Source: a virus | Taxonomy: Duplodnaviria > Caudoviricetes | Length of the DNA: 63,666 nt | Virus record (IMG/VR): IMGVR_UViG_3300021438_000015 | Coordinates: 1-63,666 of that record | Reading direction: 5' to 3' (one strand) | Shown here: positions 1 through 63,666 of the stretch, in pieces | How positions within the stretch are numbered: position 1 is the first letter of the stretch | How the letters are laid out: each line of letters opens with the position of its first letter | The notes under the pieces: model-generated | Database searches by the model: none | What the model was told of the DNA's origin: nothing | What the model saw: the letters and a program-made list of their open reading frames with translations, nothing else | Made by a program: the position numbers and the translations under genes

Positions 1-628
1 AAGTGACAACGCCACGACCACGCCTAATCTCAGGGCAAACAACATACTTGGTATCGTCAATGATAACCAGTTTAGGCAGACTCTTACGCCAAGCATCGGC
101 CAGATTCTTACGCTTGGGGCGTTTCTTGGCAATCTTCTGGTCACTATCGCACCATGCGAACAGTTTGAAACCAGCCTCAACCGCAGCGGCCTTATCATTA
201 GCGTTATGGATGCTAGCATATACATTCATATACTTTTCCATAGCCACAAGGCGACCATCATAGATATGAGTATAAAACCACATATCTGGCAGTGTCGTAC
301 CTTCCGATACGATACTCTCACAAGCCCACATTACATTCTCAACATAGTTAGTATCCAACTCACCGTTGAGAAACCAATCGCCACGCTCATGCCAGCGAAT
401 AGACTTCTCTTTACGGATGGCTTCCAGAATCATAGCACGAATACGATTCTTTTCCGTAATGAGATTTTGCATACCGGCAGGACGCACGTTAGGATACATT
501 TTCTCGGTTTGCTCTGCATAGCAACCGTCACCAAGAAATGCACAAGTAGGTGGACAAGTGTCACCCACAGGGCGAGAAACCACCAAACAACCCTTGCCAA
601 GTTTATCGTTACCGTCTGCAACTTTCAT
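1..628 (-). CDS. Gp88-like phage protein (radical-SAM-like Cys motif), truncated by window edge
   Basis: Not in ORF track. Hand translation from ATG at 628 (RBS AGGGAGA) gives MKVADGNDKLGKGCLVVSRPVGDTCPPTCAFLGDGCYAE...IRWHERGDW...WFYTH...VCPE, open to base 1. The TCPxxC..CYA and RWHxxGD motifs resemble the Gp88 family. Confidence 0.75.
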   Translation of the reverse strand, partial: MKVADGNDKLGKGCLVVSRPVGDTCPPTCAFLGDGCYAEQTEKMYPNVRPAGMQNLITEKNRIRAMILEAIRKEKSIRWHERGDWFLNGELDTNYVENVMWACESIVSEGTTLPDMWFYTHIYDGRLVAMEKYMNVYASIHNANDKAAAVEAGFKLFAWCDSDQKIAKKRPKRKNLADAWRKSLPKLVIIDDTKYVVCPEIRRGRGVVT

Positions 629-651
629 AACTTTCTCCCTTGTATGCCATC

Positions 652-679
652 ATTCTACAGTCTATATCGGCATGGTCAA
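652..679 (-). promoter_or_regulatory. sigma70-type promoter with GCCGATA box
   Basis: TTGACC-N16-TAGAAT; spacer contains GCCGATA. Confidence 0.75.
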
Positions 680-701
680 GGGGAAATATTTAAAAAATCT
701 T

Positions 702-761
702 TGGCATGGTGTTCGCGGCCCGCCCCGCTGTTTCTAAATCCTTATAGAGAAAGGACTTACG
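702..761 (+). promoter_or_regulatory. sigma54-like box + GC core + 27-bp palindrome element
   Basis: TGGCATGGTGTTCGC (702-716), GGCCCGCC, then CTAA-ATCC-TT-N7-AA-GGAC-TTAC (734-760). Confidence 0.6.
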
Positions 762-775
762 AATAGAAAAGAAAA

Positions 776-849
776 CGAGAATGACGGGACTTGAACCCGC
801 AACCTCTAGCGTGACAGGCTAGCGATCTAACCAGTTGATCTACATTCCC
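776..849 (-). tRNA. trnD: tRNA-Asp(GTC)
   Basis: Cloverleaf GGGAATG...CATTCTC, anticodon arm CTAGC-CTGTCAC-GCTAG, T-loop TTCAAGT; no encoded CCA. Confidence 0.95.
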
Positions 850-851
850 AA

Positions 852-923
852 TAGCCCCACGGAGGATCGAACTCCGATCTCCACCTTGAAAGGGTGGTGT
901 ACTAGCCATTATACAATGGGGCC
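852..923 (-). tRNA. trnE: tRNA-Glu(TTC)
   Basis: GGCCCCA...TGGGGCT acceptor, anticodon arm CCACC-CTTTCAA-GGTGG, GTTCGA. Confidence 0.95.
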
Positions 924-926
924 ATA

Positions 927-1000
927 ACACACAGGGTAGGATTCGAACCTACACAGAGCAAATTAACAGTTTGCGGCACTACCATTATGCTACCTGTGTA
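927..1000 (-). tRNA. trnN: tRNA-Asn(GTT)
   Basis: Anticodon arm GCAAA-CTGTTAA-TTTGC, T arm GTAGG-TTCGAAT-CCTAC. Confidence 0.93.
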
Positions 1001-1003
1001 AAA

Positions 1004-1075
1004 ATGCCCGACTAGGATTCGAACCTAGAAACGACGGAACCAAAATCCGTTGCAGTACCATTGTGCTATCGGGCA
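1004..1075 (-). tRNA. trnQ: tRNA-Gln(TTG)
   Basis: TGCCCGA...TCGGGCA acceptor, anticodon arm ACGGA-TTTTGGT-TCCGT, TTCGAAT loop. Confidence 0.95.
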
Positions 1076-1079
1076 ATAA

Positions 1080-1152
1080 GGCCAGTGGCCGGGAACGATC
1101 CGGCGACATTTGGTTTACAAAACCAACGCTCTACCAACTGAGCTACACTGGC
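1080..1152 (-). tRNA. trnT: tRNA-Thr(TGT), atypical T-loop
   Basis: GCCAGTG...CACTGGC acceptor, AGCTCAGTTGGTAGAGC D-arm, anticodon arm TTGGT-TTTGTAA-ACCAA, T-loop ATCGTTC. Confidence 0.92.
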
Positions 1153-1185
1153 GACCACGTAACTCAAACGTCAGCCTCCAAGATC

Positions 1186-1214
1186 ATTATACACTTTTTC
1201 TAGGGTTTTGTCAA
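1186..1214 (-). promoter_or_regulatory. sigma70-type promoter of tRNA cluster
   Basis: Perfect TTGACA-N17-TATAAT; also contains GTGTATAAT late-type motif. Confidence 0.85.
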
Positions 1215-1221
1215 GCAGATT

Positions 1222-1231
1222 GTGTATAGTA
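1222..1231 (+). promoter_or_regulatory. putative late promoter GTGTATA
   Basis: GTGTATAGTA a few nt before the HNH ATG; same motif precedes the late operons. Confidence 0.5.
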
Positions 1232-1235
1232 TTAT

Positions 1236-1778
1236 ATGAAAAAGAAATGTCCACAATGCGAATTAGAACTACCATTAACGAATGAGTACTTTCATAAAGA
1301 CTCTCGTTCTATTAATGGTTTTCATTCTTCATGTAAAAAATGTCGTTTGCACAAGTCTAAACTATCAGCATCTAATTTAGAAGCTAAACAACGAAAAGCA
1401 GAATATAGAAAACAAACCAGAGATCACATTAGAGAATATAAAAGGATATGGGAGCAAAATAGAGCAAAAACACATCCAGAGTTTAGAATAAAAACATCTC
1501 TCAGGCGTCGTATACATTCAGTAGTTAAATTTGGTCATAAAGCAGACAAAACATTTACATTGTTGGGCTGTTCTTTAGAGTATTTCATTGCCTATTTAGA
1601 AAGTAAATTCCAAGATGGCATGACTTTAGATAACTATGGGCAATGGCATATAGATCATATACGCCCTTGCTCTAGTTTTGATTTAATGGATCCAGAACAA
1701 CAACGACAGTGTTTTCACTATACTAATCTTCAACCCTTATGGGCAAAAGATAATCTATTGAAAAGCGATAAGTTTTAA
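1236..1778 (+). CDS. HNH homing endonuclease with N-terminal Zn finger
   Basis: N-terminal CPQC...CKKC; C-terminal WHIDHIRPC...CFHYTNLQPLWAKDNLLK HNH motif. Confidence 0.85.
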   Translation: MKKKCPQCELELPLTNEYFHKDSRSINGFHSSCKKCRLHKSKLSASNLEAKQRKAEYRKQTRDHIREYKRIWEQNRAKTHPEFRIKTSLRRRIHSVVKFGHKADKTFTLLGCSLEYFIAYLESKFQDGMTLDNYGQWHIDHIRPCSSFDLMDPEQQRQCFHYTNLQPLWAKDNLLKSDKF

Positions 1779-1779
1779 A

Positions 1780-1941
1780 CTATTCCCCATCGCCATAAAT
1801 ATTATACCACTCCCCGCTATCATCATAATCTACAATGTCCGCATCACATTCAAGTTCTTCATATTCATCGTAATCGGGAATATATGACAGGTGTCTCATA
1901 ACATTCTCGTTGTATAGAACATGATCAATATCGCGGGACAT
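1780..1941 (-). CDS. small acidic hypothetical protein (53 aa)
   Basis: Hand translation MSRDIDHVLYNENVMRHLSYIPDYDEYEELECDADIVDYDDSGEWYNIYGDGE; RBS AAGGAG; own promoter. Confidence 0.7.
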   Translation of the reverse strand: MSRDIDHVLYNENVMRHLSYIPDYDEYEELECDADIVDYDDSGEWYNIYGDGE

Positions 1942-1978
1942 TATAATCTCCTTATGATGATGGTAGGGGCATATCTCT

Positions 1979-2007
1979 ATTATACTCTATACACGGGAGG
2001 TTATCAA
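1979..2007 (-). promoter_or_regulatory. sigma70-type promoter
   Basis: TTGATA-N17-TATAAT. Confidence 0.7.
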
Positions 2008-2079
<72 letters not shown>

Positions 2080-2137
2080 AAAATGTACGGGTTATGCCAT
2101 ACTCGGCTTTGCATTTAACCGTGGTTTCTTTGATATC

Positions 2138-2166
2138 ATTCTACCAGCGGCCCGTACAGTTGTCAA
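2138..2166 (-). promoter_or_regulatory. sigma70-type promoter of tRNA-Lys
   Basis: TTGACA-N17-TAGAAT. Confidence 0.8.
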
Positions 2167-2445
2167 CTATTCAAATAACCTCATTTGCCCATCATTCTTT
2201 ATAATAGGATTGAAATCCAGTAGTTCGTTGCCATCATCATCTTCATAGCCATAAGTCTCAGCCTCAACAATCTCGCGGATACGCTCACGATATTCCTCAT
2301 CGCTATGGTTTTCCAGCCAAGAGTCAAGCAGATCATTAGCCAGTAGATCATTCACGCATAGAATAAAGTTCTCGGGCCATGAGTTTGTATCATCACGCCA
2401 GATAGCCCTCATTTCAGACGCAGTAAAGATATCAAATATGCCCAT
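2167..2445 (-). CDS. acidic hypothetical protein
   Basis: 92-aa ORF co-oriented with neighbours, promoter directly upstream. Confidence 0.75.
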   Translation of the reverse strand: MGIFDIFTASEMRAIWRDDTNSWPENFILCVNDLLANDLLDSWLENHSDEEYRERIREIVEAETYGYEDDDGNELLDFNPIIKNDGQMRLFE

Positions 2446-2472
2446 AACCTTATCGTCCTTTCTTGTCTACAA

Positions 2473-2501
2473 AGTTTACTCTAAAATGGAAGGTCTGTCA
2501 A
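2473..2501 (-). promoter_or_regulatory. sigma70-type promoter
   Basis: TTGACA-N17-TAAACT. Confidence 0.65.
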
Positions 2502-2657
2502 GTCATTCTGTCGCTGACTATCTGCACAACATCGATCTTCATTATTTGGGAAAGACTCTCCCCCGCATTTTGCCTGCCTTTTGTATTCTTCCCATTCCTC
2601 CCAAACTACCAAGTCTGCCGTTTCCTCACAGTGTACGCACTCATCCCATTTTGACAT
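2481..2657 (-). CDS. small Cys-containing hypothetical protein
   Basis: Start moved to MSKWDECVHC (ATG 2657, RBS AAGGAG). Confidence 0.6.
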   Translation of the reverse strand: MSKWDECVHCEETADLVVWEEWEEYKRQAKCGGESFPNNEDRCCADSQRQNDLTDLPF

Positions 2658-2689
2658 GGTGTAACTCCTTATGCTGTAACGACTTCCGT

Positions 2690-2717
2690 ATGCTACCATA
2701 TTATCGGCTTTTGTCAA
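2690..2717 (-). promoter_or_regulatory. sigma70-type promoter with GCCGATA box
   Basis: TTGACA-N16-TAGCAT; GCCGATA in spacer. Confidence 0.65.
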
Positions 2718-2736
2718 GCCCCACTTTAAACTTTCT

Positions 2737-2817
2737 CTAAGTCTATATATACCAATACTTTACGACGAATCCGGCCCGCCCGCCTCGCCCTAAACCCTTA
2801 CAGTGTAAGGACTTAGA
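2737..2817. repeat. paired 27-bp palindromes with GC core
   Basis: TAA-N4-WT-N7-AA-N4-TTA at 2737 and 2790 (53 bp apart) flanking CCGGCCCGCCCGCC. Confidence 0.8.
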
Positions 2818-2840
2818 GCTAAAGGCTAGGCTAGTGTACA

Positions 2841-3245
2841 TTAAAACAGGTGAGCGACACCCATACTGTACAAAAGATTACCGGTTACTGTACGCCTGCA
2901 CATGTCACTACGCTCTGCATAAAACTGGCGATACTCACCGTTTGACATTTTGCAAGTAACAAGCGTAGGGCTACGCTGAAACTCTTTATCATATCGGCGG
3001 TAATCACTAGACCAGTTCAGACGGTCAATCTCATCCTTAGTCAACTTATAAACATTCACAACCTTGGCAAGATACCTTTGATAATCACCAGTTACAGGTT
3101 GGAAGTATCGAAAGTTATATACAGTACCAACAGTAGCATTAGCAAGACTATCATGCACACCTCTGTATACATTGAAAAAGAAAAAGCAAACCAAAGCAAC
3201 GCAAGAAAGGGCAAGCAAACCGCCAAACAAAACGAGATCATTCAT
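2841..3245 (-). CDS. hypothetical protein with N-terminal membrane anchor
   Basis: 134 aa; hydrophobic LVLFGGLLALSCVALVCFFFF; RBS AGGAG. Confidence 0.8.
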   Translation of the reverse strand: MNDLVLFGGLLALSCVALVCFFFFNVYRGVHDSLANATVGTVYNFRYFQPVTGDYQRYLAKVVNVYKLTKDEIDRLNWSSDYRRYDKEFQRSPTLVTCKMSNGEYRQFYAERSDMCRRTVTGNLLYSMGVAHLF

Positions 3246-3271
3246 TTATCAACTCCTAGTGGGAAAAACTC

Positions 3272-3300
3272 ATTATACCTTGTCGATGAGGCTTTGTCAA
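3272..3300 (-). promoter_or_regulatory. sigma70-type promoter
   Basis: Perfect TTGACA-N17-TATAAT. Confidence 0.85.
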
Positions 3301-3560
3301 GCACTCAGCACATCATCTTCTACAATATCATCGGCATCTTCCGCGAAGCAACTTGAGTTTACTTCGTCAACGTCGATACCGCTATCATTCCACGCCACAT
3401 TGTCGGGCGTTTCATATGCAATCGCTCCACCTTCATTGTAAAGGTATTCTTGAAACTCAGCATAGTTAGAGCAACTACGAGAGAGATTATAAAGCCCCTC
3501 GTCGTTACTAATCCAGAGGCACACGTTCCACGTTTCGTAGTTAGCATAACCGTTATACAT
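3297..3560 (-). CDS. conserved phage hypothetical protein (YNG.NYETWNV.LW..ND type)
   Basis: N-terminal MYNGYANYETWNVCLWISNDEGLY pattern is recurrent in phage early proteins; acidic tail. Confidence 0.8.
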   Translation of the reverse strand: MYNGYANYETWNVCLWISNDEGLYNLSRSCSNYAEFQEYLYNEGGAIAYETPDNVAWNDSGIDVDEVNSSCFAEDADDIVEDDVLSA

Positions 3561-3763
3561 CAGAAATCATCTCCGTAGGTGTCACCAAAACAACCATAAC
3601 CCTCATCAACGTCCCAGCCGATAGAGTTCATCGCACTATCATGGTCGCCATCCATGCTATCATCATAGTAATCGTCCCGATAATCATTCGGGTCAACAGT
3701 ATCATCATGGTAGTCCATGTCATAGTCCTCGTAATCGTGGGTAGGATCGGGGCAACTCATCAT
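3560..3763 (-). CDS. extremely Asp-rich small protein
   Basis: 67 aa, about one third Asp; start/stop overlap with downstream gene; RBS AAGGAG. Confidence 0.75.
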   Translation of the reverse strand: MMSCPDPTHDYEDYDMDYHDDTVDPNDYRDDYYDDSMDGDHDSAMNSIGWDVDEGYGCFGDTYGDDF

Positions 3764-3770
3764 TCACTCC

Positions 3771-3947
3771 TTAGAAAGTATACTCTTCGGGAATCCACTC
3801 GTCAACATCAACGCCAACGATTTCCGCCCAATCGTAGAAATCGCACAGCACAGCCGGATCATCAACAGGCTCGACCATCGGCTCAACCGCTTCCTTCGCG
3901 GCAAGGTCAGCAAGAATCGCGTTGACTTCTTCAAAATCGTAGAGCAT
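3771..3947 (-). CDS. small acidic hypothetical protein
   Basis: MLYDFEEVNAIL...; RBS AGGAGG appropriately spaced from ATG 3947. Confidence 0.75.
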   Translation of the reverse strand: MLYDFEEVNAILADLAAKEAVEPMVEPVDDPAVLCDFYDWAEIVGVDVDEWIPEEYTF

Positions 3948-3972
3948 TTTCATTCCTCCTAGGTATGCCATC

Positions 3973-4000
3973 ATTCTACACTAGTTATCGGCAACGTCAA
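3973..4000 (-). promoter_or_regulatory. sigma70-type promoter with GCCGATA box
   Basis: TTGACG-N16-TAGAAT; shares TGTAGAATGATGGCATAC with promoter at 652-679. Confidence 0.75.
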
Positions 4001-4045
4001 GCCCCAATCTACAAATATTTTTCCTTAAAAAGATGAAAGGGTATT

Positions 4046-4105
4046 TGGCACAAAAATCGCGGCCCGCCCCATTCGCCCTAAACCCTTGTCAGATATAGAG
4101 TTACG
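4046..4105 (+). promoter_or_regulatory. sigma54-like box + GC core + 27-bp palindrome element
   Basis: TGGCACAAAAATCGC (4046-4060), GGCCCGCC, palindrome at 4078; same 32-bp offset as the element at 702. Confidence 0.6.
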
Positions 4106-4183
4106 TCAACTATTCACAATCCAAGCCGCTATACATCCGATCACGAAAGAAAGTGAAAGCACAATCGCGTCACCTGTACGCAT
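4106..4183 (-). CDS. 25-aa single-TM peptide
   Basis: MRTGDAIVLSLSFVIGCIAAWIVNS; AAGGA RBS; below ORF-track cutoff. Confidence 0.55.
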   Translation of the reverse strand: MRTGDAIVLSLSFVIGCIAAWIVNS

Positions 4184-4185
4184 AT

Positions 4186-4287
4186 TCAGTCCTTTTTTAT
4201 TGGAAAAACAAGATCAGAAACAAACCAACAACCAATAACGCCAACAACAAATCCCACACCGATTTGTACCCAGTTAATATCGACCAT
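4186..4287 (-). CDS. 33-aa single-TM peptide
   Basis: MVDINWVQIGVGFVVGVIGCWFVSDLVFPIKKD; AAAGGGG upstream. Confidence 0.6.
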   Translation of the reverse strand: MVDINWVQIGVGFVVGVIGCWFVSDLVFPIKKD

Positions 4288-4302
4288 CCTTGGCCCCTTT
4301 CT

Positions 4303-4602
4303 TTATGAAACTAAAATGTTATCTTCAAACGGAGTACCATCCTGCAAAAACCATTCGTAGTTTTTCTGGTACACACAAACCGGACTATACTTGTTAATAC
4401 GATCCTTAGTGGTGCTAGTTCGCCATCCGTTGGTGTTCAACTTATAAAGCCCGTTAGGATAAATAACAACCACCTTCGTACCATGCAGTTCAATAGCAAC
4501 ACTACCATCGTGCTGAATGTAAGCGTAGGTATTGTTGCCAACCTTACGCTGGCTTCGGTTACGCTTGCCCAAAACCATCTTAGTCGCTTCGGCGTGAGTC
4601 AT
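4303..4602 (-). CDS. conserved phage hypothetical protein
   Basis: 99 aa with LHGT..V...L.T.GW.T.TTK.RIN pattern typical of phage early proteins. Confidence 0.8.
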   Translation of the reverse strand: MTHAEATKMVLGKRNRSQRKVGNNTYAYIQHDGSVAIELHGTKVVVIYPNGLYKLNTNGWRTSTTKDRINKYSPVCVYQKNYEWFLQDGTPFEDNILVS

Positions 4603-4615
4603 CTTTTTTCCTTAG

Positions 4616-4831
4616 TTAGAGAGCCTTGATTTGATTCAGTATATCGGCCACACCAGCAAAGTCAAGCCATCCCACAACGTCACTAGTCACGGGAGTATCA
4701 TATACAATCTTGCCATCTTTCATAACGGCAACTTCAAAAAGCCCATCTTTTCCACCATAGGTCATAGCATTACTTACAACGCTAGCCTCGTAACCATTAT
4801 CAAACTTAAAAACTTTACGGTAATCGTTCAT
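4616..4831 (-). CDS. conserved phage hypothetical protein
   Basis: MNDYRKVFKFDNGYEASVV...YGGKDGLFEVAV...YDTPVTSDVVGWL; RBS GAGGA. Confidence 0.8.
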   Translation of the reverse strand: MNDYRKVFKFDNGYEASVVSNAMTYGGKDGLFEVAVMKDGKIVYDTPVTSDVVGWLDFAGVADILNQIKAL

Positions 4832-4854
4832 GATATCCTCTTTCTTATATCGAC

Positions 4855-4882
4855 ATTCTATCATCTAAACTTTAGTTGTCAA
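4855..4882 (-). promoter_or_regulatory. sigma70-type promoter
   Basis: TTGACA-N16-TAGAAT followed by GTCGATA; CTAAAGTT in spacer. Confidence 0.75.
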
Positions 4883-4996
4883 GCGTTTTTCGTGCTGACT
4901 ACGCTGGCTACCAAATGATCCGGCCAGTTTGGCCGAGACTTCCCAGTTTTCCCAGATCGCCCAAACCCCCCATTTTGCCTATCTTACCAAAACCCC

Positions 4997-5326
4997 CTAT
5001 TCGTCGTAAAACGCGGAGATTTCCTGTCCTGCCACAGCATACATTTCATACATACTACGCAAAGCCTCTACCCTCTCGCGGCTTCCCGGCTTACCTACCT
5101 TGTCAATCATGAGGTCGTTACCCCCCACAATGCGGGGATCGACGCTTTCCTTACGCACCTTACCAGCATTACGCAAAGCGGTACGGTTGAACTTGATTAC
5201 CTTTTCGCTTTTGATTGGCCCATATTGCCCATCCGCAAGGCTAGGTTGATGGGGAATAGCGATTCCCACAAAGCACATGCGAGCCTGTCGCTTGGCATCT
5301 TCGATGATTTGAAACTTTGTAGCCAT
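4997..5326 (-). CDS. hypothetical protein
   Basis: 109-aa ORF, RBS AAGGA, own promoter. Confidence 0.8.
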   Translation of the reverse strand: MATKFQIIEDAKRQARMCFVGIAIPHQPSLADGQYGPIKSEKVIKFNRTALRNAGKVRKESVDPRIVGGNDLMIDKVGKPGSRERVEALRSMYEMYAVAGQEISAFYDE

Positions 5327-5352
5327 TTTCTTTTCCTTAGTGGTGATGATGG

Positions 5353-5381
5353 ATTGTACGAAACTTTTTCTACGCTGTCAA
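5353..5381 (-). promoter_or_regulatory. sigma70-type promoter
   Basis: TTGACA-N17-TACAAT. Confidence 0.75.
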
Positions 5382-5575
5382 GAGAGGCTAAAACCTAGTT
5401 CAATCTCTAGAGACATCTTGCAAACTTTTTCGCGTAGAGCGTGAAGCCTAGCGGCCTCTTTCCTATACGCTTCCTTTTCTTCATCATTTATAATAGGAAG
5501 GATGGTATCCATAATCCGGTTTTCCCGGTGGATAATGGCAAGGTGGATATCTTTTAGTTCGTCAACGGTTAGCAT
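5378..5575 (-). CDS. hypothetical protein
   Basis: 65-aa helical ORF, RBS AAGGA. Confidence 0.75.
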   Translation of the reverse strand: MLTVDELKDIHLAIIHRENRIMDTILPIINDEEKEAYRKEAARLHALREKVCKMSLEIELGFSLS

Positions 5576-5607
5576 TTCTTTTCCTTTTCTCTTTCTTACT
5601 TATCGGT

Positions 5608-5635
5608 ATTCTAGCGACTCAACTTTAGAAGTCAA
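5608..5635 (-). promoter_or_regulatory. sigma70-type promoter
   Basis: TTGACT-N16-TAGAAT followed by ACCGATA; CTAAAGTT in spacer. Confidence 0.75.
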
Positions 5636-5781
5636 GCATTTTCTTTTTCGTTTTTCTCTTTTTCTTCTCTACGCTTTTGCTCATAGTAGGATTCCAGAGA
5701 CTTCAAAAACTCGTCAACGTATCCATCTTCATTATCACGACGGTAATCGTATCCATCGTCAGACTTATAAAACTTACCCAT
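5632..5781 (-). CDS. small charged hypothetical protein
   Basis: MGKFYKSDDGYD...; RBS AAAGGT. Confidence 0.6.
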   Translation of the reverse strand: MGKFYKSDDGYDYRRDNEDGYVDEFLKSLESYYEQKRREEKEKNEKENA

Positions 5782-5801
5782 TTTATTTACCTTTCCTATC
5801 C

Positions 5802-5969
5802 TCAAAAAGTTTCCAGAAGATCGAAATCTTCCCAACCACTAATCTCTACCGCATCGTATACGGTTCGACCAACCAGAAAAGCCGACCCAATCGGCACAAT
5901 CTCGAAAGTCTTTCCATTTTCACCATACAACCTAACCAACTCACTCTGGATATCTTCAATGTAAACCAT
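5802..5969 (-). CDS. small hypothetical protein downstream of sigma54-type promoter
   Basis: MVYIEDIQSELVRLYG...; purine-rich leader AAGAAAGAGAGAG. Confidence 0.6.
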   Translation of the reverse strand: MVYIEDIQSELVRLYGENGKTFEIVPIGSAFLVGRTVYDAVEISGWEDFDLLETF

Positions 5970-6003
5970 TTTCAACTCTCTCTTTCTTATGTCTATATAT
6001 AGA

Positions 6004-6018
6004 GCAATCGGTGTGCCA
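6004..6018 (-). promoter_or_regulatory. sigma54 (-24/-12) promoter
   Basis: TGGCACACCGATTGC, exact TGGCAC-N5-TTGC, 35 bp upstream of ATG 5969. Confidence 0.7.
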
Positions 6019-6090
6019 AACATAGATTATTTTTTTGTGCGTTTCGACCGGGAAAAACGCTATGACATTTTTTGTGCTTAGTTTTTGAGC

Positions 6091-6169
6091 GTAGCATTTT
6101 GCAACACCCTGTAGCATTTTGCGTTAGTGATTTCGGCCATGAAACTGAGGTAGTGTAGCATTTTGCAAC
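6091..6169. repeat. three GTAGCATTTTGC(AAC) repeats, enhancer (UAS)-like
   Basis: Copies at 6091, 6111 and 6155; imperfect palindrome GTAGCA-TTT-TGCAAC. Confidence 0.75.
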
Positions 6170-6221
6170 GGTCTACCTATCTTACCATGCCTCTTTTGTA
6201 GGCGTGCGATTTTTTATTCCA

Positions 6222-6357
6222 CGGCACGGATTTTGCGTTGATACTCGCTCTAAGTCCTTATGCCACAATGGTTTACGTCAAACGCGGCCCGCCGGATTCG
6301 CCCTAAGTCCTTATGTAGCAAGGGTTTAGGTTAAATCCTAGGGCAAACGGTGTGCCA
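6222..6357. promoter_or_regulatory. dyad-symmetric element: two convergent sigma54 boxes enclosing paired palindromes
   Basis: CGGCAC-N5-TTGC (+, 6222-6236), 13 bp, palindrome 6250-6276, GC core, palindrome 6303-6329, 13 bp, TGGCAC-N5-TTGC (-, 6343-6357). Confidence 0.75.
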
Positions 6358-6365
6358 TTCAGATT

Positions 6366-6380
6366 TGGCACGATATTTGC
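6366..6380 (+). promoter_or_regulatory. sigma54 (-24/-12) box, antisense to genes
   Basis: TGGCACGATATTTGC exact consensus. Confidence 0.6.
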
Positions 6381-6557
6381 TCACCCGAAATATTGCTCTT
6401 CCCAAAAGTCCTCATCATACCCCTCTTCCTCATCTTCCCAACCTTCCCCATCGTCAAGGCCAGCAATGTAATCTGCCTCGTCTTCCATTTCTTCCCAACC
6501 CCTATAGATTTCCTCTTCGTTGATTTCCGACATATCGTAGATGAAATCGTTGTTCAT
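6381..6557 (-). CDS. extremely Glu/Asp-rich small protein
   Basis: MNNDFIYDMSEINEEE...EDEEEGYDEDFWEEQYFG; AAAGGT RBS. Confidence 0.7.
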   Translation of the reverse strand: MNNDFIYDMSEINEEEIYRGWEEMEDEADYIAGLDDGEGWEDEEEGYDEDFWEEQYFG

Positions 6558-6580
6558 TTGTATACCTTTGGGTTTAGTGT

Positions 6581-6706
6581 TCAACCGTTCATGAACCGAA
6601 TAGCATCTTGGGAAGTCTTGAACGTTCCCATCAACCTACGCTTACCGTTTTCCATTTCGCGGTAAACCTTATACTTATTCCCGATCATGATCAGAACCAG
6701 ATTCAT
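6581..6706 (-). CDS. 41-aa basic hypothetical protein
   Basis: MNLVLIMIGNKYKVYREMENGKRRLMGTFKTSQDAIRFMNG; follows promoter and purine-rich leader. Confidence 0.65.
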   Translation of the reverse strand: MNLVLIMIGNKYKVYREMENGKRRLMGTFKTSQDAIRFMNG

Positions 6707-6730
6707 AACTTTCTCTCTTTCTTTCCCTGT

Positions 6731-6759
6731 ATTATACTTATCGGCTTTTATCGTGTCAA
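6731..6759 (-). promoter_or_regulatory. sigma70-type promoter with GCCGATA box
   Basis: Perfect TTGACA-N17-TATAAT with GCCGATAAG in spacer. Confidence 0.85.
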
Positions 6760-6778
6760 GCCCCTAGGAAATATTTTT

Positions 6779-7000
6779 TCAACGAATCGTAATCAGTCCG
6801 TTGAAGTGTGAGAAGGTAAGGGTAAGAGTCTGAGAAGGATACTTCTCGTTGATATACTTCTGTGCAGTACTCTTACGGTTATCCGTAGCAGCGACACACT
6901 GTACAACTGTACCATTCTTATCCGTAACCTTCCACACCTTTTTCTGTACGATACGGGGAAGGCTACCAATGAAATCGTTGATATGAGTTGTCTTTTCCAT
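6779..7000 (-). CDS. hypothetical protein (first gene of leftward region)
   Basis: 73-aa ORF after promoter and AG-rich leader. Confidence 0.75.
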   Translation of the reverse strand: MEKTTHINDFIGSLPRIVQKKVWKVTDKNGTVVQCVAATDNRKSTAQKYINEKYPSQTLTLTFSHFNGLITIR

Positions 7001-7030
7001 TTTCTTTCTCTCTTTCTTTCTTATGCTCTT

Positions 7031-7058
7031 ATTATACCATACTTATCGGCTATGTCAA
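7031..7058 (-). promoter_or_regulatory. sigma70-type promoter with GCCGATA box
   Basis: TTGACA-N16-TATAAT with GCCGATAAG. Confidence 0.85.
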
Positions 7059-7118
7059 GGGGCAATCTCAAATATTTTTAAATATAATCTTGTGCCAAAG
7101 CAAGAAATATTCTCTAGA

Positions 7119-7133
7119 GCAAATGCTGTGCCA
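7119..7133 (-). promoter_or_regulatory. sigma54 (-24/-12) box
   Basis: TGGCACAGCATTTGC exact consensus. Confidence 0.6.
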
Positions 7134-7182
7134 AATATATTATTCTCTTAAACAGAAGATCGACACGATCATATCATTAGTC

Positions 7183-7263
7183 GTAAGTCTATACCCTATA
7201 AGGGTTTACGTCAAAAATTTCGGGGCGTATGCGTCGTAAACCTATACCCCACAAGCACTTACG
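7183..7263. repeat. paired 27-bp palindromes
   Basis: GTAA-N4-AT-N7-AA-N4-TTAC at 7183 and 7236 (53 bp apart). Confidence 0.8.
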
Positions 7264-7466
7264 TTGACTAGATGGTTGACACGATCTACTCTTTAGTAAG
7301 ATGGGGGATATAGGGGGGTTTTATCTTATAAGTATTTTAGGCAATATACGTCGAAAAAGTCGAGGGTGGTCCATCCACAATTTAGAATGTATAAACATAT
7401 GTATTACCCGATCCACCCGCATCGCCCCTGCTTGAATCATTGAATCTGTTAATTTATCAATATGGT

Positions 7467-7476
7467 GTGTATAATA
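7467..7476 (+). promoter_or_regulatory. putative late promoter
   Basis: GTGTATAATA before first rightward gene; no -35 seen. Confidence 0.65.
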
Positions 7477-7494
7477 CCATATAGGAGACATTTT

Positions 7495-7668
7495 ATGAAA
7501 AAGAAACAAACAATTGAAACGCAATTGGATTGTCGCGCTACGGCATCTTTGCAGGAACAAATAAACTCTGATTTACTTCATGAGGATAAATTACTAGCCT
7601 CGTTACTTAGCGACAAAGATACCGTTATAAACGAGGAACAGGATGACGAAACCAAGTCAAGCGATTGA
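7495..7668 (+). CDS. hypothetical protein
   Basis: MKKKQTIETQ...; RBS AGGAG. Confidence 0.65.
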   Translation: MKKKQTIETQLDCRATASLQEQINSDLLHEDKLLASLLSDKDTVINEEQDDETKSSD

Positions 7669-8422
7669 ATTAGTAGCTAATGTAGATGATAGTAACGACC
7701 TACTATTATGCGGCATTGATGGTATACAACACGCTAACTACGATTATTCAGCGGCCCATTATTATGGAACTATAAGTTCTGATAATAGTGTTAGTAACGT
7801 ATTTGGTCTTGGTGAAAATAATAAATTCTTCTATATCTTGATGTCCTTTCGTGACAATCAAATAGTTAGATACGAAGCTGGTACTGGTTATGGGTATGAA
7901 AAAGATGGTAAGCACTACTTTAATAGATACTTACCAATGTATGAGGGCAAGAACCCCCAACATCAACAACTAGTTAAAAAAAATAAAGAAAAATATATTT
8001 GTCTTGATGATGCTGTTAATGTTTTAGTTTCATCTTTCCCCCCCGACTATTCATTAATGTTTTACGATAAGAATTGCGTCTTATCTTCTTTTGATAAATC
8101 GGTTCCCCATGCGATACAAGTACTTGAAAATTCTTTCTTAGCTCGCGTTGACGTTAACGATATTTCCAACGTGTCTTTCGATAGTAAGGTTTTTAGTGAT
8201 ATTATAGCTGAAGCTTTAACGAAGTACACTAAACAGCTATCGCTTAAAGCTTCAAAACTTAGCGTTGGCAAATTGTCTGCAAAGCATTTTCAATTAGAGC
8301 CATCTAGTGATCTTAACGTTAAAAAGGGTACTTTTATATACGATGAAACAACGGATACTGTTAAGTTTTATAACGGAGAAAAATGGAGAACGTTAAAGTG
8401 GGTAGACGAAGAATCGGAATGA
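7643..8422 (+). CDS. hypothetical protein, possibly virion-associated
   Basis: 259 aa; C-terminal KGTFIYDETTDTVKFYNGEKW resembles fibre-type beta motifs. Confidence 0.75.
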   Translation: MTKPSQAIELVANVDDSNDLLLCGIDGIQHANYDYSAAHYYGTISSDNSVSNVFGLGENNKFFYILMSFRDNQIVRYEAGTGYGYEKDGKHYFNRYLPMYEGKNPQHQQLVKKNKEKYICLDDAVNVLVSSFPPDYSLMFYDKNCVLSSFDKSVPHAIQVLENSFLARVDVNDISNVSFDSKVFSDIIAEALTKYTKQLSLKASKLSVGKLSAKHFQLEPSSDLNVKKGTFIYDETTDTVKFYNGEKWRTLKWVDEESE

Positions 8423-8907
8423 AAATACCTAAAAATATGACGGAAGCACAAGTTGTGGATCAGATTAACATTGTCGTTAATAGGATATCGGCCCGTTATA
8501 CTTTTCATGGTTACGAAGTTGATGATATAAAACAAGAAGCTTTTATAATTTGTATGGATGCTATGGATCGCTATGATCCAAGTCGCCCCTTGGAGAATTT
8601 CCTGTCTGTTCACTTATCTAATCGCCTTAAAAACTTTGTTCGTGATAACTTTTATACTAAAGATGAAGAAGAAAAAAAGAAAGTTTTAAAACCTAGTAGT
8701 TTATCTTATGAAGACTTTACTCCCAGTACAGAATACAACAATGATAATAAGATAGATGCTAAAAATCTACAAGAGATTGTTGATCGCAAGTTACCTTCAG
8801 AGTTCCGCGCAGATTATCTAAAAATAATTAATAATGTATACGTACCGAAAAAAAGAAGAGAAGAAATCATTGCGATAATCAAGGAGTTACTAGATGAAGA
8901 AGGGTAG
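8419..8907 (+). CDS. phage sigma-70-family (region 2) transcription factor, probable late sigma
   Basis: YEVDDIKQEAFIICMDAMDRYDPSRPLENFLSVHLSNRLKNFVRD matches the sigma region 2 pattern; short, with truncated region 4. Confidence 0.75.
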   Translation: MKIPKNMTEAQVVDQINIVVNRISARYTFHGYEVDDIKQEAFIICMDAMDRYDPSRPLENFLSVHLSNRLKNFVRDNFYTKDEEEKKKVLKPSSLSYEDFTPSTEYNNDNKIDAKNLQEIVDRKLPSEFRADYLKIINNVYVPKKRREEIIAIIKELLDEEG

Positions 8908-9679
8908 AATTTCTAAAGAAGAAGAACGCATAATTGGCAGATTGATCGACCATGTTACGGTAGAAGATATCGCCAAGCAACTTGACCGCGATGTTGAGTC
9001 TGTTGATAACTTTGTTAAGCGTAAATTCAAGGTCGGACTATCAAACGAAGAAGCCGCCGCTTATTCACTAGAAGATCGCCCTTATTGGATTGAACTAGAG
9101 AACCAGTTTACTCCTTCAGAACTAGATCTATTTAAGTATCATTGGTCCCGTATTATTTCTCAGTTTAAAGATGACGTTTTTCCAACAGAAGAACTACAGG
9201 TGGTAGACGTTATTAAACTAGAAATACTCATGAACCGCTGCTTAAAGAGCAACAAGGACAATCTTAATGAAATGACCGTTTTGGAGAAACTCCTTAATGA
9301 CGAACGGGCCGTTGATAAGGATCAGCGTGATCATGATTATGTTTTAAATCTAGAGCGTCAGTTAGCATCCCTTCGGGCTTCTCAAGAAGCTCTTAACCGG
9401 GATTACCGCGAGCTTCAAAGTAAAAAGGCCAGCATGTTGCGTGAAATGAAGGGAACTAGAGAGCAAAGAATCAAGCGACTTGAGGATAGTAAGCAAAGCT
9501 TTACCTCTTGGGTTGCTAATCTTATGCAAGACCCAGAAACGCTAAAACGATATGGGATTGAAATGGAAAAGATGAGACTAGCTATGCTTAAGGAGAAGGA
9601 GCGATTAAGTGCTTTTCATCAATATGAGGACGGTCAGATTGATCAACCGTTCTTAACGCCAGATACGGTGCTAGACTAA
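8894..9679 (+). CDS. HTH + coiled-coil protein, candidate terminase small subunit
   Basis: N-terminal VEDIAKQLDRDVESV HTH, long coiled coil, upstream of TerL. Confidence 0.45.
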   Translation: MKKGRISKEEERIIGRLIDHVTVEDIAKQLDRDVESVDNFVKRKFKVGLSNEEAAAYSLEDRPYWIELENQFTPSELDLFKYHWSRIISQFKDDVFPTEELQVVDVIKLEILMNRCLKSNKDNLNEMTVLEKLLNDERAVDKDQRDHDYVLNLERQLASLRASQEALNRDYRELQSKKASMLREMKGTREQRIKRLEDSKQSFTSWVANLMQDPETLKRYGIEMEKMRLAMLKEKERLSAFHQYEDGQIDQPFLTPDTVLD

Positions 9680-10251
9680 TGAATAGATTAGATGTAATAC
9701 AGTCTTTAATTAATAAATGCAATGGAACCAAATATCTAGAAATAGGTATAAAAGACGGAGATGTTATAAATAACATACAGTGCCAATACAAAATAGGTGT
9801 TGATCCAGATCCTTCCACACCGGCCACCTTTCATCTTACTTCTGATGACTTTTTTGATTATTATAACAAAGAAAATTTTGATGTAATATTTATAGATGGC
9901 TTACATCATTATCGTCAAGTTTTGAGAGATATAAAAAACTCACTTAGTATACTAAACCCAAATGGTTACATAGTCTGTCACGATCTTAATCCTACAGATG
10001 AATATTTACAAATCGTGCCTAGACAGTATGAAGATTGGATGGGAGACTGCTGGAAAGCTTGGGTAATTTTAAGATCTAGTATGCCAAATCTTACTATGAA
10101 AGTTTTAGATGTTGATTGTGGTTGTGGAGTTATAAAATTTGGTTCTCAGGAGTTGATTCCCCTAGATGAAGATCTAAGTTGGGAAAATCTTGTAAAGTAC
10201 AGGAATTCTTGGCTCAATCTTTTTCCACCGGAGGAGATCAACTCATTATGA
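9679..10251 (+). CDS. class I SAM-dependent methyltransferase (Methyltransf_24-like)
   Basis: YLEIG, FDVIFIDGLH, LNPNGYIVCHD motifs. Confidence 0.85.
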   Translation: MNRLDVIQSLINKCNGTKYLEIGIKDGDVINNIQCQYKIGVDPDPSTPATFHLTSDDFFDYYNKENFDVIFIDGLHHYRQVLRDIKNSLSILNPNGYIVCHDLNPTDEYLQIVPRQYEDWMGDCWKAWVILRSSMPNLTMKVLDVDCGCGVIKFGSQELIPLDEDLSWENLVKYRNSWLNLFPPEEINSL

Positions 10252-11138
10252 AGATAGTTAAAGCAACATACGGCGGCATTGACGTATCTGAAAAATTAAT
10301 AAATCAAATAAAAAATGATAAGATACTTATACGTGTTGGTAATGATATATTTGGTGATACCAAAGTCGGCGTTTTAAAAGATTTAGAAGTTGAATTTTAT
10401 CACGATGGAGTTTTACATACTAAAACTGTTCAAGAAAATAAATATTTTATTTTTCCAGAAACATCTACCGACAAGCTAGGCATATTTTATTCAGATAATA
10501 TTGATAATAATATAAGACCTTGTATCTTGGCATCATTGAACTCTATAAATAAGTCTTCATCTGGCAAAGCCGATATAATAACAAACATGTGGAGAAAAGA
10601 ACCAGAAAATCCATTTTTAGAAATTATATCAACGGCACAGTCTAGATCTCATCTAAATCAAGTTCTTCAAATATTGCAATTATTATTTGTTTCTCAACAG
10701 ATAAAACCATATAAATATGTTAGTTTTCTAGAACATGATGTTCTGTATGCTGAAAATTATTTTGATTATGAAGATTTTGATGAAGACTATATAATAAATA
10801 CGAACTATATCGGAATGAAAGAACAGGGGTTTCAATCTATTAGACAGAACGACAAACCCACTAGTCAAATAACTATGAAGTTTGATTTTGCACTAAATCA
10901 TTTTTTAAAGATACTTCCAAATGCTTTGATGCACAATCACGGTTCTTTAGAGCCTCACTGGTCTAATAGTATTAAGTTTACTTTTAAATCATATGCGTCA
11001 AAAAATCCAAATATTCATGTGAATCACGGTAGACATTTTACTTCTCATTTTGATTGCTTTTATCACGATTATCAACAAACTAACCCATACTGGGGTAATA
11101 TTGAAAAGTACCAGTATTTATTTTTTAGGGGAAAATAA
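10248..11138 (+). CDS. putative glycosyltransferase-like protein with N-terminal lectin-like domain
   Basis: KIVKATYG...IFGD..VGVLKDL N-terminal module; YVSFLEHDVLY DXD-like motif; late HVNHGRH. Confidence 0.5.
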   Translation: MKIVKATYGGIDVSEKLINQIKNDKILIRVGNDIFGDTKVGVLKDLEVEFYHDGVLHTKTVQENKYFIFPETSTDKLGIFYSDNIDNNIRPCILASLNSINKSSSGKADIITNMWRKEPENPFLEIISTAQSRSHLNQVLQILQLLFVSQQIKPYKYVSFLEHDVLYAENYFDYEDFDEDYIINTNYIGMKEQGFQSIRQNDKPTSQITMKFDFALNHFLKILPNALMHNHGSLEPHWSNSIKFTFKSYASKNPNIHVNHGRHFTSHFDCFYHDYQQTNPYWGNIEKYQYLFFRGK

Positions 11139-11791
11139 TGAAAAAGTATAAATATAATATTGATCAATTTAATTTAATTAATATAGTTAAAAATGCATTT
11201 AATGTAGAGTCATTGAGTAATATACATTCTATTCTAGAGACAGATCTAGGAATACCAACGGATCCTAGTCAAGATCAAACTACTATCTTTCATAAAATAT
11301 TTTATAGATTGTATGAGCAAGATAACTCAGAGTTCTTAAATATTTATGACAGCTTTGTAGAATATCTAGTAAAAGAGCATTTTGATGGTCAAAATATGGT
11401 CTATCAATCTAGACCAACATTTAGGGTACAGATTCCAAACAATATAGCTGTTGCTAAGTGGCATAAAGATAAGGCATATAATCATTCGTGCAAAGAAATC
11501 AATATATATCTTCCACTAACAAATGCTTTTGATTCTAATACTATCTGGGCAGAAAGCGAAGAAGACAAGGGCGACTATTCTCCGATGAATGCTGAAGCTG
11601 GAGAGTATTATATATGGGACGGGGCTAATTTGAATCATGGTAACAAAGAAAACAAAACCGGTGTTAGTCGAGTTAGTTTAGATTTTAGATTAATTCATAA
11701 AGAAGATTTTGATTATGCTGGAACTAGTGTAACAACTAAAGTTCCCATGAAATTAGGACACTATTGGAAAGAATATAAGGAAAAAGCATGA
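11138..11791 (+). CDS. StrG-like 2OG-Fe(II) oxygenase
   Basis: YQSRPTFRV, WHKD (HxD), LNHGN...RVSLDFR jelly-roll motifs. Confidence 0.75.
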   Translation: MKKYKYNIDQFNLINIVKNAFNVESLSNIHSILETDLGIPTDPSQDQTTIFHKIFYRLYEQDNSEFLNIYDSFVEYLVKEHFDGQNMVYQSRPTFRVQIPNNIAVAKWHKDKAYNHSCKEINIYLPLTNAFDSNTIWAESEEDKGDYSPMNAEAGEYYIWDGANLNHGNKENKTGVSRVSLDFRLIHKEDFDYAGTSVTTKVPMKLGHYWKEYKEKA

Positions 11792-12876
11792 AAGCTATTA
11801 TTTTTGGAATAACTGGGCAAGATGGTAGCCATTTAGCGGATCTTCTTTTGGAAAAAGGATATGAAGTAATCGGGGTGACTCGACGTTCTAGCGTAGACAA
11901 CACCAAAAGAATAAAGCATATATTGAACCATTCTAGGTTCCATCTAGTCGAGGGGGACATAACAGATTCTAGCAGCGTTCTGAATATTTTTAGAAATAAC
12001 GAACATGTAGATGAAGTCTACAACCTCGCCGCTCAGTCTCACGTTGGAACATCCTTCACTCAGCCTTCCCTGACTTGGGATATAACGGGCAAGGGGTGCC
12101 TTAATATATTGCAGACTATGGTAGATTTAGAGATGCTTGGGAGTAGATTTTACCAAGCCTCCTCTAGTGAAATGTTTGGTAGAGCTTACGATATTGACAG
12201 AGATGGTACAAAATATCAAGATGAAAATACTAGATTTTTACCTCAATCCCCATACGCCGTTGCCAAGTGCGCCTCACATTATGCTGTTGGTTTGTATCGT
12301 CAAGCGTATGGAATTCATGGTAGCTGTGGAATACTTTTCAATCATGAAGGCCCAAGGCGTGGAGATAACTTTGTTACTAAAAAAGTGATAAATTGGGTAG
12401 TATCTTTTGTAGAATGGTTACAAGATACTAATATTATAAGCTCTGAATACATTCAATCATCAGATAATCAAATTATATATAATGATGTGACTTTCCCAAA
12501 ACTGATGCTAGGCAATTTGGATGCTTATAGAGATTGGGGATATGCTGGTGATTATGTTGAGGCAATGTGGTTAATGTTACAGCAAGACGAACCAGATGAC
12601 TATGTTATATGTACAGAGAATACATACTCTATTCGTGATTTATTAGATGCTTCTTTTGGCTATTTCGGAATTTACGATTGGAGTAATTATGTTGGAATAG
12701 ATCCTCAGTTCTATAGACCAGCAGAAGTAGATTATTTAAGAGGCAGATCTACTAAAGCAAGAGCCAAATTGGGATGGACACCAAAATACGACTTAAATGG
12801 TCTTATTAAGCTCATGATAGAAGATAAAATAAATGAAAACTTACAGAATAATGCTAGACATATCAAATGTGTTTAG
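11788..12876 (+). CDS. gmd: GDP-mannose 4,6-dehydratase
   Basis: GITGQDGSHLA, YNLAAQSHV, YQASSSEMFG, PQSPYAVAK, RDWGYAGDYV, FYRPAEVDYL. Confidence 0.97.
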   Translation: MKAIIFGITGQDGSHLADLLLEKGYEVIGVTRRSSVDNTKRIKHILNHSRFHLVEGDITDSSSVLNIFRNNEHVDEVYNLAAQSHVGTSFTQPSLTWDITGKGCLNILQTMVDLEMLGSRFYQASSSEMFGRAYDIDRDGTKYQDENTRFLPQSPYAVAKCASHYAVGLYRQAYGIHGSCGILFNHEGPRRGDNFVTKKVINWVVSFVEWLQDTNIISSEYIQSSDNQIIYNDVTFPKLMLGNLDAYRDWGYAGDYVEAMWLMLQQDEPDDYVICTENTYSIRDLLDASFGYFGIYDWSNYVGIDPQFYRPAEVDYLRGRSTKARAKLGWTPKYDLNGLIKLMIEDKINENLQNNARHIKCV

Positions 12877-13081
12877 TAGAATAAAACATTTATTTCTTAA
12901 ATCATATAATAGTCCATTTCCCACTATATTTATTAATGCGGATGATCCAGATGACGCCTGTTTTGAGGTAGTCAATGATCTTATTAAGATTATTATGAGC
13001 CAAAACCCGTCAATAGAGATGAGAATAGTTTGTCGAGAAATCAGAAGAAAGTCTAGAATAGATAAAATTTATTTATTATGA
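12833..13081 (+). CDS. hypothetical protein
   Basis: 82-aa ORF coupled to neighbours. Confidence 0.65.
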   Translation: MKTYRIMLDISNVFSRIKHLFLKSYNSPFPTIFINADDPDDACFEVVNDLIKIIMSQNPSIEMRIVCREIRRKSRIDKIYLL

Positions 13082-13338
13082 AAAGAAATTATGATGATCC
13101 AGCATATTCAGATTTCAGAAAGGCTGTTCTTAAAAGGGATAAAAAAAGGTGTATGATGCCGGGGTGTGGTAAAAAGATCTCTTTACAAGTACACCACATT
13201 AAAAAATGGTCTAGAGCAAGTTCATTAAGATATGAAGTTTCAAATGGTATAACATTATGTAGGAAGTGTCATGATTCTATAAAGGGCTATGAACACCAAT
13301 ACGAAAACTTATTTAGGACTATAGTAGATGACATATAA
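13078..13338 (+). CDS. small HNH endonuclease (packaging-associated type)
   Basis: VLKRDKKRC..PGC...LQVHHI...NGITLCRKCH. Confidence 0.88.
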   Translation: MKRNYDDPAYSDFRKAVLKRDKKRCMMPGCGKKISLQVHHIKKWSRASSLRYEVSNGITLCRKCHDSIKGYEHQYENLFRTIVDDI

Positions 13339-13828
13339 AGTAGCACCGCCATTTACAGTGATAAAAGACACTAGAGAACAGGATGGTTATTTCTTTAGTG
13401 AGTTTAATACTTGCGCCGGAATGGTAGAAGAAAAGCTTGATACAGGAGATTATTCCATAAAAGGAATGGAAGACAAAATATGTATAGAGCGAAAAGGGTG
13501 CGTAGAAGAGTTGGCTGTTAATTTAGGACAAAAGAAACATGCTTTTCTAGCTGAAATAGAAAGAATGACTCCGTTTCCCCATAAATTTATTGTTTTAGAA
13601 TTCTCATTAGAAGATCTAATAAAATTTCCAGATGAAACAAGAATACCAGTTAAGAACAAAGCTTCTTTAAAAATTACTGGTAAATATATGTTAAAATGTC
13701 TATTTGAATTTCAACTTTATAATAATGTACAAATATTATTTTGTGGTAATAAATATAATGCTTTCCTTGCAGTTAGTAGTATCTTAAAAAGAGTAAATGA
13801 AATGTATACAATAGGGAGGAAAAAATGA
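13328..13828 (+). CDS. ERCC4/XPF-family nuclease
   Basis: DTREQ, LDTGDYS, CIERK motifs. Confidence 0.85.
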   Translation: MTYKVAPPFTVIKDTREQDGYFFSEFNTCAGMVEEKLDTGDYSIKGMEDKICIERKGCVEELAVNLGQKKHAFLAEIERMTPFPHKFIVLEFSLEDLIKFPDETRIPVKNKASLKITGKYMLKCLFEFQLYNNVQILFCGNKYNAFLAVSSILKRVNEMYTIGRKK

Positions 13829-14469
13829 TGGCTGAACCAGAACTATTGAAAGATTTTCATGACTACGGAGCTAATATTGCCACAAGGGAAATATTTCTTC
13901 ATAATCATTATCATGCTGAAGATAATCAGAATCCCGGTGTAGAGTATAGAATGTCTAATACCTTTATTAAAAACTTAAGGGCATTAGATATGAGGAGCAA
14001 TGCTAACATTACGATACATTGCCACAGCATAGGCGGTGAGTGGACAGATGGTATGGCTATTTATGATGCCATACAAATGTGTAGGTCATATGTTACAATC
14101 ATTATTTATGGTCAGGCTGAGTCAATGAGCAGTATTTTTATGCAAGCGGCTGATTATCGATATATGACACCAAATTCTCATTTTATGTCTCATTACGGCT
14201 CTAGTGATATAAATACTGATTATCTTAGTGCTATGAATCAAGCCGATTACGAAAGAAGAACTGCTGACACTATGTTTAATATTTATGCTGGAAGGTGTGT
14301 AGAAGGAAAATTCTTTTACGAAAAATTTGGTAAGAAACCAAGCGTTAAACAGGTTCGTCAATACCTAATTAGGAAACTAAAATCTGGAGATTGGTATCTT
14401 AGCGCAGAAGAAGCTGTGTATTATGGTTTTGCTGATTCTATACTACGAAACTGGCATTTCACAGAATGA
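13825..14469 (+). CDS. clpP: ClpP-like serine protease
   Basis: HSIGGEWTDGMAIYDAI, GQAESMSS (catalytic Ser), FMSH, DWYLSAEEAVYYGFAD. Confidence 0.85.
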   Translation: MMAEPELLKDFHDYGANIATREIFLHNHYHAEDNQNPGVEYRMSNTFIKNLRALDMRSNANITIHCHSIGGEWTDGMAIYDAIQMCRSYVTIIIYGQAESMSSIFMQAADYRYMTPNSHFMSHYGSSDINTDYLSAMNQADYERRTADTMFNIYAGRCVEGKFFYEKFGKKPSVKQVRQYLIRKLKSGDWYLSAEEAVYYGFADSILRNWHFTE

Positions 14470-16454
14470 AAAAAGATAATCTTAAAGTAATAGATGAAGC
14501 TTGGTTAGGGTTAGATGTCGTAGAAACCGACATTTTTAATCCTATGTCTATTCTTAATCCATCAGACGATGACTTTCATCTCAAACTATCTTGGCTAATG
14601 AGCAGGCCAGATTATCTACCGTTTTTGTGTCATCAAATATTGAATATACAACTTCTTCCATCTCAGTCATTAATTATCAATGAGCTTTGGAATAGAAAGT
14701 TCCCAATGCTTGTTGGTAGTCGAGGTCTTGGTAAATCGTTTAAGTTAGCACTTTACTCTATACTTCGTGGTATGTTATTACCAAAAAGAAAAATTGTGAT
14801 TGTTGGTGCAGCATTTAGACAATCAAAAGTTTTATTTGAATATATGGAAACTATATGGCGTAATGCTCCGATGTTAAGAGATATGTGTGATAGTAATAGT
14901 GGGCCAACTAGAGATGTTGATAGATGTACTATGAGGATTAATGAAAGTGTTATTACATGCTTACCTCTTGGTGATGGTCAAAAGATTAGAGGTCAACGTG
15001 CTAATGATATTATTGCGGACGAATTTGCGTCCATACCTAGAGATATTTTTGAAAACGTAGTTGCTGGCTTCGCCGCTGTTAGTGCTGATCCAGTGCAAAA
15101 TGTTAAGAGAATGTCTGCACGAAAGAAGGCCGCAGAGCTTGGTATAGAGATTGAAACGGAAGAAGAAAATCCAGAAATAAAAGATAATCAAATTATCATT
15201 TCCGGTACAGCTTATTATGATTTTAACCATTTTGCAACATATTGGAAGAAGTGGAAAGCTATTATTAAAAGTCAAGGTAATATGGCAAAGCTCACTGAAG
15301 TATTTAATGGAGAAAGACCACCAGATACATTCGATTGGCGTCAATATTCTATAATTAGAATGCCTTATGAGCTTTTACCAGCTGGATTTATGGATGCCGA
15401 CCAAGTAGCACGATCAAAGGCGACCGTACACGCTGGTATATATCAGATGGAATATGGTGCCTGTTTCACAAGAGATAGTCAAGGATTCTTCAAAAGATCT
15501 TTAATAGAATCTTGCGTCGTTGGCAATAATGACAATCCTGTTTTAGATTCTAAAGGCGACATTATAAAGTTTGAAGCATGTCTTATTGGTGATACTAATA
15601 AAAGATATGTTTTTGGCGTTGACCCTGCATCTGAAGTAGACAATTTTAGTATTGCTATAATAGAGATTCATGGAGATCATAGAAGAATAGTACACTGCTG
15701 GACAACTACAAGGCAAGAACATAAAGAGAAAGTAAAAAAGGGGTATGCCAAAGAATCAGATTTTTATGCATATTGTGCAAGAAAAATTAGAGATTTAATG
15801 AGACTGTTTCCTTGCATTCATATTGCAATGGATGCCCAAGGTGGAGGCGTAGCGGTAATGGAATCGCTTCACGATAAAGACAAGCTCAAAGATGATGAAA
15901 TGCCTATATGGCCTATTATTGACGATGATAAACCCAAAGATACAGACGGAGAAAGAGGTTTGCATATATTAGAAATGTGTCAATTTGCAAGATATGATTG
16001 GTTGGCAGAAGCTAATCATGGAATGAGAAAAGATTTTGAAGATAAAGTTTTGTTATTTCCATTTTTTGACTCTATAACACTTGGATTGTCTAACTCTGAA
16101 GATGGTTTAAAAAATAGAATGTTTGATACTTTAGAAGAATGTGTTATGGACATAGAAGAATTAAAAGACGAATTATCTATGATTCAGATGACTCAAACAT
16201 CTAATGGTAGAGATAGATGGGATACCCCAGAGGTAATAGTAGGAACTGGGAAAAAGAGTAAAATGAGAAAAGATAGATACTCTGCTCTTTTGATGGCAAA
16301 CATGGCTGGAAGAATAATACAACGCACACCAACTCCAGAAACATATCAGTTTTATGGCGGATTTGCTACTGGTGGTCACATCCCAGCAAAAGAAGATGAG
16401 AAGCTATATATTGGCCCCAGCTGGTTCTCTGATAACATGAAAGATGTGTATTAA
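14466..16454 (+). CDS. terL: terminase large subunit
   Basis: Walker A GSRGLGKS, IRGQRA, Walker B IIADE, ISGTA, nuclease FGVDPA and KDRYSA. Confidence 0.93.
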   Translation: MKKDNLKVIDEAWLGLDVVETDIFNPMSILNPSDDDFHLKLSWLMSRPDYLPFLCHQILNIQLLPSQSLIINELWNRKFPMLVGSRGLGKSFKLALYSILRGMLLPKRKIVIVGAAFRQSKVLFEYMETIWRNAPMLRDMCDSNSGPTRDVDRCTMRINESVITCLPLGDGQKIRGQRANDIIADEFASIPRDIFENVVAGFAAVSADPVQNVKRMSARKKAAELGIEIETEEENPEIKDNQIIISGTAYYDFNHFATYWKKWKAIIKSQGNMAKLTEVFNGERPPDTFDWRQYSIIRMPYELLPAGFMDADQVARSKATVHAGIYQMEYGACFTRDSQGFFKRSLIESCVVGNNDNPVLDSKGDIIKFEACLIGDTNKRYVFGVDPASEVDNFSIAIIEIHGDHRRIVHCWTTTRQEHKEKVKKGYAKESDFYAYCARKIRDLMRLFPCIHIAMDAQGGGVAVMESLHDKDKLKDDEMPIWPIIDDDKPKDTDGERGLHILEMCQFARYDWLAEANHGMRKDFEDKVLLFPFFDSITLGLSNSEDGLKNRMFDTLEECVMDIEELKDELSMIQMTQTSNGRDRWDTPEVIVGTGKKSKMRKDRYSALLMANMAGRIIQRTPTPETYQFYGGFATGGHIPAKEDEKLYIGPSWFSDNMKDVY

Positions 16455-16455
16455 A
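16446..16455 (+). promoter_or_regulatory. possible late promoter variant
   Basis: GTGTATTAAA upstream of portal. Confidence 0.4.
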
Positions 16456-16492
16456 AAGTAGCATTCCAATTACATTCCAATTGAGGAAAATT

Positions 16493-18586
16493 ATGAGTGA
16501 AGAAGACATGATAACTTGGTCTGATGACAATTTTTCTAGTAAATCTAATGCTATGGAGAGATTGTCCGACAATATCAATTCTTATTCTGGTTTAAATAAA
16601 TCTACTGGGAGTGACGCTTATAGAACTTTTATAGATATTGAGCCAAATAGGTCAGTAAGGCCCGGTTTTAACAAACTAGATTATTATGCATTCAGACAAA
16701 CTGAATCTGTCCCCACTCAGCAACGTCGCATTATTAAAATGTGCATGGATGCTTATGATAAAGTTGGAATTATAAGAAATATTATTGACTTGATGGGCGA
16801 CTTTGGCAGTCAGGGGATCAACATTGTCCATCCTAATAAGACGGTTGAAAAATTCTATCAACAATGGTTCAAGAGTGTAAATGGCAAAGAGAGATCAGAA
16901 AGATTCTTAAATAACCTTTACAAAACTGGCAATGTGATCATGTATCGCAGCTATGCCAATGTAACTCCAGAGCTTGAGAAGTACATGAAATCTCTAGCCA
17001 AGGATATCAAAGTTGAAACTCCAAATATGAAACAAAATCAGATTCCTTGGAGATATAACTTTTTTAGCCCACTCACTGTAGAGTTAAAAGATGGCAAGCT
17101 TGCATTATTTATGGGTGTTTCAAATTATACTTTAAGTGCTGGAACATTCCTAGATACCTTTCAGTCAGGTTCACTTCCTAACGACGTTCTTGATAGTTTG
17201 CCAACTAACATTAAGAAAGCGTTACTGAACAAAGAAAAAAGAATTCCGCTTGACTCAGAAAGGCTTTGTGTTTTTCACTACAAGAAAGATGATTGGCAGA
17301 TGTGGGCAAATCCCATGATCTATGCTATTTTAGACGATATTATCATGTTAGAAAAAATGAGATTAGCAGATATGTCCGCTTTGGATGGTGCTATCTCTAA
17401 TATTCGTTTATGGACACTTGGCAATCTTGAGCATAAAATTTTACCAAATAAAACAGCCATTAATAAGTTACGAGATATCCTAGCCAGTAATGTTGGCGGT
17501 GGCACGATGGAATTAGTTTGGGGGCCAGAACTATCCTTTAAAGAATCTAGCAGTGAAGTATACAAATTCCTTGGTTCTGAAAAATATACTTCAGTACTAA
17601 ACAGTATATATGCTGGATTAGGTGTTCCCCCAACATTAACTGGTATGGCTAGCGGTGGCGGCGGTTTTACTAATAATTTTATCTCTCTCAAAACACTAGT
17701 AGAAAGACTTCAGTACGGTAGAGATCAACTAACTAGATTTTGGGAAAAAGAAATTGAGATGGTTAGACAGGCTATGGGTTTTAGATATAAGGCTTATATT
17801 CAGTTTGATCAAATGACCTTATCTGACGAAGCCGCAGAGAAGGCATTATTACTACAGCTTGTAGATAGAGATATAATTAGTCAAGAAACTGTTCTTGAAA
17901 GATTTAAGGAGATTCCTCAGATCGAAAAGATTAGATTACAAAGAGAATTTGAAGATAGACAAGGCGAAGATACTCCAGATAAAGCTGGTCCATTTCATAA
18001 TGCTAATCATAAAATGGATCTTGAAAAGATTGCATTACAAGGTGGAAAAGTTATTCCTCAAGATGTTGGACTAAAAACTAGCGTTCCAAAAGATATACTT
18101 ATTCCTAAACCAGCACCAACTGGTACGGGCTTGCCAAATGCCCCAAAGCCTAGTAATCCTAATGGGCGACCACAGTTTAAGCAAGATACCGGTCCAAGAA
18201 AACAAAGAATAGCAAATCCCAAAACTAAGCCCGGAGTTGCTGAATTTGTTTATTGGGCAGAAGAAAGCTGGAAAGAAATCTCTGATGTGCTTACGGATGC
18301 ATATCTGAATTCTAAATCTAAAAAGAATTTAAGGCAGCTAACCAAGTCAGAAGTAAAAGAATTAGAAAAATTAAAAGTAGATGTTCTTACGAATATAGAT
18401 ATTATGTCTGAGGTAAATGCTGCTTCTATAAGAGATATTTTAGTCGAGAATAGAAAAACGCCAAAGACATTTGCTAGCATGTTGTTGGAAGACAAGATTA
18501 GTCCAGAATCAATGAATATAGACAAGTATAGAATGCGTGTCATAAGTTTATATATCCAATCACAACTAGCAGAAATGGAAGAATAA
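16493..18586 (+). CDS. portal protein
   Basis: ~700 aa directly after TerL; GIIRNIIDLMGDF, LGVPPTL helical portal-like pattern; Pro-rich C-terminal extension. Confidence 0.8.
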   Translation: MSEEDMITWSDDNFSSKSNAMERLSDNINSYSGLNKSTGSDAYRTFIDIEPNRSVRPGFNKLDYYAFRQTESVPTQQRRIIKMCMDAYDKVGIIRNIIDLMGDFGSQGINIVHPNKTVEKFYQQWFKSVNGKERSERFLNNLYKTGNVIMYRSYANVTPELEKYMKSLAKDIKVETPNMKQNQIPWRYNFFSPLTVELKDGKLALFMGVSNYTLSAGTFLDTFQSGSLPNDVLDSLPTNIKKALLNKEKRIPLDSERLCVFHYKKDDWQMWANPMIYAILDDIIMLEKMRLADMSALDGAISNIRLWTLGNLEHKILPNKTAINKLRDILASNVGGGTMELVWGPELSFKESSSEVYKFLGSEKYTSVLNSIYAGLGVPPTLTGMASGGGGFTNNFISLKTLVERLQYGRDQLTRFWEKEIEMVRQAMGFRYKAYIQFDQMTLSDEAAEKALLLQLVDRDIISQETVLERFKEIPQIEKIRLQREFEDRQGEDTPDKAGPFHNANHKMDLEKIALQGGKVIPQDVGLKTSVPKDILIPKPAPTGTGLPNAPKPSNPNGRPQFKQDTGPRKQRIANPKTKPGVAEFVYWAEESWKEISDVLTDAYLNSKSKKNLRQLTKSEVKELEKLKVDVLTNIDIMSEVNAASIRDILVENRKTPKTFASMLLEDKISPESMNIDKYRMRVISLYIQSQLAEMEE

Positions 18587-18587
18587 A

Positions 18588-18983
18588 ATGGCAGCGGCAA
18601 AGTATGATTTTAATGTAGAACAAGGATCTTCTTATAACTTAACATTTATTTATAAGAATAATGAAGGCACTCCAATTGATATCACTGATTGGTGCGCAAG
18701 AATGCTATTAACAACAAGCGACAATCAAACAATAATATATTCAACTGGTAATGAAAACGCTAATTATAAAATGACAATAGATGGTCCTAATGGAAAGATT
18801 GTATTAATGATACCAGCATTTGCAACAAATAACTTTAGTTTTAAAAGTGCTAAGTATGACTTTGAATTAGAATCTAATGATGTTTTTTATTCCCAAGGCG
18901 GAAATTATGTTACTAGAGTGCTTTTTGGTACTATATCTGTGATCAAGAGAAATAGTAAAAATTCTACCAATATGGAGTGCTAA
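18588..18983 (+). CDS. virion structural adaptor (BppU-N-like Ig fold)
   Basis: YDFNVEQGSSY...PIDIT...ARM...AKYDFEL pattern that precedes fibre genes. Confidence 0.65.
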   Translation: MAAAKYDFNVEQGSSYNLTFIYKNNEGTPIDITDWCARMLLTTSDNQTIIYSTGNENANYKMTIDGPNGKIVLMIPAFATNNFSFKSAKYDFELESNDVFYSQGGNYVTRVLFGTISVIKRNSKNSTNMEC

Positions 18984-21900
18984 ATGAGTGACTATAGAAT
19001 AGAAGTTACTGAAAACATAGTTAATCTTGATGTCATACAAGATCATGATATCACAATAGAAATAACATCTTCAGATAACTTTATTACATTTAATACTCCT
19101 AGCGGTTATCCAATATTATCCACCAGCGGAATACTTCCTGTCGATAGGGTTGCCAGTGGATATCCTATAGAAAATCTTCTTTATGGTAATACCATAGTCA
19201 GAACTAGCGGCGATCAAGCTATATCTGGTATTAAAACATTCAACACCCCTATTTTTGTTGGTGATATTACATCCTCTGGTTTTTCAGCTATAAAGTCACA
19301 GTCAACAGCAATAACTCCATCACATTTTCCAGTTTTTATTTCTGATCCATCAACTTTTTCCAGAAATATATATACTAGAACCCCATCTCAAGTAAAATCA
19401 GATCTTGGCTTAAGTAATGTTCAAAATCTTGCATTATCTGGAATAGTTTTTTCAGCCGGAAGTGGTTTAGTGGGCGGCGGTAGTTTATCCTCTAATAGAA
19501 GCTTTGATATTGGTCAAGGCGATGGGTTGATTGTGAGTGCTGACAATATATCCGTGGACTCTACTGTTGTTAGAACAAATGGTGATCAAACTATAAACGG
19601 TCCAAAGACTTTTACAAATACACTAATTTTTAATAGTGGATCTTTCCAATCTTTAAAAGTTGGCTCTAGCGATGTCTCATTAAGCGGCCATACTCACAGC
19701 ATATCAAATATAAATGGACTTCAAGCTGTTTTAGATTTAAAACAACCTTCTGGAAGTTACGCATTATCTAATCACAGTCATTCTAGTTTTCCTAGCTTGT
19801 ATCTTGGATCACCAAATCTAGATACTTGTTTAAATATTATTGTTCCGTCTAGTTATGAGACTAATCAGTATCAAGATACTAGTGTTCTTCAAATTACTAA
19901 TGATGATCTTGCTAGTACTGTCTTTGCTATTGATGGATTGGGGCAAATAAGATATGGAACAATTAATTCTACTAATGTTAATGGTTTAAATAACGCCATT
20001 ACAGCACAAATTCCAACAACCATAGTACATACTACTGGTAATCAAAGTATTAGCGGCATCAAAACTTTTAATAACAATATTAATGTTAGTGGTTTAATAA
20101 CAGCTAATAGTGGTAATTTCATAAACTCATTGAAGATCAATGGAACTGATGTAAGTATTAGTGGTCATACTCACGCTATATCTAACATTACCGGATTACA
20201 AACAGCACTTGATAATAAACAACCTTCTGGTAGTTATGCGTCAAGTTCGCATACTCATACTAGTTCTGATATTACAAACTTCAACACAAGTGTAAGCGGA
20301 CTAGTAAATGGAATATATGCCCCACTAAACAGTCCATCATTTACTGGAACCCCACTAACTCCAACCGCTAGTGCTGGAACTAATAGTACTCAAATTGCTA
20401 GTACAGCATTTGTTCGCACAGAAATTAGCAATTTAGTAGCTTCTGCTCCAACCGCATTAGACACTCTTAATGAGCTAGCATCGGCCCTTGGTAATGATGC
20501 TAATTTTTCTACCACCGTCACAAATAACCTTGCTGGCAAAGCAAGTCTTACTGGAGCAACATTTACTGGAAGTATTAGTGGTCCAAGCGGAAACTTCACT
20601 TCATTAAAAGTCAACAGCGTAGATGTTAGTGCTAATGGTCATACTCATACTTCTTCTAATATCACAGATTTTAACTCTAGCGTTAGTGGCCTACTAACTG
20701 TAAAAAACGTTACAGCTGGTAATTATGTAAATCTTTCATCTACAAATGGTAATTATACTATAGCTGTTACTGGATTGCAACCTAGTGGTAACTATAGTTT
20801 AATTGGACATACGCACGTTATATCAGATATTACAAGCTTGCAAACTACGCTTGACGGTAAACAAGCACTTTTGACTAACCCTGTTACTGGCACTGGAACA
20901 AATAACTATCATACCAAATGGACTAGTAGTAGTAGTATAGGAAATAGTTTAATATATGATAATGGAACAAATATTGGTATAGGAACATCTTCACCTAATG
21001 CCGCTTTAGAAGTTAGCGGTATCATAAGAATTACTGACGGGGCTGGTAGATTACAACTATATCGTGGTGGAGGAACTGTTTATGATTACAGTATTGGAAA
21101 GGAAAGTAATCATTTAGCAATTTCTACTGCTTCTGATTCTACCACGAATAGATATACCCAATTTGGATATCATGCAAGTAATGGAACTTGGAATCCAAAA
21201 ACCGTTATTAATAACTATAATGGGGCAGTTGGGATTGGTACTACATCCCCAAGTGCTGATTTTCATGTCAATGGAAGCGGATTATTTGCTAGTGGCTTAA
21301 ATATAAGTAATCAAACAGCTAGCACTATAGCAAGTTTTGATTCTAATAAAAATATTATTTCATTAACTACTGGTACATATCCATCTCTAACTGAATTGAG
21401 CTATGTCAAAGGATTAACTAGTGCGGTTCAAACTCAAATTGATAGTAAAGCTGCGTCATCTCACACTCACACATCAAGTAATATAACTGATTTTAATTCT
21501 AGTGTCAGCGGTTTAGTCAATGTCAAAAATATTACAGCTGGCAATTATATAAATTTATCATCAACAACTGGTAACTATACTATATCAGTAACTGGATTAC
21601 AACCAAGTGGTAATTATAGCCTAGTTGGTCATACCCACATTATATCGGATGTTACCAATCTCCAAACTGTGCTTGATGGAAAGCAACCTTCTGGCAACTA
21701 TGCTGCAAGTTCACATACTCACACAGCATCTCAAATTACTGATTTTAATACCTCAGTTGATTCTAGAATAACAAGTGCAAATTTACAACCTAGTGGTAAT
21801 TACAGTCTTGTTGGACATACACATACATCCAGCAATATTACAGATTTCAATAGTAGCGTAAGTGGCTTATTGACTCCATATCAATTATCTCTTACAAACC

Positions 21901-22763
21901 CTGTTACTGGAATTGGAACTAGTGGATATTTAACTAAATGGGTTAGTAGCGGTGGACTTTCTAGCGGAATTATTTTTGATAATGGATCTAGTATTGGTAT
22001 AAATACAAATACCCCCAGTTCTTCAACTAAACTTGAAGTCAATGGTAATATAAATCAAACGTGGTCAGGATCTGATACTAGATTTGCTACGGTCTATGAT
22101 AATAATTATAGAATGGGTATTAATTTTGCTGCAAATCAAAGAATAATGAATATCTTTAGTACATCTTCTGAAAGTACTAATGGTCATATAATATTTTCAA
22201 CCCGATCATCTGGTGGGTCTTCTAGCACAGATTATGGCTCTGAAAGGATGAGAATAACTGGTGCTGGACTTGTTGGAATATCTACAACTACTCCTAGTGG
22301 TCAATTACATGTTGTTGGTACAGGATTATTTTCTTCAAAGGTTGGCATAGGAACAAATTCTCCATCATACACCCTAGATGTTAATGGGTCTGGTAATTTT
22401 ACATCATTAAATGTTAATGGGTCTGGCGTTGGTTTATATGATACATCTGTACTTTCTTTAGGAACAATCACTGGTAGCAATGCCATTAATTGTGGTCAGG
22501 ATCGTCAAATTCAAACACTTACCTTAAATGGAACAGCAACTACATTTACTAAGGGAACTGGTTGGCCCTCATCTAATAGTGTTAGCAGAGACATCACATT
22601 AAATATTACAGCTAGTTCTAACACTAGTGTAACATGGACTGTTGTTACTGATTGGTATCGACAGCCAGACAGCCCTTTACCAAGTGGTAGTCATATAGTT
22701 CTATTAAGAGCAATTGGTAGTGGAATAATTCAAGGACACTATATAGGTAGTAAGACTAACTAA
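18984..22763 (+). CDS. long fibre protein
   Basis: Repeated HTH(T/V)xSxITxF/L, QPSGNY, GIGTxSP, PTASAGTNSTQIASTAFV and LDTLNELASAL fibre motifs. Confidence 0.85.
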   Translation: MSDYRIEVTENIVNLDVIQDHDITIEITSSDNFITFNTPSGYPILSTSGILPVDRVASGYPIENLLYGNTIVRTSGDQAISGIKTFNTPIFVGDITSSGFSAIKSQSTAITPSHFPVFISDPSTFSRNIYTRTPSQVKSDLGLSNVQNLALSGIVFSAGSGLVGGGSLSSNRSFDIGQGDGLIVSADNISVDSTVVRTNGDQTINGPKTFTNTLIFNSGSFQSLKVGSSDVSLSGHTHSISNINGLQAVLDLKQPSGSYALSNHSHSSFPSLYLGSPNLDTCLNIIVPSSYETNQYQDTSVLQITNDDLASTVFAIDGLGQIRYGTINSTNVNGLNNAITAQIPTTIVHTTGNQSISGIKTFNNNINVSGLITANSGNFINSLKINGTDVSISGHTHAISNITGLQTALDNKQPSGSYASSSHTHTSSDITNFNTSVSGLVNGIYAPLNSPSFTGTPLTPTASAGTNSTQIASTAFVRTEISNLVASAPTALDTLNELASALGNDANFSTTVTNNLAGKASLTGATFTGSISGPSGNFTSLKVNSVDVSANGHTHTSSNITDFNSSVSGLLTVKNVTAGNYVNLSSTNGNYTIAVTGLQPSGNYSLIGHTHVISDITSLQTTLDGKQALLTNPVTGTGTNNYHTKWTSSSSIGNSLIYDNGTNIGIGTSSPNAALEVSGIIRITDGAGRLQLYRGGGTVYDYSIGKESNHLAISTASDSTTNRYTQFGYHASNGTWNPKTVINNYNGAVGIGTTSPSADFHVNGSGLFASGLNISNQTASTIASFDSNKNIISLTTGTYPSLTELSYVKGLTSAVQTQIDSKAASSHTHTSSNITDFNSSVSGLVNVKNITAGNYINLSSTTGNYTISVTGLQPSGNYSLVGHTHIISDVTNLQTVLDGKQPSGNYAASSHTHTASQITDFNTSVDSRITSANLQPSGNYSLVGHTHTSSNITDFNSSVSGLLTPYQLSLTNPVTGIGTSGYLTKWVSSGGLSSGIIFDNGSSIGINTNTPSSSTKLEVNGNINQTWSGSDTRFATVYDNNYRMGINFAANQRIMNIFSTSSESTNGHIIFSTRSSGGSSSTDYGSERMRITGAGLVGISTTTPSGQLHVVGTGLFSSKVGIGTNSPSYTLDVNGSGNFTSLNVNGSGVGLYDTSVLSLGTITGSNAINCGQDRQIQTLTLNGTATTFTKGTGWPSSNSVSRDITLNITASSNTSVTWTVVTDWYRQPDSPLPSGSHIVLLRAIGSGIIQGHYIGSKTN

Positions 22764-22764
22764 A

Positions 22765-25296
22765 ATGATTAATGATTTATTAGGATCAACACCAAAAACT
22801 TATCCAGCAAGTTTACTTTTAAACTTTGATGGATCAAATGGTGGTACAACGTTCACTGACTCATCTTCTTTTGCAAACACTGTTACTGTTTACAATGGAT
22901 CGGTAACGACTAGTACATCACAAAGCGTTTTCGGTGGTTCTAGCCTATTTGTTGATAACGGTTATTTACAAGTTGCATCAAATTCAGCATTAAATTTAAG
23001 TAGTGGAAATTTCACAATTGAGTTTTGGGTAAAGCCAGACACGCAAAATCAACCTTACCCAAGTATTTTAGGAGCAAGCACTTGGGGTGCAGAAAATGCG
23101 TTCTCAATTAGATATTCAAATGTTGGACTTCAGAATTGTTTTAGTGTAAATTCATGGCACATGTCTAATTACTTTGGAAATGAAACATACTTAACTAGTG
23201 GCCCATTTGCACCCGGTAATTGGCATCATGTCGCAGTGACCAGATCGGGTTTAACTGATCGACTATTTGTTGATGGAATATTAACTTCATCTTATACATT
23301 TGATACACCGCAACAATGGCCCGATTTAAACGCAGATGCAACATTAAAGATTGGTAGTTCATGGGACGGCGCGAGGGGTCAATTTAAAGGCTATATTGAT
23401 GATTTACGAATAACTAAAGGTGTGGCACTTTATACAGAATCATATTTTGCCCCTCCTTTATACGCATTATCAAAAAATTCAACAATTGCTCCAAAATTAT
23501 TCAATCATTTAGTAATGATAAGCACAAAGTCTAGCGGCAATATAACTGGAAATATATCCACATCAACCGGATTTTATGCTGTAAACTGGTATGATGGAAC
23601 TAAAACGATATATGCCAGTGACAATAATTTCAGTAAGTCTGCAATTGGTGGAAATCAGTATATAACAATTTATCCTTGCGCTGGAGTTCCTCTTCTTTTA
23701 CATTTTAATGGAGGAAATGGAAGTACGGCATTTGTTGACTCATCCAGCAATAATACTGTAATTACCCAAAATGGTAATGTTACAACTAGTACAACTCAAA
23801 GCAAGTTTGGTGGCAGTAGTGCTTATTTTAATGGAAATAGTTTTTTATCATTTCCCGTAGGAAATAATTTTATACTGTCTAATGATTTTACAGTAGAATT
23901 TTGGGTATATCCAACTATTAGTTTTCCAACTAGCGATTACGTTTTATGGTTTGGACTTAGCTCTGGTGCTGGAGATTATTTTGGAGTTAAAAATGGTAAT
24001 TATGTTGCTCAGTTTGGGGGAACTGGAGAAATGTTTTGGAGTGGCTCTCCATCAATAAATGCATGGACACATATAGCGTTAGTAAGGTCTGGATCTACTG
24101 TCACTTTATATGTCAATGGAACATCTCTAGGCAATTATACAAAATCGACACCTTGGCTCAATAGTCCTAGTTCTAATGTGCAAATAGGTGCATTTGCATC
24201 ACAATTTTTTACAACAGGATATATTGATGAATTCAGAATAACTAAAGGTCAAGCATTATATAAATCAAATTTTACTCCATCAACGGCAGAGTTAAGTTCT
24301 GATATAAATGCCAACTTATCTGGATATTTTTTAAATGTTGATATTTCAAATAATAATTTAACTTCAGTAAGACCGTTATACTCAAGATTTACTAGTAGTA
24401 TAGGATATAACATGCCGGGATATACTCGCACTTGGTATTTTTATAATTCATATTATAGCAGAGGTTATAACTCTTCTTATGCAGCAGGAGCATATGTTCC
24501 CGGTTCACCATATCATTTAGATGTTAGCTCTAATATTTTAGATGCATCAGCATTAAATCAAATTTATACTGATCTTTTAAATGGAACTGGAAGTATAGAT
24601 GTTAGTGATAACATTGGTGGTGATACTGATAATCCAAACATAGCAACATCCAAGGGCTATACTGTTTTTGGATCAGTTTCTCCATACACAACACTTCTAC
24701 TAAATTTGAATGGTAGTTATACCGATTCTTCCTCACAAAACATATCAATATCTGCTCTTGGTGGCAGTCCATCTTTTAGCACATCAATAAAAAAGTATGG
24801 AAGCTCATCATTATCGCTTAACGGTGGTAATATTGGCAATGATTCATTCGTAATTCCAGATTTATCACAAGTTGATTATACAATAGAATTTTGGATCTAT
24901 AGACCAACAGCAACTAATACTTATGAAGGAATTGTTAATCTATCTAATGGATCGTCACCGGCTGGCATAAATATTCATTTATATAATAGCAATGATATAA
25001 ATTTTAATGACGGACAAGCTGGTGCTGCTGCTGGTGGAACAATTGGAGCAAATCAATGGTATCATGTTGCTTGTGTTTCTAAAAATAATGTTAAAAAACT
25101 TTTTATAGATGGAACTCTCGTAAGTTCTGGTAATCAAGTCACACCAGCTGGCCCATACAAATTAAAGATAGGGGCTACCTATTCTCTAAGCCAGACATCC
25201 AATGCTTACATTGATGATTTTAGAATAATTAGAGGAAAAGCATTATATGCTACAAATTTTACACCTCCAACCTCACAATTAACTACCTATCCATAA
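22765..25296 (+). CDS. triple LamG/concanavalin-like lectin virion protein
   Basis: Three LLLxF(D/N)G...FTIEFW...WxHVA...YIDxxRI domains. Confidence 0.88.
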   Translation: MINDLLGSTPKTYPASLLLNFDGSNGGTTFTDSSSFANTVTVYNGSVTTSTSQSVFGGSSLFVDNGYLQVASNSALNLSSGNFTIEFWVKPDTQNQPYPSILGASTWGAENAFSIRYSNVGLQNCFSVNSWHMSNYFGNETYLTSGPFAPGNWHHVAVTRSGLTDRLFVDGILTSSYTFDTPQQWPDLNADATLKIGSSWDGARGQFKGYIDDLRITKGVALYTESYFAPPLYALSKNSTIAPKLFNHLVMISTKSSGNITGNISTSTGFYAVNWYDGTKTIYASDNNFSKSAIGGNQYITIYPCAGVPLLLHFNGGNGSTAFVDSSSNNTVITQNGNVTTSTTQSKFGGSSAYFNGNSFLSFPVGNNFILSNDFTVEFWVYPTISFPTSDYVLWFGLSSGAGDYFGVKNGNYVAQFGGTGEMFWSGSPSINAWTHIALVRSGSTVTLYVNGTSLGNYTKSTPWLNSPSSNVQIGAFASQFFTTGYIDEFRITKGQALYKSNFTPSTAELSSDINANLSGYFLNVDISNNNLTSVRPLYSRFTSSIGYNMPGYTRTWYFYNSYYSRGYNSSYAAGAYVPGSPYHLDVSSNILDASALNQIYTDLLNGTGSIDVSDNIGGDTDNPNIATSKGYTVFGSVSPYTTLLLNLNGSYTDSSSQNISISALGGSPSFSTSIKKYGSSSLSLNGGNIGNDSFVIPDLSQVDYTIEFWIYRPTATNTYEGIVNLSNGSSPAGINIHLYNSNDINFNDGQAGAAAGGTIGANQWYHVACVSKNNVKKLFIDGTLVSSGNQVTPAGPYKLKIGATYSLSQTSNAYIDDFRIIRGKALYATNFTPPTSQLTTYP

Positions 25297-26012
25297 TGTA
25301 TTATTATACTACTCCAAATTACAGCGTTGCTCTCAATGCCAAAGTTGGTTCATCAACTATGGCCCGATTAATTATTAAACAATTTTATCCAAAAGAGCAT
25401 AAAAAGATAGTATACGCAAGATTTCCTAATGGTATTGATGAAAGCCAAAAACAATGGCACTGGATGTGTCCCGGCTCACCCTCTCCAGATAAACCTATAG
25501 TGCTAATGGTAAGAAATCCAGTTGATCGATTTATTACTGCTTGTCAACAAGTAGCAGTTAAATTTGAAGACATAGATAAAGCAATAGATTCTTTATTGAA
25601 CGATAGTGCTTTTTTAAGAACAAGAGAAGACATTGAAGCGGTAAATCAACTAGCTAATATAAACACAAGAAACTCAAAAAAGTTAGAGATTAGACAAAAA
25701 AGATTAGATCAAGGTTTACCAGTAAGAGATTTTAAAAGATTCGGGTATTTAAGAGATGATGTTCATTTTTTACATCAGCACGAATATATTCAACATGAAA
25801 CCTATCTTTTTAAATTTCCAGATCATATACAAGATTGTTTAACTTTTATTGGCATAAATAGTGAACCAATAACAGCAAATAAAGCCAAAAGAGAAAAACC
25901 TAAACTATCAGACAATCAAAGATTACTAGTAGAATCTTACTATAGCAAAGATATTGAACTATTCAATAGTATAAATGTTCCCGGCCAGTTAGTATCATCA
26001 CAAGGAGAATAG
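25296..26012 (+). CDS. sulfotransferase family 2-like protein
   Basis: PAPS-binding-like AKVGSST, VRNPVDRF, DVHFLHQ, YSKDIELF. Confidence 0.7.
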   Translation: MYYYTTPNYSVALNAKVGSSTMARLIIKQFYPKEHKKIVYARFPNGIDESQKQWHWMCPGSPSPDKPIVLMVRNPVDRFITACQQVAVKFEDIDKAIDSLLNDSAFLRTREDIEAVNQLANINTRNSKKLEIRQKRLDQGLPVRDFKRFGYLRDDVHFLHQHEYIQHETYLFKFPDHIQDCLTFIGINSEPITANKAKREKPKLSDNQRLLVESYYSKDIELFNSINVPGQLVSSQGE

Positions 26013-26014
26013 TC

Positions 26015-26353
26015 ATGACACTAGATTTTAATGTAAATAATAGATTACCACCAAAAACTCCAGATGAAATATCTGATGTTTTAAAACTGCAAGCTAAAAA
26101 TATATATAGCAATATGGTGGGGGTTTTCAACAGAGGTTCAAAAATGTTTTGGGATAATCCTAATGCGACTCCAGAACAAATAGCATCCTCATTAGGCACA
26201 GATGCTAAACAGTTGTTTGAACTTCATTATAAATTAGGACAATTAATTGCGAGCGTTGATCCTTTAGCAATAGCTCCCGGTTCATCAGTAATAGGTCAAT
26301 TTACCATGAACGAAGATGGAACAGTTACTATTAATCCACCATTAATACCATAA
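26015..26353 (+). CDS. hypothetical protein (paralog A)
   Basis: FWDNP...LFELHYKLGQ...GQFTMNEDGTV. Confidence 0.8.
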   Translation: MTLDFNVNNRLPPKTPDEISDVLKLQAKNIYSNMVGVFNRGSKMFWDNPNATPEQIASSLGTDAKQLFELHYKLGQLIASVDPLAIAPGSSVIGQFTMNEDGTVTINPPLIP

Positions 26354-26374
26354 TTTAAATAATGGAGAAATAAT

Positions 26375-26755
26375 ATGAGTATTTTAGATAGCAATGTTCA
26401 ACCAAACTTAGCAGAACAATCTGCCAAGCAAATAATCAATCAAGCTCGTCAGACATTTCATCAAATAACCGACTCTTTTAATGACGGTACTGTTTTATTT
26501 TGGAGCAATCCTTATGGATTAAAACCATCACAAATTGCTGAAGCATTAGGGCCAAATGCCGTGGAAGTATTTAAATTACACTATGCTTTGGGACAATTTA
26601 TCGCTAGTATAAAGCCAGAAGTTATATCTAATTCATTATCTTTAGTTGGTCAATTTACTATGAACCAAGATGGGACTGTGAAAGTTCATGAAGACGATAA
26701 CCTACCGCCGGTTGCTCCTCAAAATTTTAATGCCTCTCTAATTGATGATCGTTAA
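26375..26755 (+). CDS. hypothetical protein (paralog B)
   Basis: FWSNP...VFKLHYALGQ...GQFTMNQDGTV. Confidence 0.8.
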   Translation: MSILDSNVQPNLAEQSAKQIINQARQTFHQITDSFNDGTVLFWSNPYGLKPSQIAEALGPNAVEVFKLHYALGQFIASIKPEVISNSLSLVGQFTMNQDGTVKVHEDDNLPPVAPQNFNASLIDDR

Positions 26756-26786
26756 GCAATCAATTTAATATGTTAATTCAATTTTT

Positions 26787-26796
26787 GTGTATATTA
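26787..26796 (+). promoter_or_regulatory. putative late promoter
   Basis: GTGTATATTA before head protease operon. Confidence 0.65.
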
Positions 26797-26821
26797 TCTT
26801 GAGAGACACCAAGGAAAAAAT

Positions 26822-28237
26822 ATGAAGATTTATGCACAAGAAATAGCTGACGGACTATCAGAACGTATCAAAAGTGATACGACTGTAGCTTATTGTTCGC
26901 AAGCAGTTTTAACAACCGAAAAAAATTCAATTAAGCGATTGATTGATAAAGTAAAGGCTTCTAGCAATCCTAATCAAATTGATCTTTACTATATCAAGTC
27001 AATTCTTGTTTCTACTGGATGGAATAAAAACGATGACGTTTTCGATCCGCAACAAACTTGGGCGGCTCGTAGTACTCCAGAAGACAAGCAATTCAATTTA
27101 ATGCATAATGAAAATGACATTATAGGACACATCACTGGAAGTTATGTTGTTGATCAAGATGGCAATAAAATCGGCGAAACTGAAAACGATGCCGCCCCAC
27201 CTCAGTTCGATATTGTAACCGAAGCTGTAATTTATAACAGTTGGACTAATCCAGAGAACAGAGAGAGGATGAGTAAGATTATATCAGAGATAGAGCAAGG
27301 TAAGTGGTTCGTTTCGATGGAATGTTTATTCGCTGGTTTTGACTACTCTGTTAAAGATAACTCTGGACAAACCAAGGTTATAGCACGTAGTGAAGATTCG
27401 GCTTTTTTAACAAAACATCTTAGAGCATACGGTGGAACCGGAGAATACGAAGGCTATCAAATTGGTAGATTACTAAGAGATATTTCTTTTTCTGGTAAGG
27501 GTTTAGTATCCAAACCAGCAAACCCTAGAAGTATTATTCTTGATTCTAGCAAAGCTTTCTCTGTTAATGAAGAACAAACTATTTCCAATGTTTCAGAAGG
27601 AGAAGTTAATATGTCAGAAAATAACGAAGAGAAGCAGCTAGAAACTGCCCCAGTGGCAGAAGAAGCTGTACAAGTTGTGGCTGAAGAAGTCAAAGTTGAA
27701 AACAATACTTCAGAATTAGAAGCCGCTTTAGCAGCTAAAGATACTGAAATTCAAGCTTATGCTTCAAAGGTTGCAACTCTAGAAGAGACTCTTGCTAATT
27801 TAGAAAAAGAATTAGCTGGACTCAATGAAGAGATGAAGAACATGAAGAAGAAAGAAAAGACTCGTAGTCGCGCAGAAAAACTAAGCACAGCTGGTTTTGA
27901 AAGCGATGAGATTGAAGAAGCTCTTTCTCTTTATGATGCTTTAGCTGATGAAGCTTTCGATGCCGTGGTTGCTATGCATGAAAAGCAACTAGCCAAGGTA
28001 AAGAAGGATTCAGAAAAGCCAGCCAAGAAGTTCCAAGAGAACATCACAAAGGACGAGCCTGTGGAAGAAGATAAGCCAAAGGCTGCGGTTGCTGAAGAAG
28101 TTCAAGAAGAACTTTTTGAAGAAGTAAAAACAACAGAAGCCACTCTTGTAGCTGCTTCTGATGAAGGCGAAGAAATAGAGGCCACAAGAGCTAGTGTGGC
28201 AGAGTGGCTAACAAACAACGTTTTACGTAATAAGTGA
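26822..28237 (+). CDS. prohead protease fused to scaffolding domain
   Basis: NKNDDVF, H..NDIIGHI, VSMEC, FSGKGLVSKPANPRS protease motifs; acidic coiled-coil C-terminus; upstream of capsid genes. Confidence 0.8.
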   Translation: MKIYAQEIADGLSERIKSDTTVAYCSQAVLTTEKNSIKRLIDKVKASSNPNQIDLYYIKSILVSTGWNKNDDVFDPQQTWAARSTPEDKQFNLMHNENDIIGHITGSYVVDQDGNKIGETENDAAPPQFDIVTEAVIYNSWTNPENRERMSKIISEIEQGKWFVSMECLFAGFDYSVKDNSGQTKVIARSEDSAFLTKHLRAYGGTGEYEGYQIGRLLRDISFSGKGLVSKPANPRSIILDSSKAFSVNEEQTISNVSEGEVNMSENNEEKQLETAPVAEEAVQVVAEEVKVENNTSELEAALAAKDTEIQAYASKVATLEETLANLEKELAGLNEEMKNMKKKEKTRSRAEKLSTAGFESDEIEEALSLYDALADEAFDAVVAMHEKQLAKVKKDSEKPAKKFQENITKDEPVEEDKPKAAVAEEVQEELFEEVKTTEATLVAASDEGEEIEATRASVAEWLTNNVLRNK

Positions 28238-28252
28238 TAAAGGAGAAAAACT

Positions 28253-28723
28253 ATGGCCCTAAAAGCAGATAGATATGAAGTTCAAACTGATATCAGTTTC
28301 TTCTACAATGCCGGGATAGCAACTCGCGGCGGTGTAGTGGTTCATGATACTACAGCTGGTTCTGGTGCATCAATGGATCAAGGTGTTAACCTTGTGAAGT
28401 ATGCTGCTGCAACATCAGCAACTGTACCAGTTGGCGTGTTACTAAACGACGTAGTAAATAAGGATCTAACCCGCACTCATCTTAATCAATATAAGGATGA
28501 AGTTCAAAAGGGTGGTAAAGTTACAGTACTCCGCAAGGGTTATGTTGTAACAAACAGTATCACTGGCACACCTATTGCCGGTAGCGGTGCATATGCTTGC
28601 CATGTTAATGCTGGAAACATCCGCATGGATAGTCCAGCTAGTTCTGGTCAGCTATTGATCGGACGCTTCCTTACAAGTAAGGATGCTGACGGTTATGCAA
28701 AAGTCGAAGTGAACCTCCCCTGA
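28253..28723 (+). CDS. capsid cement/decoration protein
   Basis: 156 aa between scaffold and MCP; PVGVLLNDV, GRFLTSKDADGYAKVEVNLP. Confidence 0.7.
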   Translation: MALKADRYEVQTDISFFYNAGIATRGGVVVHDTTAGSGASMDQGVNLVKYAAATSATVPVGVLLNDVVNKDLTRTHLNQYKDEVQKGGKVTVLRKGYVVTNSITGTPIAGSGAYACHVNAGNIRMDSPASSGQLLIGRFLTSKDADGYAKVEVNLP

Positions 28724-28751
28724 GAATAACAAAATAAAAGGAGAATTAAAC

Positions 28752-29759
28752 ATGCCAATAACAGAAAGACCCAGCGATGATTTTATCGCTCTCCTACGTA
28801 AGTCAGGGGATGCCGATATCAATGTAGCAATGGCCGCTCAACGTGAGTTTGCCAAAGCACTAGAACTCCCACTTCGTAAGGGCGTTTTAGTCGGTAATAT
28901 CCTTGGTAACATTTTCGAAACCATCAACGTGGAAGCCGGTTCAACAACCGAATTCCCTCTTGATCTTATCTCTCCCGGCCTTGAAGGTGAGCATGTTGCT
29001 TACACCAATCCCGGTCACGGTAGAATTCCAGAGCGTTCAGTCGAAGGCGACTACGTGATGATCCCAACCTACACAATCGCATCATCGGTTGACTATCTAC
29101 TTCGTTTTGCCCGCGAAGCCAGATGGGATATCGTTGGTCGTGCAATGCAGGTGATGGAAGCCGGTTTCACCAAGAAGATGAACGATGACGGCTGGCACAC
29201 ACTTCTCGCCGCTGGCGTTGATCGTAACATCCTAGTCTATGATGCTGATGCAACAGCCGGTCTATTCTCAAAGAGATTAGTATCACTAATGCAAACAGTT
29301 ATGCGTAGAAACTCTGGTGGTAACTCGGCATCAGTTGGTCGTGGTCGTTTAACTGATATGTACGTTTCACCAGAAGCGTTAGAAGATATCAGAAACTGGG
29401 GTCTAGATCAAGTTGACGATACAACTCGTCGTGAAATCTATTCAGCTGATCCAAGTTCACCTGTTATCACAAGAATCTTTGGTATTAACCTTCATGACCT
29501 AGATGAACTAGGCGAAGGTCAACAGTACCAAACATTCGTAACAAGTGATCTTGGTGGTGCAGTTCAAGCTAACGACGTTGAACTTGTCGTTGGTCTTGAT
29601 CAATCAATGAGTGACAGTTTCGTGATGCCTGTTAAGCAGCAACTACAGGTATTCGAAGATCCAGCACTACATCGCCAGCAACGCGCTGGCTACTATGGCT
29701 GGGCCGAACTTGGCTTTGGTGTTCTAGATAATCGTAGAGTCATTCTTGGCTCATTCTGA
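28752..29759 (+). CDS. major capsid protein (HK97 fold)
   Basis: 335 aa, strong RBS AAGGAG, high-expression codon bias, followed by terminator. Confidence 0.88.
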   Translation: MPITERPSDDFIALLRKSGDADINVAMAAQREFAKALELPLRKGVLVGNILGNIFETINVEAGSTTEFPLDLISPGLEGEHVAYTNPGHGRIPERSVEGDYVMIPTYTIASSVDYLLRFAREARWDIVGRAMQVMEAGFTKKMNDDGWHTLLAAGVDRNILVYDADATAGLFSKRLVSLMQTVMRRNSGGNSASVGRGRLTDMYVSPEALEDIRNWGLDQVDDTTRREIYSADPSSPVITRIFGINLHDLDELGEGQQYQTFVTSDLGGAVQANDVELVVGLDQSMSDSFVMPVKQQLQVFEDPALHRQQRAGYYGWAELGFGVLDNRRVILGSF

Positions 29760-29789
29760 TCTAGATATCTAAAGATACTGGTTACAATT

Positions 29790-29824
29790 AAAGCCATCCT
29801 CAAGCGATTGGGGGTGGCTTTTTT
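29790..29824 (+). terminator. rho-independent terminator
   Basis: AAAGCCATCCTCAA-GCGA-TTGGGGGTGGCTTT hairpin + T-tract. Confidence 0.85.
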
Positions 29825-29834
29825 GTGTATAATA
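29825..29834 (+). promoter_or_regulatory. putative late promoter
   Basis: GTGTATAATA directly after terminator. Confidence 0.65.
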
Positions 29835-29875
29835 CATTAGATAACGTTATCCAAGGATATGAATAGGAGAAAAAT

Positions 29876-30592
29876 ATGGCCGCACTATCGGATTATCTTG
29901 AGTCTGGCTTATTGAGTCATATATTTAGAAATACCGCCTTACCCAGACCTTCTACAATAGCAATTGCTCTAACAAGCGGTGTTCCAAGTGATTCTGACAA
30001 TGGTTCTACAATTCCAGAATTAGCTTCTGGAGTAAGAAGTGGTTTAGATTTTGTGACTACGAACTACAAAAGAATTAATTTAGGTCCACCAGCTTCTAGC
30101 GGTGATAACACATGGAATTCTATAGGTGTCGATGCGAGTACAGCATATAGCGTATCCGGTACAAAAGCCGATGGCAACATGGGATATTTTTATCCAATAT
30201 TTATTAATGAGCAAGCCGCTAATAATTATAGTTCGCAAAATGGCGGCAATGGATCTTCTATAATTTATAGATTCAGCAAAGAATTTCCATCTGTAACGTT
30301 TTTTGCTCCATCCGGTGCGCCAGCCGGTAACACTATTTTTTATTCTGGAGTTAGCGTTAAGTCAAGTTATACAGATTATGATGGCAATGGTTTTATCAGA
30401 AATAAAAATCAACTTGTTTTCAATAGTGCATTTACAGATTGGGGATGGGTTTCTGGTATAGCTATTTTAGATCACGAAACCGTTGGTTCTGGTAACTTAT
30501 TAATGTATGCTAAGTTAACAAACCCTCGCTATGTTTACCTTGGAGATAATATAAGATTTGATGCTAATTCGTTAGAAATAAGTTTAAAATAG
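29876..30592 (+). CDS. virion structural protein
   Basis: MAALSDYLE...IALT...DWGWV..IAILD...GNLLMY pattern of a common phage structural family, with a central insertion. Confidence 0.7.
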   Translation: MAALSDYLESGLLSHIFRNTALPRPSTIAIALTSGVPSDSDNGSTIPELASGVRSGLDFVTTNYKRINLGPPASSGDNTWNSIGVDASTAYSVSGTKADGNMGYFYPIFINEQAANNYSSQNGGNGSSIIYRFSKEFPSVTFFAPSGAPAGNTIFYSGVSVKSSYTDYDGNGFIRNKNQLVFNSAFTDWGWVSGIAILDHETVGSGNLLMYAKLTNPRYVYLGDNIRFDANSLEISLK

Positions 30593-30607
30593 TAACTGGA
30601 ACTTAAA

Positions 30608-33600
30608 ATGATATTAAGCAAGTCCCAGCTTGTAAATAATATTAATACTGAGATATCTGATCAATCTTATGGTCAAATATCTCCATATGATATTAGACAT
30701 AATTTGTTAGATATTCTAGATTCTGTCCATAATCTAACACTGTCTCAAGAATTGAAATCTCTTAATCTTGCTACGATTCCATCTGGAAATACTAAGGTTG
30801 GTCAATTAACTTTAGAAAGTATTGAACTACCGGGATATTTAAGCCAAGACAATACAGCGATTGGTTACTCCGCTTTAAAAGCTAATTATCAAAGTAGCAA
30901 AAATACAGCTGTTGGATCATATTCTTTATCTTGCAATATATATGGTCAAAATAATGTAGCTTTAGGTTATAATGCACTTGCCGGAAATACCGTTGGTCAT
31001 TTGAACATAGGCTTGGGAAATTACTCTCTTCATAATAATAAATCTGGAAATGGAAACATAGCTATAGGTCATGGTGCCGGATACTATGTTAATAAAGATA
31101 CAAATAATAAATTATTCATTGCATATCATCCAATTGATGACAACTATATATGTAGCAATCCAAATGGTTCTGGATTAACTCCATTAGTCTATGGAGATTT
31201 ATCAACAATACAATTAGGTATTGGTGTTAACAGCTTGCATTCGTATGGAAAATTACAAGTTGGTGGTGATATAACACCATCTGGAAATAATGTATTAAAT
31301 ATTGGCCATTCACTGTATAATTGGAAAAGTTTGTATCTATCAAGATCAATTGAATTTGCTAACTCTTCATCTATAAATGCAGATATTTCTTCTGTTATAT
31401 CAATAAAGGGAAGTGTTTCTCCGCTTATAAATAATTTATACAATATTGGAGAAGCGAGTAGAAAATGGTCTAGAGGATATTTTCAAAATTTGACAGTAGA
31501 TGGAATTGCAAATATTAACCAGCTTGTTTCAATTTCAACACAAAATTATACAAATAAAACATTGTATTTAGGAACTAATTCTACATTATTTCCATTATAT
31601 TCTGATTCTACACTCGTTGGTGGTGGATTATCTCTAAAATCTTCTAATAGTAGAGAATATTCTATAGCTTACTATCCACCAAATTCTGGTATGCCGTGTT
31701 TTGTTGGAGAATATGAGAAATCCACTTTTAGAACTAATACAAGTTTCCAAGTTCCAAGTACAGCATATATTAAGACGAATAGTATAGTATCCTACAATCC
31801 AGATGCTTTTGGTGAAGGCGATTGTTATGGATTATTTTTTAATAGTGGTATATCTTATATATCTAGAAAAAATGTTCTTGGTTCAAATCCCGGTTTATCA
31901 ACTGGGCCTTTAGCTGGTATTGGGAATATTAACTTTTTATCTAACTCTGGTGAATTAACAAATTATATTGTTTCGCTATCATCTATTGAATCTGGAGTTA
32001 ATGTTAGTCAAAGATTTTTAACTGGAACAAAAGTAAGGCAAAAAGACTCACTTAACAATAATAGAGATAAATTAAGTGGATTTGAAATCAAATATATTGA
32101 TGATTCAAACTTAGGAATAACCGGACCACTAACTGACCGTTTAGTTGTAGGATCATATGATCGTACTTCTAAATTTGTTAATGGTTTGGTTATTATGAAA
32201 AATGACATTGACGGCTCAGTACTTTCAGTAACTAATATCCCATCCGTTACTGAAAACGTTCTCCCAAAAACAATTTTTAATGTTAGGTCATCAAATCATT
32301 GTATTGGTAGATTTACATCTGAAAACAACGGTTATTATAAATCTGCTATTCAATTATTAACCAGAGAAAACTGTGAAGCAAGCGGGGTAGAGTTTGCATA
32401 TCTTAATAATAGTGGTATTGCTGATATAAGTATTTATAAAAATTCTGTATCTACCAATTTTATAAGGATGAAGGATATTAATCAGATTGGTATACTTTCT
32501 AGTGGAATTACAAACGCTACTGTAACTATTGGTCATAGCGGAATATCGAAACTTCCAACTATAAGCTTAAAAGATAATCTATGGATTAGTGATTCTACAG
32601 TCTCTTCATCGGTTGGATATGGAAAAATATATAATTTATATGATCCAAAAAATTATGCAAATCAATATAATTCATTGTATTTTATTGATGGATCTGGTAA
32701 TTCATTTAATTTAACTGTAAATAAACTTGATAATGTTGACGCCAGAGCAGTATATACAGACGCTAGTGGAAATACTTTTGCCGGATATATGTCTCCATCT
32801 GGAAGAAAAAATATAACCGCTGCAACTAAAAATAATATTTCTTATGGTTATCAAGCACTTTATAGTATTTTGTCTGGCTCTGGAAATTTTGGAATTGGAT
32901 ATAACTCAATTTATAATTTAGCGTCTGGAAATAATAATATTGTCATAGGTGAGTTTTCTGCTAGCGGAATAGGCGTCACATCTAATAATATAATTATTGG
33001 CAATAAATCATTTAATAAAACACCTCAATTATCTAATACTGTATGCAATACTATAATAGGACATGATATTGGTTCTAGCCATAGTGGGTCATATAATTTC
33101 TTAGTTGGAAATAATAATTTAATTTTATTAGATGGTAAACTTGGTCCAGCAAATTCTGATAAACGATTAACATTGCCTAGCGGCGGTAGACTATATATAA
33201 ATAATGCAAATGACACGGATAGCTTATGCTTGAAAGCTAACATAATTGAAGTTATTGATAGCGGAGGTAATAACTATCCAGACAATACTTTAACTTTAAA
33301 GTTTAGTGCAAATAATTCTTTTGATCTACTGTACTTTAATCACAATGCACCACCCTTATTAAACCAGCCCACGTATAAAACTATAAATAATAATCCTATT
33401 CTTGGTGGTATAATACCATCAATATTACCTAGACCATACGCAGAGTTAAATGGGGATCTAAAACTTAAAGGTATTTTATGCTTTAGTGATGGTACTGTTC
33501 TTGCAACTTCTAGTGGAATAGTTACTTCTATCGAATTAGCTAATAGTGGAATAGCTCTTGGCAATAGCGGAATATCATTAGCAAATAGTGGAATAGCTAG

Positions 33601-33856
33601 AGTAAATAGTTCTTTTGTGGAAGGATACATGCCTAATGGTTTACAGCCACCTATAGGAAATTCATCAAAGACTAGTGGGATATTAGTTTTGAAAGATTCA
33701 AACTGGGCTGATTCTGGAAATGTTTTTGTAATTAATAGAGATAGTACTTCCGTGATTCATTCTGGGGCTTATGTTATAGCTGCTAGAGTAAATAATGAAT
33801 ACAAACCAATATGGGTGAGTGCTAGCGATACTGCTTGCGTCTGCTGTAATCACTAA
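30608..33856 (+). CDS. fibre/adhesin-like virion protein
   Basis: NTAIGYSAL / NVALGYNAL beta-roll repeats in two blocks; Cys-rich C-terminus. Confidence 0.75.
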   Translation: MILSKSQLVNNINTEISDQSYGQISPYDIRHNLLDILDSVHNLTLSQELKSLNLATIPSGNTKVGQLTLESIELPGYLSQDNTAIGYSALKANYQSSKNTAVGSYSLSCNIYGQNNVALGYNALAGNTVGHLNIGLGNYSLHNNKSGNGNIAIGHGAGYYVNKDTNNKLFIAYHPIDDNYICSNPNGSGLTPLVYGDLSTIQLGIGVNSLHSYGKLQVGGDITPSGNNVLNIGHSLYNWKSLYLSRSIEFANSSSINADISSVISIKGSVSPLINNLYNIGEASRKWSRGYFQNLTVDGIANINQLVSISTQNYTNKTLYLGTNSTLFPLYSDSTLVGGGLSLKSSNSREYSIAYYPPNSGMPCFVGEYEKSTFRTNTSFQVPSTAYIKTNSIVSYNPDAFGEGDCYGLFFNSGISYISRKNVLGSNPGLSTGPLAGIGNINFLSNSGELTNYIVSLSSIESGVNVSQRFLTGTKVRQKDSLNNNRDKLSGFEIKYIDDSNLGITGPLTDRLVVGSYDRTSKFVNGLVIMKNDIDGSVLSVTNIPSVTENVLPKTIFNVRSSNHCIGRFTSENNGYYKSAIQLLTRENCEASGVEFAYLNNSGIADISIYKNSVSTNFIRMKDINQIGILSSGITNATVTIGHSGISKLPTISLKDNLWISDSTVSSSVGYGKIYNLYDPKNYANQYNSLYFIDGSGNSFNLTVNKLDNVDARAVYTDASGNTFAGYMSPSGRKNITAATKNNISYGYQALYSILSGSGNFGIGYNSIYNLASGNNNIVIGEFSASGIGVTSNNIIIGNKSFNKTPQLSNTVCNTIIGHDIGSSHSGSYNFLVGNNNLILLDGKLGPANSDKRLTLPSGGRLYINNANDTDSLCLKANIIEVIDSGGNNYPDNTLTLKFSANNSFDLLYFNHNAPPLLNQPTYKTINNNPILGGIIPSILPRPYAELNGDLKLKGILCFSDGTVLATSSGIVTSIELANSGIALGNSGISLANSGIARVNSSFVEGYMPNGLQPPIGNSSKTSGILVLKDSNWADSGNVFVINRDSTSVIHSGAYVIAARVNNEYKPIWVSASDTACVCCNH

Positions 33857-33867
33857 AGGATAAATCT

Positions 33868-35250
33868 ATGGGCAGACCAAATGATCCGTGCTTTAAAAGG
33901 CCCGTACCATCTTTATCTTATTCAGATACATTAACAACTCCACCTCCATCGTTGGATGATATAGATTTTTTTATATTACCACAAGTTAATGTTCCATGTC
34001 CAGAAAAAGATAGCATTTATCAATTTGTCGCCAATACTAAAAATCTTGATAGTTCTTTTATACAAGTATCTACTTTTAGCATAAATAACATTGGATGTGA
34101 GCCATATACTTTAAATTTAACCGGCAGCGACAAAGATTTTTTTGCACTAAGTAAAAATAATTTATATTTTAATTCTATTGATGCTACTGCCAGAAACTAC
34201 AGCGTTACCATTACTGCTAATAACTTGTTAGGTTATGTATTAAGTAGTTCAAATTTTTATTTAACAGTAAATGTTTTAGAATGCTCTACAACTACTAGTA
34301 CCTCTACAAGTACAAGCACTAGTACTAGCACTTCGACAACTATAAAACCGTCTACCACAACAAGCACTTCTACCAGTACTAGCACTTCGACTACTGGCAC
34401 TTCTACCAGTACTAGCACTTCGACTACTGGCACTTCTACCAGTACTAGCACTTCGACTACTGGCACTTCTACCAGTACTAGCACTACGACTACTGGCACT
34501 TCTACCAGTACTAGCACTTCGACTACTGGCACTTCTACCAGTACTAGCACTTCGACTACTGGCACTTCTACCAGTACTAGCACTTCGACTACTGGCACTT
34601 CTACAACCAGTACAAGTACATCGACAAGCACAAGTACTTCTACTAGTACTAGTACTAGCACCTCTACAACGGCGTCACCAAGTTGTTGCAATTGGGGAGG
34701 TAATGCTACTATAGACTTTGGAGAAAATTGTGGAACACAGATTCATGGTTTTAGTTGTATAAAAATCGCACCAAACACTTGGATTTGTGATGGAACAATG
34801 TCATGTGGAGATCTTATATCTGCTTCAATAATTTGTAATCCATCAGCAGACCTTCAGCCGTGTTCTAGTAAATGGTCTGCTAGTATTAGTATACCATGTG
34901 TAAAAAACTTTACTCTTAGCCTACCAGATGATTCATGCGGATGTGATACTCCTCCATTCTGGAGATTTAGTGGCGATGCATCTAGTTGTCAATGTTGTAA
35001 TAATTGTGGACCATGCGAAGTTTACAATTCAAAAACTAAGACTTGCGAAACTTCGTGTCATCCCGGCCAAAAATGCTGTGATGGAAATTGTGTTCAAGAA
35101 TTTTCGTGCAATGGAGAATGCACTTGGGATGTAAATGGTCTGAATGAAATGGATCTAATAATTCCTTGTAGTCCCTGTTGTATTTGCGATTCTCCACCTT
35201 ATGACGGTACTGGATTAAGAACTATGCCATGTAAGGATATTTATCTATGA
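33868..35250 (+). CDS. mucin-like Thr/Ser-repeat protein with Cys-rich C-terminal domain
   Basis: Cadherin/Ig-like N-terminal part, ~130-aa T/S tract, Cys-rich tail. Confidence 0.8.
   Translation: MGRPNDPCFKRPVPSLSYSDTLTTPPPSLDDIDFFILPQVNVPCPEKDSIYQFVANTKNLDSSFIQVSTFSINNIGCEPYTLNLTGSDKDFFALSKNNLYFNSIDATARNYSVTITANNLLGYVLSSSNFYLTVNVLECSTTTSTSTSTSTSTSTSTTIKPSTTTSTSTSTSTSTTGTSTSTSTSTTGTSTSTSTSTTGTSTSTSTTTTGTSTSTSTSTTGTSTSTSTSTTGTSTSTSTSTTGTSTTSTSTSTSTSTSTSTSTSTSTTASPSCCNWGGNATIDFGENCGTQIHGFSCIKIAPNTWICDGTMSCGDLISASIICNPSADLQPCSSKWSASISIPCVKNFTLSLPDDSCGCDTPPFWRFSGDASSCQCCNNCGPCEVYNSKTKTCETSCHPGQKCCDGNCVQEFSCNGECTWDVNGLNEMDLIIPCSPCCICDSPPYDGTGLRTMPCKDIYL
34366..34596 (+). repeat. 7 x 33-bp tandem repeat (TSTSTSTSTTG)
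   Basis: Unit ACTTCTACCAGTACTAGCACTTCGACTACTGGC; six identical copies, one with a single substitution. Confidence 0.95.
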
Positions 35251-38200
35251 GTTGTCCGTGTGGATCAATTTTAATTCCTAAAGGAACCAAGTATTCAGAG
35301 TATGGACTTGGATTGAGGATATTGCATACTCAGGGTGAGATAGTTCTTAAACTTGTACATGATCAAGATAGTATCTTAAATAATGGTCAAGAATTTATAA
35401 CAACTTCTGAAAAATGCTTAGTCAATAGCGATATTGTAATAAATGGTTTTGAACTATTTTGGGATAAAAAATTTCCATCTATTGTAAGCTTAAACGGTTC
35501 TGTGCAAGTATCTATAAAACAATATTTGTCTGAATTAATTCTTGGATTTGAAAATATAAATGTTTTAGATAGCGAAAAACTATCATTACAACAATGTTAT
35601 TCTCAATCAGTTAATCTATTCAATAAAAAACTTTTAGTATCAATTAAAAGTATTTGTTTCAATGATATAAGTTGTTGTGGTAAGTCGCCAAGTTTAAGTT
35701 TATCTCCATACTCTAAAACAATTAGTATACCATGTTTGCAGGATAGAAAGGTTGGTCCTGTTACTGGCATAATAATAAAACATATTGATATAAATGATAT
35801 TTTAGTTAGCTGGGATCCAATTGTTAATAATAGACAAGTATTTTATAAATTAGAAATATCAAATAACAATGGAATTACTTGGAGTCTTGTTAACAATACG
35901 ATAAGAAATGAATATCTCATCCAAGATCTTGCAGATGGAACTTATCAAATAAGAATAACTCCATTTATTAATATAGCCAATGGTGATTATATTATGAGTA
36001 TTTATGGTATAAGTTTGCTGAGTAATTATTTTACTATAAATACATCTACTATCGGGCCAGTAACAGGTGTCACAATCACTCCTGTAATTAAAACTTCCAC
36101 TACCACTAGTACTTCTACCACGCTTGGCGGTTCTACCACTAGTACTTCTACCACGCTTGGCGGTTCTACCACTAGTACTTCTACCACGCTTGGCGGTTCT
36201 ACCACTACTTTTAATCCTATTATAAATATATCTACTACATCATCACCTACAGGTGAAAATACAGATGTAATAGTTAGTTGGACATTACTGAATGGTGGGT
36301 CATCTGAAGTAATCTATTTAATAGAATTATCTAATAATGGTGGTATTACATGGACAACTATAGGAACTACGTCTAATACTTCATATTTAATACAAAATCT
36401 TGCAAATGGCGATTATATTATTAGAATAACCCCACTACAGTTTAGTAATGAGGGGTGGTTAGTAATAACACAAGATGCAAATGGCAATACATATTCAAAC
36501 ATTGTTGCTTCTAATTTGTTAAATAATTTTATATCTAATTTGCCTAGTGAAATATTTATAATAAATAAAATACCTATTTCATTAACCAGCGTTTCTACTG
36601 AAAAAATATTTACTATTCCATTTGTTGCATCTACTACTTCTAGCACCTCAAGTACATCTAGCACCTCAAGCACATCTAGTACATCTAGTACTTCTAGTAC
36701 ATCTAGTACTTCTAGTACATCTAGTACTTCTAGTACCTCCACGACTACTAGCACTACCGAAACTCCATGTCCACCAGCGTTTCCATGCCCACCATTTGAT
36801 CCAATATACGGCTCTCTTTATGAAGAATATACAGATGAATTTTGTGTACAACATTGTCTTTATGATAATGGTAATGTAGATACTACAAATCCACCTACAA
36901 CTACTGAAAATCCATCAGTAACTTCAACCTCAACTACTAATGGACCATCAACTACTCCTGTCATTGAGCCAACTGTTACAGAGCCACCAGTTAGAACTTC
37001 TACAAGTACAACTGTTACAGACTCTCCGTGTCCACCAGTTCCTAGTGATTTTAAAGCTGACATTGCATTAAGTAGTAGTGACAATACATCAACATCATTT
37101 GTTGGTACTGTATCTTTACCATCAGATAGTCCATATAATCTTTCTTCTTTTAGATTAAGAGCAAGAACTGTAGTTACAAACAACGACGGAAGTCAAGCTA
37201 AAGATTATTCAGCCGGTGTTTTTTATGGTATAGGTGGTAATAGTAAATATCAAGATATACTTATTGGATCTTACGCTGTTACAGATGAAGAAAAATGTAG
37301 AATTAAATTAATATTCACAGTAGCTTATGGAACTGATGATCCAAGTTGTGGAATTGATAATGAATTTATATTTGATAATTGCGGAACTAGTACAACTAGT
37401 AGCACTACTAGTACCACCAATACAACTAGTTCTACTTCAAGTACTGAACCACCAACAACTACTTCAACTACCACTAACACAACTGGAACTACTAGTACAA
37501 CAAGTTCTAGTTCTACTACTGACGAGCCAACTACTACTAGAGCTATCCTTACTCCTAGTACTATTGAACCACCACCGTCATCTACAACTACAACTACAAG
37601 TACAAGTACAAGTACTACTGGTTCTACTAGTACTACCACTACCCCGGAACCGCCCTCCACAACTCCTACTACTACCACTAGAGGTCCGTGTGATCCAAGT
37701 CAAGTGGCTGGAACATGCCCACCGTCTAATGATTGTATTAACTGGATAGACGGCGGTGTTAATCCACGTACTTGTTCAAAAGTATGTATTCCAGAAGAAA
37801 AAACTGGTCTTTGTTGCTATACAGAAGGAAATGCAAGTAGCTTTTTTATTGGCACATGTGAAGAATGTTATGCTAAACAGAATGTTACTTCTTTTAAGTC
37901 GGGGGTAGAGTGCCAAGGAAGTGAATGTGCAACTCTTTGCAATACTTTTGGATGTGACGCTTTGGTGGGATGTAAGCAAGACGCTGGGGATATGAGTCTT
38001 TCAGATTGTCGTGATAATTGCATGAAACCTTATTATTGTTATCAACCGGGTAAACCGTGCGCTGTATCTGCAACTTGGGTCGATATATCAACAGATCCAA
38101 ATGCATTTACATCTACATTTGAATGTCAACAAAAATGTACTACTACCGCAACTACTACTATTGAACCACCACCAACGACTACTGGTACTACTGACCAGCC

Positions 38201-39029
38201 AACCACTACTACAGAGACTCCACCTACAACAGATGAGCCTAAAGTAACTACTACTACCATTGGACCAACCGATACACCTACTACTGGTGAACCAACTACT
38301 GGTGGACCCACATTACCACCACCAACTACACCGACAACTAATAGCCCAACCACTAGCAATCCAACAACATCATCTCCTACAACTGCTGGTCCTCCCCCAT
38401 TTGATCCCGGCCTATGCCCAATAGGCTTTTCTCCAACTCCTATAGGATGTTGCCCAGAAGGGTGGGGTGCAGTAAATGGATTATGTTGTCCACCGGGAGA
38501 AGATTGTGGTGGCGGCGGGGGTGGAGGAAATGATCCAGTTCCTCCAGAAAATCCTCCCGGCGATCCAGCTGATTGTAGAACGTGTTATGACTGTCAAACC
38601 GGCCCCGGTGAAGATCCAGACGGACCATGCTCTGCACAAGAAGTGTGTGGTGGAGATACATGTAGATCTAGAGGTCTTTGGCCATATTTAAATATTTGTA
38701 ATAAAAATAAAAAAGATGCAAAATGGTATCATTCAGCATATTTTTATCATATGCGTGATGCTACACAATGTTTTTATACAGCAACAATAGGTGGTCAAGA
38801 AGTACCGGTAAGAATTTGGAAACAAGGCAAATTTGATTCTCTTGAAGAATGCCAAGGCTGTGAAATTCCAGCTATATGGCAAACTCAGATATGTGACGTA
38901 TATCCATTTTCAAATGCGTGCTATAAAGATTGTAGAAATACACCTGCCTCAGAAATATCTAAAATTCCATGTGATTGGGTTCCACCTCCAGAAGATCCCG
39001 ACGAACCCAATCAGGGCGGTGAACAATAG
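35247..39029 (+). CDS. large mucin-like protein with FN3-like domains, T/S/P tracts and Cys-rich modules
   Basis: Two GPVTG...VSW...ELSNN.G.TW...LAxGxYxIRITP FN3-like domains; several T/S/P tracts; Cys-rich blocks. Confidence 0.8.
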   Translation: MSCPCGSILIPKGTKYSEYGLGLRILHTQGEIVLKLVHDQDSILNNGQEFITTSEKCLVNSDIVINGFELFWDKKFPSIVSLNGSVQVSIKQYLSELILGFENINVLDSEKLSLQQCYSQSVNLFNKKLLVSIKSICFNDISCCGKSPSLSLSPYSKTISIPCLQDRKVGPVTGIIIKHIDINDILVSWDPIVNNRQVFYKLEISNNNGITWSLVNNTIRNEYLIQDLADGTYQIRITPFINIANGDYIMSIYGISLLSNYFTINTSTIGPVTGVTITPVIKTSTTTSTSTTLGGSTTSTSTTLGGSTTSTSTTLGGSTTTFNPIINISTTSSPTGENTDVIVSWTLLNGGSSEVIYLIELSNNGGITWTTIGTTSNTSYLIQNLANGDYIIRITPLQFSNEGWLVITQDANGNTYSNIVASNLLNNFISNLPSEIFIINKIPISLTSVSTEKIFTIPFVASTTSSTSSTSSTSSTSSTSSTSSTSSTSSTSSTSSTSTTTSTTETPCPPAFPCPPFDPIYGSLYEEYTDEFCVQHCLYDNGNVDTTNPPTTTENPSVTSTSTTNGPSTTPVIEPTVTEPPVRTSTSTTVTDSPCPPVPSDFKADIALSSSDNTSTSFVGTVSLPSDSPYNLSSFRLRARTVVTNNDGSQAKDYSAGVFYGIGGNSKYQDILIGSYAVTDEEKCRIKLIFTVAYGTDDPSCGIDNEFIFDNCGTSTTSSTTSTTNTTSSTSSTEPPTTTSTTTNTTGTTSTTSSSSTTDEPTTTRAILTPSTIEPPPSSTTTTTSTSTSTTGSTSTTTTPEPPSTTPTTTTRGPCDPSQVAGTCPPSNDCINWIDGGVNPRTCSKVCIPEEKTGLCCYTEGNASSFFIGTCEECYAKQNVTSFKSGVECQGSECATLCNTFGCDALVGCKQDAGDMSLSDCRDNCMKPYYCYQPGKPCAVSATWVDISTDPNAFTSTFECQQKCTTTATTTIEPPPTTTGTTDQPTTTTETPPTTDEPKVTTTTIGPTDTPTTGEPTTGGPTLPPPTTPTTNSPTTSNPTTSSPTTAGPPPFDPGLCPIGFSPTPIGCCPEGWGAVNGLCCPPGEDCGGGGGGGNDPVPPENPPGDPADCRTCYDCQTGPGEDPDGPCSAQEVCGGDTCRSRGLWPYLNICNKNKKDAKWYHSAYFYHMRDATQCFYTATIGGQEVPVRIWKQGKFDSLEECQGCEIPAIWQTQICDVYPFSNACYKDCRNTPASEISKIPCDWVPPPEDPDEPNQGGEQ
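36102..36200 (+). repeat. 3 x 33-bp perfect tandem repeat (TTSTSTTLGGS)
   Basis: Unit ACCACTAGTACTTCTACCACGCTTGGCGGTTCT. Confidence 0.95.
36639..36740 (+). repeat. 9-bp tandem repeat (SST)n
   Basis: TCTAGTAC(A/T) type units, about 11 copies. Confidence 0.85.
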
Positions 39030-39086
39030 TTAGTTTTTGGCTATAATAGAATAAATAAAGTATTTCAATAAAGGAAAGGAAATTTT

Positions 39087-39689
39087 ATGATTAAATTAAA
39101 AAATCAAATTACTATAAATCCACCCCCATATTCTGATAACAGTGGTAAAATTATAAACCCATCAGAGATGAAATTTGATCAATTAAATGTAGTATTTATA
39201 GATAATCCATTATCAAAGACTGTTTCTGCTCAAATAATATCTTTACCTATCAATATGACAATTTGGAGTGGTTCAGATTATGATTTAATTGGAGATTGGA
39301 CAAAATCTCAGGCTGAACAAAAAATAGAAAGTATGCTTGGTGATGACCCAGCATCTTATATACGATCACTTTATCCTAAAACACTAGAAGAACATCCAAA
39401 TCATCCCGGTACAGTTTTGTCTAAGATGATTAAAAGTGTTGGAATTCAAATGACAGATAGCTGCTCATGCAAACGCCACGCGCTAGAAATGAATGAAAAG
39501 GGAAATGATTGGTGCGACCAGAATATAGATACTATAGTTGGCTGGTTACGAGATGAAGCCAAGCGAAGAAATCTTCCTTTTATGGATGCTCTTGGGAAGA
39601 TATTGGTTGGTCGAGCCATCAAAAAATCCCGCAAATTATTGGCAAATGAGCCAGTTCCAGAAAATGATGAAGATTTAGATACTATCTAG
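39087..39689 (+). CDS. hypothetical two-domain protein
   Basis: C-terminal PGTVLSKMI..CSC..MN..G.DWC..NIDTIVGWLR.EA..R.LPF module. Confidence 0.8.
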   Translation: MIKLKNQITINPPPYSDNSGKIINPSEMKFDQLNVVFIDNPLSKTVSAQIISLPINMTIWSGSDYDLIGDWTKSQAEQKIESMLGDDPASYIRSLYPKTLEEHPNHPGTVLSKMIKSVGIQMTDSCSCKRHALEMNEKGNDWCDQNIDTIVGWLRDEAKRRNLPFMDALGKILVGRAIKKSRKLLANEPVPENDEDLDTI

Positions 39690-39694
39690 TTTTG

Positions 39695-39704
39695 GTGTAT
39701 ATTA
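39695..39704 (+). promoter_or_regulatory. putative late promoter
   Basis: GTGTATATTA before neck operon. Confidence 0.65.
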
Positions 39705-39740
39705 CATAGAGAAGCCAAAAAACAAAAACGGGGACTTTTT

Positions 39741-40262
39741 ATGTCTTGGAGAAGCCAGATACCGTTGATGGTCAGACATTTAATTAATGATCTGGAACCA
39801 TCTAAATATAAGTACTCTGATGATAGAATAGAAACCTCTATTCTCGTTAGTGCGCAAATGTTGACTATAGAAACAGATTTTACTAATTCTTATTCTATAG
39901 ACATAGCTAATGGCGAACTATCTCCAGATCCTACCGATAATAGTATAAAAGACAATGCATTCATAAATTTAACTGCTTTAAAAACTGCTTGTATTATAGT
40001 CGGTAGTGAATTAAAAACCGAAGCTTCTAATGCAATCTCTATCAAAGATGGACCCTCTGCTATAGACTTAAGGGGAGTAGCCTCTACCCTGTCGGTTCTA
40101 TACAAAGACCTCTCTGATAAATATGCCAAACTACTACTGGATTACCGTGCTGGTGGTAGCATAGTTGGACACGCTATTCTTGGTCCATATAGTCCAGCTA
40201 GTGACTACGTTGTTAGAACCCACGGTGATTACGATTCAAGAGGCGGCTATTTTAGATATTAA
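39741..40262 (+). CDS. putative head-tail adaptor
   Basis: VRHLINDL....YSDDRI helical adaptor pattern; synteny. Confidence 0.6.
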   Translation: MSWRSQIPLMVRHLINDLEPSKYKYSDDRIETSILVSAQMLTIETDFTNSYSIDIANGELSPDPTDNSIKDNAFINLTALKTACIIVGSELKTEASNAISIKDGPSAIDLRGVASTLSVLYKDLSDKYAKLLLDYRAGGSIVGHAILGPYSPASDYVVRTHGDYDSRGGYFRY

Positions 40263-40274
40263 TGGAGGATTAAG

Positions 40275-41228
40275 ATGACTGTTAGATCAAAAAGTGATTT
40301 GATTGCATATATAACTGGAGTTATACCAGACAATAATGCTGGTTTGATTTCTGCTGCTGATGTAAGAAATAGTATAGTTGATACTGTTGATTCTATCAAT
40401 CAAATTGTAGCTAGCGGAAATTTTAATTCATCCACCCCGTTTGTAAATCATGTTAGATTACAGCATGAAAACGGTGTCGGCGGAATGTTATATGTTGGAT
40501 CTGGTATTACATTTACCAATGGTGGCGGAACTCAATATGTCCCATATCCCGGCCCAAACGGTTTAGCTCACAACAGCCTTGCTGGATTAGATGTTGGAGA
40601 TCCTCATACTCAATACGTTACTGTTAGCGGAAGTCGCCCATTTACAAACAATGTTGCATTCCACAACAATTGGCTTAATTCTAGTGGATCTGCTACTATT
40701 TTGACAACTACTGGAAGAGGATTACAATTTCAATATGCTGGCACTGGAAACCGAGAAAATATAAATGTTGGGAGTGGTACAACTTTTGTATTCCTAAAAG
40801 ATGGATCACAGGTTAATTCGTCTAGAGGTATAGCAAAAGCTTGGATAAGATTTGAGGGCAGCGGCGTTGGTGGAAATGGAAATCCAGTTGTTAGAGATGC
40901 ATATAATGTATCTGGCATTAGAAAAGATGGAATCGGTAAATTCACTATTATATTTAATTCTGGGATCTTTAAAGATAATTATTATGTTGCTATCGGAAGC
41001 AGTAATGCCAGAAGTACAGCTTCTAACGGTGAAGATTTTAGTCAAAACACAGTATCTACTAGCTATAGAGTAGGTAATGATGCTTCTTCATTGAGATCTG
41101 TAAGCTTTAGAGTACAGGATGATGGAGGAACCTATTGCGATGGATTGATAAATGATTTAGTTGTATTTGGTACAGAACCAACTGGTAGTGGTTACGCTTC
41201 ATCGGTCACTGTTACAAATGTTAGCTAA
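40275..41228 (+). CDS. virion fibre-type protein
   Basis: HNSLAGL..GDPHTQY and AKAWIRF...AYNVSGI...GKFTIIF fibre-tip motifs. Confidence 0.7.
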   Translation: MTVRSKSDLIAYITGVIPDNNAGLISAADVRNSIVDTVDSINQIVASGNFNSSTPFVNHVRLQHENGVGGMLYVGSGITFTNGGGTQYVPYPGPNGLAHNSLAGLDVGDPHTQYVTVSGSRPFTNNVAFHNNWLNSSGSATILTTTGRGLQFQYAGTGNRENINVGSGTTFVFLKDGSQVNSSRGIAKAWIRFEGSGVGGNGNPVVRDAYNVSGIRKDGIGKFTIIFNSGIFKDNYYVAIGSSNARSTASNGEDFSQNTVSTSYRVGNDASSLRSVSFRVQDDGGTYCDGLINDLVVFGTEPTGSGYASSVTVTNVS

Positions 41229-41230
41229 TC

Positions 41231-43198
41231 ATGATAAATCTATACGATAGAATAAAAGAAATAACTTATACAATAGGAACCAGCAACATTGCTCTTAGCG
41301 GTGTTGTTAGGGGATTTTCTTCATTCTCATCTGTATATTCCAATAGTGGTGAATTATTTTATGCCGTAACAGATGGAACTAATTACGAAATTGGTTCTGG
41401 TTTATATTTATCACCTAGTAATCAAATCAAAAGATTTCCAATAAAAAGCACCAATAGTAATAATTTAGTAAATTTTCCAGAAGGTCTTAAAGAAGTTTAT
41501 GTAACATATCCAGCATCTAATGCCGTATTTAATACATCTGGCGTAAGCCCTTTTCCTAAAAATAGTGGTATCCCATTTTGGACTTCAGCAAATTCATTAT
41601 CTTATAGTGATAAATTTATTTTTAATTCTGGTTCATACAAAATTGGACTCAATACAAACAACCCATCTGTTGCTATTGATATTGGTGGAAATCTTGCTTA
41701 TTCTCAAATAAAAGTTTCTGGAATAACAATAAGTAAGTCTGGTATTTATTTTCCATCTGGAAATAATGAAATATCTTCTTATTCTGGAGGTAGACAGTTA
41801 GTACATTTTGAACCAAATTCTTTGGTATTTCCACTGTCAAGCTTATTAGAATTAAGTGGTATAGTAAATCAAAATATTTTACTAAAAAAACAAAGCGCAA
41901 ACATGGTTTTTGCTGGACCATCTGGGGCGTGTACACCACCATGTTCACCAGATTATCCAACTTTTAGATATTTAGTTAAAGGAGATATACCAGAAGAAAT
42001 TTCTAATTTAGATATTGGTGATGAAAATTCATCTAGTTACTTAAGAATATTTTTGCCAACAAGTTTTCCAGAGAATGTTTATAGAGATATTAATGTCATA
42101 GATGTCAACAACGGTGACTCAGTTTTTACTGTTAATGGTTTGGGAAATATAAAAACTGGAACTATAGGATATTCCCAAGTTACCGGTTTAGATTCAATAA
42201 TATCCACAGTTTCTGGCATTAGTTATTCAATATCTGGAATTTTAGATAACAAAATTAATAATATAAATATTAATTCAAAAAATCATATTTGTAATGGTCG
42301 ATTGTCTATAAATTCTGATAATCCATTAGCAGAAGGATCATCAGATAGCTTATATTTTGTTCCATATAATGGTAATCTTATATCATTATATAATGGCAGT
42401 TCGTGGGAAATAGTATCTTTTGATACTACATTGGTAAAAACTGTTTTCACATTATATCCACCTCAAGCACCTGTAGATCCCGCAAATACAGTTTTTGATA
42501 TTTTTGCCTATCTAAACAATGGTAGTGTAAGTTTTGAATCTGTCAATTGGAGTACTAACACTAGTAGAATAAACCCATTAAATAAAAAAGATGGAGTTTA
42601 TGTAAAATCTGGAGATAATACTAGAAGGTATATAGGATCAGTTATGCCAATAAGTTATGGTGGGTATCCACCAACTGGCGGAAATAAGTTCAATAATACT
42701 ATTAATCATAGATATATTTATAATTATTATAATAGAATTCCATTTTTATCTAAATACTCACTATCAAGAACTTGGACTTGCAATTCAAATGCTTGGAGAC
42801 AGCTGCTGAATACATATATTGGATTTTTATCTAGCATAACTATAAATATATTATGTGGAATTCAAGACGACATAATATCTCCAAAAGTTTCTGTTAAATG
42901 TTCCTCTCAGGGTTTGTCTAATACAAACTACATGTTAAGCATTAACAGTAGTAACTTTGATATAAATTCTATAGGATCTCAATTTTACGTTTCACCAACA
43001 CCCACCAAGCACCTAGTAGATATTTTTTCGGCAGATTCAACAGATTATATAGATAAACAATTATATGGATCTATGACACAAATTGTTCCAATTGGAATAA
43101 ATAATTACTATGTTGTCGAGAAAGTGTTGTCTGGTAAAAATTCTCCCAATCTTACTTTTGATTATGAGAATGGTATTTTTGCAGAATGGAGATGTTAA
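41231..43198 (+). CDS. tail-fibre-like protein
   Basis: DRIKE.T.TIGT..IALSG N-terminus; CNGRL...YFVPYNGN...RRYIGS C-terminal domain. Confidence 0.75.
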   Translation: MINLYDRIKEITYTIGTSNIALSGVVRGFSSFSSVYSNSGELFYAVTDGTNYEIGSGLYLSPSNQIKRFPIKSTNSNNLVNFPEGLKEVYVTYPASNAVFNTSGVSPFPKNSGIPFWTSANSLSYSDKFIFNSGSYKIGLNTNNPSVAIDIGGNLAYSQIKVSGITISKSGIYFPSGNNEISSYSGGRQLVHFEPNSLVFPLSSLLELSGIVNQNILLKKQSANMVFAGPSGACTPPCSPDYPTFRYLVKGDIPEEISNLDIGDENSSSYLRIFLPTSFPENVYRDINVIDVNNGDSVFTVNGLGNIKTGTIGYSQVTGLDSIISTVSGISYSISGILDNKINNININSKNHICNGRLSINSDNPLAEGSSDSLYFVPYNGNLISLYNGSSWEIVSFDTTLVKTVFTLYPPQAPVDPANTVFDIFAYLNNGSVSFESVNWSTNTSRINPLNKKDGVYVKSGDNTRRYIGSVMPISYGGYPPTGGNKFNNTINHRYIYNYYNRIPFLSKYSLSRTWTCNSNAWRQLLNTYIGFLSSITINILCGIQDDIISPKVSVKCSSQGLSNTNYMLSINSSNFDINSIGSQFYVSPTPTKHLVDIFSADSTDYIDKQLYGSMTQIVPIGINNYYVVEKVLSGKNSPNLTFDYENGIFAEWRC

Positions 43199-43711
43199 AT
43201 GTTATATCATCTATTAAATCAAATAGCTTCTGTTATTCCAATACAAATGTTATCAGAAACAGAAAATGGCATAGAAGTTTCTTATTACGAAGATAATCTA
43301 CCATCTCAAGAACAACTAACACAGATTAATAATTTATTACAAAATTGGCCTTTACATCAAATAAAATTAATAAAACTAGAAGAACTAAATGCTATATGGA
43401 ATAATGTGATTAAAAATGGATGGTTGTCGCCAGATGGATATAGACTAGGAATAGATATACAAGATGTTGCCCTCTTAAATGGTGCATTTACACTGGCAAA
43501 AGAAGCTGATTCTATGGGAATAGAAACTCCATTTTCAATAATAGATTTAGATGGAATCTCTCATACATTATCTTTGCAAGACTTAACTGTTTTGATGCTA
43601 CAATACGGTCAAGCCAGAGCATCTTTAAGTAACTCATATGCCACAATAAAACAGTCCATTAATAACTCTACAACAATAGAAGAACTAAACGCTATCAATT
43701 TAACAATATAA
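43199..43711 (+). CDS. DUF4376-like fibre-associated protein
   Basis: Ends IKQSINNSTTIEELNAI; follows fibre gene. Confidence 0.6.
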   Translation: MLYHLLNQIASVIPIQMLSETENGIEVSYYEDNLPSQEQLTQINNLLQNWPLHQIKLIKLEELNAIWNNVIKNGWLSPDGYRLGIDIQDVALLNGAFTLAKEADSMGIETPFSIIDLDGISHTLSLQDLTVLMLQYGQARASLSNSYATIKQSINNSTTIEELNAINLTI

Positions 43712-43719
43712 GGTGATTT

Positions 43720-44202
43720 ATGCCAGTAAATGTTCCAGAGAGCGTTTTTGAAAAATATTACGATGTTATAGATTCTACATTTGATATTTTTGGTGTAACA
43801 TGCCAACTGGTTTCTATTGATAAAATGGAAGAAATAGTTTATACTCCCACCAATAATATTCCAGAAAAAAATTCTATAAATGTACATAGACTCAGAGATG
43901 GGGACTATGAACGAAGCAATAAGATAATTAAAGAAGTAGAAGTTTTAACAGACATCAAGCTTAAAGTATATTGGAATCCAAAGGAGTGGATTAATGTCAC
44001 TGGTGCTATTCAAGTGCCAGACAATGTAATTCAGACTATTGGATTTATGAAAGATTTACCGCAAATTTTAAAAGCAAAGGCTCTTATAGTTCATAAAGAT
44101 ATAGCAGAATACAAAGAGATGAGATTTCAGAGAATGGGAGAACATATCCCAATGGGCTTAAGACAAAATAGATATTTTTCTTGTCTTTGGAGTAGAGTAT
44201 GA
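43720..44202 (+). CDS. putative head closure protein
   Basis: Size, beta-rich composition and synteny in neck module. Confidence 0.5.
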   Translation: MPVNVPESVFEKYYDVIDSTFDIFGVTCQLVSIDKMEEIVYTPTNNIPEKNSINVHRLRDGDYERSNKIIKEVEVLTDIKLKVYWNPKEWINVTGAIQVPDNVIQTIGFMKDLPQILKAKALIVHKDIAEYKEMRFQRMGEHIPMGLRQNRYFSCLWSRV

Positions 44203-44840
44203 GCATTAGTCTCAAGTTAGTCCAATCGGTTGATGAAATAGAAAATAGCATATTATCTGCTATTGCTAGTGAATTTAATGCCTTAATGAAGTCTAATAAG
44301 TCTAAGATATTAAGTGAAATTAAACTTTTAATACCATCGTGGTTGTTTAGTCAGCCAGAAATTCAATCTTTATCATCTAATGACTCTACGTCTTTAGTTG
44401 GTCAATTTGGTATAACTACTGATTCATCATCTATAATAAATGCCATAATATCGTCAGTTGTAAATTCATGTAGTATATCAATAATTCCATATGATAAAAA
44501 ATTAAAAAGCGGCGGCGTCGAAATTAATATTCAACCCGACGATTTTTCTAATTTACTTAGTCTACCAGAAGGGCATTCTGTTTATTTAGGTGGTGATCTA
44601 CACTGGTTAGATTGGTTATTGAACAGGGGCGATGAAGTTATAGTTGTTGGTTATCAGTATAATCCACAAACTGGTTTAGGAAGATCTAACCTTGGGAATA
44701 TGAAATCTGGAGGATCTTTTAGAGTACCACCAGAATTTTCTGGAACTAAGGAAAATAATTTTATCACTCGCGCAATGACGGGGCTTGAACAAGAAAAACA
44801 AGTAAGCAAAATTTTTGAGAAAATCTTAGGTGTACGATGA
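44199..44840 (+). CDS. putative neck/tail completion protein
   Basis: LHWLDWLL, FRVPPEFSGT..NNFITRA; synteny. Confidence 0.5.
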   Translation: MSISLKLVQSVDEIENSILSAIASEFNALMKSNKSKILSEIKLLIPSWLFSQPEIQSLSSNDSTSLVGQFGITTDSSSIINAIISSVVNSCSISIIPYDKKLKSGGVEINIQPDDFSNLLSLPEGHSVYLGGDLHWLDWLLNRGDEVIVVGYQYNPQTGLGRSNLGNMKSGGSFRVPPEFSGTKENNFITRAMTGLEQEKQVSKIFEKILGVR

Positions 44841-45808
44841 ACTACCTTAATTTAAAAGGATTTGATAGCGTATTTGACACCACTCTTAATAATGAGTTGC
44901 AAGATAATATAGTTGAATTTTTAGAATGGTCATTGCTTGAAAAGGGAAACTATATGAATGTTTCTCTTGGAGAGTTATCTCCAGATGGGTTAGATTATAG
45001 CAAATTAAGAATATCTTCTAACTCATCTTTTCCAAGTGGCAAAGCTTGGGAAGGATTTCGTCAGAATTGGGTTTGGCAAAGTGGTGTTTCTTATAATCCC
45101 CCACCAATTGTTGGGAGTAATAGTGCTATTCCCGGTATTTCTGGAGTTTATGTGAATAATGTATTTTATCCATCAAATACCTCGGGAACATATAGTCATA
45201 AAGTAGACTACTTCAATGGTAGAATTATATTTAATAATTCAATTCCAACAAACAGCATAGTCAGAGCAGAATATAGTTATAGATATATTAATGTAGTATA
45301 TGCTAATAGTTTGCCTTGGTTAGCAGAAATCCAATATTCATCCCTAAACTTGGGCGAAGACTTTAATACTGTTAATAAAGGTAAATATGATATTCCAACA
45401 GAGGCTAGAGTTCAATTACCAGCAATAGCAGTCGAGATTGTTCCACGAAGAACTCTTAGAGGGTATCAACTTGGTGGTGGCCAATGGGTAGACACTGATA
45501 TTCTATTTCATTGCTTGGCAGAAGATGAATATACTCGTAATAAATTGGTAGATATTATATCTCTACAAAATGATAAAACTATATATATGTTTAATAGTAA
45601 TGATATCGCTAGAAGCGGGGCATTTCCATTAGATTATCATGGTTTTCCCGTTTCTGGTGCTTTAAGATATCCAGATTTAGTAGAAAATTACTATCGTGGA
45701 AGCTTGAGGCTTAAAAATTCTAATGTTCAAAATATGAAGTTAGTAAATAGTAACTTTTATGCTGGTATTGTAAGGATGACCCTAGAGACAATCGAAACAT
45801 CAATATAA
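44837..45808 (+). CDS. putative tail terminator protein
   Basis: QLPAIAVE...GYQLGGG..DILFHCLAE; directly before tail tube. Confidence 0.55.
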   Translation: MNYLNLKGFDSVFDTTLNNELQDNIVEFLEWSLLEKGNYMNVSLGELSPDGLDYSKLRISSNSSFPSGKAWEGFRQNWVWQSGVSYNPPPIVGSNSAIPGISGVYVNNVFYPSNTSGTYSHKVDYFNGRIIFNNSIPTNSIVRAEYSYRYINVVYANSLPWLAEIQYSSLNLGEDFNTVNKGKYDIPTEARVQLPAIAVEIVPRRTLRGYQLGGGQWVDTDILFHCLAEDEYTRNKLVDIISLQNDKTIYMFNSNDIARSGAFPLDYHGFPVSGALRYPDLVENYYRGSLRLKNSNVQNMKLVNSNFYAGIVRMTLETIETSI

Positions 45809-45813
45809 TTTTA

Positions 45814-45823
45814 GTGTATAACT
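45814..45823 (+). promoter_or_regulatory. putative late promoter
   Basis: GTGTATAACT before tail tube gene. Confidence 0.6.
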
Positions 45824-45858
45824 AACTAGAGCTTACCATCTTAAAATAGGAGAGAATT

Positions 45859-47112
45859 ATGCCAGTTTCCAACAATTCCAGAATTTTCTATGCTTGCCAA
45901 GCTGTTGCTATGGAGTCTCTAAATGCCACAACTAATAATGGCATTATTACATATAGTGTGTCTTCCCCAAGCAATGCTGCCGCAAAGAATAACGGTGGAG
46001 TACAATTACTACACGGTGTTCAAAGTGTTGGTATTAACACAACATTTAATCTAGAACAAGTTTTCGAACTAGGTCAAATCCATATTTATGAAAACATTGA
46101 AGGTGTACCAGACGTTGAAGTTACATTAGAAAAAGTTTTAGATGGTTATCCTTTGATGTATCACGTTGCTTCAACGGCTGTTAAAGATGACAATGCTGTT
46201 ACTGGTGACGCAAAAGCTGCGTTAGTCGCTAGAGTAAAACCCAGATGCAATGTTTATCTTGGTATTTTCCCAGATACTATATCTAATATTGGTGATACTT
46301 CTGACGCCGCTATTGAAGTTCAAATGAGTGGAATGTACATAAGTAGTATTGGTTATACAATCCCTGTAGATGGCAATGCTACAGAATCTCTCACTTTAGT
46401 TGGAAATCATAAACAATGGTCCACATCGCCATCCAAAATGAATTCTACTTTAGCTAAACAGCTTGGAAGTGGTATTGGTACTTTATATTATGATTCTCCA
46501 TTAAATAATCAAAGTCAAGCCGGTGTATTTAGAGGCGGTGTTCAAAGAAGAGAAAATGTGGCATTAAATAAATCCATTCTTCCACAATCTATAGCTGGTA
46601 CAAAAGCTAATTCTAGCCCCGGTAATGCATGGTCTGGAACAACTAATAGTACAGGAGTTCCATTAGTTCACGTACAGAACATCGCTATTAAATGTGATTT
46701 AAATAGAGAGGCTGTTCAAGAACTTGGAAGAAAAGGCCCATATACTCGCTATGCTAATTTCCCAGTAGAAGTAACATGTGAAATTGAAGCTATAGCATCT
46801 TCTGGGGACTTTGTTCAAGCTCTTGAAGAAGGGATTAAGTCAGGAACAGGATTCAATGTTGGTCAAGAAAATTATGGTAATAATACCAAAAATGAAGCTA
46901 TTAGAATTGCTCTTCATGATGGTACTATTTTAGATCTTGGTGCTAACAATAGATTATCTTCGGTTAATTACACTGGAGGTGATGCTGGCGGCGGAAACGC
47001 TACTGTTACTTATAGTTATAGTACATACAATGCTTTGAATGTACTGCATCCAGCTGATCCCGCAAGTGTTGGTGCTGGATCGTTTGGTAATTTTAATTAT
47101 AACGGTCAGTAA
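45859..47112 (+). CDS. major tail tube protein
   Basis: GVQSVGINTTFNLEQVFELG, RE.VQELG..PYTRYANFPVEV; strong RBS; synteny. Confidence 0.75.
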   Translation: MPVSNNSRIFYACQAVAMESLNATTNNGIITYSVSSPSNAAAKNNGGVQLLHGVQSVGINTTFNLEQVFELGQIHIYENIEGVPDVEVTLEKVLDGYPLMYHVASTAVKDDNAVTGDAKAALVARVKPRCNVYLGIFPDTISNIGDTSDAAIEVQMSGMYISSIGYTIPVDGNATESLTLVGNHKQWSTSPSKMNSTLAKQLGSGIGTLYYDSPLNNQSQAGVFRGGVQRRENVALNKSILPQSIAGTKANSSPGNAWSGTTNSTGVPLVHVQNIAIKCDLNREAVQELGRKGPYTRYANFPVEVTCEIEAIASSGDFVQALEEGIKSGTGFNVGQENYGNNTKNEAIRIALHDGTILDLGANNRLSSVNYTGGDAGGGNATVTYSYSTYNALNVLHPADPASVGAGSFGNFNYNGQ

Positions 47113-47187
47113 TAGATAATCATAGTTAAAAATTTATTAGGATTTTTAAGGAAACAAAAATGAGACTCCCGCTTGTGAGAAAGCTTT

Positions 47188-48213
47188 ATGAAGCATCATG
47201 AGCGGGAGTTTTTAGTTTCTATGATAAGATCTGGGAAGGTATTTGTTACTCATAACAACATAGAATTAGAAATATGCCCACTAACACTTGATCAATCTTT
47301 TAAATCTTGTCAAATATATCAAAAGGCTTATGACAAAGCATATTCAGAAGACATAATGACAGAAGAGGATATGGATCGGTGGATGCTAGAAAATGAACTT
47401 TGGACATTACATGACGATAAAAGGCAAGAGGGTCTTAAAAAGGACATTGAAAAATTAAAAATAGAAATTTACAATGCTAGAGATAATACTATGCTAGCAA
47501 ACAATTTAAGAAAATATATACGGACCGGTGAGTCGCAACTAACATCTCACTTAAATAAAAAATATATATATCATCAAAATACTTGTGAAGGAATCGCAGC
47601 CACTGAAAGATTAACTTGGATTATAAAAAATACGACATACTTCAATGGTAAGCTCTATAATTTTGAAGAAGTGTCGTTACAATATGTTATCGATGAGTGG
47701 CAATCACATTTTATTTCAGAAAGCAAATCTAGAGAATTAGCTAGGAATGATCCTTGGAAATCACTATGGATAACAAGAGAAAATTCTGGTTCTCAATTAT
47801 TTGCTAATCCGCCAAATACTGAATTAACATATAATCAAAAAAATATTTTAATTTGGTCCCAAATGTATGATAATATTCAAGAGTCTATGGAGTGTCCAAA
47901 TAAAGAAGTAATAGAAGATGATGATATGCTTGATGGCTGGTTTATAATTCAACATCAGAAACGAGAAAAAGAAAGATCTGAAAAAGAATTTGAGAACAAT
48001 ACCAACAATGAAAAAATTAAAAATGCATCAGAAGTTTTTGTAGTTTCAACGAAAGAAAGAGCAGAAAAAATAAATAATATGAATGATATTGGAGCAAAGA
48101 TTGTTAAACAACAAAGAAAAGTTGCTCTTGATCATTATGGATCTTTAGAAGAACAAAATCTACCAGATCAAAGAAGAAATATACAGATGATGGCTAGTCA
48201 AACAAAAAGATAA
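47188..48213 (+). CDS. hypothetical protein (tail assembly region)
   Basis: 341 aa helical; YDNIQES..CP..EVIEDDDMLDGW. Confidence 0.75.
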   Translation: MKHHEREFLVSMIRSGKVFVTHNNIELEICPLTLDQSFKSCQIYQKAYDKAYSEDIMTEEDMDRWMLENELWTLHDDKRQEGLKKDIEKLKIEIYNARDNTMLANNLRKYIRTGESQLTSHLNKKYIYHQNTCEGIAATERLTWIIKNTTYFNGKLYNFEEVSLQYVIDEWQSHFISESKSRELARNDPWKSLWITRENSGSQLFANPPNTELTYNQKNILIWSQMYDNIQESMECPNKEVIEDDDMLDGWFIIQHQKREKERSEKEFENNTNNEKIKNASEVFVVSTKERAEKINNMNDIGAKIVKQQRKVALDHYGSLEEQNLPDQRRNIQMMASQTKR

Positions 48214-48225
48214 TAGGAGGACAAA

Positions 48226-48561
48226 ATGGAACCGGATTATAAGAAAGTAAGAGAATCTAAGTATAAAGCTGAATCCAAAGACAGATTATCTAAGATTCTA
48301 AAAAAGAAAATACAAACTACTATGATAGGCGCACTGAGTACCTTAGAAGAAAATTTTAGTTTTTTATGGACTAATGAATCTGGGGGACCGCTTACCAAAG
48401 ATCAAGAAATAATGAAAAACTTATACAATAAAGTTAGATCAGAAATACTTGATCGTGGAAACAATCAAGCAAGAAATATTGACGCCGAGTTAGCTCAATA
48501 TGAAATAGAGTGGACAAGATATCAAATTAAAATACCCGTAATTAACCCTAACAATCAATAA
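48226..48561 (+). CDS. hypothetical protein
   Basis: 111 aa, RBS AGGAGG. Confidence 0.8.
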   Translation: MEPDYKKVRESKYKAESKDRLSKILKKKIQTTMIGALSTLEENFSFLWTNESGGPLTKDQEIMKNLYNKVRSEILDRGNNQARNIDAELAQYEIEWTRYQIKIPVINPNNQ

Positions 48562-48573
48562 TTGGAGGAAGAT

Positions 48574-49455
48574 ATGTCACAGGAAAAGGAAAAAACATTA
48601 GACGTAACCGTAAACAATAACGGAAAAGATGAAGTTGTAAAAATCGTTGTTAAACGCCCCAGTAGTTCATTGATTTCTCAGGCGCAAAGAGTCGGAGCAA
48701 AAGCTTGGACAGATTGCGTCAGAGATGGAATTATGACTAAGAAAGAACTTGAAAAGTTCATGAAAGAGCAGGGTATTTGGGACGAAGACAAAGATGAAGA
48801 GCAAAAGAAAGTAGTCCAAGAAATCTCTGACTTAGAAAAAAGATTATATGTTAGTGGCAACGGTGGTAAAAAGCTAAAAGCGTCTGAAGGCAAAGATATT
48901 GCTATTAAGATGAGAATTAAGCGAAACGAGCTTAGAGACTTAATTGCAGAAAAGATGAGTCTTGAGCAAAATACCGCCGAATCTATCTCTGACAATGTTA
49001 GATTTGACTATTTAGTTGCTAATTGTGCCTTTTATGAAAATGGTCAGAAAGTGTATAACAGTTTAGATGATTATAAAGAGAGATCGGACGATCAGATAGC
49101 TTTTAGTGCCGCATCAGCACTAGCGGGAATGATGTATGCTATAGATAAGGATTTTGAGGCAAAACTGCCAGAAAATAAATTCCTTAAAATGTTCCATTTC
49201 GTTAATGACGATTTAAGTCTAGTAAATGATAAAGGTGAAACTGTAGATACCCAAGGTCGTAGAATAGATAAAAATGGATATTGGCTTAATGAAGAAGGTA
49301 AGAGAGTAGATAAAGACGGTAACATTCTTGACGAGAATGGAAATTATATTCCTAGTGTTGTTTATGTAGATGATCAAGACAAGGAAATTAAACCAGAAGA
49401 AGCAGAAAAACCAGCACCAAAGAAAAAGAAGTCAACAGCAACGGAAAGCGAATGA
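48574..49455 (+). CDS. putative tail assembly chaperone
   Basis: Directly upstream of tape measure; C-terminal 7-aa (V/I/L)DxxG repeats; RBS GGAGG. Confidence 0.55.
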   Translation: MSQEKEKTLDVTVNNNGKDEVVKIVVKRPSSSLISQAQRVGAKAWTDCVRDGIMTKKELEKFMKEQGIWDEDKDEEQKKVVQEISDLEKRLYVSGNGGKKLKASEGKDIAIKMRIKRNELRDLIAEKMSLEQNTAESISDNVRFDYLVANCAFYENGQKVYNSLDDYKERSDDQIAFSAASALAGMMYAIDKDFEAKLPENKFLKMFHFVNDDLSLVNDKGETVDTQGRRIDKNGYWLNEEGKRVDKDGNILDENGNYIPSVVYVDDQDKEIKPEEAEKPAPKKKKSTATESE

Positions 49456-49488
49456 GATAGAGTTGTGTGGCATCAGTAAAGGAGAATT

Positions 49489-52400
49489 ATGTCCAAATTC
49501 GTACTGACCGCACAATTACAGTTACAAGCTCCTAATAATGTTAAACAGGTTGTACAGCAAATCCAGAACCAGTTGCAAGGCGTTAACGTCAATATACAGG
49601 TTCAAGGTAGTCCACAAGCCCAAAAACAATTACAGCAAGTAACTCAACAGGCTAATCAAGCAACGTCAGCGGCGGAACGCATGGGCAAGGCTTTTGCTTT
49701 GTCCATTAGGCGTTTCGCTGCTTTTTCTATTGCTACAAGGGCGGTTGGTCTATTTACTAGCACATTAAATGATGCTGTACAGACTTCTATTGATTTTGAA
49801 AGACAATTAATTAAAGTTGCTCAAGTTACTGGTAAAAGTATTAGTCAACTTCGCGGACTAACTAAACAAATTACCAATTTATCTACCGGCTTTGGTGTAG
49901 CGTCTTCTGACTTATTAGAAGTTTCTACAGTGTTAGCACAAGCCGGTTTAAGTGCTGAAGATACTTCAGTTGCTTTAAAAACATTAGCAAAAGCCGCACT
50001 TGCTCCTAACTTTGATAGTATTAGTGAAACAGCAGAAGGTGCTATTGCTATTTTAGCACAATTCCAAGAGGGTGTTGGAGCTTTAGAAAAACAACTTGGT
50101 TCTATTAATGCCGTTGCTGGTGCATTTGCTGTTGAAGCTAGCGATTTAATCGATGTTGTTCGTAGAACAGGTGGTGTGTTCAAATCATCTGGTGGTAATT
50201 TAAATGAATTGCTTGCGTTATTTACCTCAGTAAGAGCAACAACGCGAGAAAGTGCTGAGAGTATTGGTACTGGTTTACGTACTATTTTCACTCGTATTCA
50301 GCGTCCTAAAACTATTGAATTCTTAAAACAATTTGGTGTTGAATTAGTTGATTTAAATGGTAAGTTCGTAGGTCCATATGAAGCTATTAAAAAGTTAAGT
50401 GAAGCCCTAAGTGGACTAGGTGAAGGCGATCTTACTTTTATTAGTATAGCTGAAGAACTTGGTGGATTCCGACAGATTGGTAAAGTTCTTCCGCTTTTAC
50501 AACAATTTTCTACCGCTCAATCCGCACTAAATGTTGCGATGAAAGCCGGTGACTCCTTAACTCAAGATGCTGCATCAGCACAGGCGGCACTTGCTATTAG
50601 AATAATGAAAGTTAAGGAAGAATTCTTAGCTTTAATTCGTAGTGTTACAGAAACATCTACTTTTCAAGTGATGGCCAATACTGCTCTTTCATTAGCATCA
50701 GCACTTATTAAGATTGGCGATGCTATTAAACCATTACTTCCAATGTTAGCCGCTTTAGCAGCTTTTAAATTAGTAAAGGGTATGGGAGGTTTTTTTGGTG
50801 GGATGATGAGCGGTGCTACTTCTGGTAGAACCTACAATAAAGGTGGTAAAGTTCTTGGTTTTGCTAGGGGCGGCTTAGTTCCCGGTACTGGTAATAGTGA
50901 CACTGTTCCAGCAATGCTATCCCCCGGCGAGTTTGTTATACGAAAGAGTAGTGTTAATAAGATGGGTGCTGATACTCTCGCGGCGATGAATAGTAATCGA
51001 TATGCATATGGCGGTAAGGCCAGAACATTTGGTATAGCAGCACTAGATGGAACACAAGATAGTAAATCTGCTAATATTCCCATTTCAGCTATACGCGAAA
51101 AACTTGGAATTAATACTGACAAAGCTGGTAACAAAAATCTTGATATGGTCATACGTGGGGTTTTGGGATCCAAGGGGTCTGACTTAAATGTTACAGCGAA
51201 ATCAGATACTGTAACATTAAATGATCCCGGCATCAAAGATGCTATATACAATAATATTAAAAGTCAAATGTATGGATTAATAACTAGTTCAGCTACAGCT
51301 TTAAGTAATGGGACTGGAATCCCTATGAGAAAGCGATCAATTAATCCTAATAAAGTTCTTGCTAAAGTTGGAACGGATTCTACTATTGGTAGCGTTTTTG
51401 AGGGGGCATTAGGATTATTGGGAGGACCATTCTCTGCTGGAAAATCTACTGCTGCTATTGATTATCCAAGAGGTCTTGGGAAAATGGCTTCCGCATTTTC
51501 ATCATTAGCTAATATGCCGGTAGATGCTAAAAAAACAGCAGACTCTAAAAAAATTAGTGAGATGTTAAATAAAAAAATTCCTAACTTTTTTGCAGAATTT
51601 ATTAAACGTTCTCCACAATATGCAAGTTTTAAAAGTCAACTAAACCAAGGTAAATTAGATAAGCTCAAGGGTAGAGAATTTGATTTAACGGAATATCAAA
51701 GAGTCACCGGAAACTCAAAAGCTACATTGTCTGATCTTAGCGGGATTGCTAGTCTTTCTCGCAAGTCTGGACAAAGACAACTTTTTAGACTTGCTGAAAA
51801 GTTTGCAGACGGCGGTGAAGTAGTACAGCAAGGAACTCAAAAATATTTAGCTTCTGATGTTGTTAAAGCAATGAGAGAATTGCAAAACAATCCATCTTTA
51901 AGCGAAAAGGATGCTATTGATTTATTTACTTCCCGAGGCGCAAATGGAGACTTTATATATACTAACTGGGGTGGAAAAGGTAGCATTAAACCACCTAAGT
52001 GGCTTGCACCATATAAACCTCCAGCATCTGCGGCTTATAGTGCTTGGGAACAGGCTCAAGCTGATCGCCAAAATCGTATAGCTGATGCTATGCAGAAACA
52101 AGGTAGGGCGATGCGTGATTATGAAGGTCAAACTTCTGATCAAAAAGAATTTTTAGCATCTAGAGGGCTTGGTTATAGACGTAAAAGGTATGCTACTGGA
52201 GGTGGAGTTGGTACAGATACCGTCCCCGCCCTTTTGACTCCCGGCGAGTTTGTCATTAATCGCGCATCTGCACAAAGAATTGGTTATAACAATCTTCATA
52301 GAATGAATAAAGTTGGTAAATATGCTACAGGTGGAGTTGTTCAGCGTTTTGCTTCTGGTGGAACACCTACCGCATCTTCCTTTCAATCTAACATAAGGTC

Positions 52401-55400
52401 TGCTGCTAATACTGGTGCTATAGAAAAAGATATTGCAGATCTTTCTAAAAGTATAAAAATAACTAAAACAAGAATAGATGCTTATAACCCAGCTATTCAA
52501 CACCATACTGACACAGTTGATAAATTATATAAAGATTCTGCTAAATTAGATATTCAATTAAGTAAATATAATACAGAACTAATTAGATTAGCTAATCAGC
52601 AAGGCAAAGCTACCGCAACTGGCACGGCAGCAAATAGAATTCTAGACCTAAAGATGAAGGCTGAGACAGAAGCTATTAGAGTAGAACAGCTAGCTTTACA
52701 AGAAGAACAAAAATTAACAAATATTAAAAAACAGCAAGAGCAACTTATACAACAACAAAATCAACAGTTAGCACAAAAAAGTCAATTAGCCGCCCAAGCA
52801 AAACAGCAAAAACAAGCTGCTACTAATGCTATAGGTTCTACCTTACAGGGCGGTACTCAGTCTAGCTTAGTTGATGTAAATGCTAAAGGTAAAGCAATAG
52901 TAAGACAAAATAGAAAAGATGCTGCCAGAAGTGCATCTTCGTTTGGGGGAGGCGGAAATCCCATTAAAGATATAGGTGGTGCTGCAATTGCAGTGTCAAT
53001 GGTTACAGCGTCTTTACAAGCTATGTTACCACCTCTTGATGAAAATTCATCTACGCTTACACAGTTATCACACTCTTTTCTTGGATTAATAACAACATTA
53101 TCTGGAGTAGCATTTGCTTTACAATCTTTTGGAGTCACGCTAAAAGCCCAATCAGCCATAAAATTTTTGAGTGGAGGCGGGTTAAGTGCTGACGGTATAC
53201 AGTCTGTGTTTAATGCAGTAAAAGGTATGGGTGGCAGCACAAACTTGGCTGGAAATATTGCTGGCGTTGCAAATAGTTTTGCTAAAATGCTTGGACCTAC
53301 AATTGCTATTGTCGGTGGTTTAACTATTTTAAAAATGGCTGTTGATAATGTATCAGAATATTTTAATAGATTTGAAGAAAAAAAACAAGCAGCAATTCAA
53401 AAGGGTGACATCGAAACAGCAGGAAAAGTGGCTGGATCCCAAGCAAGAAATGCCACATCTATAAGTGGAACATTTGCTGGTGGGGCTATTGGAACAATAA
53501 TTGGTGGAATTGCTGGCATGTTTGCTGGACCCGGTGGAGCAATCATAGGTGCAAAAATAGGCGCAAGCGTTGGATCACTTGTCGGAGCAATAACAGAAGA
53601 CTTTTTTGCTGGTGGATTAGTAGAAGAAGCATCAAACACAGCAATGGCTTTTGCTGCTAATAGTAAGGCTTCTAAAGATTTAGCAAAAGCTCAAAGCGAT
53701 GCAGCTTTAGCAGCAGAGAAATTTAAGAATGGAACTATTTCAGCGGATGAATATTTAAATACATTTTCACAATCTGCAAAATCTATTTCTGAGAGCAAAC
53801 AATATGCAGATAAAGTTACTAAGCAATCTACTGAAAACAGATCTACAGGATTTGGAGCTTTGGGTCGAGACATAGTAACTGGACTTGGTGGCGGACTTAT
53901 GGGAATGGAATGGTCTTCTACAAGAAATAAGCGTTTATCTCAAGAGGGAATCGATGTTGTAAAAACACAAAGGGAGAATGAAAGTAAGTTATTTGATTCA
54001 AGCACTGAAGCTAGAAATGCTGTTATTAGAAGCACTATAGCTAGAGGCGGATCAATTGAAGACGCTCAGAAAAAAGTAAAAGAAAAAACTGGATTCGATG
54101 CCGAAGATATGAGAAGGCGAGCTTCTACTCTTGGCTTCCAAGCAGAAAGAGCCAGACAGTCTGGTGATGCTAAATTAGCTGGTGAATTAGATACTCAATC
54201 TCAAGGATTATTTGCTCAAGCAAATCAATTAGAAGATTCATTTGAAAATTTAGAAAAAGAAGTAAGACGCGCTAAAGAATCATATGATGCTATGAATCTC
54301 GGCCTCCGTTCAGCTTCTGCTACCGCATCTGCATTATCGGCAAGTATGGATCATTTCTCTTCTGGTCTTGAGGTCGGCGGATCTCAATTTGTGAACGATG
54401 TTGAGTTCTTACAACAAGCTATGAGTAGTTCTGCTCAAGCTATGGATCCAGCAGAAATCAAGAGTGCAGTAAAGGGTGTATCTGATAATCTTAGACAGTT
54501 TGGATCTTCTGAAGAATACATAAAGAAATTTGAGGGAAATGTTGCTGCTTTTACTCAGGCTCAAGGTAATTATAACAAGGCTTTTGACAATATTAAAAAA
54601 TCAATGGCGGATAAGGACTTTAAGAATTTAAGTCCAGATGATCTTAAAAAGAAATTTGCTGAAGAATTGACTAATGGTATGGGTAAAGACGTTTCTGAAG
54701 AAGCCAAGAAAAATTTGAAAGCTGTTATTAATGGTATGGAATTAGACAGTGGCGATGTAGACAAGATCATGGCCGGTGATCTTAGTGTTTTTGGAGACAA
54801 ATTATCAGAAGCTCAAAAGAAAATGCTTGAAGATGTTCAGAAAATTGCTCAAGAACGAGCAAAAGCTGAACAAGTACTAATTGACTTTACTAAGAAAAGA
54901 ATTGATGCAGAAAGAAATTTAGTTCAAGCACAGCAAGAAGCTCTTGATCTTGTGATGGAAGGTCGAGAAATTCAAGGTAAATATGGTGGCGCAGCAGTAA
55001 CTAATGAAGAAAGAAAACAAAATCTTCTAGCTAAGTCTAACGTTGAAAGCAATAGGCTTGGTTTGACCGCTATGAGAACTGGCGATGTTGGAGACTTAAG
55101 AAGAAGAAATGCTGAATTGAAGGGAAATTTTGCGGCAATAGAAGCTAGAAGAAGTCAACAGGGTGGTATGCAAGGGCAAGCTGGAGTTATGGCAGATGAA
55201 GAATCTAAGGATTTACAGAAAGCCTACAAAACTCAAATTGAAACAATAAGGGGATTAATCAAGCTAGAAGAAGAACAATTAAAGATTACTCAAGAAAAGA
55301 ATAAACTTGAGAAAGAATCTATGGAATCTCTTATCAAGGGAGATGTAGAAGAATTCTTTAAGAAACAATCTGCCGCTGGTGCCACAGCCGCTATCGCTAG

Positions 55401-56343
55401 TGGTGATCAAAGATTAATGAATTTATATGGTGGAGAAGCTCTTGGTACAGCTTATCAAGATATTCAACGACAACAAGATGCTGGAGTTCAAACTTTATAT
55501 GGTCAACAGCTTGCTGGCCCCGGCGGTTTGACTGAAGCCGCTGCAAATGCAGCACTTTCTTCTAGAGGTATCAATGACATGAGAGCCGCACAAGTGATGG
55601 CCGGAACTACTCCAGAGGAAGAAGCTAGCAAGGCTAGACTAAGAGAACTTGGTGGGGTATTAGGAGATACTGGTCAACTTGGGGCAGAAATGGCAGAAAT
55701 GCAAGTGCAAACTGCTACTATAAATGTAAATAGCGCACAATTAAAATTTAGCGAAGTTATGAATAGAGGAAATGAAAAAGCCAAGGAAGCACAAAATATA
55801 GAAAATCAAAAAGCAAATGGTATGTCTAGGGGAGGTCCGGTATATGCAAGTCGTGGTATTTTTGTGCCTCGCGGAACTGATACTATTCCAGCCATGTTAA
55901 CCCCCGGTGAATTTGTAGTAAATAGGGCGGCTGTTCAAAGGGATAATAATTTAAGTATATTACAAGCGATGAATAATGGCTCTGGAAGTGTATCTAATGA
56001 TAGCGGCGCAGTATTAATGGCCCGTGGAGGCATGGTGAGATATAGAAGTGCTGGCAGTTCAAATCCAGAATCACCAGCATCTGGCGGTATGTTTGAAAAT
56101 ATGTCTAAGTTTGTTACAGCAATTTCTAATTTTAATTCAGATTTATCTTCTAATATTGACAAACTTGGAAATACTAAAATCAGTATTAAATTAGATTCAA
56201 CAAGTGTAAGCATCAACCTAAATGATGGCGGATTATTAAAGGCTCTTACATCTCAAGTTAAACAAGAAATATTTAATTTAGTAAAGACTAGATTAGTTGC
56301 TGGAGAAGGTGGAAGACTAAGGGAAAACGCTGGTGTAATATGA
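49489..56343 (+). CDS. tape measure protein (TP901-like core) with internal modules
   Basis: 2284 aa, Ala/Gln-rich helical; RESAESIGTGLRTIFTRI core; three DT(V/I)PAxL(S/T)PGEFV motifs. Confidence 0.92.
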   Translation: MSKFVLTAQLQLQAPNNVKQVVQQIQNQLQGVNVNIQVQGSPQAQKQLQQVTQQANQATSAAERMGKAFALSIRRFAAFSIATRAVGLFTSTLNDAVQTSIDFERQLIKVAQVTGKSISQLRGLTKQITNLSTGFGVASSDLLEVSTVLAQAGLSAEDTSVALKTLAKAALAPNFDSISETAEGAIAILAQFQEGVGALEKQLGSINAVAGAFAVEASDLIDVVRRTGGVFKSSGGNLNELLALFTSVRATTRESAESIGTGLRTIFTRIQRPKTIEFLKQFGVELVDLNGKFVGPYEAIKKLSEALSGLGEGDLTFISIAEELGGFRQIGKVLPLLQQFSTAQSALNVAMKAGDSLTQDAASAQAALAIRIMKVKEEFLALIRSVTETSTFQVMANTALSLASALIKIGDAIKPLLPMLAALAAFKLVKGMGGFFGGMMSGATSGRTYNKGGKVLGFARGGLVPGTGNSDTVPAMLSPGEFVIRKSSVNKMGADTLAAMNSNRYAYGGKARTFGIAALDGTQDSKSANIPISAIREKLGINTDKAGNKNLDMVIRGVLGSKGSDLNVTAKSDTVTLNDPGIKDAIYNNIKSQMYGLITSSATALSNGTGIPMRKRSINPNKVLAKVGTDSTIGSVFEGALGLLGGPFSAGKSTAAIDYPRGLGKMASAFSSLANMPVDAKKTADSKKISEMLNKKIPNFFAEFIKRSPQYASFKSQLNQGKLDKLKGREFDLTEYQRVTGNSKATLSDLSGIASLSRKSGQRQLFRLAEKFADGGEVVQQGTQKYLASDVVKAMRELQNNPSLSEKDAIDLFTSRGANGDFIYTNWGGKGSIKPPKWLAPYKPPASAAYSAWEQAQADRQNRIADAMQKQGRAMRDYEGQTSDQKEFLASRGLGYRRKRYATGGGVGTDTVPALLTPGEFVINRASAQRIGYNNLHRMNKVGKYATGGVVQRFASGGTPTASSFQSNIRSAANTGAIEKDIADLSKSIKITKTRIDAYNPAIQHHTDTVDKLYKDSAKLDIQLSKYNTELIRLANQQGKATATGTAANRILDLKMKAETEAIRVEQLALQEEQKLTNIKKQQEQLIQQQNQQLAQKSQLAAQAKQQKQAATNAIGSTLQGGTQSSLVDVNAKGKAIVRQNRKDAARSASSFGGGGNPIKDIGGAAIAVSMVTASLQAMLPPLDENSSTLTQLSHSFLGLITTLSGVAFALQSFGVTLKAQSAIKFLSGGGLSADGIQSVFNAVKGMGGSTNLAGNIAGVANSFAKMLGPTIAIVGGLTILKMAVDNVSEYFNRFEEKKQAAIQKGDIETAGKVAGSQARNATSISGTFAGGAIGTIIGGIAGMFAGPGGAIIGAKIGASVGSLVGAITEDFFAGGLVEEASNTAMAFAANSKASKDLAKAQSDAALAAEKFKNGTISADEYLNTFSQSAKSISESKQYADKVTKQSTENRSTGFGALGRDIVTGLGGGLMGMEWSSTRNKRLSQEGIDVVKTQRENESKLFDSSTEARNAVIRSTIARGGSIEDAQKKVKEKTGFDAEDMRRRASTLGFQAERARQSGDAKLAGELDTQSQGLFAQANQLEDSFENLEKEVRRAKESYDAMNLGLRSASATASALSASMDHFSSGLEVGGSQFVNDVEFLQQAMSSSAQAMDPAEIKSAVKGVSDNLRQFGSSEEYIKKFEGNVAAFTQAQGNYNKAFDNIKKSMADKDFKNLSPDDLKKKFAEELTNGMGKDVSEEAKKNLKAVINGMELDSGDVDKIMAGDLSVFGDKLSEAQKKMLEDVQKIAQERAKAEQVLIDFTKKRIDAERNLVQAQQEALDLVMEGREIQGKYGGAAVTNEERKQNLLAKSNVESNRLGLTAMRTGDVGDLRRRNAELKGNFAAIEARRSQQGGMQGQAGVMADEESKDLQKAYKTQIETIRGLIKLEEEQLKITQEKNKLEKESMESLIKGDVEEFFKKQSAAGATAAIASGDQRLMNLYGGEALGTAYQDIQRQQDAGVQTLYGQQLAGPGGLTEAAANAALSSRGINDMRAAQVMAGTTPEEEASKARLRELGGVLGDTGQLGAEMAEMQVQTATINVNSAQLKFSEVMNRGNEKAKEAQNIENQKANGMSRGGPVYASRGIFVPRGTDTIPAMLTPGEFVVNRAAVQRDNNLSILQAMNNGSGSVSNDSGAVLMARGGMVRYRSAGSSNPESPASGGMFENMSKFVTAISNFNSDLSSNIDKLGNTKISIKLDSTSVSINLNDGGLLKALTSQVKQEIFNLVKTRLVAGEGGRLRENAGVI

Positions 56344-59300
56344 GCTTGACATTATGTAGTTCTAATGAAAAAGTTAGACTAAGTGGTGATAGTCGCCTAG
56401 TAGGAAAACTATCATTTACTAGTAATAATTTTTCAGTTCGACTATCTTCAATAGGAAGTATCAAGCCAAAAGCAACTATTTATAGAGATTTAAAAGTATC
56501 ATTACCATCGAATCCCACCTTTATTGCTAATGAAAGTGTTGATTTTTCTCTCAAGAGAGAACTTTTAGAAATTGGTGCTGGCAATATCCGTGGATATAAT
56601 TCTTGTAGTCTAGGATCAAGTGTAAGAACATCAGCCATATCTAATTTTAAAAGCTCTTTTACTGATAAATTTTCTGGCTATAGACCAAACTTTATTGCTT
56701 ATGAAAAGTTATATCCACTTCAAGACATATCATTCAAGAGCAAGTTTACCAATAGGAACATAAATGTTTATAAAATAGAGAATAATCTATTTAGTCCTAC
56801 TAATATATATAGTAGTATTGATGAAGGCGTTTTTACTGGAAACTATACCGACAATGGCAAACTTGGCTCTGTAGTATCAGATGATTCAAAATCATTTGCA
56901 CTTACCTTTAGAGTTTTTGCGTCTGGAGATATTCAATATAAATTTCGGGTTGCAAAACCAACATCTGTGGCTAAATTAAGTTATTTAGCTATTAGAGCAT
57001 CTGCCCCCTTTGACAATTATGCTCAAAAGAAACCGCAGCAATATAAAATATATGATATCAAATTTGAAGATCCAAGCGGTAATTTAATTATTCAATATGA
57101 AGATATATCAATACGCGGCGATAGTTATTATACTACATATTTATCTAAACCATTAGTCAATAATTTGCTGTTACCAACTTGGGATAGTAAATATCCCTTG
57201 ATGGATACAAATGGTTTTTATACTTTGACACTTAACATGTCATTTGATTGTAATGCTTATCCATTTACTAGTAATTTTGATACTGGATATGAGCAAACAT
57301 GTATAATTAATTCAAACATTTTAAGTCCAAATCCATTTATTAGTTTAAATATATCTGCACTTGAAATCGGCAGTAGTGGAGGAGTTGGGATTTTAAGAGA
57401 TAATTATCTTGCTCTATCTTTGAAGGCTCAAGAAAAATCTCAAAGAGAAAAAAGAACTTTATTGCCAACGCAGTTATTTACATATGATTTTGACAATGGT
57501 ATATATCCACAAGCTAGCAGCATATGGCAATCGACCGCGAATGAAATAATCTATAATAACACTATTTCATCTGATACTAGCGTTCTTTTAGGTAAAATCA
57601 GAAATGATGATCTCAGTCAATACATCAGCCTATTAGACTCTTTACCAGTTCAAAATAGTGGTAGATTAATTTTAAAATTTAATACTAAACCAGACCGTGA
57701 AGCATATGATGATTATGTTGGTGGCGCATTTAGGTTTGGAGGTTCTTCACAGTTTAATGATGCAAACTTAGTCAATTATCTACACAATGACAATTTTTTT
57801 GATATAGATACCTTGGAATTAAAAGTAATAGCGCGTAAGAAATCTGGAAGTCCAGATTATCCAATAGATGTCGTTGGTTACAGTGATGATAAATTGCTAA
57901 ATATAACACCAGCCATTGGTGGATTTTTGCAAAATAGTGGTGCTTTTGATTTTGATAGTAATCAAATGCCAGATTCATCTGGCTTTTTATCAAATACCTT
58001 TGGCATATCAGATAGTTCTTTATCTGATCAGTCTCAATATTTTCAAAGAGATATTGGCGATCACTATGCTTTTAATAACAGTCCAATTGTAGATAGTACT
58101 ACTTTTAAAGAGTATACAATACCATTACAGATATATCAAAATCCAAATAAGCTTGGATATACAAGATATTCTATCAGTTCATTTTTTGAAAATCTATATT
58201 TAGATATTTCTCCAATTTCTAGCGGTGCAGATATATGTAATGTTAAATTAAATGTATATTATAAACCAGCAAATGCTATTATGATGCATGTCTTGGGAAG
58301 CCCTCAAAATAAAAATGCTACTAGAAAAAATATTACTTTATTGCCAGCTTCAAATTATAATGAGAATCAAGTAAATACAAGTATAAAATTAAGTGGTATA
58401 CTAACTGGTTTATCTACTCCAAATTATATAAAATCTAATTACTCAAGGAGGTGGAGGGGTAATGATGGTAGAATCTTCTCAGGTGGAGACTTTAGCACAG
58501 AATCCTTTGATTTTTCTTTCAACCATAAACAAGCTATAAATCCATTTAAAACTTCGTACATAGACTTTAAAAACGTTGTTGAGGATAATGTATTTTCTTC
58601 AAATGGTGCTTTGGCTGGACAGTCTGACAATGACTTCAATATTCTTTCTAACTTTGGTTGGAGATATTCATCTAGCCAATTATTTCTTGGCACCACCACT
58701 CCATATAAATCTATAGCTTGGAGAAATAACATATTTGATGCCTTCGACCGAGCCGCTAGAATATCATCAGAAGACAAATTTGAAGTATATAATTTTAATA
58801 ATGATTCATTCACAAATTATGGAGATTCATCTAAAAATTTTGGTTTTGCTTTGTTTATTAGATTTACTCCAGATCAAGTTTCTGATTTATTGATAAATAA
58901 TCATTTGATTCTTTGCTATGAAAATTTTAGCACTTGGTCATTAGTTCTTATTTGTGAAAATGGCGAATTAAAATTAAAAGTTAAAGACTCTAACGACAAC
59001 ATAGTTACTATAAGCGATAGTAGGGGAATACTAGACTATCAATTCCCATTACCAATACTTATAACATATAATGATGATAATACATATAAATTTAAGCTAT
59101 ATACAGACAACGAATTATTTACTTTATTTAATAATTTAAGAGCAACATCACCATCAATAAATTCGACAAAAGTAATAACTGGCGCAACTTTGAAAGTTGG
59201 CCACTCTAGCACTTATACATCTCTACAACCATTGCCTATGTTTGTGCATGAGATAGGAATATCAAATGGTTCATGTAATATAGCAGAGTTTATAAACCCC

Positions 59301-62300
59301 TATGTATTGTCTAATAAAACGTCAATATCTAATTTCTTTTCTTCAAGTAGAATGTCTTTCAATGATATTTCATCTACTAACTTTAGATCAAATCAGTATT
59401 CTTATATTGATGATGATATATCGCTATGGAAATTAGGAGACTTCAAAGTATGTCAATTTTCACCAGACTTTGATTTTTTCACCAAGAGAAATGGTATAGA
59501 CTTCTTAAGTTTTGATTTGAAACATCATGGATCTGGATATAGTCAAATAACTAATTTATCTTTACCAGAAAAGATTATTACTTCTGGAGTTTCATACCAT
59601 ACTCAAATAGAAAATGACTTTTTAAGATTTAATTTGTCTAATATTCCTACTATTGATAAAGACAGATTTTATGCTATATCGCCTAGAATATCTAAGACTT
59701 TGCCAAGAGGATACAAATTTAATCAAGATGCTATTTGCGTTGATACAATTGTTGAACATGAAACCAACGACGATATTGTATGGCCCAATGGAAAAACTGG
59801 ACCAAAATTAATTGTAAGCTTGTACGCTAAAACCCAAGACAGTGATCAAAGGCCAAGCAAAATATTTGGTTTAATAAACAGATCAACTCATTATTTAGAG
59901 CCTTCTGGATGTATACGAAAATTAACTAGTAAATTTTCTTTTGATGACTTATTAGACAATTCAGAACCTTGGGCTTCATTTGATGTAGAATCATACACAA
60001 AGGAGTTTAAAGAAAAATATTTTTCTCAAGATATTGATAATATGTTTTTGCAATATGATCTAGTTTATCCCTCTGGTCGCCCTTTTTCATCTTTGATAAA
60101 GATTCACAGCGCAAATGTAAGAATAGAGGACGCCATATTTATAAGTGATAATAAAGATTCGCAGCTTAATTTATATGCTAGTGGTCAAAAGTATCAAGTT
60201 GGTCATTTAAATCTTTTTGTTCCAGAAAATGGACCAATAATATATTCTGGTATAGATTTATTTGTTAATGGTAATGGACCCATTAATTCCAATATGAATC
60301 TATTTATTGATAGCAGTGGATATCCATGTGAAAGTCCATATCTAACATTGTACACTGTATCTATTGGATCTTCTGATAGCGAAGAAGAAGTTTTTGGATC
60401 AATGTTTGGAGCATCTCCACGAAAAGGATTAAACTTATCTATAAGCGGTCAGTTCATGGTAGAAACAGATCTTTCATTATGTATAGAAGGATCTGGATAT
60501 TATGCTCAATCATATATTAATCTTAATACAGCAGTTGCTGAAGATATATATAAATTTGATAGTATTAATTTAAATGCACTGGGTAGATTAAAAGATGAAG
60601 ATTATTTCCCATACTCTACAGCATCATTGTTTGTTAATGGTCAAGAATTCCCAACAGAAATAAACAATTATTGTTACTTATATACCGTATCTGATGACAA
60701 AAATATAATTAAAAATTCTGGTGGAATGAATTTATTCACTATAAATTATCCAATTTCTTCATCGTTAGCAAATAATAGTGCATCCATAAGGTGGGATCAA
60801 AACAATGTTGGAAAAAATATTACAGTTCAAGATAATAGTTATGCCTATATTGATTCAGATGACAACATTCGTGGTGTTGACTTAGTTTGCTATGGTGTAT
60901 GTTCAAATAACATTCATAGATGCTACGAATCTACTGTAAATATACATGGTATTGAGTGGTACAATCCAGAAGTATGTGTAAATGGTGGAATATTTAGAGC
61001 AAAAAATACATATACTAATTTGAATTATCCAAGCGGTTCTTTTAGACATACTTTAGTATCTAATTTGTTCACTAGTATTACTACTGAGGATTTGATACCA
61101 TTATCTACTGAAAACAATTATGATATTATTGATGAAACAATTTCAAGTAATGTAATTTATGATCCTATGCCCTATAGTGGTCATTTTTATGGTATCAGAA
61201 AGTATAGCGGTTTAGCTCCAGACCTTCCATACTATGTAAACATTACTGGTAAAACTGGATCTACGCAACCTATAGATATACCTACAGAAATCATAGATGT
61301 AGAATACAACAAGCTTGAAGACGATAAAATAGATATTGACTATAAAGGGGTCAGACTATTAGCTAATTCAAATTACAGGCACTCTGGTGATAAGTTTGGC
61401 AAAGCCATTGCCTCTAAAGAAAACTTATTAGCCATTGGTTCGCCAATGAGATCAATAGTTTATAATAGTGGAATTGGATCAAATATAACTCTTCAAGAAG
61501 CTGGTTCAGTATTTTTGTATAAGAGACAAGACAGACCGGTTGGTAGTAGTTGGCCTTTAGAAAATTACAAATCTCCTTGGATGCTAGATGATGTAATAAC
61601 GTTGCCATCTGGCCTTATGAAAGATTATTTCTATAAAGAGAATATAACAATATCCAATTTACCATTTCAAGCTGTTAGAACAACTTGGTTTGTTGGTCAA
61701 GAGGGTAGACAATTCGGACATTCGGTTGATTTGTCTGTTAACAAAAATGAAAAATCGCTTGGGGAAAATTCTCGTCAGATACTAGTAGTTGGTGGACCAA
61801 GTGCTAAGTGGACCCCAAGACAGTTTGATTACAGTGAACCATCGGGCGTAAATGTTGGATTAATCATATTTACAGATGAATTTAAACCAAGAATACCAGC
61901 ACCGACATTAGGTGCGCCTTACAGAACTATAGGATATGAAGATGTATTATATGCTATCCAAGACAAAGATTTAGTATTTCATTATTTTTCTAATCCAAAA
62001 GTTAAATTTAATGTAAAACTTATTATATGTCAACCAATTGCTGATAGTCCAGAAATAACAGTATCAGAATTTCCAGATAAACCTTCGTTTATGACGCTAA
62101 AACCCATTAGTCGTAATATAGGATATCCAGTTACTACTGAACGCACATCTAAAATATTAAATGATATTAAATCTGCATTCTTTGAAGCATTTCCAGATAA
62201 CAACAATTTACCTCCGTTATTAGGATTATATGTTGATAATAGTAATTCATTAGGAAGAGAAGCTTTAGAACCAGCTATTGACCAATTTATAAATTTCTAT

Positions 62301-63666
62301 AAAAAATATACCTTTGATAACGGACTTGTTGATTTCAACCAGATAAGATCTTCTGGAGAAGTGATAGAATATATTCCAGATGATTATGACGCTGAAAACT
62401 GGGTAGACATGTCCAGACTTATACTTTCAGAAGTTTTAGACACTGGCAATCTTGTCAAAAACAATCAAGTTAGATTTTTTGCTCAAGAGGTTGGCAACTT
62501 TAATGAATCTGATGCGGGCTTTAACGTTCCACCAGAAAGTGGTGGAAAAGTATATATCTTCGAAAAAGAAAGCGGCTCTTGGAATTTAATACAAGAAATT
62601 AAATCGCCAAATGTAACATATGAACACCCAGATAGATTTGGACATTCAGTCAGCATAAGTGATGATGGAGAAGTTATAGCAATAGGATCACCTTATATAA
62701 ATCAAGCTGTAACTATTTACGAAAGAAAATCAGAACAAAGAGATCAATTCTATAATTCATTAATTGATTGGGTAGAGAACAATCGTTCAGAAAAATATTC
62801 AAAACAAATATCAGATTACTATGAATCAAGTAATCTAAAAAATAGGAAATATGATCTATACTTGAGCTTAGACAAAGAAGATAAATTCAAGTCCAGAGTA
62901 GATTTAAATATTGAAGAATATCAAAATATTTACACGTTTAATTATAGCAACATGCAACCGATTGGAAGTTGGTCGTTTATACCAGAAGCTGTAGCACCAA
63001 CATCAAGACTTGGATATGCAGTTGATGTAAATGAAGATGGTAGTATAGTAGTCGCAAGCGCACCAACAGACAGTTTGAATTTATACAACGACGGTGATGT
63101 TTATTATGCTCATAATGCCAACTTTAGAGATAAAGGTTTCTTTGGTGTTTCTTATTCTGATAATCCTTTTGGTCAAATAAAATCATCTTGGTCATCAAGT
63201 GTCAATGCTGGATCTATTCATGTATTTGAATCTCGTAAATATTATCCACATAATAAAGTTATTGAATATGGAAGATTTGGTAATTTGCATGAAATTACTA
63301 GTGATGATACCCCAGACTCTGGACACTTTCACTATCTAACAGATATTTTTAGTGATAAAAATTTCACAAAGACAGAATTTACAGATAGCAGCATACCAAA
63401 AGAAGCTGGATTAGTATTTATAATAACTCCAAAAGAAGATGCTCTTACTGTTAGCGATGAAGTATTTAATAATATCTATAACTGGTTGGCTCTAGGAGAT
63501 AGAAATTTAGTTTTGGTTGCCAATGATCCAATATGGGAAGGTAATGGTAAATATAAAAACTCAAACGATATACTAAACAAGCTATTAGAGAGATTGAATT
63601 CTAGGATGCGTATAGTACCAGCCAGAAGTAAATATGAATCTTTACCAGAAGGTTATGCATCATTTA
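56340..63666 (+). CDS. giant tail/baseplate protein with FG-GAP-like beta-propeller repeats, truncated by window edge
   Basis: Absent from ORF track because it has no stop in the window. ATG overlaps the TMP stop (MSLTLCSS...); spot-checked frame gives >2440 codons with SGDKFGKAIA..LAIGSP, AGSVFLY, DRFGHSVSISDDGEVIAIGSPY. Confidence 0.85.
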   Translation, partial: MSLTLCSSNEKVRLSGDSRLVGKLSFTSNNFSVRLSSIGSIKPKATIYRDLKVSLPSNPTFIANESVDFSLKRELLEIGAGNIRGYNSCSLGSSVRTSAISNFKSSFTDKFSGYRPNFIAYEKLYPLQDISFKSKFTNRNINVYKIENNLFSPTNIYSSIDEGVFTGNYTDNGKLGSVVSDDSKSFALTFRVFASGDIQYKFRVAKPTSVAKLSYLAIRASAPFDNYAQKKPQQYKIYDIKFEDPSGNLIIQYEDISIRGDSYYTTYLSKPLVNNLLLPTWDSKYPLMDTNGFYTLTLNMSFDCNAYPFTSNFDTGYEQTCIINSNILSPNPFISLNISALEIGSSGGVGILRDNYLALSLKAQEKSQREKRTLLPTQLFTYDFDNGIYPQASSIWQSTANEIIYNNTISSDTSVLLGKIRNDDLSQYISLLDSLPVQNSGRLILKFNTKPDREAYDDYVGGAFRFGGSSQFNDANLVNYLHNDNFFDIDTLELKVIARKKSGSPDYPIDVVGYSDDKLLNITPAIGGFLQNSGAFDFDSNQMPDSSGFLSNTFGISDSSLSDQSQYFQRDIGDHYAFNNSPIVDSTTFKEYTIPLQIYQNPNKLGYTRYSISSFFENLYLDISPISSGADICNVKLNVYYKPANAIMMHVLGSPQNKNATRKNITLLPASNYNENQVNTSIKLSGILTGLSTPNYIKSNYSRRWRGNDGRIFSGGDFSTESFDFSFNHKQAINPFKTSYIDFKNVVEDNVFSSNGALAGQSDNDFNILSNFGWRYSSSQLFLGTTTPYKSIAWRNNIFDAFDRAARISSEDKFEVYNFNNDSFTNYGDSSKNFGFALFIRFTPDQVSDLLINNHLILCYENFSTWSLVLICENGELKLKVKDSNDNIVTISDSRGILDYQFPLPILITYNDDNTYKFKLYTDNELFTLFNNLRATSPSINSTKVITGATLKVGHSSTYTSLQPLPMFVHEIGISNGSCNIAEFINPYVLSNKTSISNFFSSSRMSFNDISSTNFRSNQYSYIDDDISLWKLGDFKVCQFSPDFDFFTKRNGIDFLSFDLKHHGSGYSQITNLSLPEKIITSGVSYHTQIENDFLRFNLSNIPTIDKDRFYAISPRISKTLPRGYKFNQDAICVDTIVEHETNDDIVWPNGKTGPKLIVSLYAKTQDSDQRPSKIFGLINRSTHYLEPSGCIRKLTSKFSFDDLLDNSEPWASFDVESYTKEFKEKYFSQDIDNMFLQYDLVYPSGRPFSSLIKIHSANVRIEDAIFISDNKDSQLNLYASGQKYQVGHLNLFVPENGPIIYSGIDLFVNGNGPINSNMNLFIDSSGYPCESPYLTLYTVSIGSSDSEEEVFGSMFGASPRKGLNLSISGQFMVETDLSLCIEGSGYYAQSYINLNTAVAEDIYKFDSINLNALGRLKDEDYFPYSTASLFVNGQEFPTEINNYCYLYTVSDDKNIIKNSGGMNLFTINYPISSSLANNSASIRWDQNNVGKNITVQDNSYAYIDSDDNIRGVDLVCYGVCSNNIHRCYESTVNIHGIEWYNPEVCVNGGIFRAKNTYTNLNYPSGSFRHTLVSNLFTSITTEDLIPLSTENNYDIIDETISSNVIYDPMPYSGHFYGIRKYSGLAPDLPYYVNITGKTGSTQPIDIPTEIIDVEYNKLEDDKIDIDYKGVRLLANSNYRHSGDKFGKAIASKENLLAIGSPMRSIVYNSGIGSNITLQEAGSVFLYKRQDRPVGSSWPLENYKSPWMLDDVITLPSGLMKDYFYKENITISNLPFQAVRTTWFVGQEGRQFGHSVDLSVNKNEKSLGENSRQILVVGGPSAKWTPRQFDYSEPSGVNVGLIIFTDEFKPRIPAPTLGAPYRTIGYEDVLYAIQDKDLVFHYFSNPKVKFNVKLIICQPIADSPEITVSEFPDKPSFMTLKPISRNIGYPVTTERTSKILNDIKSAFFEAFPDNNNLPPLLGLYVDNSNSLGREALEPAIDQFINFYKKYTFDNGLVDFNQIRSSGEVIEYIPDDYDAENWVDMSRLILSEVLDTGNLVKNNQVRFFAQEVGNFNESDAGFNVPPESGGKVYIFEKESGSWNLIQEIKSPNVTYEHPDRFGHSVSISDDGEVIAIGSPYINQAVTIYERKSEQRDQFYNSLIDWVENNRSEKYSKQISDYYESSNLKNRKYDLYLSLDKEDKFKSRVDLNIEEYQNIYTFNYSNMQPIGSWSFIPEAVAPTSRLGYAVDVNEDGSIVVASAPTDSLNLYNDGDVYYAHNANFRDKGFFGVSYSDNPFGQIKSSWSSSVNAGSIHVFESRKYYPHNKVIEYGRFGNLHEITSDDTPDSGHFHYLTDIFSDKNFTKTEFTDSSIPKEAGLVFIITPKEDALTVSDEVFNNIYNWLALGDRNLVLVANDPIWEGNGKYKNSNDILNKLLERLNSRMRIVPARSKYESLPEGYASF

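Follow-up and report, generated by a model that had tools for sequence, protein, structure and literature searches.

Lytic phages are known to transcribe their genes with the sigma-70 polymerase of the host, with polymerases of their own or with their own sigma-like factors. In T4-type phages, PeSL (promoter-early stem-loop) cassettes carry sigma-70 early promoters. Sigma-54 promoters have a -24/-12 element with an extended consensus, in which TGGCAC is preceded by Y and followed by R, while TTGC is preceded by T and followed by W; in the usual geometry the C of the GC element is position -12, which gives the position of the transcription start. Even when no activator is present, the closed complexes that sigma-54 holoenzyme makes are stable. 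The sigma-54 promoter glnAp2 of enteric bacteria has tandem NtrC sites, of the type TGCACC-N5-GGTGCA, at about -110 and about -140, and its activator is a phosphorylated response regulator.

For Vibrio, TTGCAWWWTGCAA is published as the LuxO site consensus, and two copies of it lie between -175 and -60 at Pqrr1 (PMC10162802). In the late transcription of T4, the sliding clamp gp45 is a mobile enhancer that works together with gp55 and gp33 (PMC2988020). In the open-access papers and preprints that we searched, we found no description of an enhancer-dependent sigma-54 promoter in a lytic phage. Here we analyse a candidate for such a promoter in the early region of an uncultured phage and compare it with these systems.

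Results

The phage and its relatives

The window, by which we mean the whole stretch of DNA that was analysed, is 63,666 bp long and corresponds to a linear virus record of IMG/VR, with 35.7% G+C and a completeness estimated at ~40%. Leftward-oriented small ORFs begin at about 7000, a divergent control region occupies 7000-7640, and rightward genes start at 7643, among them those for a Sigma70_r2-like protein, the large terminase, head proteins and two giant ORFs. Megablast of 4000-9000 of the window against the phage collection gave no match, and a tblastn search for cultured relatives gave none for the conserved neighbour protein; the large terminase is only 23-30% identical to those of Microcystis, Bacillus and Clostridium phages. 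Copies, 72-97% identical, of the protein at 8894-9679 of the window are encoded by at least 153 viral contigs, of which two, G001 (166,604 bp) and G002 (161,058 bp), are complete and have terminal repeats. The 24 sequencing runs recorded for the stretch (3000-9000) are all of DNA, with no RNA run among them; the five that hold at least one third of the sampled words are labelled as freshwater, aquatic and pond metagenomes, and the first of these may be the source sample.

G002 encodes a class I ribonucleotide reductase, a DnaE-type polymerase, ThyX, PhoH, RecA, DnaB, a primase, a GMP reductase/IMPDH and an rIIA-like protein, besides other proteins. None of the comparisons made with such proteins names a host: the alpha subunit of the ribonucleotide reductase is ~54% identical to cyanomyophage and pelagiphage enzymes, the rIIA-like protein is 33% identical to proteins of Proteus and Pseudomonas phages, and a search with the GDP-mannose dehydratase (Atlas) returned mainly viral clusters. 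A Shine-Dalgarno core is present at 71 of 157 crude ORF starts, against a background of 7%; because of this frequency and of the consensus TTGACA/TATAAT promoters of the phage, a Bacteroidota host is weakly disfavoured.

A sigma-54-type box upstream of two small ORFs

The locus under study comprises the following features, with centres of sites given relative to the predicted start.

5632-5781, minus strand: second cargo ORF (49 aa), which has a charged tail and contains the motif 'DDGYDY...DGYVD'
5802-5969, minus strand: first cargo ORF, 55 aa, with its ATG at 5969
5970-5991, minus strand: conserved leader CATAAGAAAGAGAGAGTTGAAA, a purine-rich ribosome-binding region
5992, minus strand: transcription start as predicted by counting 12 nt downstream from the C of the GC element
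6004-6018, minus strand: sigma-54-type -24/-12 box P1, TGGCACACCGATTGC, an exact TGGCAC-N5-TTGC
6019-6090, minus strand: A/T-tract-rich spacer of 72 nt between proximal site and box
6091-6105: proximal candidate activator site GTTGCAAAATGCTAC, exact, centre at about -106
6111-6125: middle, half-degenerate site AACGCAAAATGCTAC, three mismatches, 20 bp from the proximal site, centre at about -126
6155-6169: distal candidate activator site, again GTTGCAAAATGCTAC, exact, 64 bp from the proximal site, centre at about -170
6186-6216, plus strand: hairpin followed by a T run, where the cassette ends upstream; terminator-like on the plus strand only

The initial annotation had placed an exact TGGCAC-N5-TTGC just upstream of the ribosome-binding site of 5802-5969, and three imperfect palindromes about 100-170 bp upstream of the predicted start, two of them 20 bp apart; our scan of the sequence agrees on the box and returned the same coordinates and distances for the palindromes. 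P1 is flanked by TT before and T after, its GG and GC dinucleotides are exactly ten bases apart, and it points at a gene whose ATG lies a short distance downstream, the box ending 35 nt before that codon. On the minus strand P1 is followed by TCTATATATAGA, then by the leader CATAAGAAAGAGAGAGTTGAAA and then by the ATG, with CATAAGAAAGAGAGAG as the purine-rich leader between box and start codon. A leader similar to CATAAGAAAGAGAGAGTTGAAA also follows the consensus sigma-70 promoter at 7058-7031. Neither of the two cargo ORFs matched a PHROG family.

The exact motif occurs five times in the window against 0.08 occurrences expected, a number that none of 100 shuffles reached, and when up to one mismatch is allowed there are 12 sites against 2.03 expected. 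We then examined the gap between the two parts of the motif in a pool of 84 sequences, consisting of the window and 83 related loci, in which unique contexts were counted. TTGC stands at a gap of 5 in 84 of 369 unique TGGCAC contexts and in at most three at any other gap from 0 to 13; TGGCAT gives the same gap-5 peak (36/592), and no such peak was found in this pool for the control hexamers TGCCAC, GTGCCA, TGGAAC, CGGCAC and TGGCAA. The logo of 89 unique sites, tTTGGCAC[A/G][G/C]n[A/G]TTTGC[T], conforms to the extended consensus around the sigma-54 core, with T before the core in 67 sites, A or G after it in all 89, T before TTGC in 63 and T or A after TTGC in 70. A conserved -10-like hexamer downstream of the box was not found in this logo.

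Candidate activator sites

The three upstream sites belong to the class GTWGCA-N3-TGCWAC and lie 72, 92 and 136 nt upstream of P1. Proximal site and box are separated by 72-73 nt in every P1-type module, and the spacings between sites, 20 and 64 bp, correspond to ~2 and ~6 helix turns; this arrangement agrees with that of bacterial enhancers, whose palindromic sites are expected ~80-150 bp upstream of the start and in tandem on one helix face. The 64-bp spacing is present in the window and in 13 loci, a count that includes overlapping fetches of the same contigs. Across the pool, GTWGCA-N3-TGCWAC occurs in 25 of the 84 sequences, and at least one loose site lies within 220 nt upstream in 31 of the 127 unique box sites that have full context. 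The orientation GCAAAATGCTAC is common to all three sites and their invariant core is asymmetric, for which reason they could also be direct repeats for another protein.

The spacer between proximal site and box keeps its A/T tracts and its length, with no clear IHF consensus by eye, and may serve as a bend or an IHF-type site. At the far end of the unit, the hairpin has its stem at 6186-6206; the arms of the hairpin vary among relatives yet appear, by eye and uncounted, able to pair.

A cassette conserved among relatives

Altogether, these elements form a unit of ~220 bp with a fixed order, in which the hairpin is followed by the distal site, the middle half-degenerate site, the proximal site, the spacer (GCTCAA...CACAAAAAATGTCATAGCGTTTTTCCCG...CACAAAAAAATAATCTATG), TTGGCAC-N5-TTGC, TCTATATATAG, CATAAGAAAGAGAGAG and the ATG. 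The strict module is present in 38 stretches of the viral collection. Selection by pattern gave 23 instances, 12 of them unique. Among these 12 modules N5 takes five forms and the downstream coding sequences are unrelated, an ORF starts within 60 nt of the box in 12/12 aligned modules, and the position of the ATG at 5969 is aligned with the start codon of the cargo in most, one module having a longer leader. The 49-aa 'DDGYDY' ORF is the most recurrent cargo, with homologues as first or second gene after the cassette in relatives.

Since selection by pattern fixes the motif bases by construction, we also searched with an independent anchor, CATA[GT]CGTTTT, which lies inside the spacer and outside both motifs. 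This search returned 17 unique contexts, 16 of them cassettes and one an unrelated coding match. TGGCAC is present in every one of the 16 cassettes and is followed, at an unchanged spacing, by a TGC (TTGC in 12, GTGC in three, ATGC in one), and all 16 have GCAAAATGC cores at all three site positions; in the four most divergent ones the distance from anchor to box stays at 35 nt despite a different sequence. Three contigs have two copies of the cassette, before different small ORFs. As box and sites are kept in 16/16 cassettes while N5 and the downstream gene differ, 5969-6216 is, judged by its sequence, a self-contained and portable putative promoter cassette with changing cargo.

Other boxes in the window and the family

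Besides P1 there are four exact boxes in the window, three of them within ~1.1 kb of P1, and a divergent second box, P2; the sigma-like factor of the phage is listed along with them.

6222-6236, plus strand: divergent second box P2, CGGCACGGATTTTGC, with CGGCAC, one mismatch
6343-6357, minus strand: exact box
6366-6380, plus strand: exact box
7119-7133, minus strand: exact box
28564-28578, plus strand: exact box
8383-8907: small sigma-like (Sigma70_r2-like) factor of the phage

In relatives, the counterpart of P2 has an exact TGGCAC; it lies beyond the enhancer as seen from P1 and faces the opposite way, at 66-70 and 130-134 nt from the two outer candidate activator sites. Other exact boxes of the phage family point away from genes, and some stand back-to-back, as do 6343-6357 (minus) and 6366-6380 (plus). 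In complete or near-complete relatives of 150-167 kb, 8 of 9, 10 of 12 and 6 of 7 occurrences of TGGCAY-N5-TTGC fall, in both orientations, within one stretch of 2.4-3.7 kb, and the reversed-pattern control for this crowding gave 0 in the same relatives. Two pairs of a 38-nt element, one at 6245-6335 and one at 7178-7265, are found close to such boxes. An ordinary promoter role leaves the away-facing, paired and crowded boxes and their nearness to this element unexplained, and another reader of the motif could exist.

We also considered a small RNA starting from the divergent box or from the box at 6343-6357, and rejected both candidates, which fold no better than shuffles (z -1.25 and -0.52); a search against Rfam returned tRNAs only.

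Sigma-70 matches near P1

The view that the operon has no sigma-70 promoter of its own proved nearly right: there is no good match, but the consensus scan did return one of 9/12, TAGACA-N16-GAAAAT (5995-5968), the second hexamer of which overlaps the start codon. An alternative match at P1, TTGGCA-N16-TATAGA, is without the final T of the -10 element. Genuine sigma-70 early promoters of the phage, in comparison, score 10-12 of 12. A sigma-70 reading of P1 is weak here and fails in several cassettes. Consensus sigma-70 promoters do lie upstream, at 6759-6731 and 7058-7031, and read-through is possible because our scan predicted no minus-strand terminator between 6731 and 5969. The AT-rich CTCTATATATAG after the box was rejected as a phage-specific promoter motif, its 16 matches against 11.97 expected being at chance level.

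Search for phage-encoded factors

According to the initial annotation the window encodes no bEBP, and indeed a profile search with PF00158 (Sigma54_activat) gave no match in it. The search for rpoN and bEBP genes that had been proposed there was run on relatives: PF00158 and PF04552 (sigma-54 DNA-binding domain) have no match in five large relatives, two of them complete genomes, and PF00158 gives none in the two complete genomes even at E<=10. PF02954 (HTH_8) has no match in the window and the two complete genomes. A phage-encoded activator was rejected on these grounds, as PF00158 and PF02954 are absent from the window and the complete relatives; in these sequences a cognate AAA+ activator gene was found neither in cis nor elsewhere. 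From this absence of phage-encoded factors we infer that host sigma-54 and a host activator would be required.

Bacterial counterparts

The pattern of a box, N60-85 and GTWGCA-N3-TGCWAC was searched over 185,579 species genomes and gave at least 121 matches in at least 120 stretches, for which a rough and unchecked estimate of the chance expectation is a few tens. Among the 121 matches listed, 103 have the perfect palindrome GTTGCA-N3-TGCAAC, though four W combinations were allowed, and the gaps between site and box peak at 62-67 and at 73. The modules among these matches come from Desulfobulbales, Aquificota, Nitrospirota, sulfur-oxidising Gammaproteobacteria and Syntrophorhabdus, and the small genes found downstream are repeatedly homologous to one another within Desulfobulbales, Aquificota, sulfur-oxidising Gammaproteobacteria and Syntrophorhabdus-like genomes.

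Activator-like ORFs accompany the box in 59 of the 120 loci listed, and in 28 of the 120 such an ORF lies on the promoter strand with its end 0-300 nt upstream of the site. All eight of these ORFs that were tested are REC-AAA+-HTH proteins, with best scores against the AtoC, NtrC, ZraR and LuxO models, all below the equivalog cut-offs. One bacterial class of eight loci has GTTGCAAAATGCAAC and a weaker second site, 20 bp on in seven loci and 31 bp on in the eighth; its gap to the box is 72-73 nt in 8/8 loci, which is the geometry of the phage. By this neighbourhood and by its match to the LuxO consensus, the site sequence of the phage belongs to a class used by known activators.

Phage and bacterial modules are alike in palindrome class, in a tandem spacing of 20-21 bp and in a short ORF placed behind the promoter, and, for the one bacterial class, in the distance of 72-73 nt to the box. 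They differ in that the bacterial modules usually have an activator gene adjacent (directly upstream in 28 of the 120 loci listed) while the phage has none, and in that the phage has three sites and an enhancer which, in relatives, would be shared with a divergent second box. None of 400 other genomes sampled from the order of a Burkholderiales genome has the strict module, and among 60 sampled from a Desulfobulbales order one has it; controls gave 0 in both cases. The module is too rare per bacterial genome to point to a host.

Discussion

The reading of this locus as an enhancer-dependent sigma-54 promoter, put forward in the initial annotation, has held up well, as motif spacing, cassette conservation and bacterial counterparts all fit it. 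We consider it reasonably probable that host sigma-54 polymerase, together with a host activator of the NtrC/LuxO type, transcribes the two small ORFs. Host RNA polymerase with sigma-54 would dock at 6004-6018 and wait there as a closed complex, and a host response-regulator activator of the NtrC/LuxO type would bind the three GTWGCA-N3-TGCWAC sites at about -106, -126 and -170. The activator would loop the A/T-tract spacer to reach the polymerase and open the promoter using ATP, upon which transcription would start near 5992 and read the two small ORFs (55 and 49 aa). Expression of the cargo would then be gated by a host two-component signal, as is suggested by a phage that encodes neither sigma-54 nor the activator, whereas consensus sigma-70 promoters stand before the neighbouring early genes. 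The cargo genes would probably be switched on only when the host signalling protein is active. Among the boxes, P1 is the best case for a real promoter, given its orientation, the fixed register of leader and ATG, and its complete enhancer.

Other explanations differ from this reading in who uses the motif, or in whether it is used at all. The box and the GCAAAATGCTAC repeats might be read by DNA-binding proteins of the phage or by its sigma-like factor at 8383-8907, the likeness to sigma-54 elements being convergent; the phage does encode this Sigma70_r2-like protein and many unassigned small early proteins, its boxes stand in either orientation and close to further conserved repeats, and one orientation is common to the three sites. 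We nevertheless hold such mimicry to be unlikely, since it needs two independent coincidences, an exact GG-N10-GC box with the extended consensus and an enhancer of bacterial type, which agrees in sequence, in tandem spacing and in distance with the bacterial sites adjoining NtrC-family genes; nor does the AT-rich sequence behind the box recur in the phage as a motif of its own (16 matches against 11.97 expected). The crowding of boxes in 2.4-3.7 kb of genomes of 150-167 kb, and the many family boxes that face away from genes or pair back-to-back 8 bp apart, recall instead a docking site or decoy that parks, sequesters or blocks host sigma-54 polymerase and perhaps the activator, for example to blunt a sigma-54 stress response of the host or to insulate neighbouring early units, with transcription of the cargo not being the purpose. 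The stable closed complexes that the sigma-54 holoenzyme forms without activator would suit such a role. However, P1 faces an ORF start within 60 nt, with a conserved leader, in 12/12 modules, it has a complete enhancer at a distance typical of promoters, and a fixed register with the ribosome-binding site would be needless for a decoy, all of which makes a decoy at P1 distinctly unlikely in our judgement.

We regard it as very improbable that the ORFs are served by ordinary sigma-70 transcription, either by read-through from 6759/7058 or from TTGGCA-N16-TATAGA, with a sigma-54 box that has no role. TTGGCA does match the -35 consensus at 5/6 positions, the interval 6731-5969 has no predicted minus-strand terminator, and the leader resembles those behind sigma-70 promoters. 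Against this, the -10 candidates are without the final T and are lost in several cassettes, whereas TGGCAC and TGC are invariant; true sigma-70 promoters of the phage reach 10-12 of 12, and the conserved TTGC spacing and the enhancer would be left unexplained. Finally, the three repeats, which have the same orientation, are spaced 20 and 44 bp apart, adjoin A/T tracts and lie in a gene-poor control region, might be iterons of a replication origin or partition site, with the A/T tracts as unwinding region and an incidental box. Some genomes, however, have two copies of the whole cassette, each before a different small ORF, the repeats keep a fixed register with box and ATG, and the same palindrome serves sigma-54 promoters in bacteria; an origin or partition site is accordingly extremely improbable.

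Returning to transcription by host sigma-54 polymerase and a host activator, we tentatively propose, as a doubtful but possible extension, that the phage family eavesdrops on a host phosphorelay of the LuxO/NtrC type by means of the portable cassette, so that a subset of the first early genes would be conditional on a host signal. The cassette would have been copied before changing small genes, with one enhancer serving divergent boxes, and the signal might be one such as cell density or nutrient state. If this were true, the phage would fit the course of infection to the condition of the host cell and would need to encode no sensor for this. If the cassette works as read here, it is a simple way of coupling chosen early genes to a host two-component signal, and would offer a case, open to testing, in which a phage senses the physiology of its host by way of an activator that belongs to the host. 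Because it is small (~220 bp), portable and widespread in freshwater phage contigs, the cassette is directly testable in vitro. Beyond the phage, GTTGCA-N3-TGCAAC emerges as a widely used enhancer class that adjoins NtrC-family regulators in several phyla, and the survey of this palindrome may help to assign regulons to orphan activators.

Comparison with described systems places the cassette between known kinds of control unit. It shares with the PeSL cassettes the make-up of short portable stem-loop and promoter units that lie between small early ORFs and have a reshuffled cargo; here too, a short conserved control unit with a stem-loop is found before different small ORFs. PeSL cassettes, however, have a sigma-70 early promoter, whereas the phage cassette has a sigma-54 box with an enhancer and only poor sigma-70 matches. 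With the late system of T4 the cassette would share a distant activator for a polymerase that is unable to open the promoter alone; in T4 both the sigma-like factor and the activator come from the phage and the promoter element is of the -10 type, whereas the cassette has a host-type -24/-12 element and palindromes, and our searches found no phage-encoded factor.

Closer likeness is seen with bacterial promoters. Like glnAp2, the cassette appears to be of the enhancer-dependent sigma-54 type with tandem activator sites, and its activation would likewise depend on a phosphorylated response regulator, but the sequence of the NtrC site differs, and glnAp2 belongs to a chromosomal nitrogen regulon, unlike a mobile cassette. 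The core of the phage sites, TTGCAAAATGCTA, matches the LuxO consensus TTGCAWWWTGCAA (PMC10162802) at 12/13 positions, and Vibrio qrr promoters and the phage cassette also have in common a sigma-54 -24/-12 box, tandem palindromes ~60-175 bp upstream and a small product. The product is an sRNA in Vibrio and two small ORFs in the phage, and the half-sites are TTGCA for LuxO and often GTAGCA in the phage. Furthermore, the phage differs from the Vibrio system in having a virulent-type genome, no luxO-like gene in cis and a freshwater metagenome as its source; nothing points to a Vibrio as its host.

In summary, apart from a cognate activator gene in the genome and a clear IHF site, the sequence-level features of an enhancer-dependent promoter are present, and the cassette appears to resemble one of the glnAp2 or qrr type. 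What is new is where this known kind of promoter is found, namely as a portable cassette among the early genes of a large family of uncultured freshwater phages.

Additional sigma-54 boxes and neighbouring elements

Exact sigma-54 boxes (TGGCAC-N5-TTGC) and a conserved repeat are found at further positions in the window:

6343-6357 (-) and 6366-6380 (+), pair of sigma-54 boxes, both exact, back to back with 8 bp between them
6245-6335 and 7178-7265, each holding a pair of copies of one conserved element (32-38 nt), TAAGTC...GGTTTACGTC
7119-7133 (-), exact sigma-54 box, TGGCACAGCATTTGC
28564-28578 (+), exact sigma-54 box within a virion-protein gene

The TGGCAC halves of the box pair at 6343-6380 form a 7-bp hairpin, which the terminator scan of the window also marked as terminator-like on the + strand. 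Comparable pairs of boxes on opposite strands, separated by a few bases, are present at several related loci. The two copies of the repeated element are 53 nt apart in either pair, and the pair at 6245-6335 is flanked by convergent boxes, namely 6222-6236 (+), which reads CGGCAC in the window, and 6343-6357 (-).

The box at 7119-7133 lies ~60 nt upstream of a consensus sigma-70 promoter (7058-7031) that precedes the first leftward gene. Its identical 15-mer occurs in the complete relative G001 and the further relative G003, and the second complete relative, G002, carries a TGGCAT variant. Within 220 nt upstream of this box, we found no site of the GTWGCA-N3-TGCWAC type.

The box at 28564-28578 is located 174 nt upstream of a putative major head gene. 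No clustered counterpart was found in G001, G002 or G003, and in G002, the genome that was mapped, the gene matching the surrounding virion-protein gene contains no such box. This box is probably a chance occurrence.

Sigma-70 promoters and other genes

A promoter scan of the window revealed nine near-consensus sigma-70 promoters at 3270-7060 (-) preceding the small leftward ORFs. They read TTGAC[ATG]-N16/17-TA[TGC]A[AC]T and match the consensus at 10-12 of 12 positions, so promoters of the classical -35/-10 kind are used by the host. Other genes of the window comprise:

775-2080 (-), six tRNA genes (Asp, Glu, Asn, Gln, Thr, Lys)
8383-8907, 174-aa protein matching Sigma70 region 2 only (Pfam, E 4.2e-07) and PHROG sigma factor families
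49489-63665, two giant ORFs in tandem, 2284 aa and >2442 aa

The 174-aa protein may be a sigma-like factor for late genes. In the relative G002, the stretch at 52.6-80.4 kb contains five long ORFs (1138-2176 aa).

Comparison with bacterial sigma-54 modules

Among the matches listed from the bacterial genome scan (at least 120 loci, L084-L203), GTTGCA-N3-TGCAAC together with a sigma-54 box is followed by small conserved gene families:

Desulfobulbales, 114-aa 'MEMRQND...' protein
Aquificota, 113-122-aa protein
Sulfur-oxidising Gammaproteobacteria, ~185-aa 'LSALAYQDA' protein
~170-aa 'MRTRLPNTVHDWE' protein, adjoining a 453-aa regulator

These families may represent undescribed regulons of a single regulator class.

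Follow-up and report, generated by a model that had tools for sequence, protein, structure and literature searches.

The 136-bp element at positions 6222 to 6357 joins two face-to-face sigma-54-type promoter boxes to a pair of palindromes in an exactly symmetric arrangement of motif positions, and boxes and palindromes recur in a kept register in divergent relatives. We read the element as a putative sigma-54 promoter/operator control node at the border of a cassette of early genes, which would be gated by a protein bound to the palindromes and by an activator of the host, and we assign this reading a probability of about 0.5.

Layout of the element and its genomic setting

The window, i.e., the whole stretch of 63,666 nucleotides analyzed here, is a 63.7-kb piece of the genome of an uncultured phage and is about 40% complete according to the record's own estimate. 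It encodes a large terminase, a capsid-like protein, tail fibre proteins, a tape-measure-like protein of 2284 residues, and six tRNA genes. Small early-type genes form a leftward block at approximately 2.1 to 7.0 kb, and a promoter scan placed consensus sigma-70-type promoters (TTGACA-16/17-TATAAT) ahead of many of them; a rightward block starting at 7495 codes for a protein with sigma-70 region 2, a methyltransferase, a GDP-mannose dehydratase, an ERCC4 nuclease, and ClpP. The DNA sequencing runs containing the stretch are labelled as freshwater, aquatic, or pond metagenomes, and no RNA run containing it is on record. Among isolate phages, no DNA match to positions 5000 to 9000 was obtained; the best match of the terminase, to a Microcystis phage, reached only 25% identity, and that of the capsid protein, to Bacillus phage G, only 23.5%.

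Direct reading of the sequence confirmed the layout described in the initial annotation, in which a box, 13 bp, a palindrome, a 26-bp core, a second palindrome, another 13 bp, and an inverted box follow one another, with a further exact box beyond (Table 1). The seven boxes within 7 kb that it had counted were likewise recovered when up to two mismatches were allowed, the boxes at 702, 4046, and 6222 carrying two, one, and one mismatches, respectively, and the remaining four being exact. Four of the seven, namely those on the plus strand, are antisense, opposing the early genes on the minus strand.

Table 1. Positions of the element, its flanking features, and related modules in the 63,666-nucleotide window
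Feature	Position	Strand	Remarks
Half module	702..759	+	box (2 mismatches), GGCCCGCCCC core, palindrome 735-759; adjoins tRNA cluster
Palindrome pair	2737..2816	.	2738-2762 degenerate, 2791-2815 exact
Half module	4046..4103	+	box (1 mismatch), GGCCCGCCCC core, palindrome 4079-4103
Small early gene, 55 aa	5802..5969	-	from the open reading frame list; first gene downstream of sense box 6004-6018
Box 1, exact -24/-12 box TGGCACACCGATTGC	6004..6018	-	predicted start ~5992
Inverted repeat GCGTTT...AAACGC beside A/T tract	6039..6060	.	between activator-type dyads and box 1
Activator-type dyad 1, GTAGCATTTTGCAAC	6091..6105	.	centre -106 from box 1, -150 from box 2
Activator-type dyad 2, GTAGCATTTTGCGTT, imperfect	6111..6125	.	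centre -126 from box 1, -130 from box 2
Activator-type dyad 3, GTAGCATTTTGCAAC	6155..6169	.	centre -170 from box 1, -86 from box 2
Box 2, CGGCACGGATTTTGC, one mismatch (CGGCAC)	6222..6236	+	faces palindromes; antisense to early genes; predicted start ~6248, 2 bp ahead of palindrome 1
Gap 1, 13 bp	6237-6249		between box 2 and palindrome 1
Palindrome 1 (P1), C-TAAGTCCTT-N7-AATGGTTTA-C	6250..6276	.	
GC-rich core, 26 bp, motif GGCCCGCC	6277..6302	.	weak dyad symmetry
Palindrome 2 (P3), C-TAAGTCCTT-N7-AAGGGTTTA-G	6303..6329	.	starts 53 bp after P1
Gap 2, 13 bp	6330-6342		between P3 and box 3
Box 3, exact	6343..6357	-	faces palindromes; sense direction of early genes; predicted start ~6331, 2 bp ahead of P3
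Box 4, exact	6366..6380	+	8 bp from box 3, in back-to-back orientation
Small acidic early gene, 58 aa	6381..6557	-	conserved in L002, with in-frame differences
Box 5, exact	7119..7133	-	sense; upstream of sigma-70-type promoter 7058-7031 and gene 6779-7000
Second palindrome pair	7183-7209 and 7236-7262	.	starts 53 bp apart

Downstream of box 1, a leader of approximately 23 nt with a purine-rich ribosome site leads to the ATG at 5969, the start of a gene for which the promoter scan found no sigma-70-type promoter of its own. The inverted repeat between box 1 and the dyads lies where classical sigma-54 promoters carry a DNA-bending site; some relatives have a P-type palindrome there instead. The stretch of the dyads, 6091 to 6169, contains three direct repeats of GTAGCATTTTGC. 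Box 4 abuts the stop codon of the 58-residue gene and aims antisense into that gene. The dyads lie within approximately 80 to 200 bp upstream of boxes 1 and 2, as activator sites do, whereas for boxes 4 and 5 only palindromes are present at an enhancer-like upstream range, with centres at -76 and -129 from the predicted start of box 4 and at -89 and -142 from that of box 5.

The dyads at 6091 to 6169, the palindrome pairs at 7183 to 7262 and 2737 to 2816, and the half modules at 702 and 4046 are features that go beyond the initial annotation. At the first of these pairs, the leftward early genes and the rightward operon from 7495 diverge, and the pair at 2737 is located just upstream of a leftward sigma-70-type promoter (2717-2690) with no adjoining box. 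The half module at 4046 is antisense to the genes and divergent from a sigma-70-type promoter at 4000 to 3973. Generally, a unit is positioned past the stop codon of one gene and ahead of the next promoter. A scan of the window detected no canonical terminators at cassette ends; the back-to-back boxes score as a terminator-like hairpin at 6351 to 6372.

Boxes, dyads, and palindromes in the window and its relatives

The box motif TGGCAC-N5-TTGC occurs five times without mismatch in the window, against an expected 0.08, and none of 100 shuffled sequences reached this count; with up to one mismatch, 12 matches compare with 2.03 expected. The fifth exact box, at 28564 on the plus strand, is treated as unrelated because it is located inside an open reading frame and because every exact box of the complete 166.6-kb relative G002, seven in total, falls within 2.9 kb of the syntenic early region. 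Three relatives found via a neighbouring protein carry boxes as well. In ten large records of 122 to 238 kb, 41 of the 42 exact boxes are located in or beside the palindrome region; nine of these records possess 1 to 12 exact boxes, in the early region, and the tenth has none, and the reversed pattern, used as a control, gave no match in any of the ten. In the record L057, all 12 exact boxes adjoin a palindrome unit.

The 1-7.2 kb stretch contains four exact and three near-exact boxes of the -24/-12 type, which is defined by GG and GC ten bases apart. The published sigma-54 consensus is given as YTGGCACG-N4-TTGCW (in an excerpt of PMC3352281). Positions left free by the search follow it in the 215 distinct boxes collected from the fetched loci: each of the two positions ahead of the box is T in 61%, A or G follows TGGCAC in 85%, T precedes TTGC in 63%, and T or A follows TTGC in 72%. 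The behavior of these free positions thus fits that of sigma-54 sites. Reading the boxes as sigma-70 promoters, with TTGGCA as a -35 element, was rejected, as spacing and -10 sequence are poor in comparison to the consensus promoters of the phage itself.

In 31 distinct box contexts from the fetched loci, two or three dyads of the form GCA-WWW-TGC are found within 190 nt upstream, and in most of them an inverted repeat or A-tract, the box, ATTATATAG...CATAAGAAAGAGAGA, and an ATG follow, with approximately 25 nt between the box and the purine-rich ribosome site. The dyad centres cluster at -106, -126, and -170. The genes behind this sigma-54 cassette vary from locus to locus. The dyad consensus GTAGCA-N3-TGCTAC, mostly represented as TAGCA-N3-TGC(A/T)A, has the layout of NtrC-family sites, and together with the dyads at 6091 to 6169, box 1 is predicted to be a complete enhancer-dependent sigma-54 promoter. 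As the three dyads are located between boxes 1 and 2, which point away from each other, the two boxes can share a single enhancer. The phage dyad matches the LuxO site of the Vibrio cholerae qrr3 promoter at 12 of 13 positions. The sigma-54-dependent qrr promoters of Vibrio carry LuxO sites of the form TTGCA-N3-TGCAA (excerpt of PMC3352281 and Table 1 of PMC10328515); the phage dyad would act in the manner of such an enhancer, but since the consensus differs and the phage sequences originate from freshwater metagenomes, it is not called a LuxO site, and a qrr-type promoter of Vibrionaceae was discarded as a candidate.

A pattern scan of the viral collection for the palindromes returned more than 120 stretches. 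In the 1.12 Mb of fetched loci and window, TAA-N4-TT-N7-AA-N4-TTA matches 427 times, whereas spacers of 5, 6, 8, or 9 instead of 7 give only 4 to 13 matches; in the window, the loose pattern is found 5 times versus 0.59 expected. Within 98 pairs, the two sites start 53 bp apart, whereas the distance is 52 bp for 12 pairs and 54 bp for 3; the arms reach outward to a conserved TTGAC(G/C). The ten large records contain 72 double-dyad units, 4 to 13 per record, which are confined to one stretch of approximately 6 to 22 kb in each; in G005, this stretch spans the record ends.

Perfect symmetry at the variable arm positions is avoided, being present in 4 of 381 distinct sites against 42.9 ± 5.6 expected, and G.T pairs have no strand preference (11 versus 19). 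In a gapless alignment of 122 units, the arms display 0 to 6 compensatory double changes per pair with 24 to 49% of the cells unpaired, and the invariant positions are sequence specific across very divergent phages. RNA folds of both strands of the window copy resemble those of shuffled sequences (z = -1.25, -0.12, +0.23, and -1.13), and the palindrome arms contain mismatches, in agreement with the earlier statement that the element is not a simple hairpin. These features point to sites of a sequence-specific protein on one face of the DNA and not to an RNA or cruciform. Partial dyad covariation is seen in the GC core, with double changes in 7 of 7 pairs and 61% of the cells paired, and this is left unaccounted for by a model of pure protein sites. 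Since the N7 spacer varies, an IHF consensus inside the palindrome is confined to a single copy, and it was dismissed. In bacterial genome collections, the paired pattern was encountered in 18 stretches. Every one of them belongs to a metagenome bin, the taxa of these bins are discordant, and the stretches are probably contigs of phages; five such bins bearing the paired palindrome showed no enrichment of the activator-type dyad.

Boxes and palindromes are coupled at defined distances. For 832 distinct palindrome sides, the gap between TAA and a facing box with at most one mismatch peaks at 14 to 15 bp (31 cases) and again at 67 to 68 bp (25 cases), the latter corresponding to the former plus 53 bp; for boxes facing away, the peaks are at 25 to 26 and 36 to 37 bp, approximately 11 bp or one helical turn apart. 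Consistently, the length of the box-palindrome gap is kept in divergent relatives in which the gap sequence differs widely, as the annotation had suggested checking. Among 138 units with full flanks, a box with at most one mismatch lies within 100 bp of 49, and an exact box within that distance of 35; the remaining 89 lack such a box, so that the palindrome must have a function that does not require it. The window, L001, and L002 have the full symmetric form, with a box on either side. Among boxes whose local gene strand was assignable by a ribosome-site proxy, palindrome-facing ones were antisense in 15 cases and sense in 4, with 28 more left unassigned, whereas dyad-bearing boxes without adjoining palindrome were sense in 21 cases and antisense in 4. 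Seven box-palindrome units within L057 are each oriented against the genes. The core orientation relative to the box follows no rule (15 versus 12).

Sigma-54 was not found in the 34 (4 plus 30) phage records checked, nor was an activator ATPase; there were five weak ATPase matches, and the two examined correspond to RuvB. Host factors are therefore implied. An HU/IHF-type protein was absent from the five records searched for it. Two neighbouring proteins were set aside. The protein at 8894 to 9679, the most conserved neighbour and a candidate palindrome binder, for which no match among isolate phages was obtained, yields a model (pLDDT of 82.6) that looks like a small terminase, with the HK97 small terminase as the closest structure (E = 0.088). 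The protein at 7643 to 8422 has no family match and does not look like a DNA-binding protein. The sigma-70 region 2 protein at 8383 to 8907 and its neighbour belong to the families most common near palindromes, being present at 26 of 125 loci (124 fetched loci plus the window).

Possible mode of action and competing explanations

The TGGCAC-N5-TTGC boxes would serve as promoters, or at least as docking sites, for the sigma-54 RNA polymerase of the host. The 27-bp palindromes, 53 bp or five helical turns apart, may be bound on one DNA face by paired dimers of a putative binder, probably encoded by the phage, and each palindrome would be the operator of the promoter facing it. The outer arm starts 6 to 7 nt after the box and the predicted transcription start lies 12 nt after the GC, so that a protein on the palindrome would cover approximately positions -5 to +35 of the inward promoter. 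With the palindromes occupied, the face-to-face boxes 2 and 3, whose predicted starts are 83 bp apart, would be unable to open or clear; the same palindromes could set the DNA geometry for the outward boxes 4 and 5, at enhancer-like distances. What the sequence shows is the architecture with its statistics and conservation; sigma-54 binding, the activator, and the palindrome binder are inferences, and both the repressing and the activating role of the palindromes are read here from geometry. A host activator of the NtrC family on the three dyads would be the source of ATPase activity and would open boxes 1 and 2. As a net result, some early genes, together with antisense transcription into the upstream cassette, would be tied to the signalling state of the host, and the phage protein would decide the direction of firing. 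A broader version, in which this phage group uses the host sigma-54 polymerase as a programmable device at every early-cassette border, with a phage protein as gate and an NtrC-type host trigger, is offered tentatively and appears to us doubtful as yet.

The annotation had envisaged a higher-order nucleoprotein assembly on the boxes, and this general idea agrees with the box consensus, the protein-type palindromes, and the kept spacing; its interpretation as a whole is partly supported, and the specific options it listed fared differently. A convergent-promoter or operator switch fits best. The presence of 4 to 13 units per genome, at cassette borders, does not suit an origin or ejection signal. 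A recombination synapse found no direct support, but repeated modules do coincide with cassette rearrangements. Specifically, the module at 5967 to 6381 is present in L002 in two copies (84% and 74% identity) and in L001 in one full and one partial copy, and the order of the flanking small genes varies among the window, L002, L001, and L076, as expected for border repeats of the PeSL type. The fixed spacing could thus partly result from common descent of a unit spread by recombination.

Roadblock and sink, also among those options, survive in the main rival to the control node, a boundary or insulator in which idle sigma-54 polymerase and the palindrome protein plug the 3′ end of a cassette, stopping or dampening read-through from early promoters or soaking up sigma-54 polymerase, with the boxes as docking sites and not promoters. 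We consider this rather unlikely, although the units are found where a terminator would be expected and canonical ones were not detected, palindrome-facing boxes are mostly antisense, not least in L057, and many inward boxes have no upstream dyads (none for L057, L072, L020, and L047). Sigma-54 holoenzyme is known to rest inactive on DNA, but the same E. coli study describes intragenic RNAP:sigma-54 as having no effect on overlapping genes, and its authors regard repression by roadblock as effectively ruled out under their conditions (excerpts of PMC4591121). The plug is further at odds with the three dyads at -86 to -150 from box 2, as in a real promoter, and with the full promoter-to-gene geometry at sense boxes, and a sink would not need a fixed palindrome spacing. 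Quite improbable as the main role of the modules is that of recombination substrates for PeSL-like early-gene shuffling, the layout being merely inherited with the unit. The module copies, the varying gene order, and the different genes behind the same sigma-54 cassette speak for it, as does the description of PeSLs as regulatory repeats mediating such shuffling (excerpt of PMC2839356). Recombination needs sequence identity, however, and not 53-bp phasing or a kept gap length with diverged gap sequence, nor does it account for the avoidance of perfectly symmetric sites and the invariance of specific positions across very divergent phages; it explains spread but not retention. It is compatible with the control node, and a PeSL-like role in cassette shuffling is probably true in addition.

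That the boxes are read by a phage factor, e.g., the sigma-70-family protein at 8383 to 8907, or by another binder sharing the motif, is likewise improbable. Such a factor is encoded, its family is one of the two most common near palindromes, and weak hints at lineage, a Kyanoviridae Gp96 domain and the Microcystis phage terminase with 25% identity, point toward cyanobacteria, which to our knowledge have no sigma-54; these hints count weakly against the sigma-54 reading. However, a distance of ten bases between GG and GC does not suit the -35/-10 geometry of sigma-70-family factors, agreement with the sigma-54 consensus includes free positions, the dyads of NtrC type are located at classical enhancer distance, and the boxes are restricted to the early region, whereas a phage sigma factor would have its targets spread ahead of middle or late genes. 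A small structured RNA transcribed from box 2 or 3, or a DNA cruciform, in which palindromes and core form three hairpins, has very little probability. The predicted starts immediately ahead of the palindromes, the ability of the plus-strand arms of the window copy to pair via G.U, the hairpin of boxes at 6351 to 6372, and the double changes in the core would suit it. Against it stand the fold energies of either strand, equal to those of shuffles, the scarcity of perfectly pairing sites, the lack of strand bias in G.U pairs, and the near absence of compensatory change in the arms; moreover, in positions 1 to 9000, at E values up to 1, the Rfam matches were limited to tRNAs and a plastid hit below threshold that falls on a tRNA. 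The structured RNA or hairpin was thus rejected; partial covariation is confined to the core.

Relation to known systems and significance

The putative node resembles bacterial sigma-54 promoters of the NtrC type in its -24/-12 box, in dyads with a 3-bp centre located 86 to 170 bp upstream, in the A-tract or inverted repeat between them, and in the single enhancer between two divergent boxes. It differs from them in that the carrier phages encode neither sigma-54 nor activator in the 34 records, and in that a phage-specific double palindrome is joined, in a constant register, to further boxes, which are often antisense; we know of no bacterial counterpart of this fusion. The sigma-54 promoters of phage YuA reportedly serve the particle and lysis region, according to a study from 2008. 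Like YuA, which uses the sigma-54 of its host (excerpt of PMC10914365), the phages considered here would depend on the host sigma-54 polymerase for part of their transcription; unlike those of YuA, their boxes are located in the early region and are coupled to a conserved palindrome and activator-type dyads.

T4-type phages possess promoter-early stem-loop (PeSL) cassettes (excerpt of PMC2839356), and the modules share with them the nature of small repeated regulatory cassettes that border small non-essential early genes and are linked to cassette rearrangement. A PeSL consists of a sigma-70-like promoter and a stem-loop terminator, whereas the modules combine a protein-type double palindrome with a sigma-54-type box, have no significant stem-loop, and leave the sigma-70-type promoters separate, although nearby; they were therefore not classified as PeSL cassettes. 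The element recalls the face-to-face switch of pR and pL in coliphage 186, in that its two facing promoters are separated by less than 100 bp and enclose operator-like sites. In the element, however, both promoters are of sigma-54 type and would require an ATPase activator, and the layout repeats at many cassette borders and is not a single switch between lysis and lysogeny. In the literature, supplementary files excepted, our search found no paper on sigma-54 boxes fused to a phased double palindrome in early regions of phages, and such a host-dependent control node looks hardly described in phages.

A sigma-54 promoter stays off unless it is opened by an ATPase activator, and such activators typically stand at the end of a signalling pathway. 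With sigma-54 promoters in its early region and no activator of its own, the phage would therefore have to read a host signal at the very start of infection. For this lineage of abundant uncultured lake phages, with genome sizes of approximately 120 to 240 kb, sensing of the host state thus becomes a testable question, and the double palindrome, present in many phage contigs, offers a sharply defined DNA handle for fishing out the regulator. The fixed register of box and palindrome would provide a natural case in which sigma-54 polymerase is controlled from a site just downstream of the promoter, and it could be reused as an orthogonal switch in synthetic biology. Should the broader version given above hold, the element would represent a novel type of promoter-operator unit in phages and a new way for them to read host signals, in which the physiology of the host would decide whether antisense or sense transcription runs across each border.

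Conserved elements around the palindrome pairs

In A4, a gapless alignment of 122 palindrome units, the GC-rich core between the two palindromes (columns 39-56) retains a GGCCCGCC-type centre and displays partial dyad covariation. The C-rich strand of the core is antisense to the genes in 18 of the 21 callable cases. The second palindrome pair of the window (7183-7262) is bordered on either side by a direct repeat (see table), and at the place of these repeats a GATCATATGATTAG palindrome is retained in relatives. TTGACA occurs within the right-hand repeat, a possible rightward promoter for the operon starting at 7495.

Features of the window and of relatives (coordinates refer to the window unless a locus is named)
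Feature	Position	Strand	Remarks
Six tRNA genes (Asp, Glu, Asn, Gln, Thr, Lys)	775-1152 and 2007-2080	-	inside the early region
Near-palindrome	2662-2686		same family, one mismatch
Very acidic small early protein	3560-3763		pI ~4.1
Very acidic small early protein	3771-3974		pI ~4.1
Very acidic small early protein	6381-6557		no match in family search
Direct repeat, left	7154-7181		AGAAGATCGACACGATCATATCATTAGT
Direct repeat, right	7270-7297		AGATGGTTGACACGATCTACTCTTTAGT
Sigma-70 region 2 protein	8383-8907		174 aa; region 2 is the only sigma-70 part present
Protein downstream of it	8894-9679		261 aa
GDP-mannose 4,6-dehydratase	11788-12876
ClpP-type protease	13825-14469
Giant ORF	49489-56343		2284 aa; tape-measure-like N-terminus
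Giant ORF	56340-63665		>2442 aa; continues past window end
Full RuvB-like helicase	L142 309-1214		record G028; RuvB_N, E = 2e-47
Full RuvB-like helicase	L143 324-1241		record G035; RuvB_N, E = 2e-47

Palindromes and small proteins of the early region

The near-palindrome follows the -10 element of a promoter of the sigma-70 type (2717-2690) and precedes the start codon (2657), an operator-like placement on this promoter. A single palindrome (735-759) directly adjoins the tRNA cluster. The acidic composition of the three small early proteins is one that DNA-mimic anti-restriction proteins also show.

Genes in the palindrome neighbourhood and beyond

GDP-mannose 4,6-dehydratase and the ClpP-type protease are host-like auxiliary genes of the phage. 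The two records carrying the full RuvB-like helicase, G028 and G035, are larger relatives of 200-230 kb. Near the palindromes, the commonest protein set comprises the families of the sigma-70 region 2 protein and of the protein encoded immediately downstream of it, which were found at 26 of the 125 loci (124 fetched ones plus the window). The downstream protein features a helix-turn-helix-like N-terminus, and the closest match to its structure model, a weak one, was the HK97 small terminase. The pair could include a small terminase remote from the large terminase (14466), or it could constitute a two-part sigma factor.
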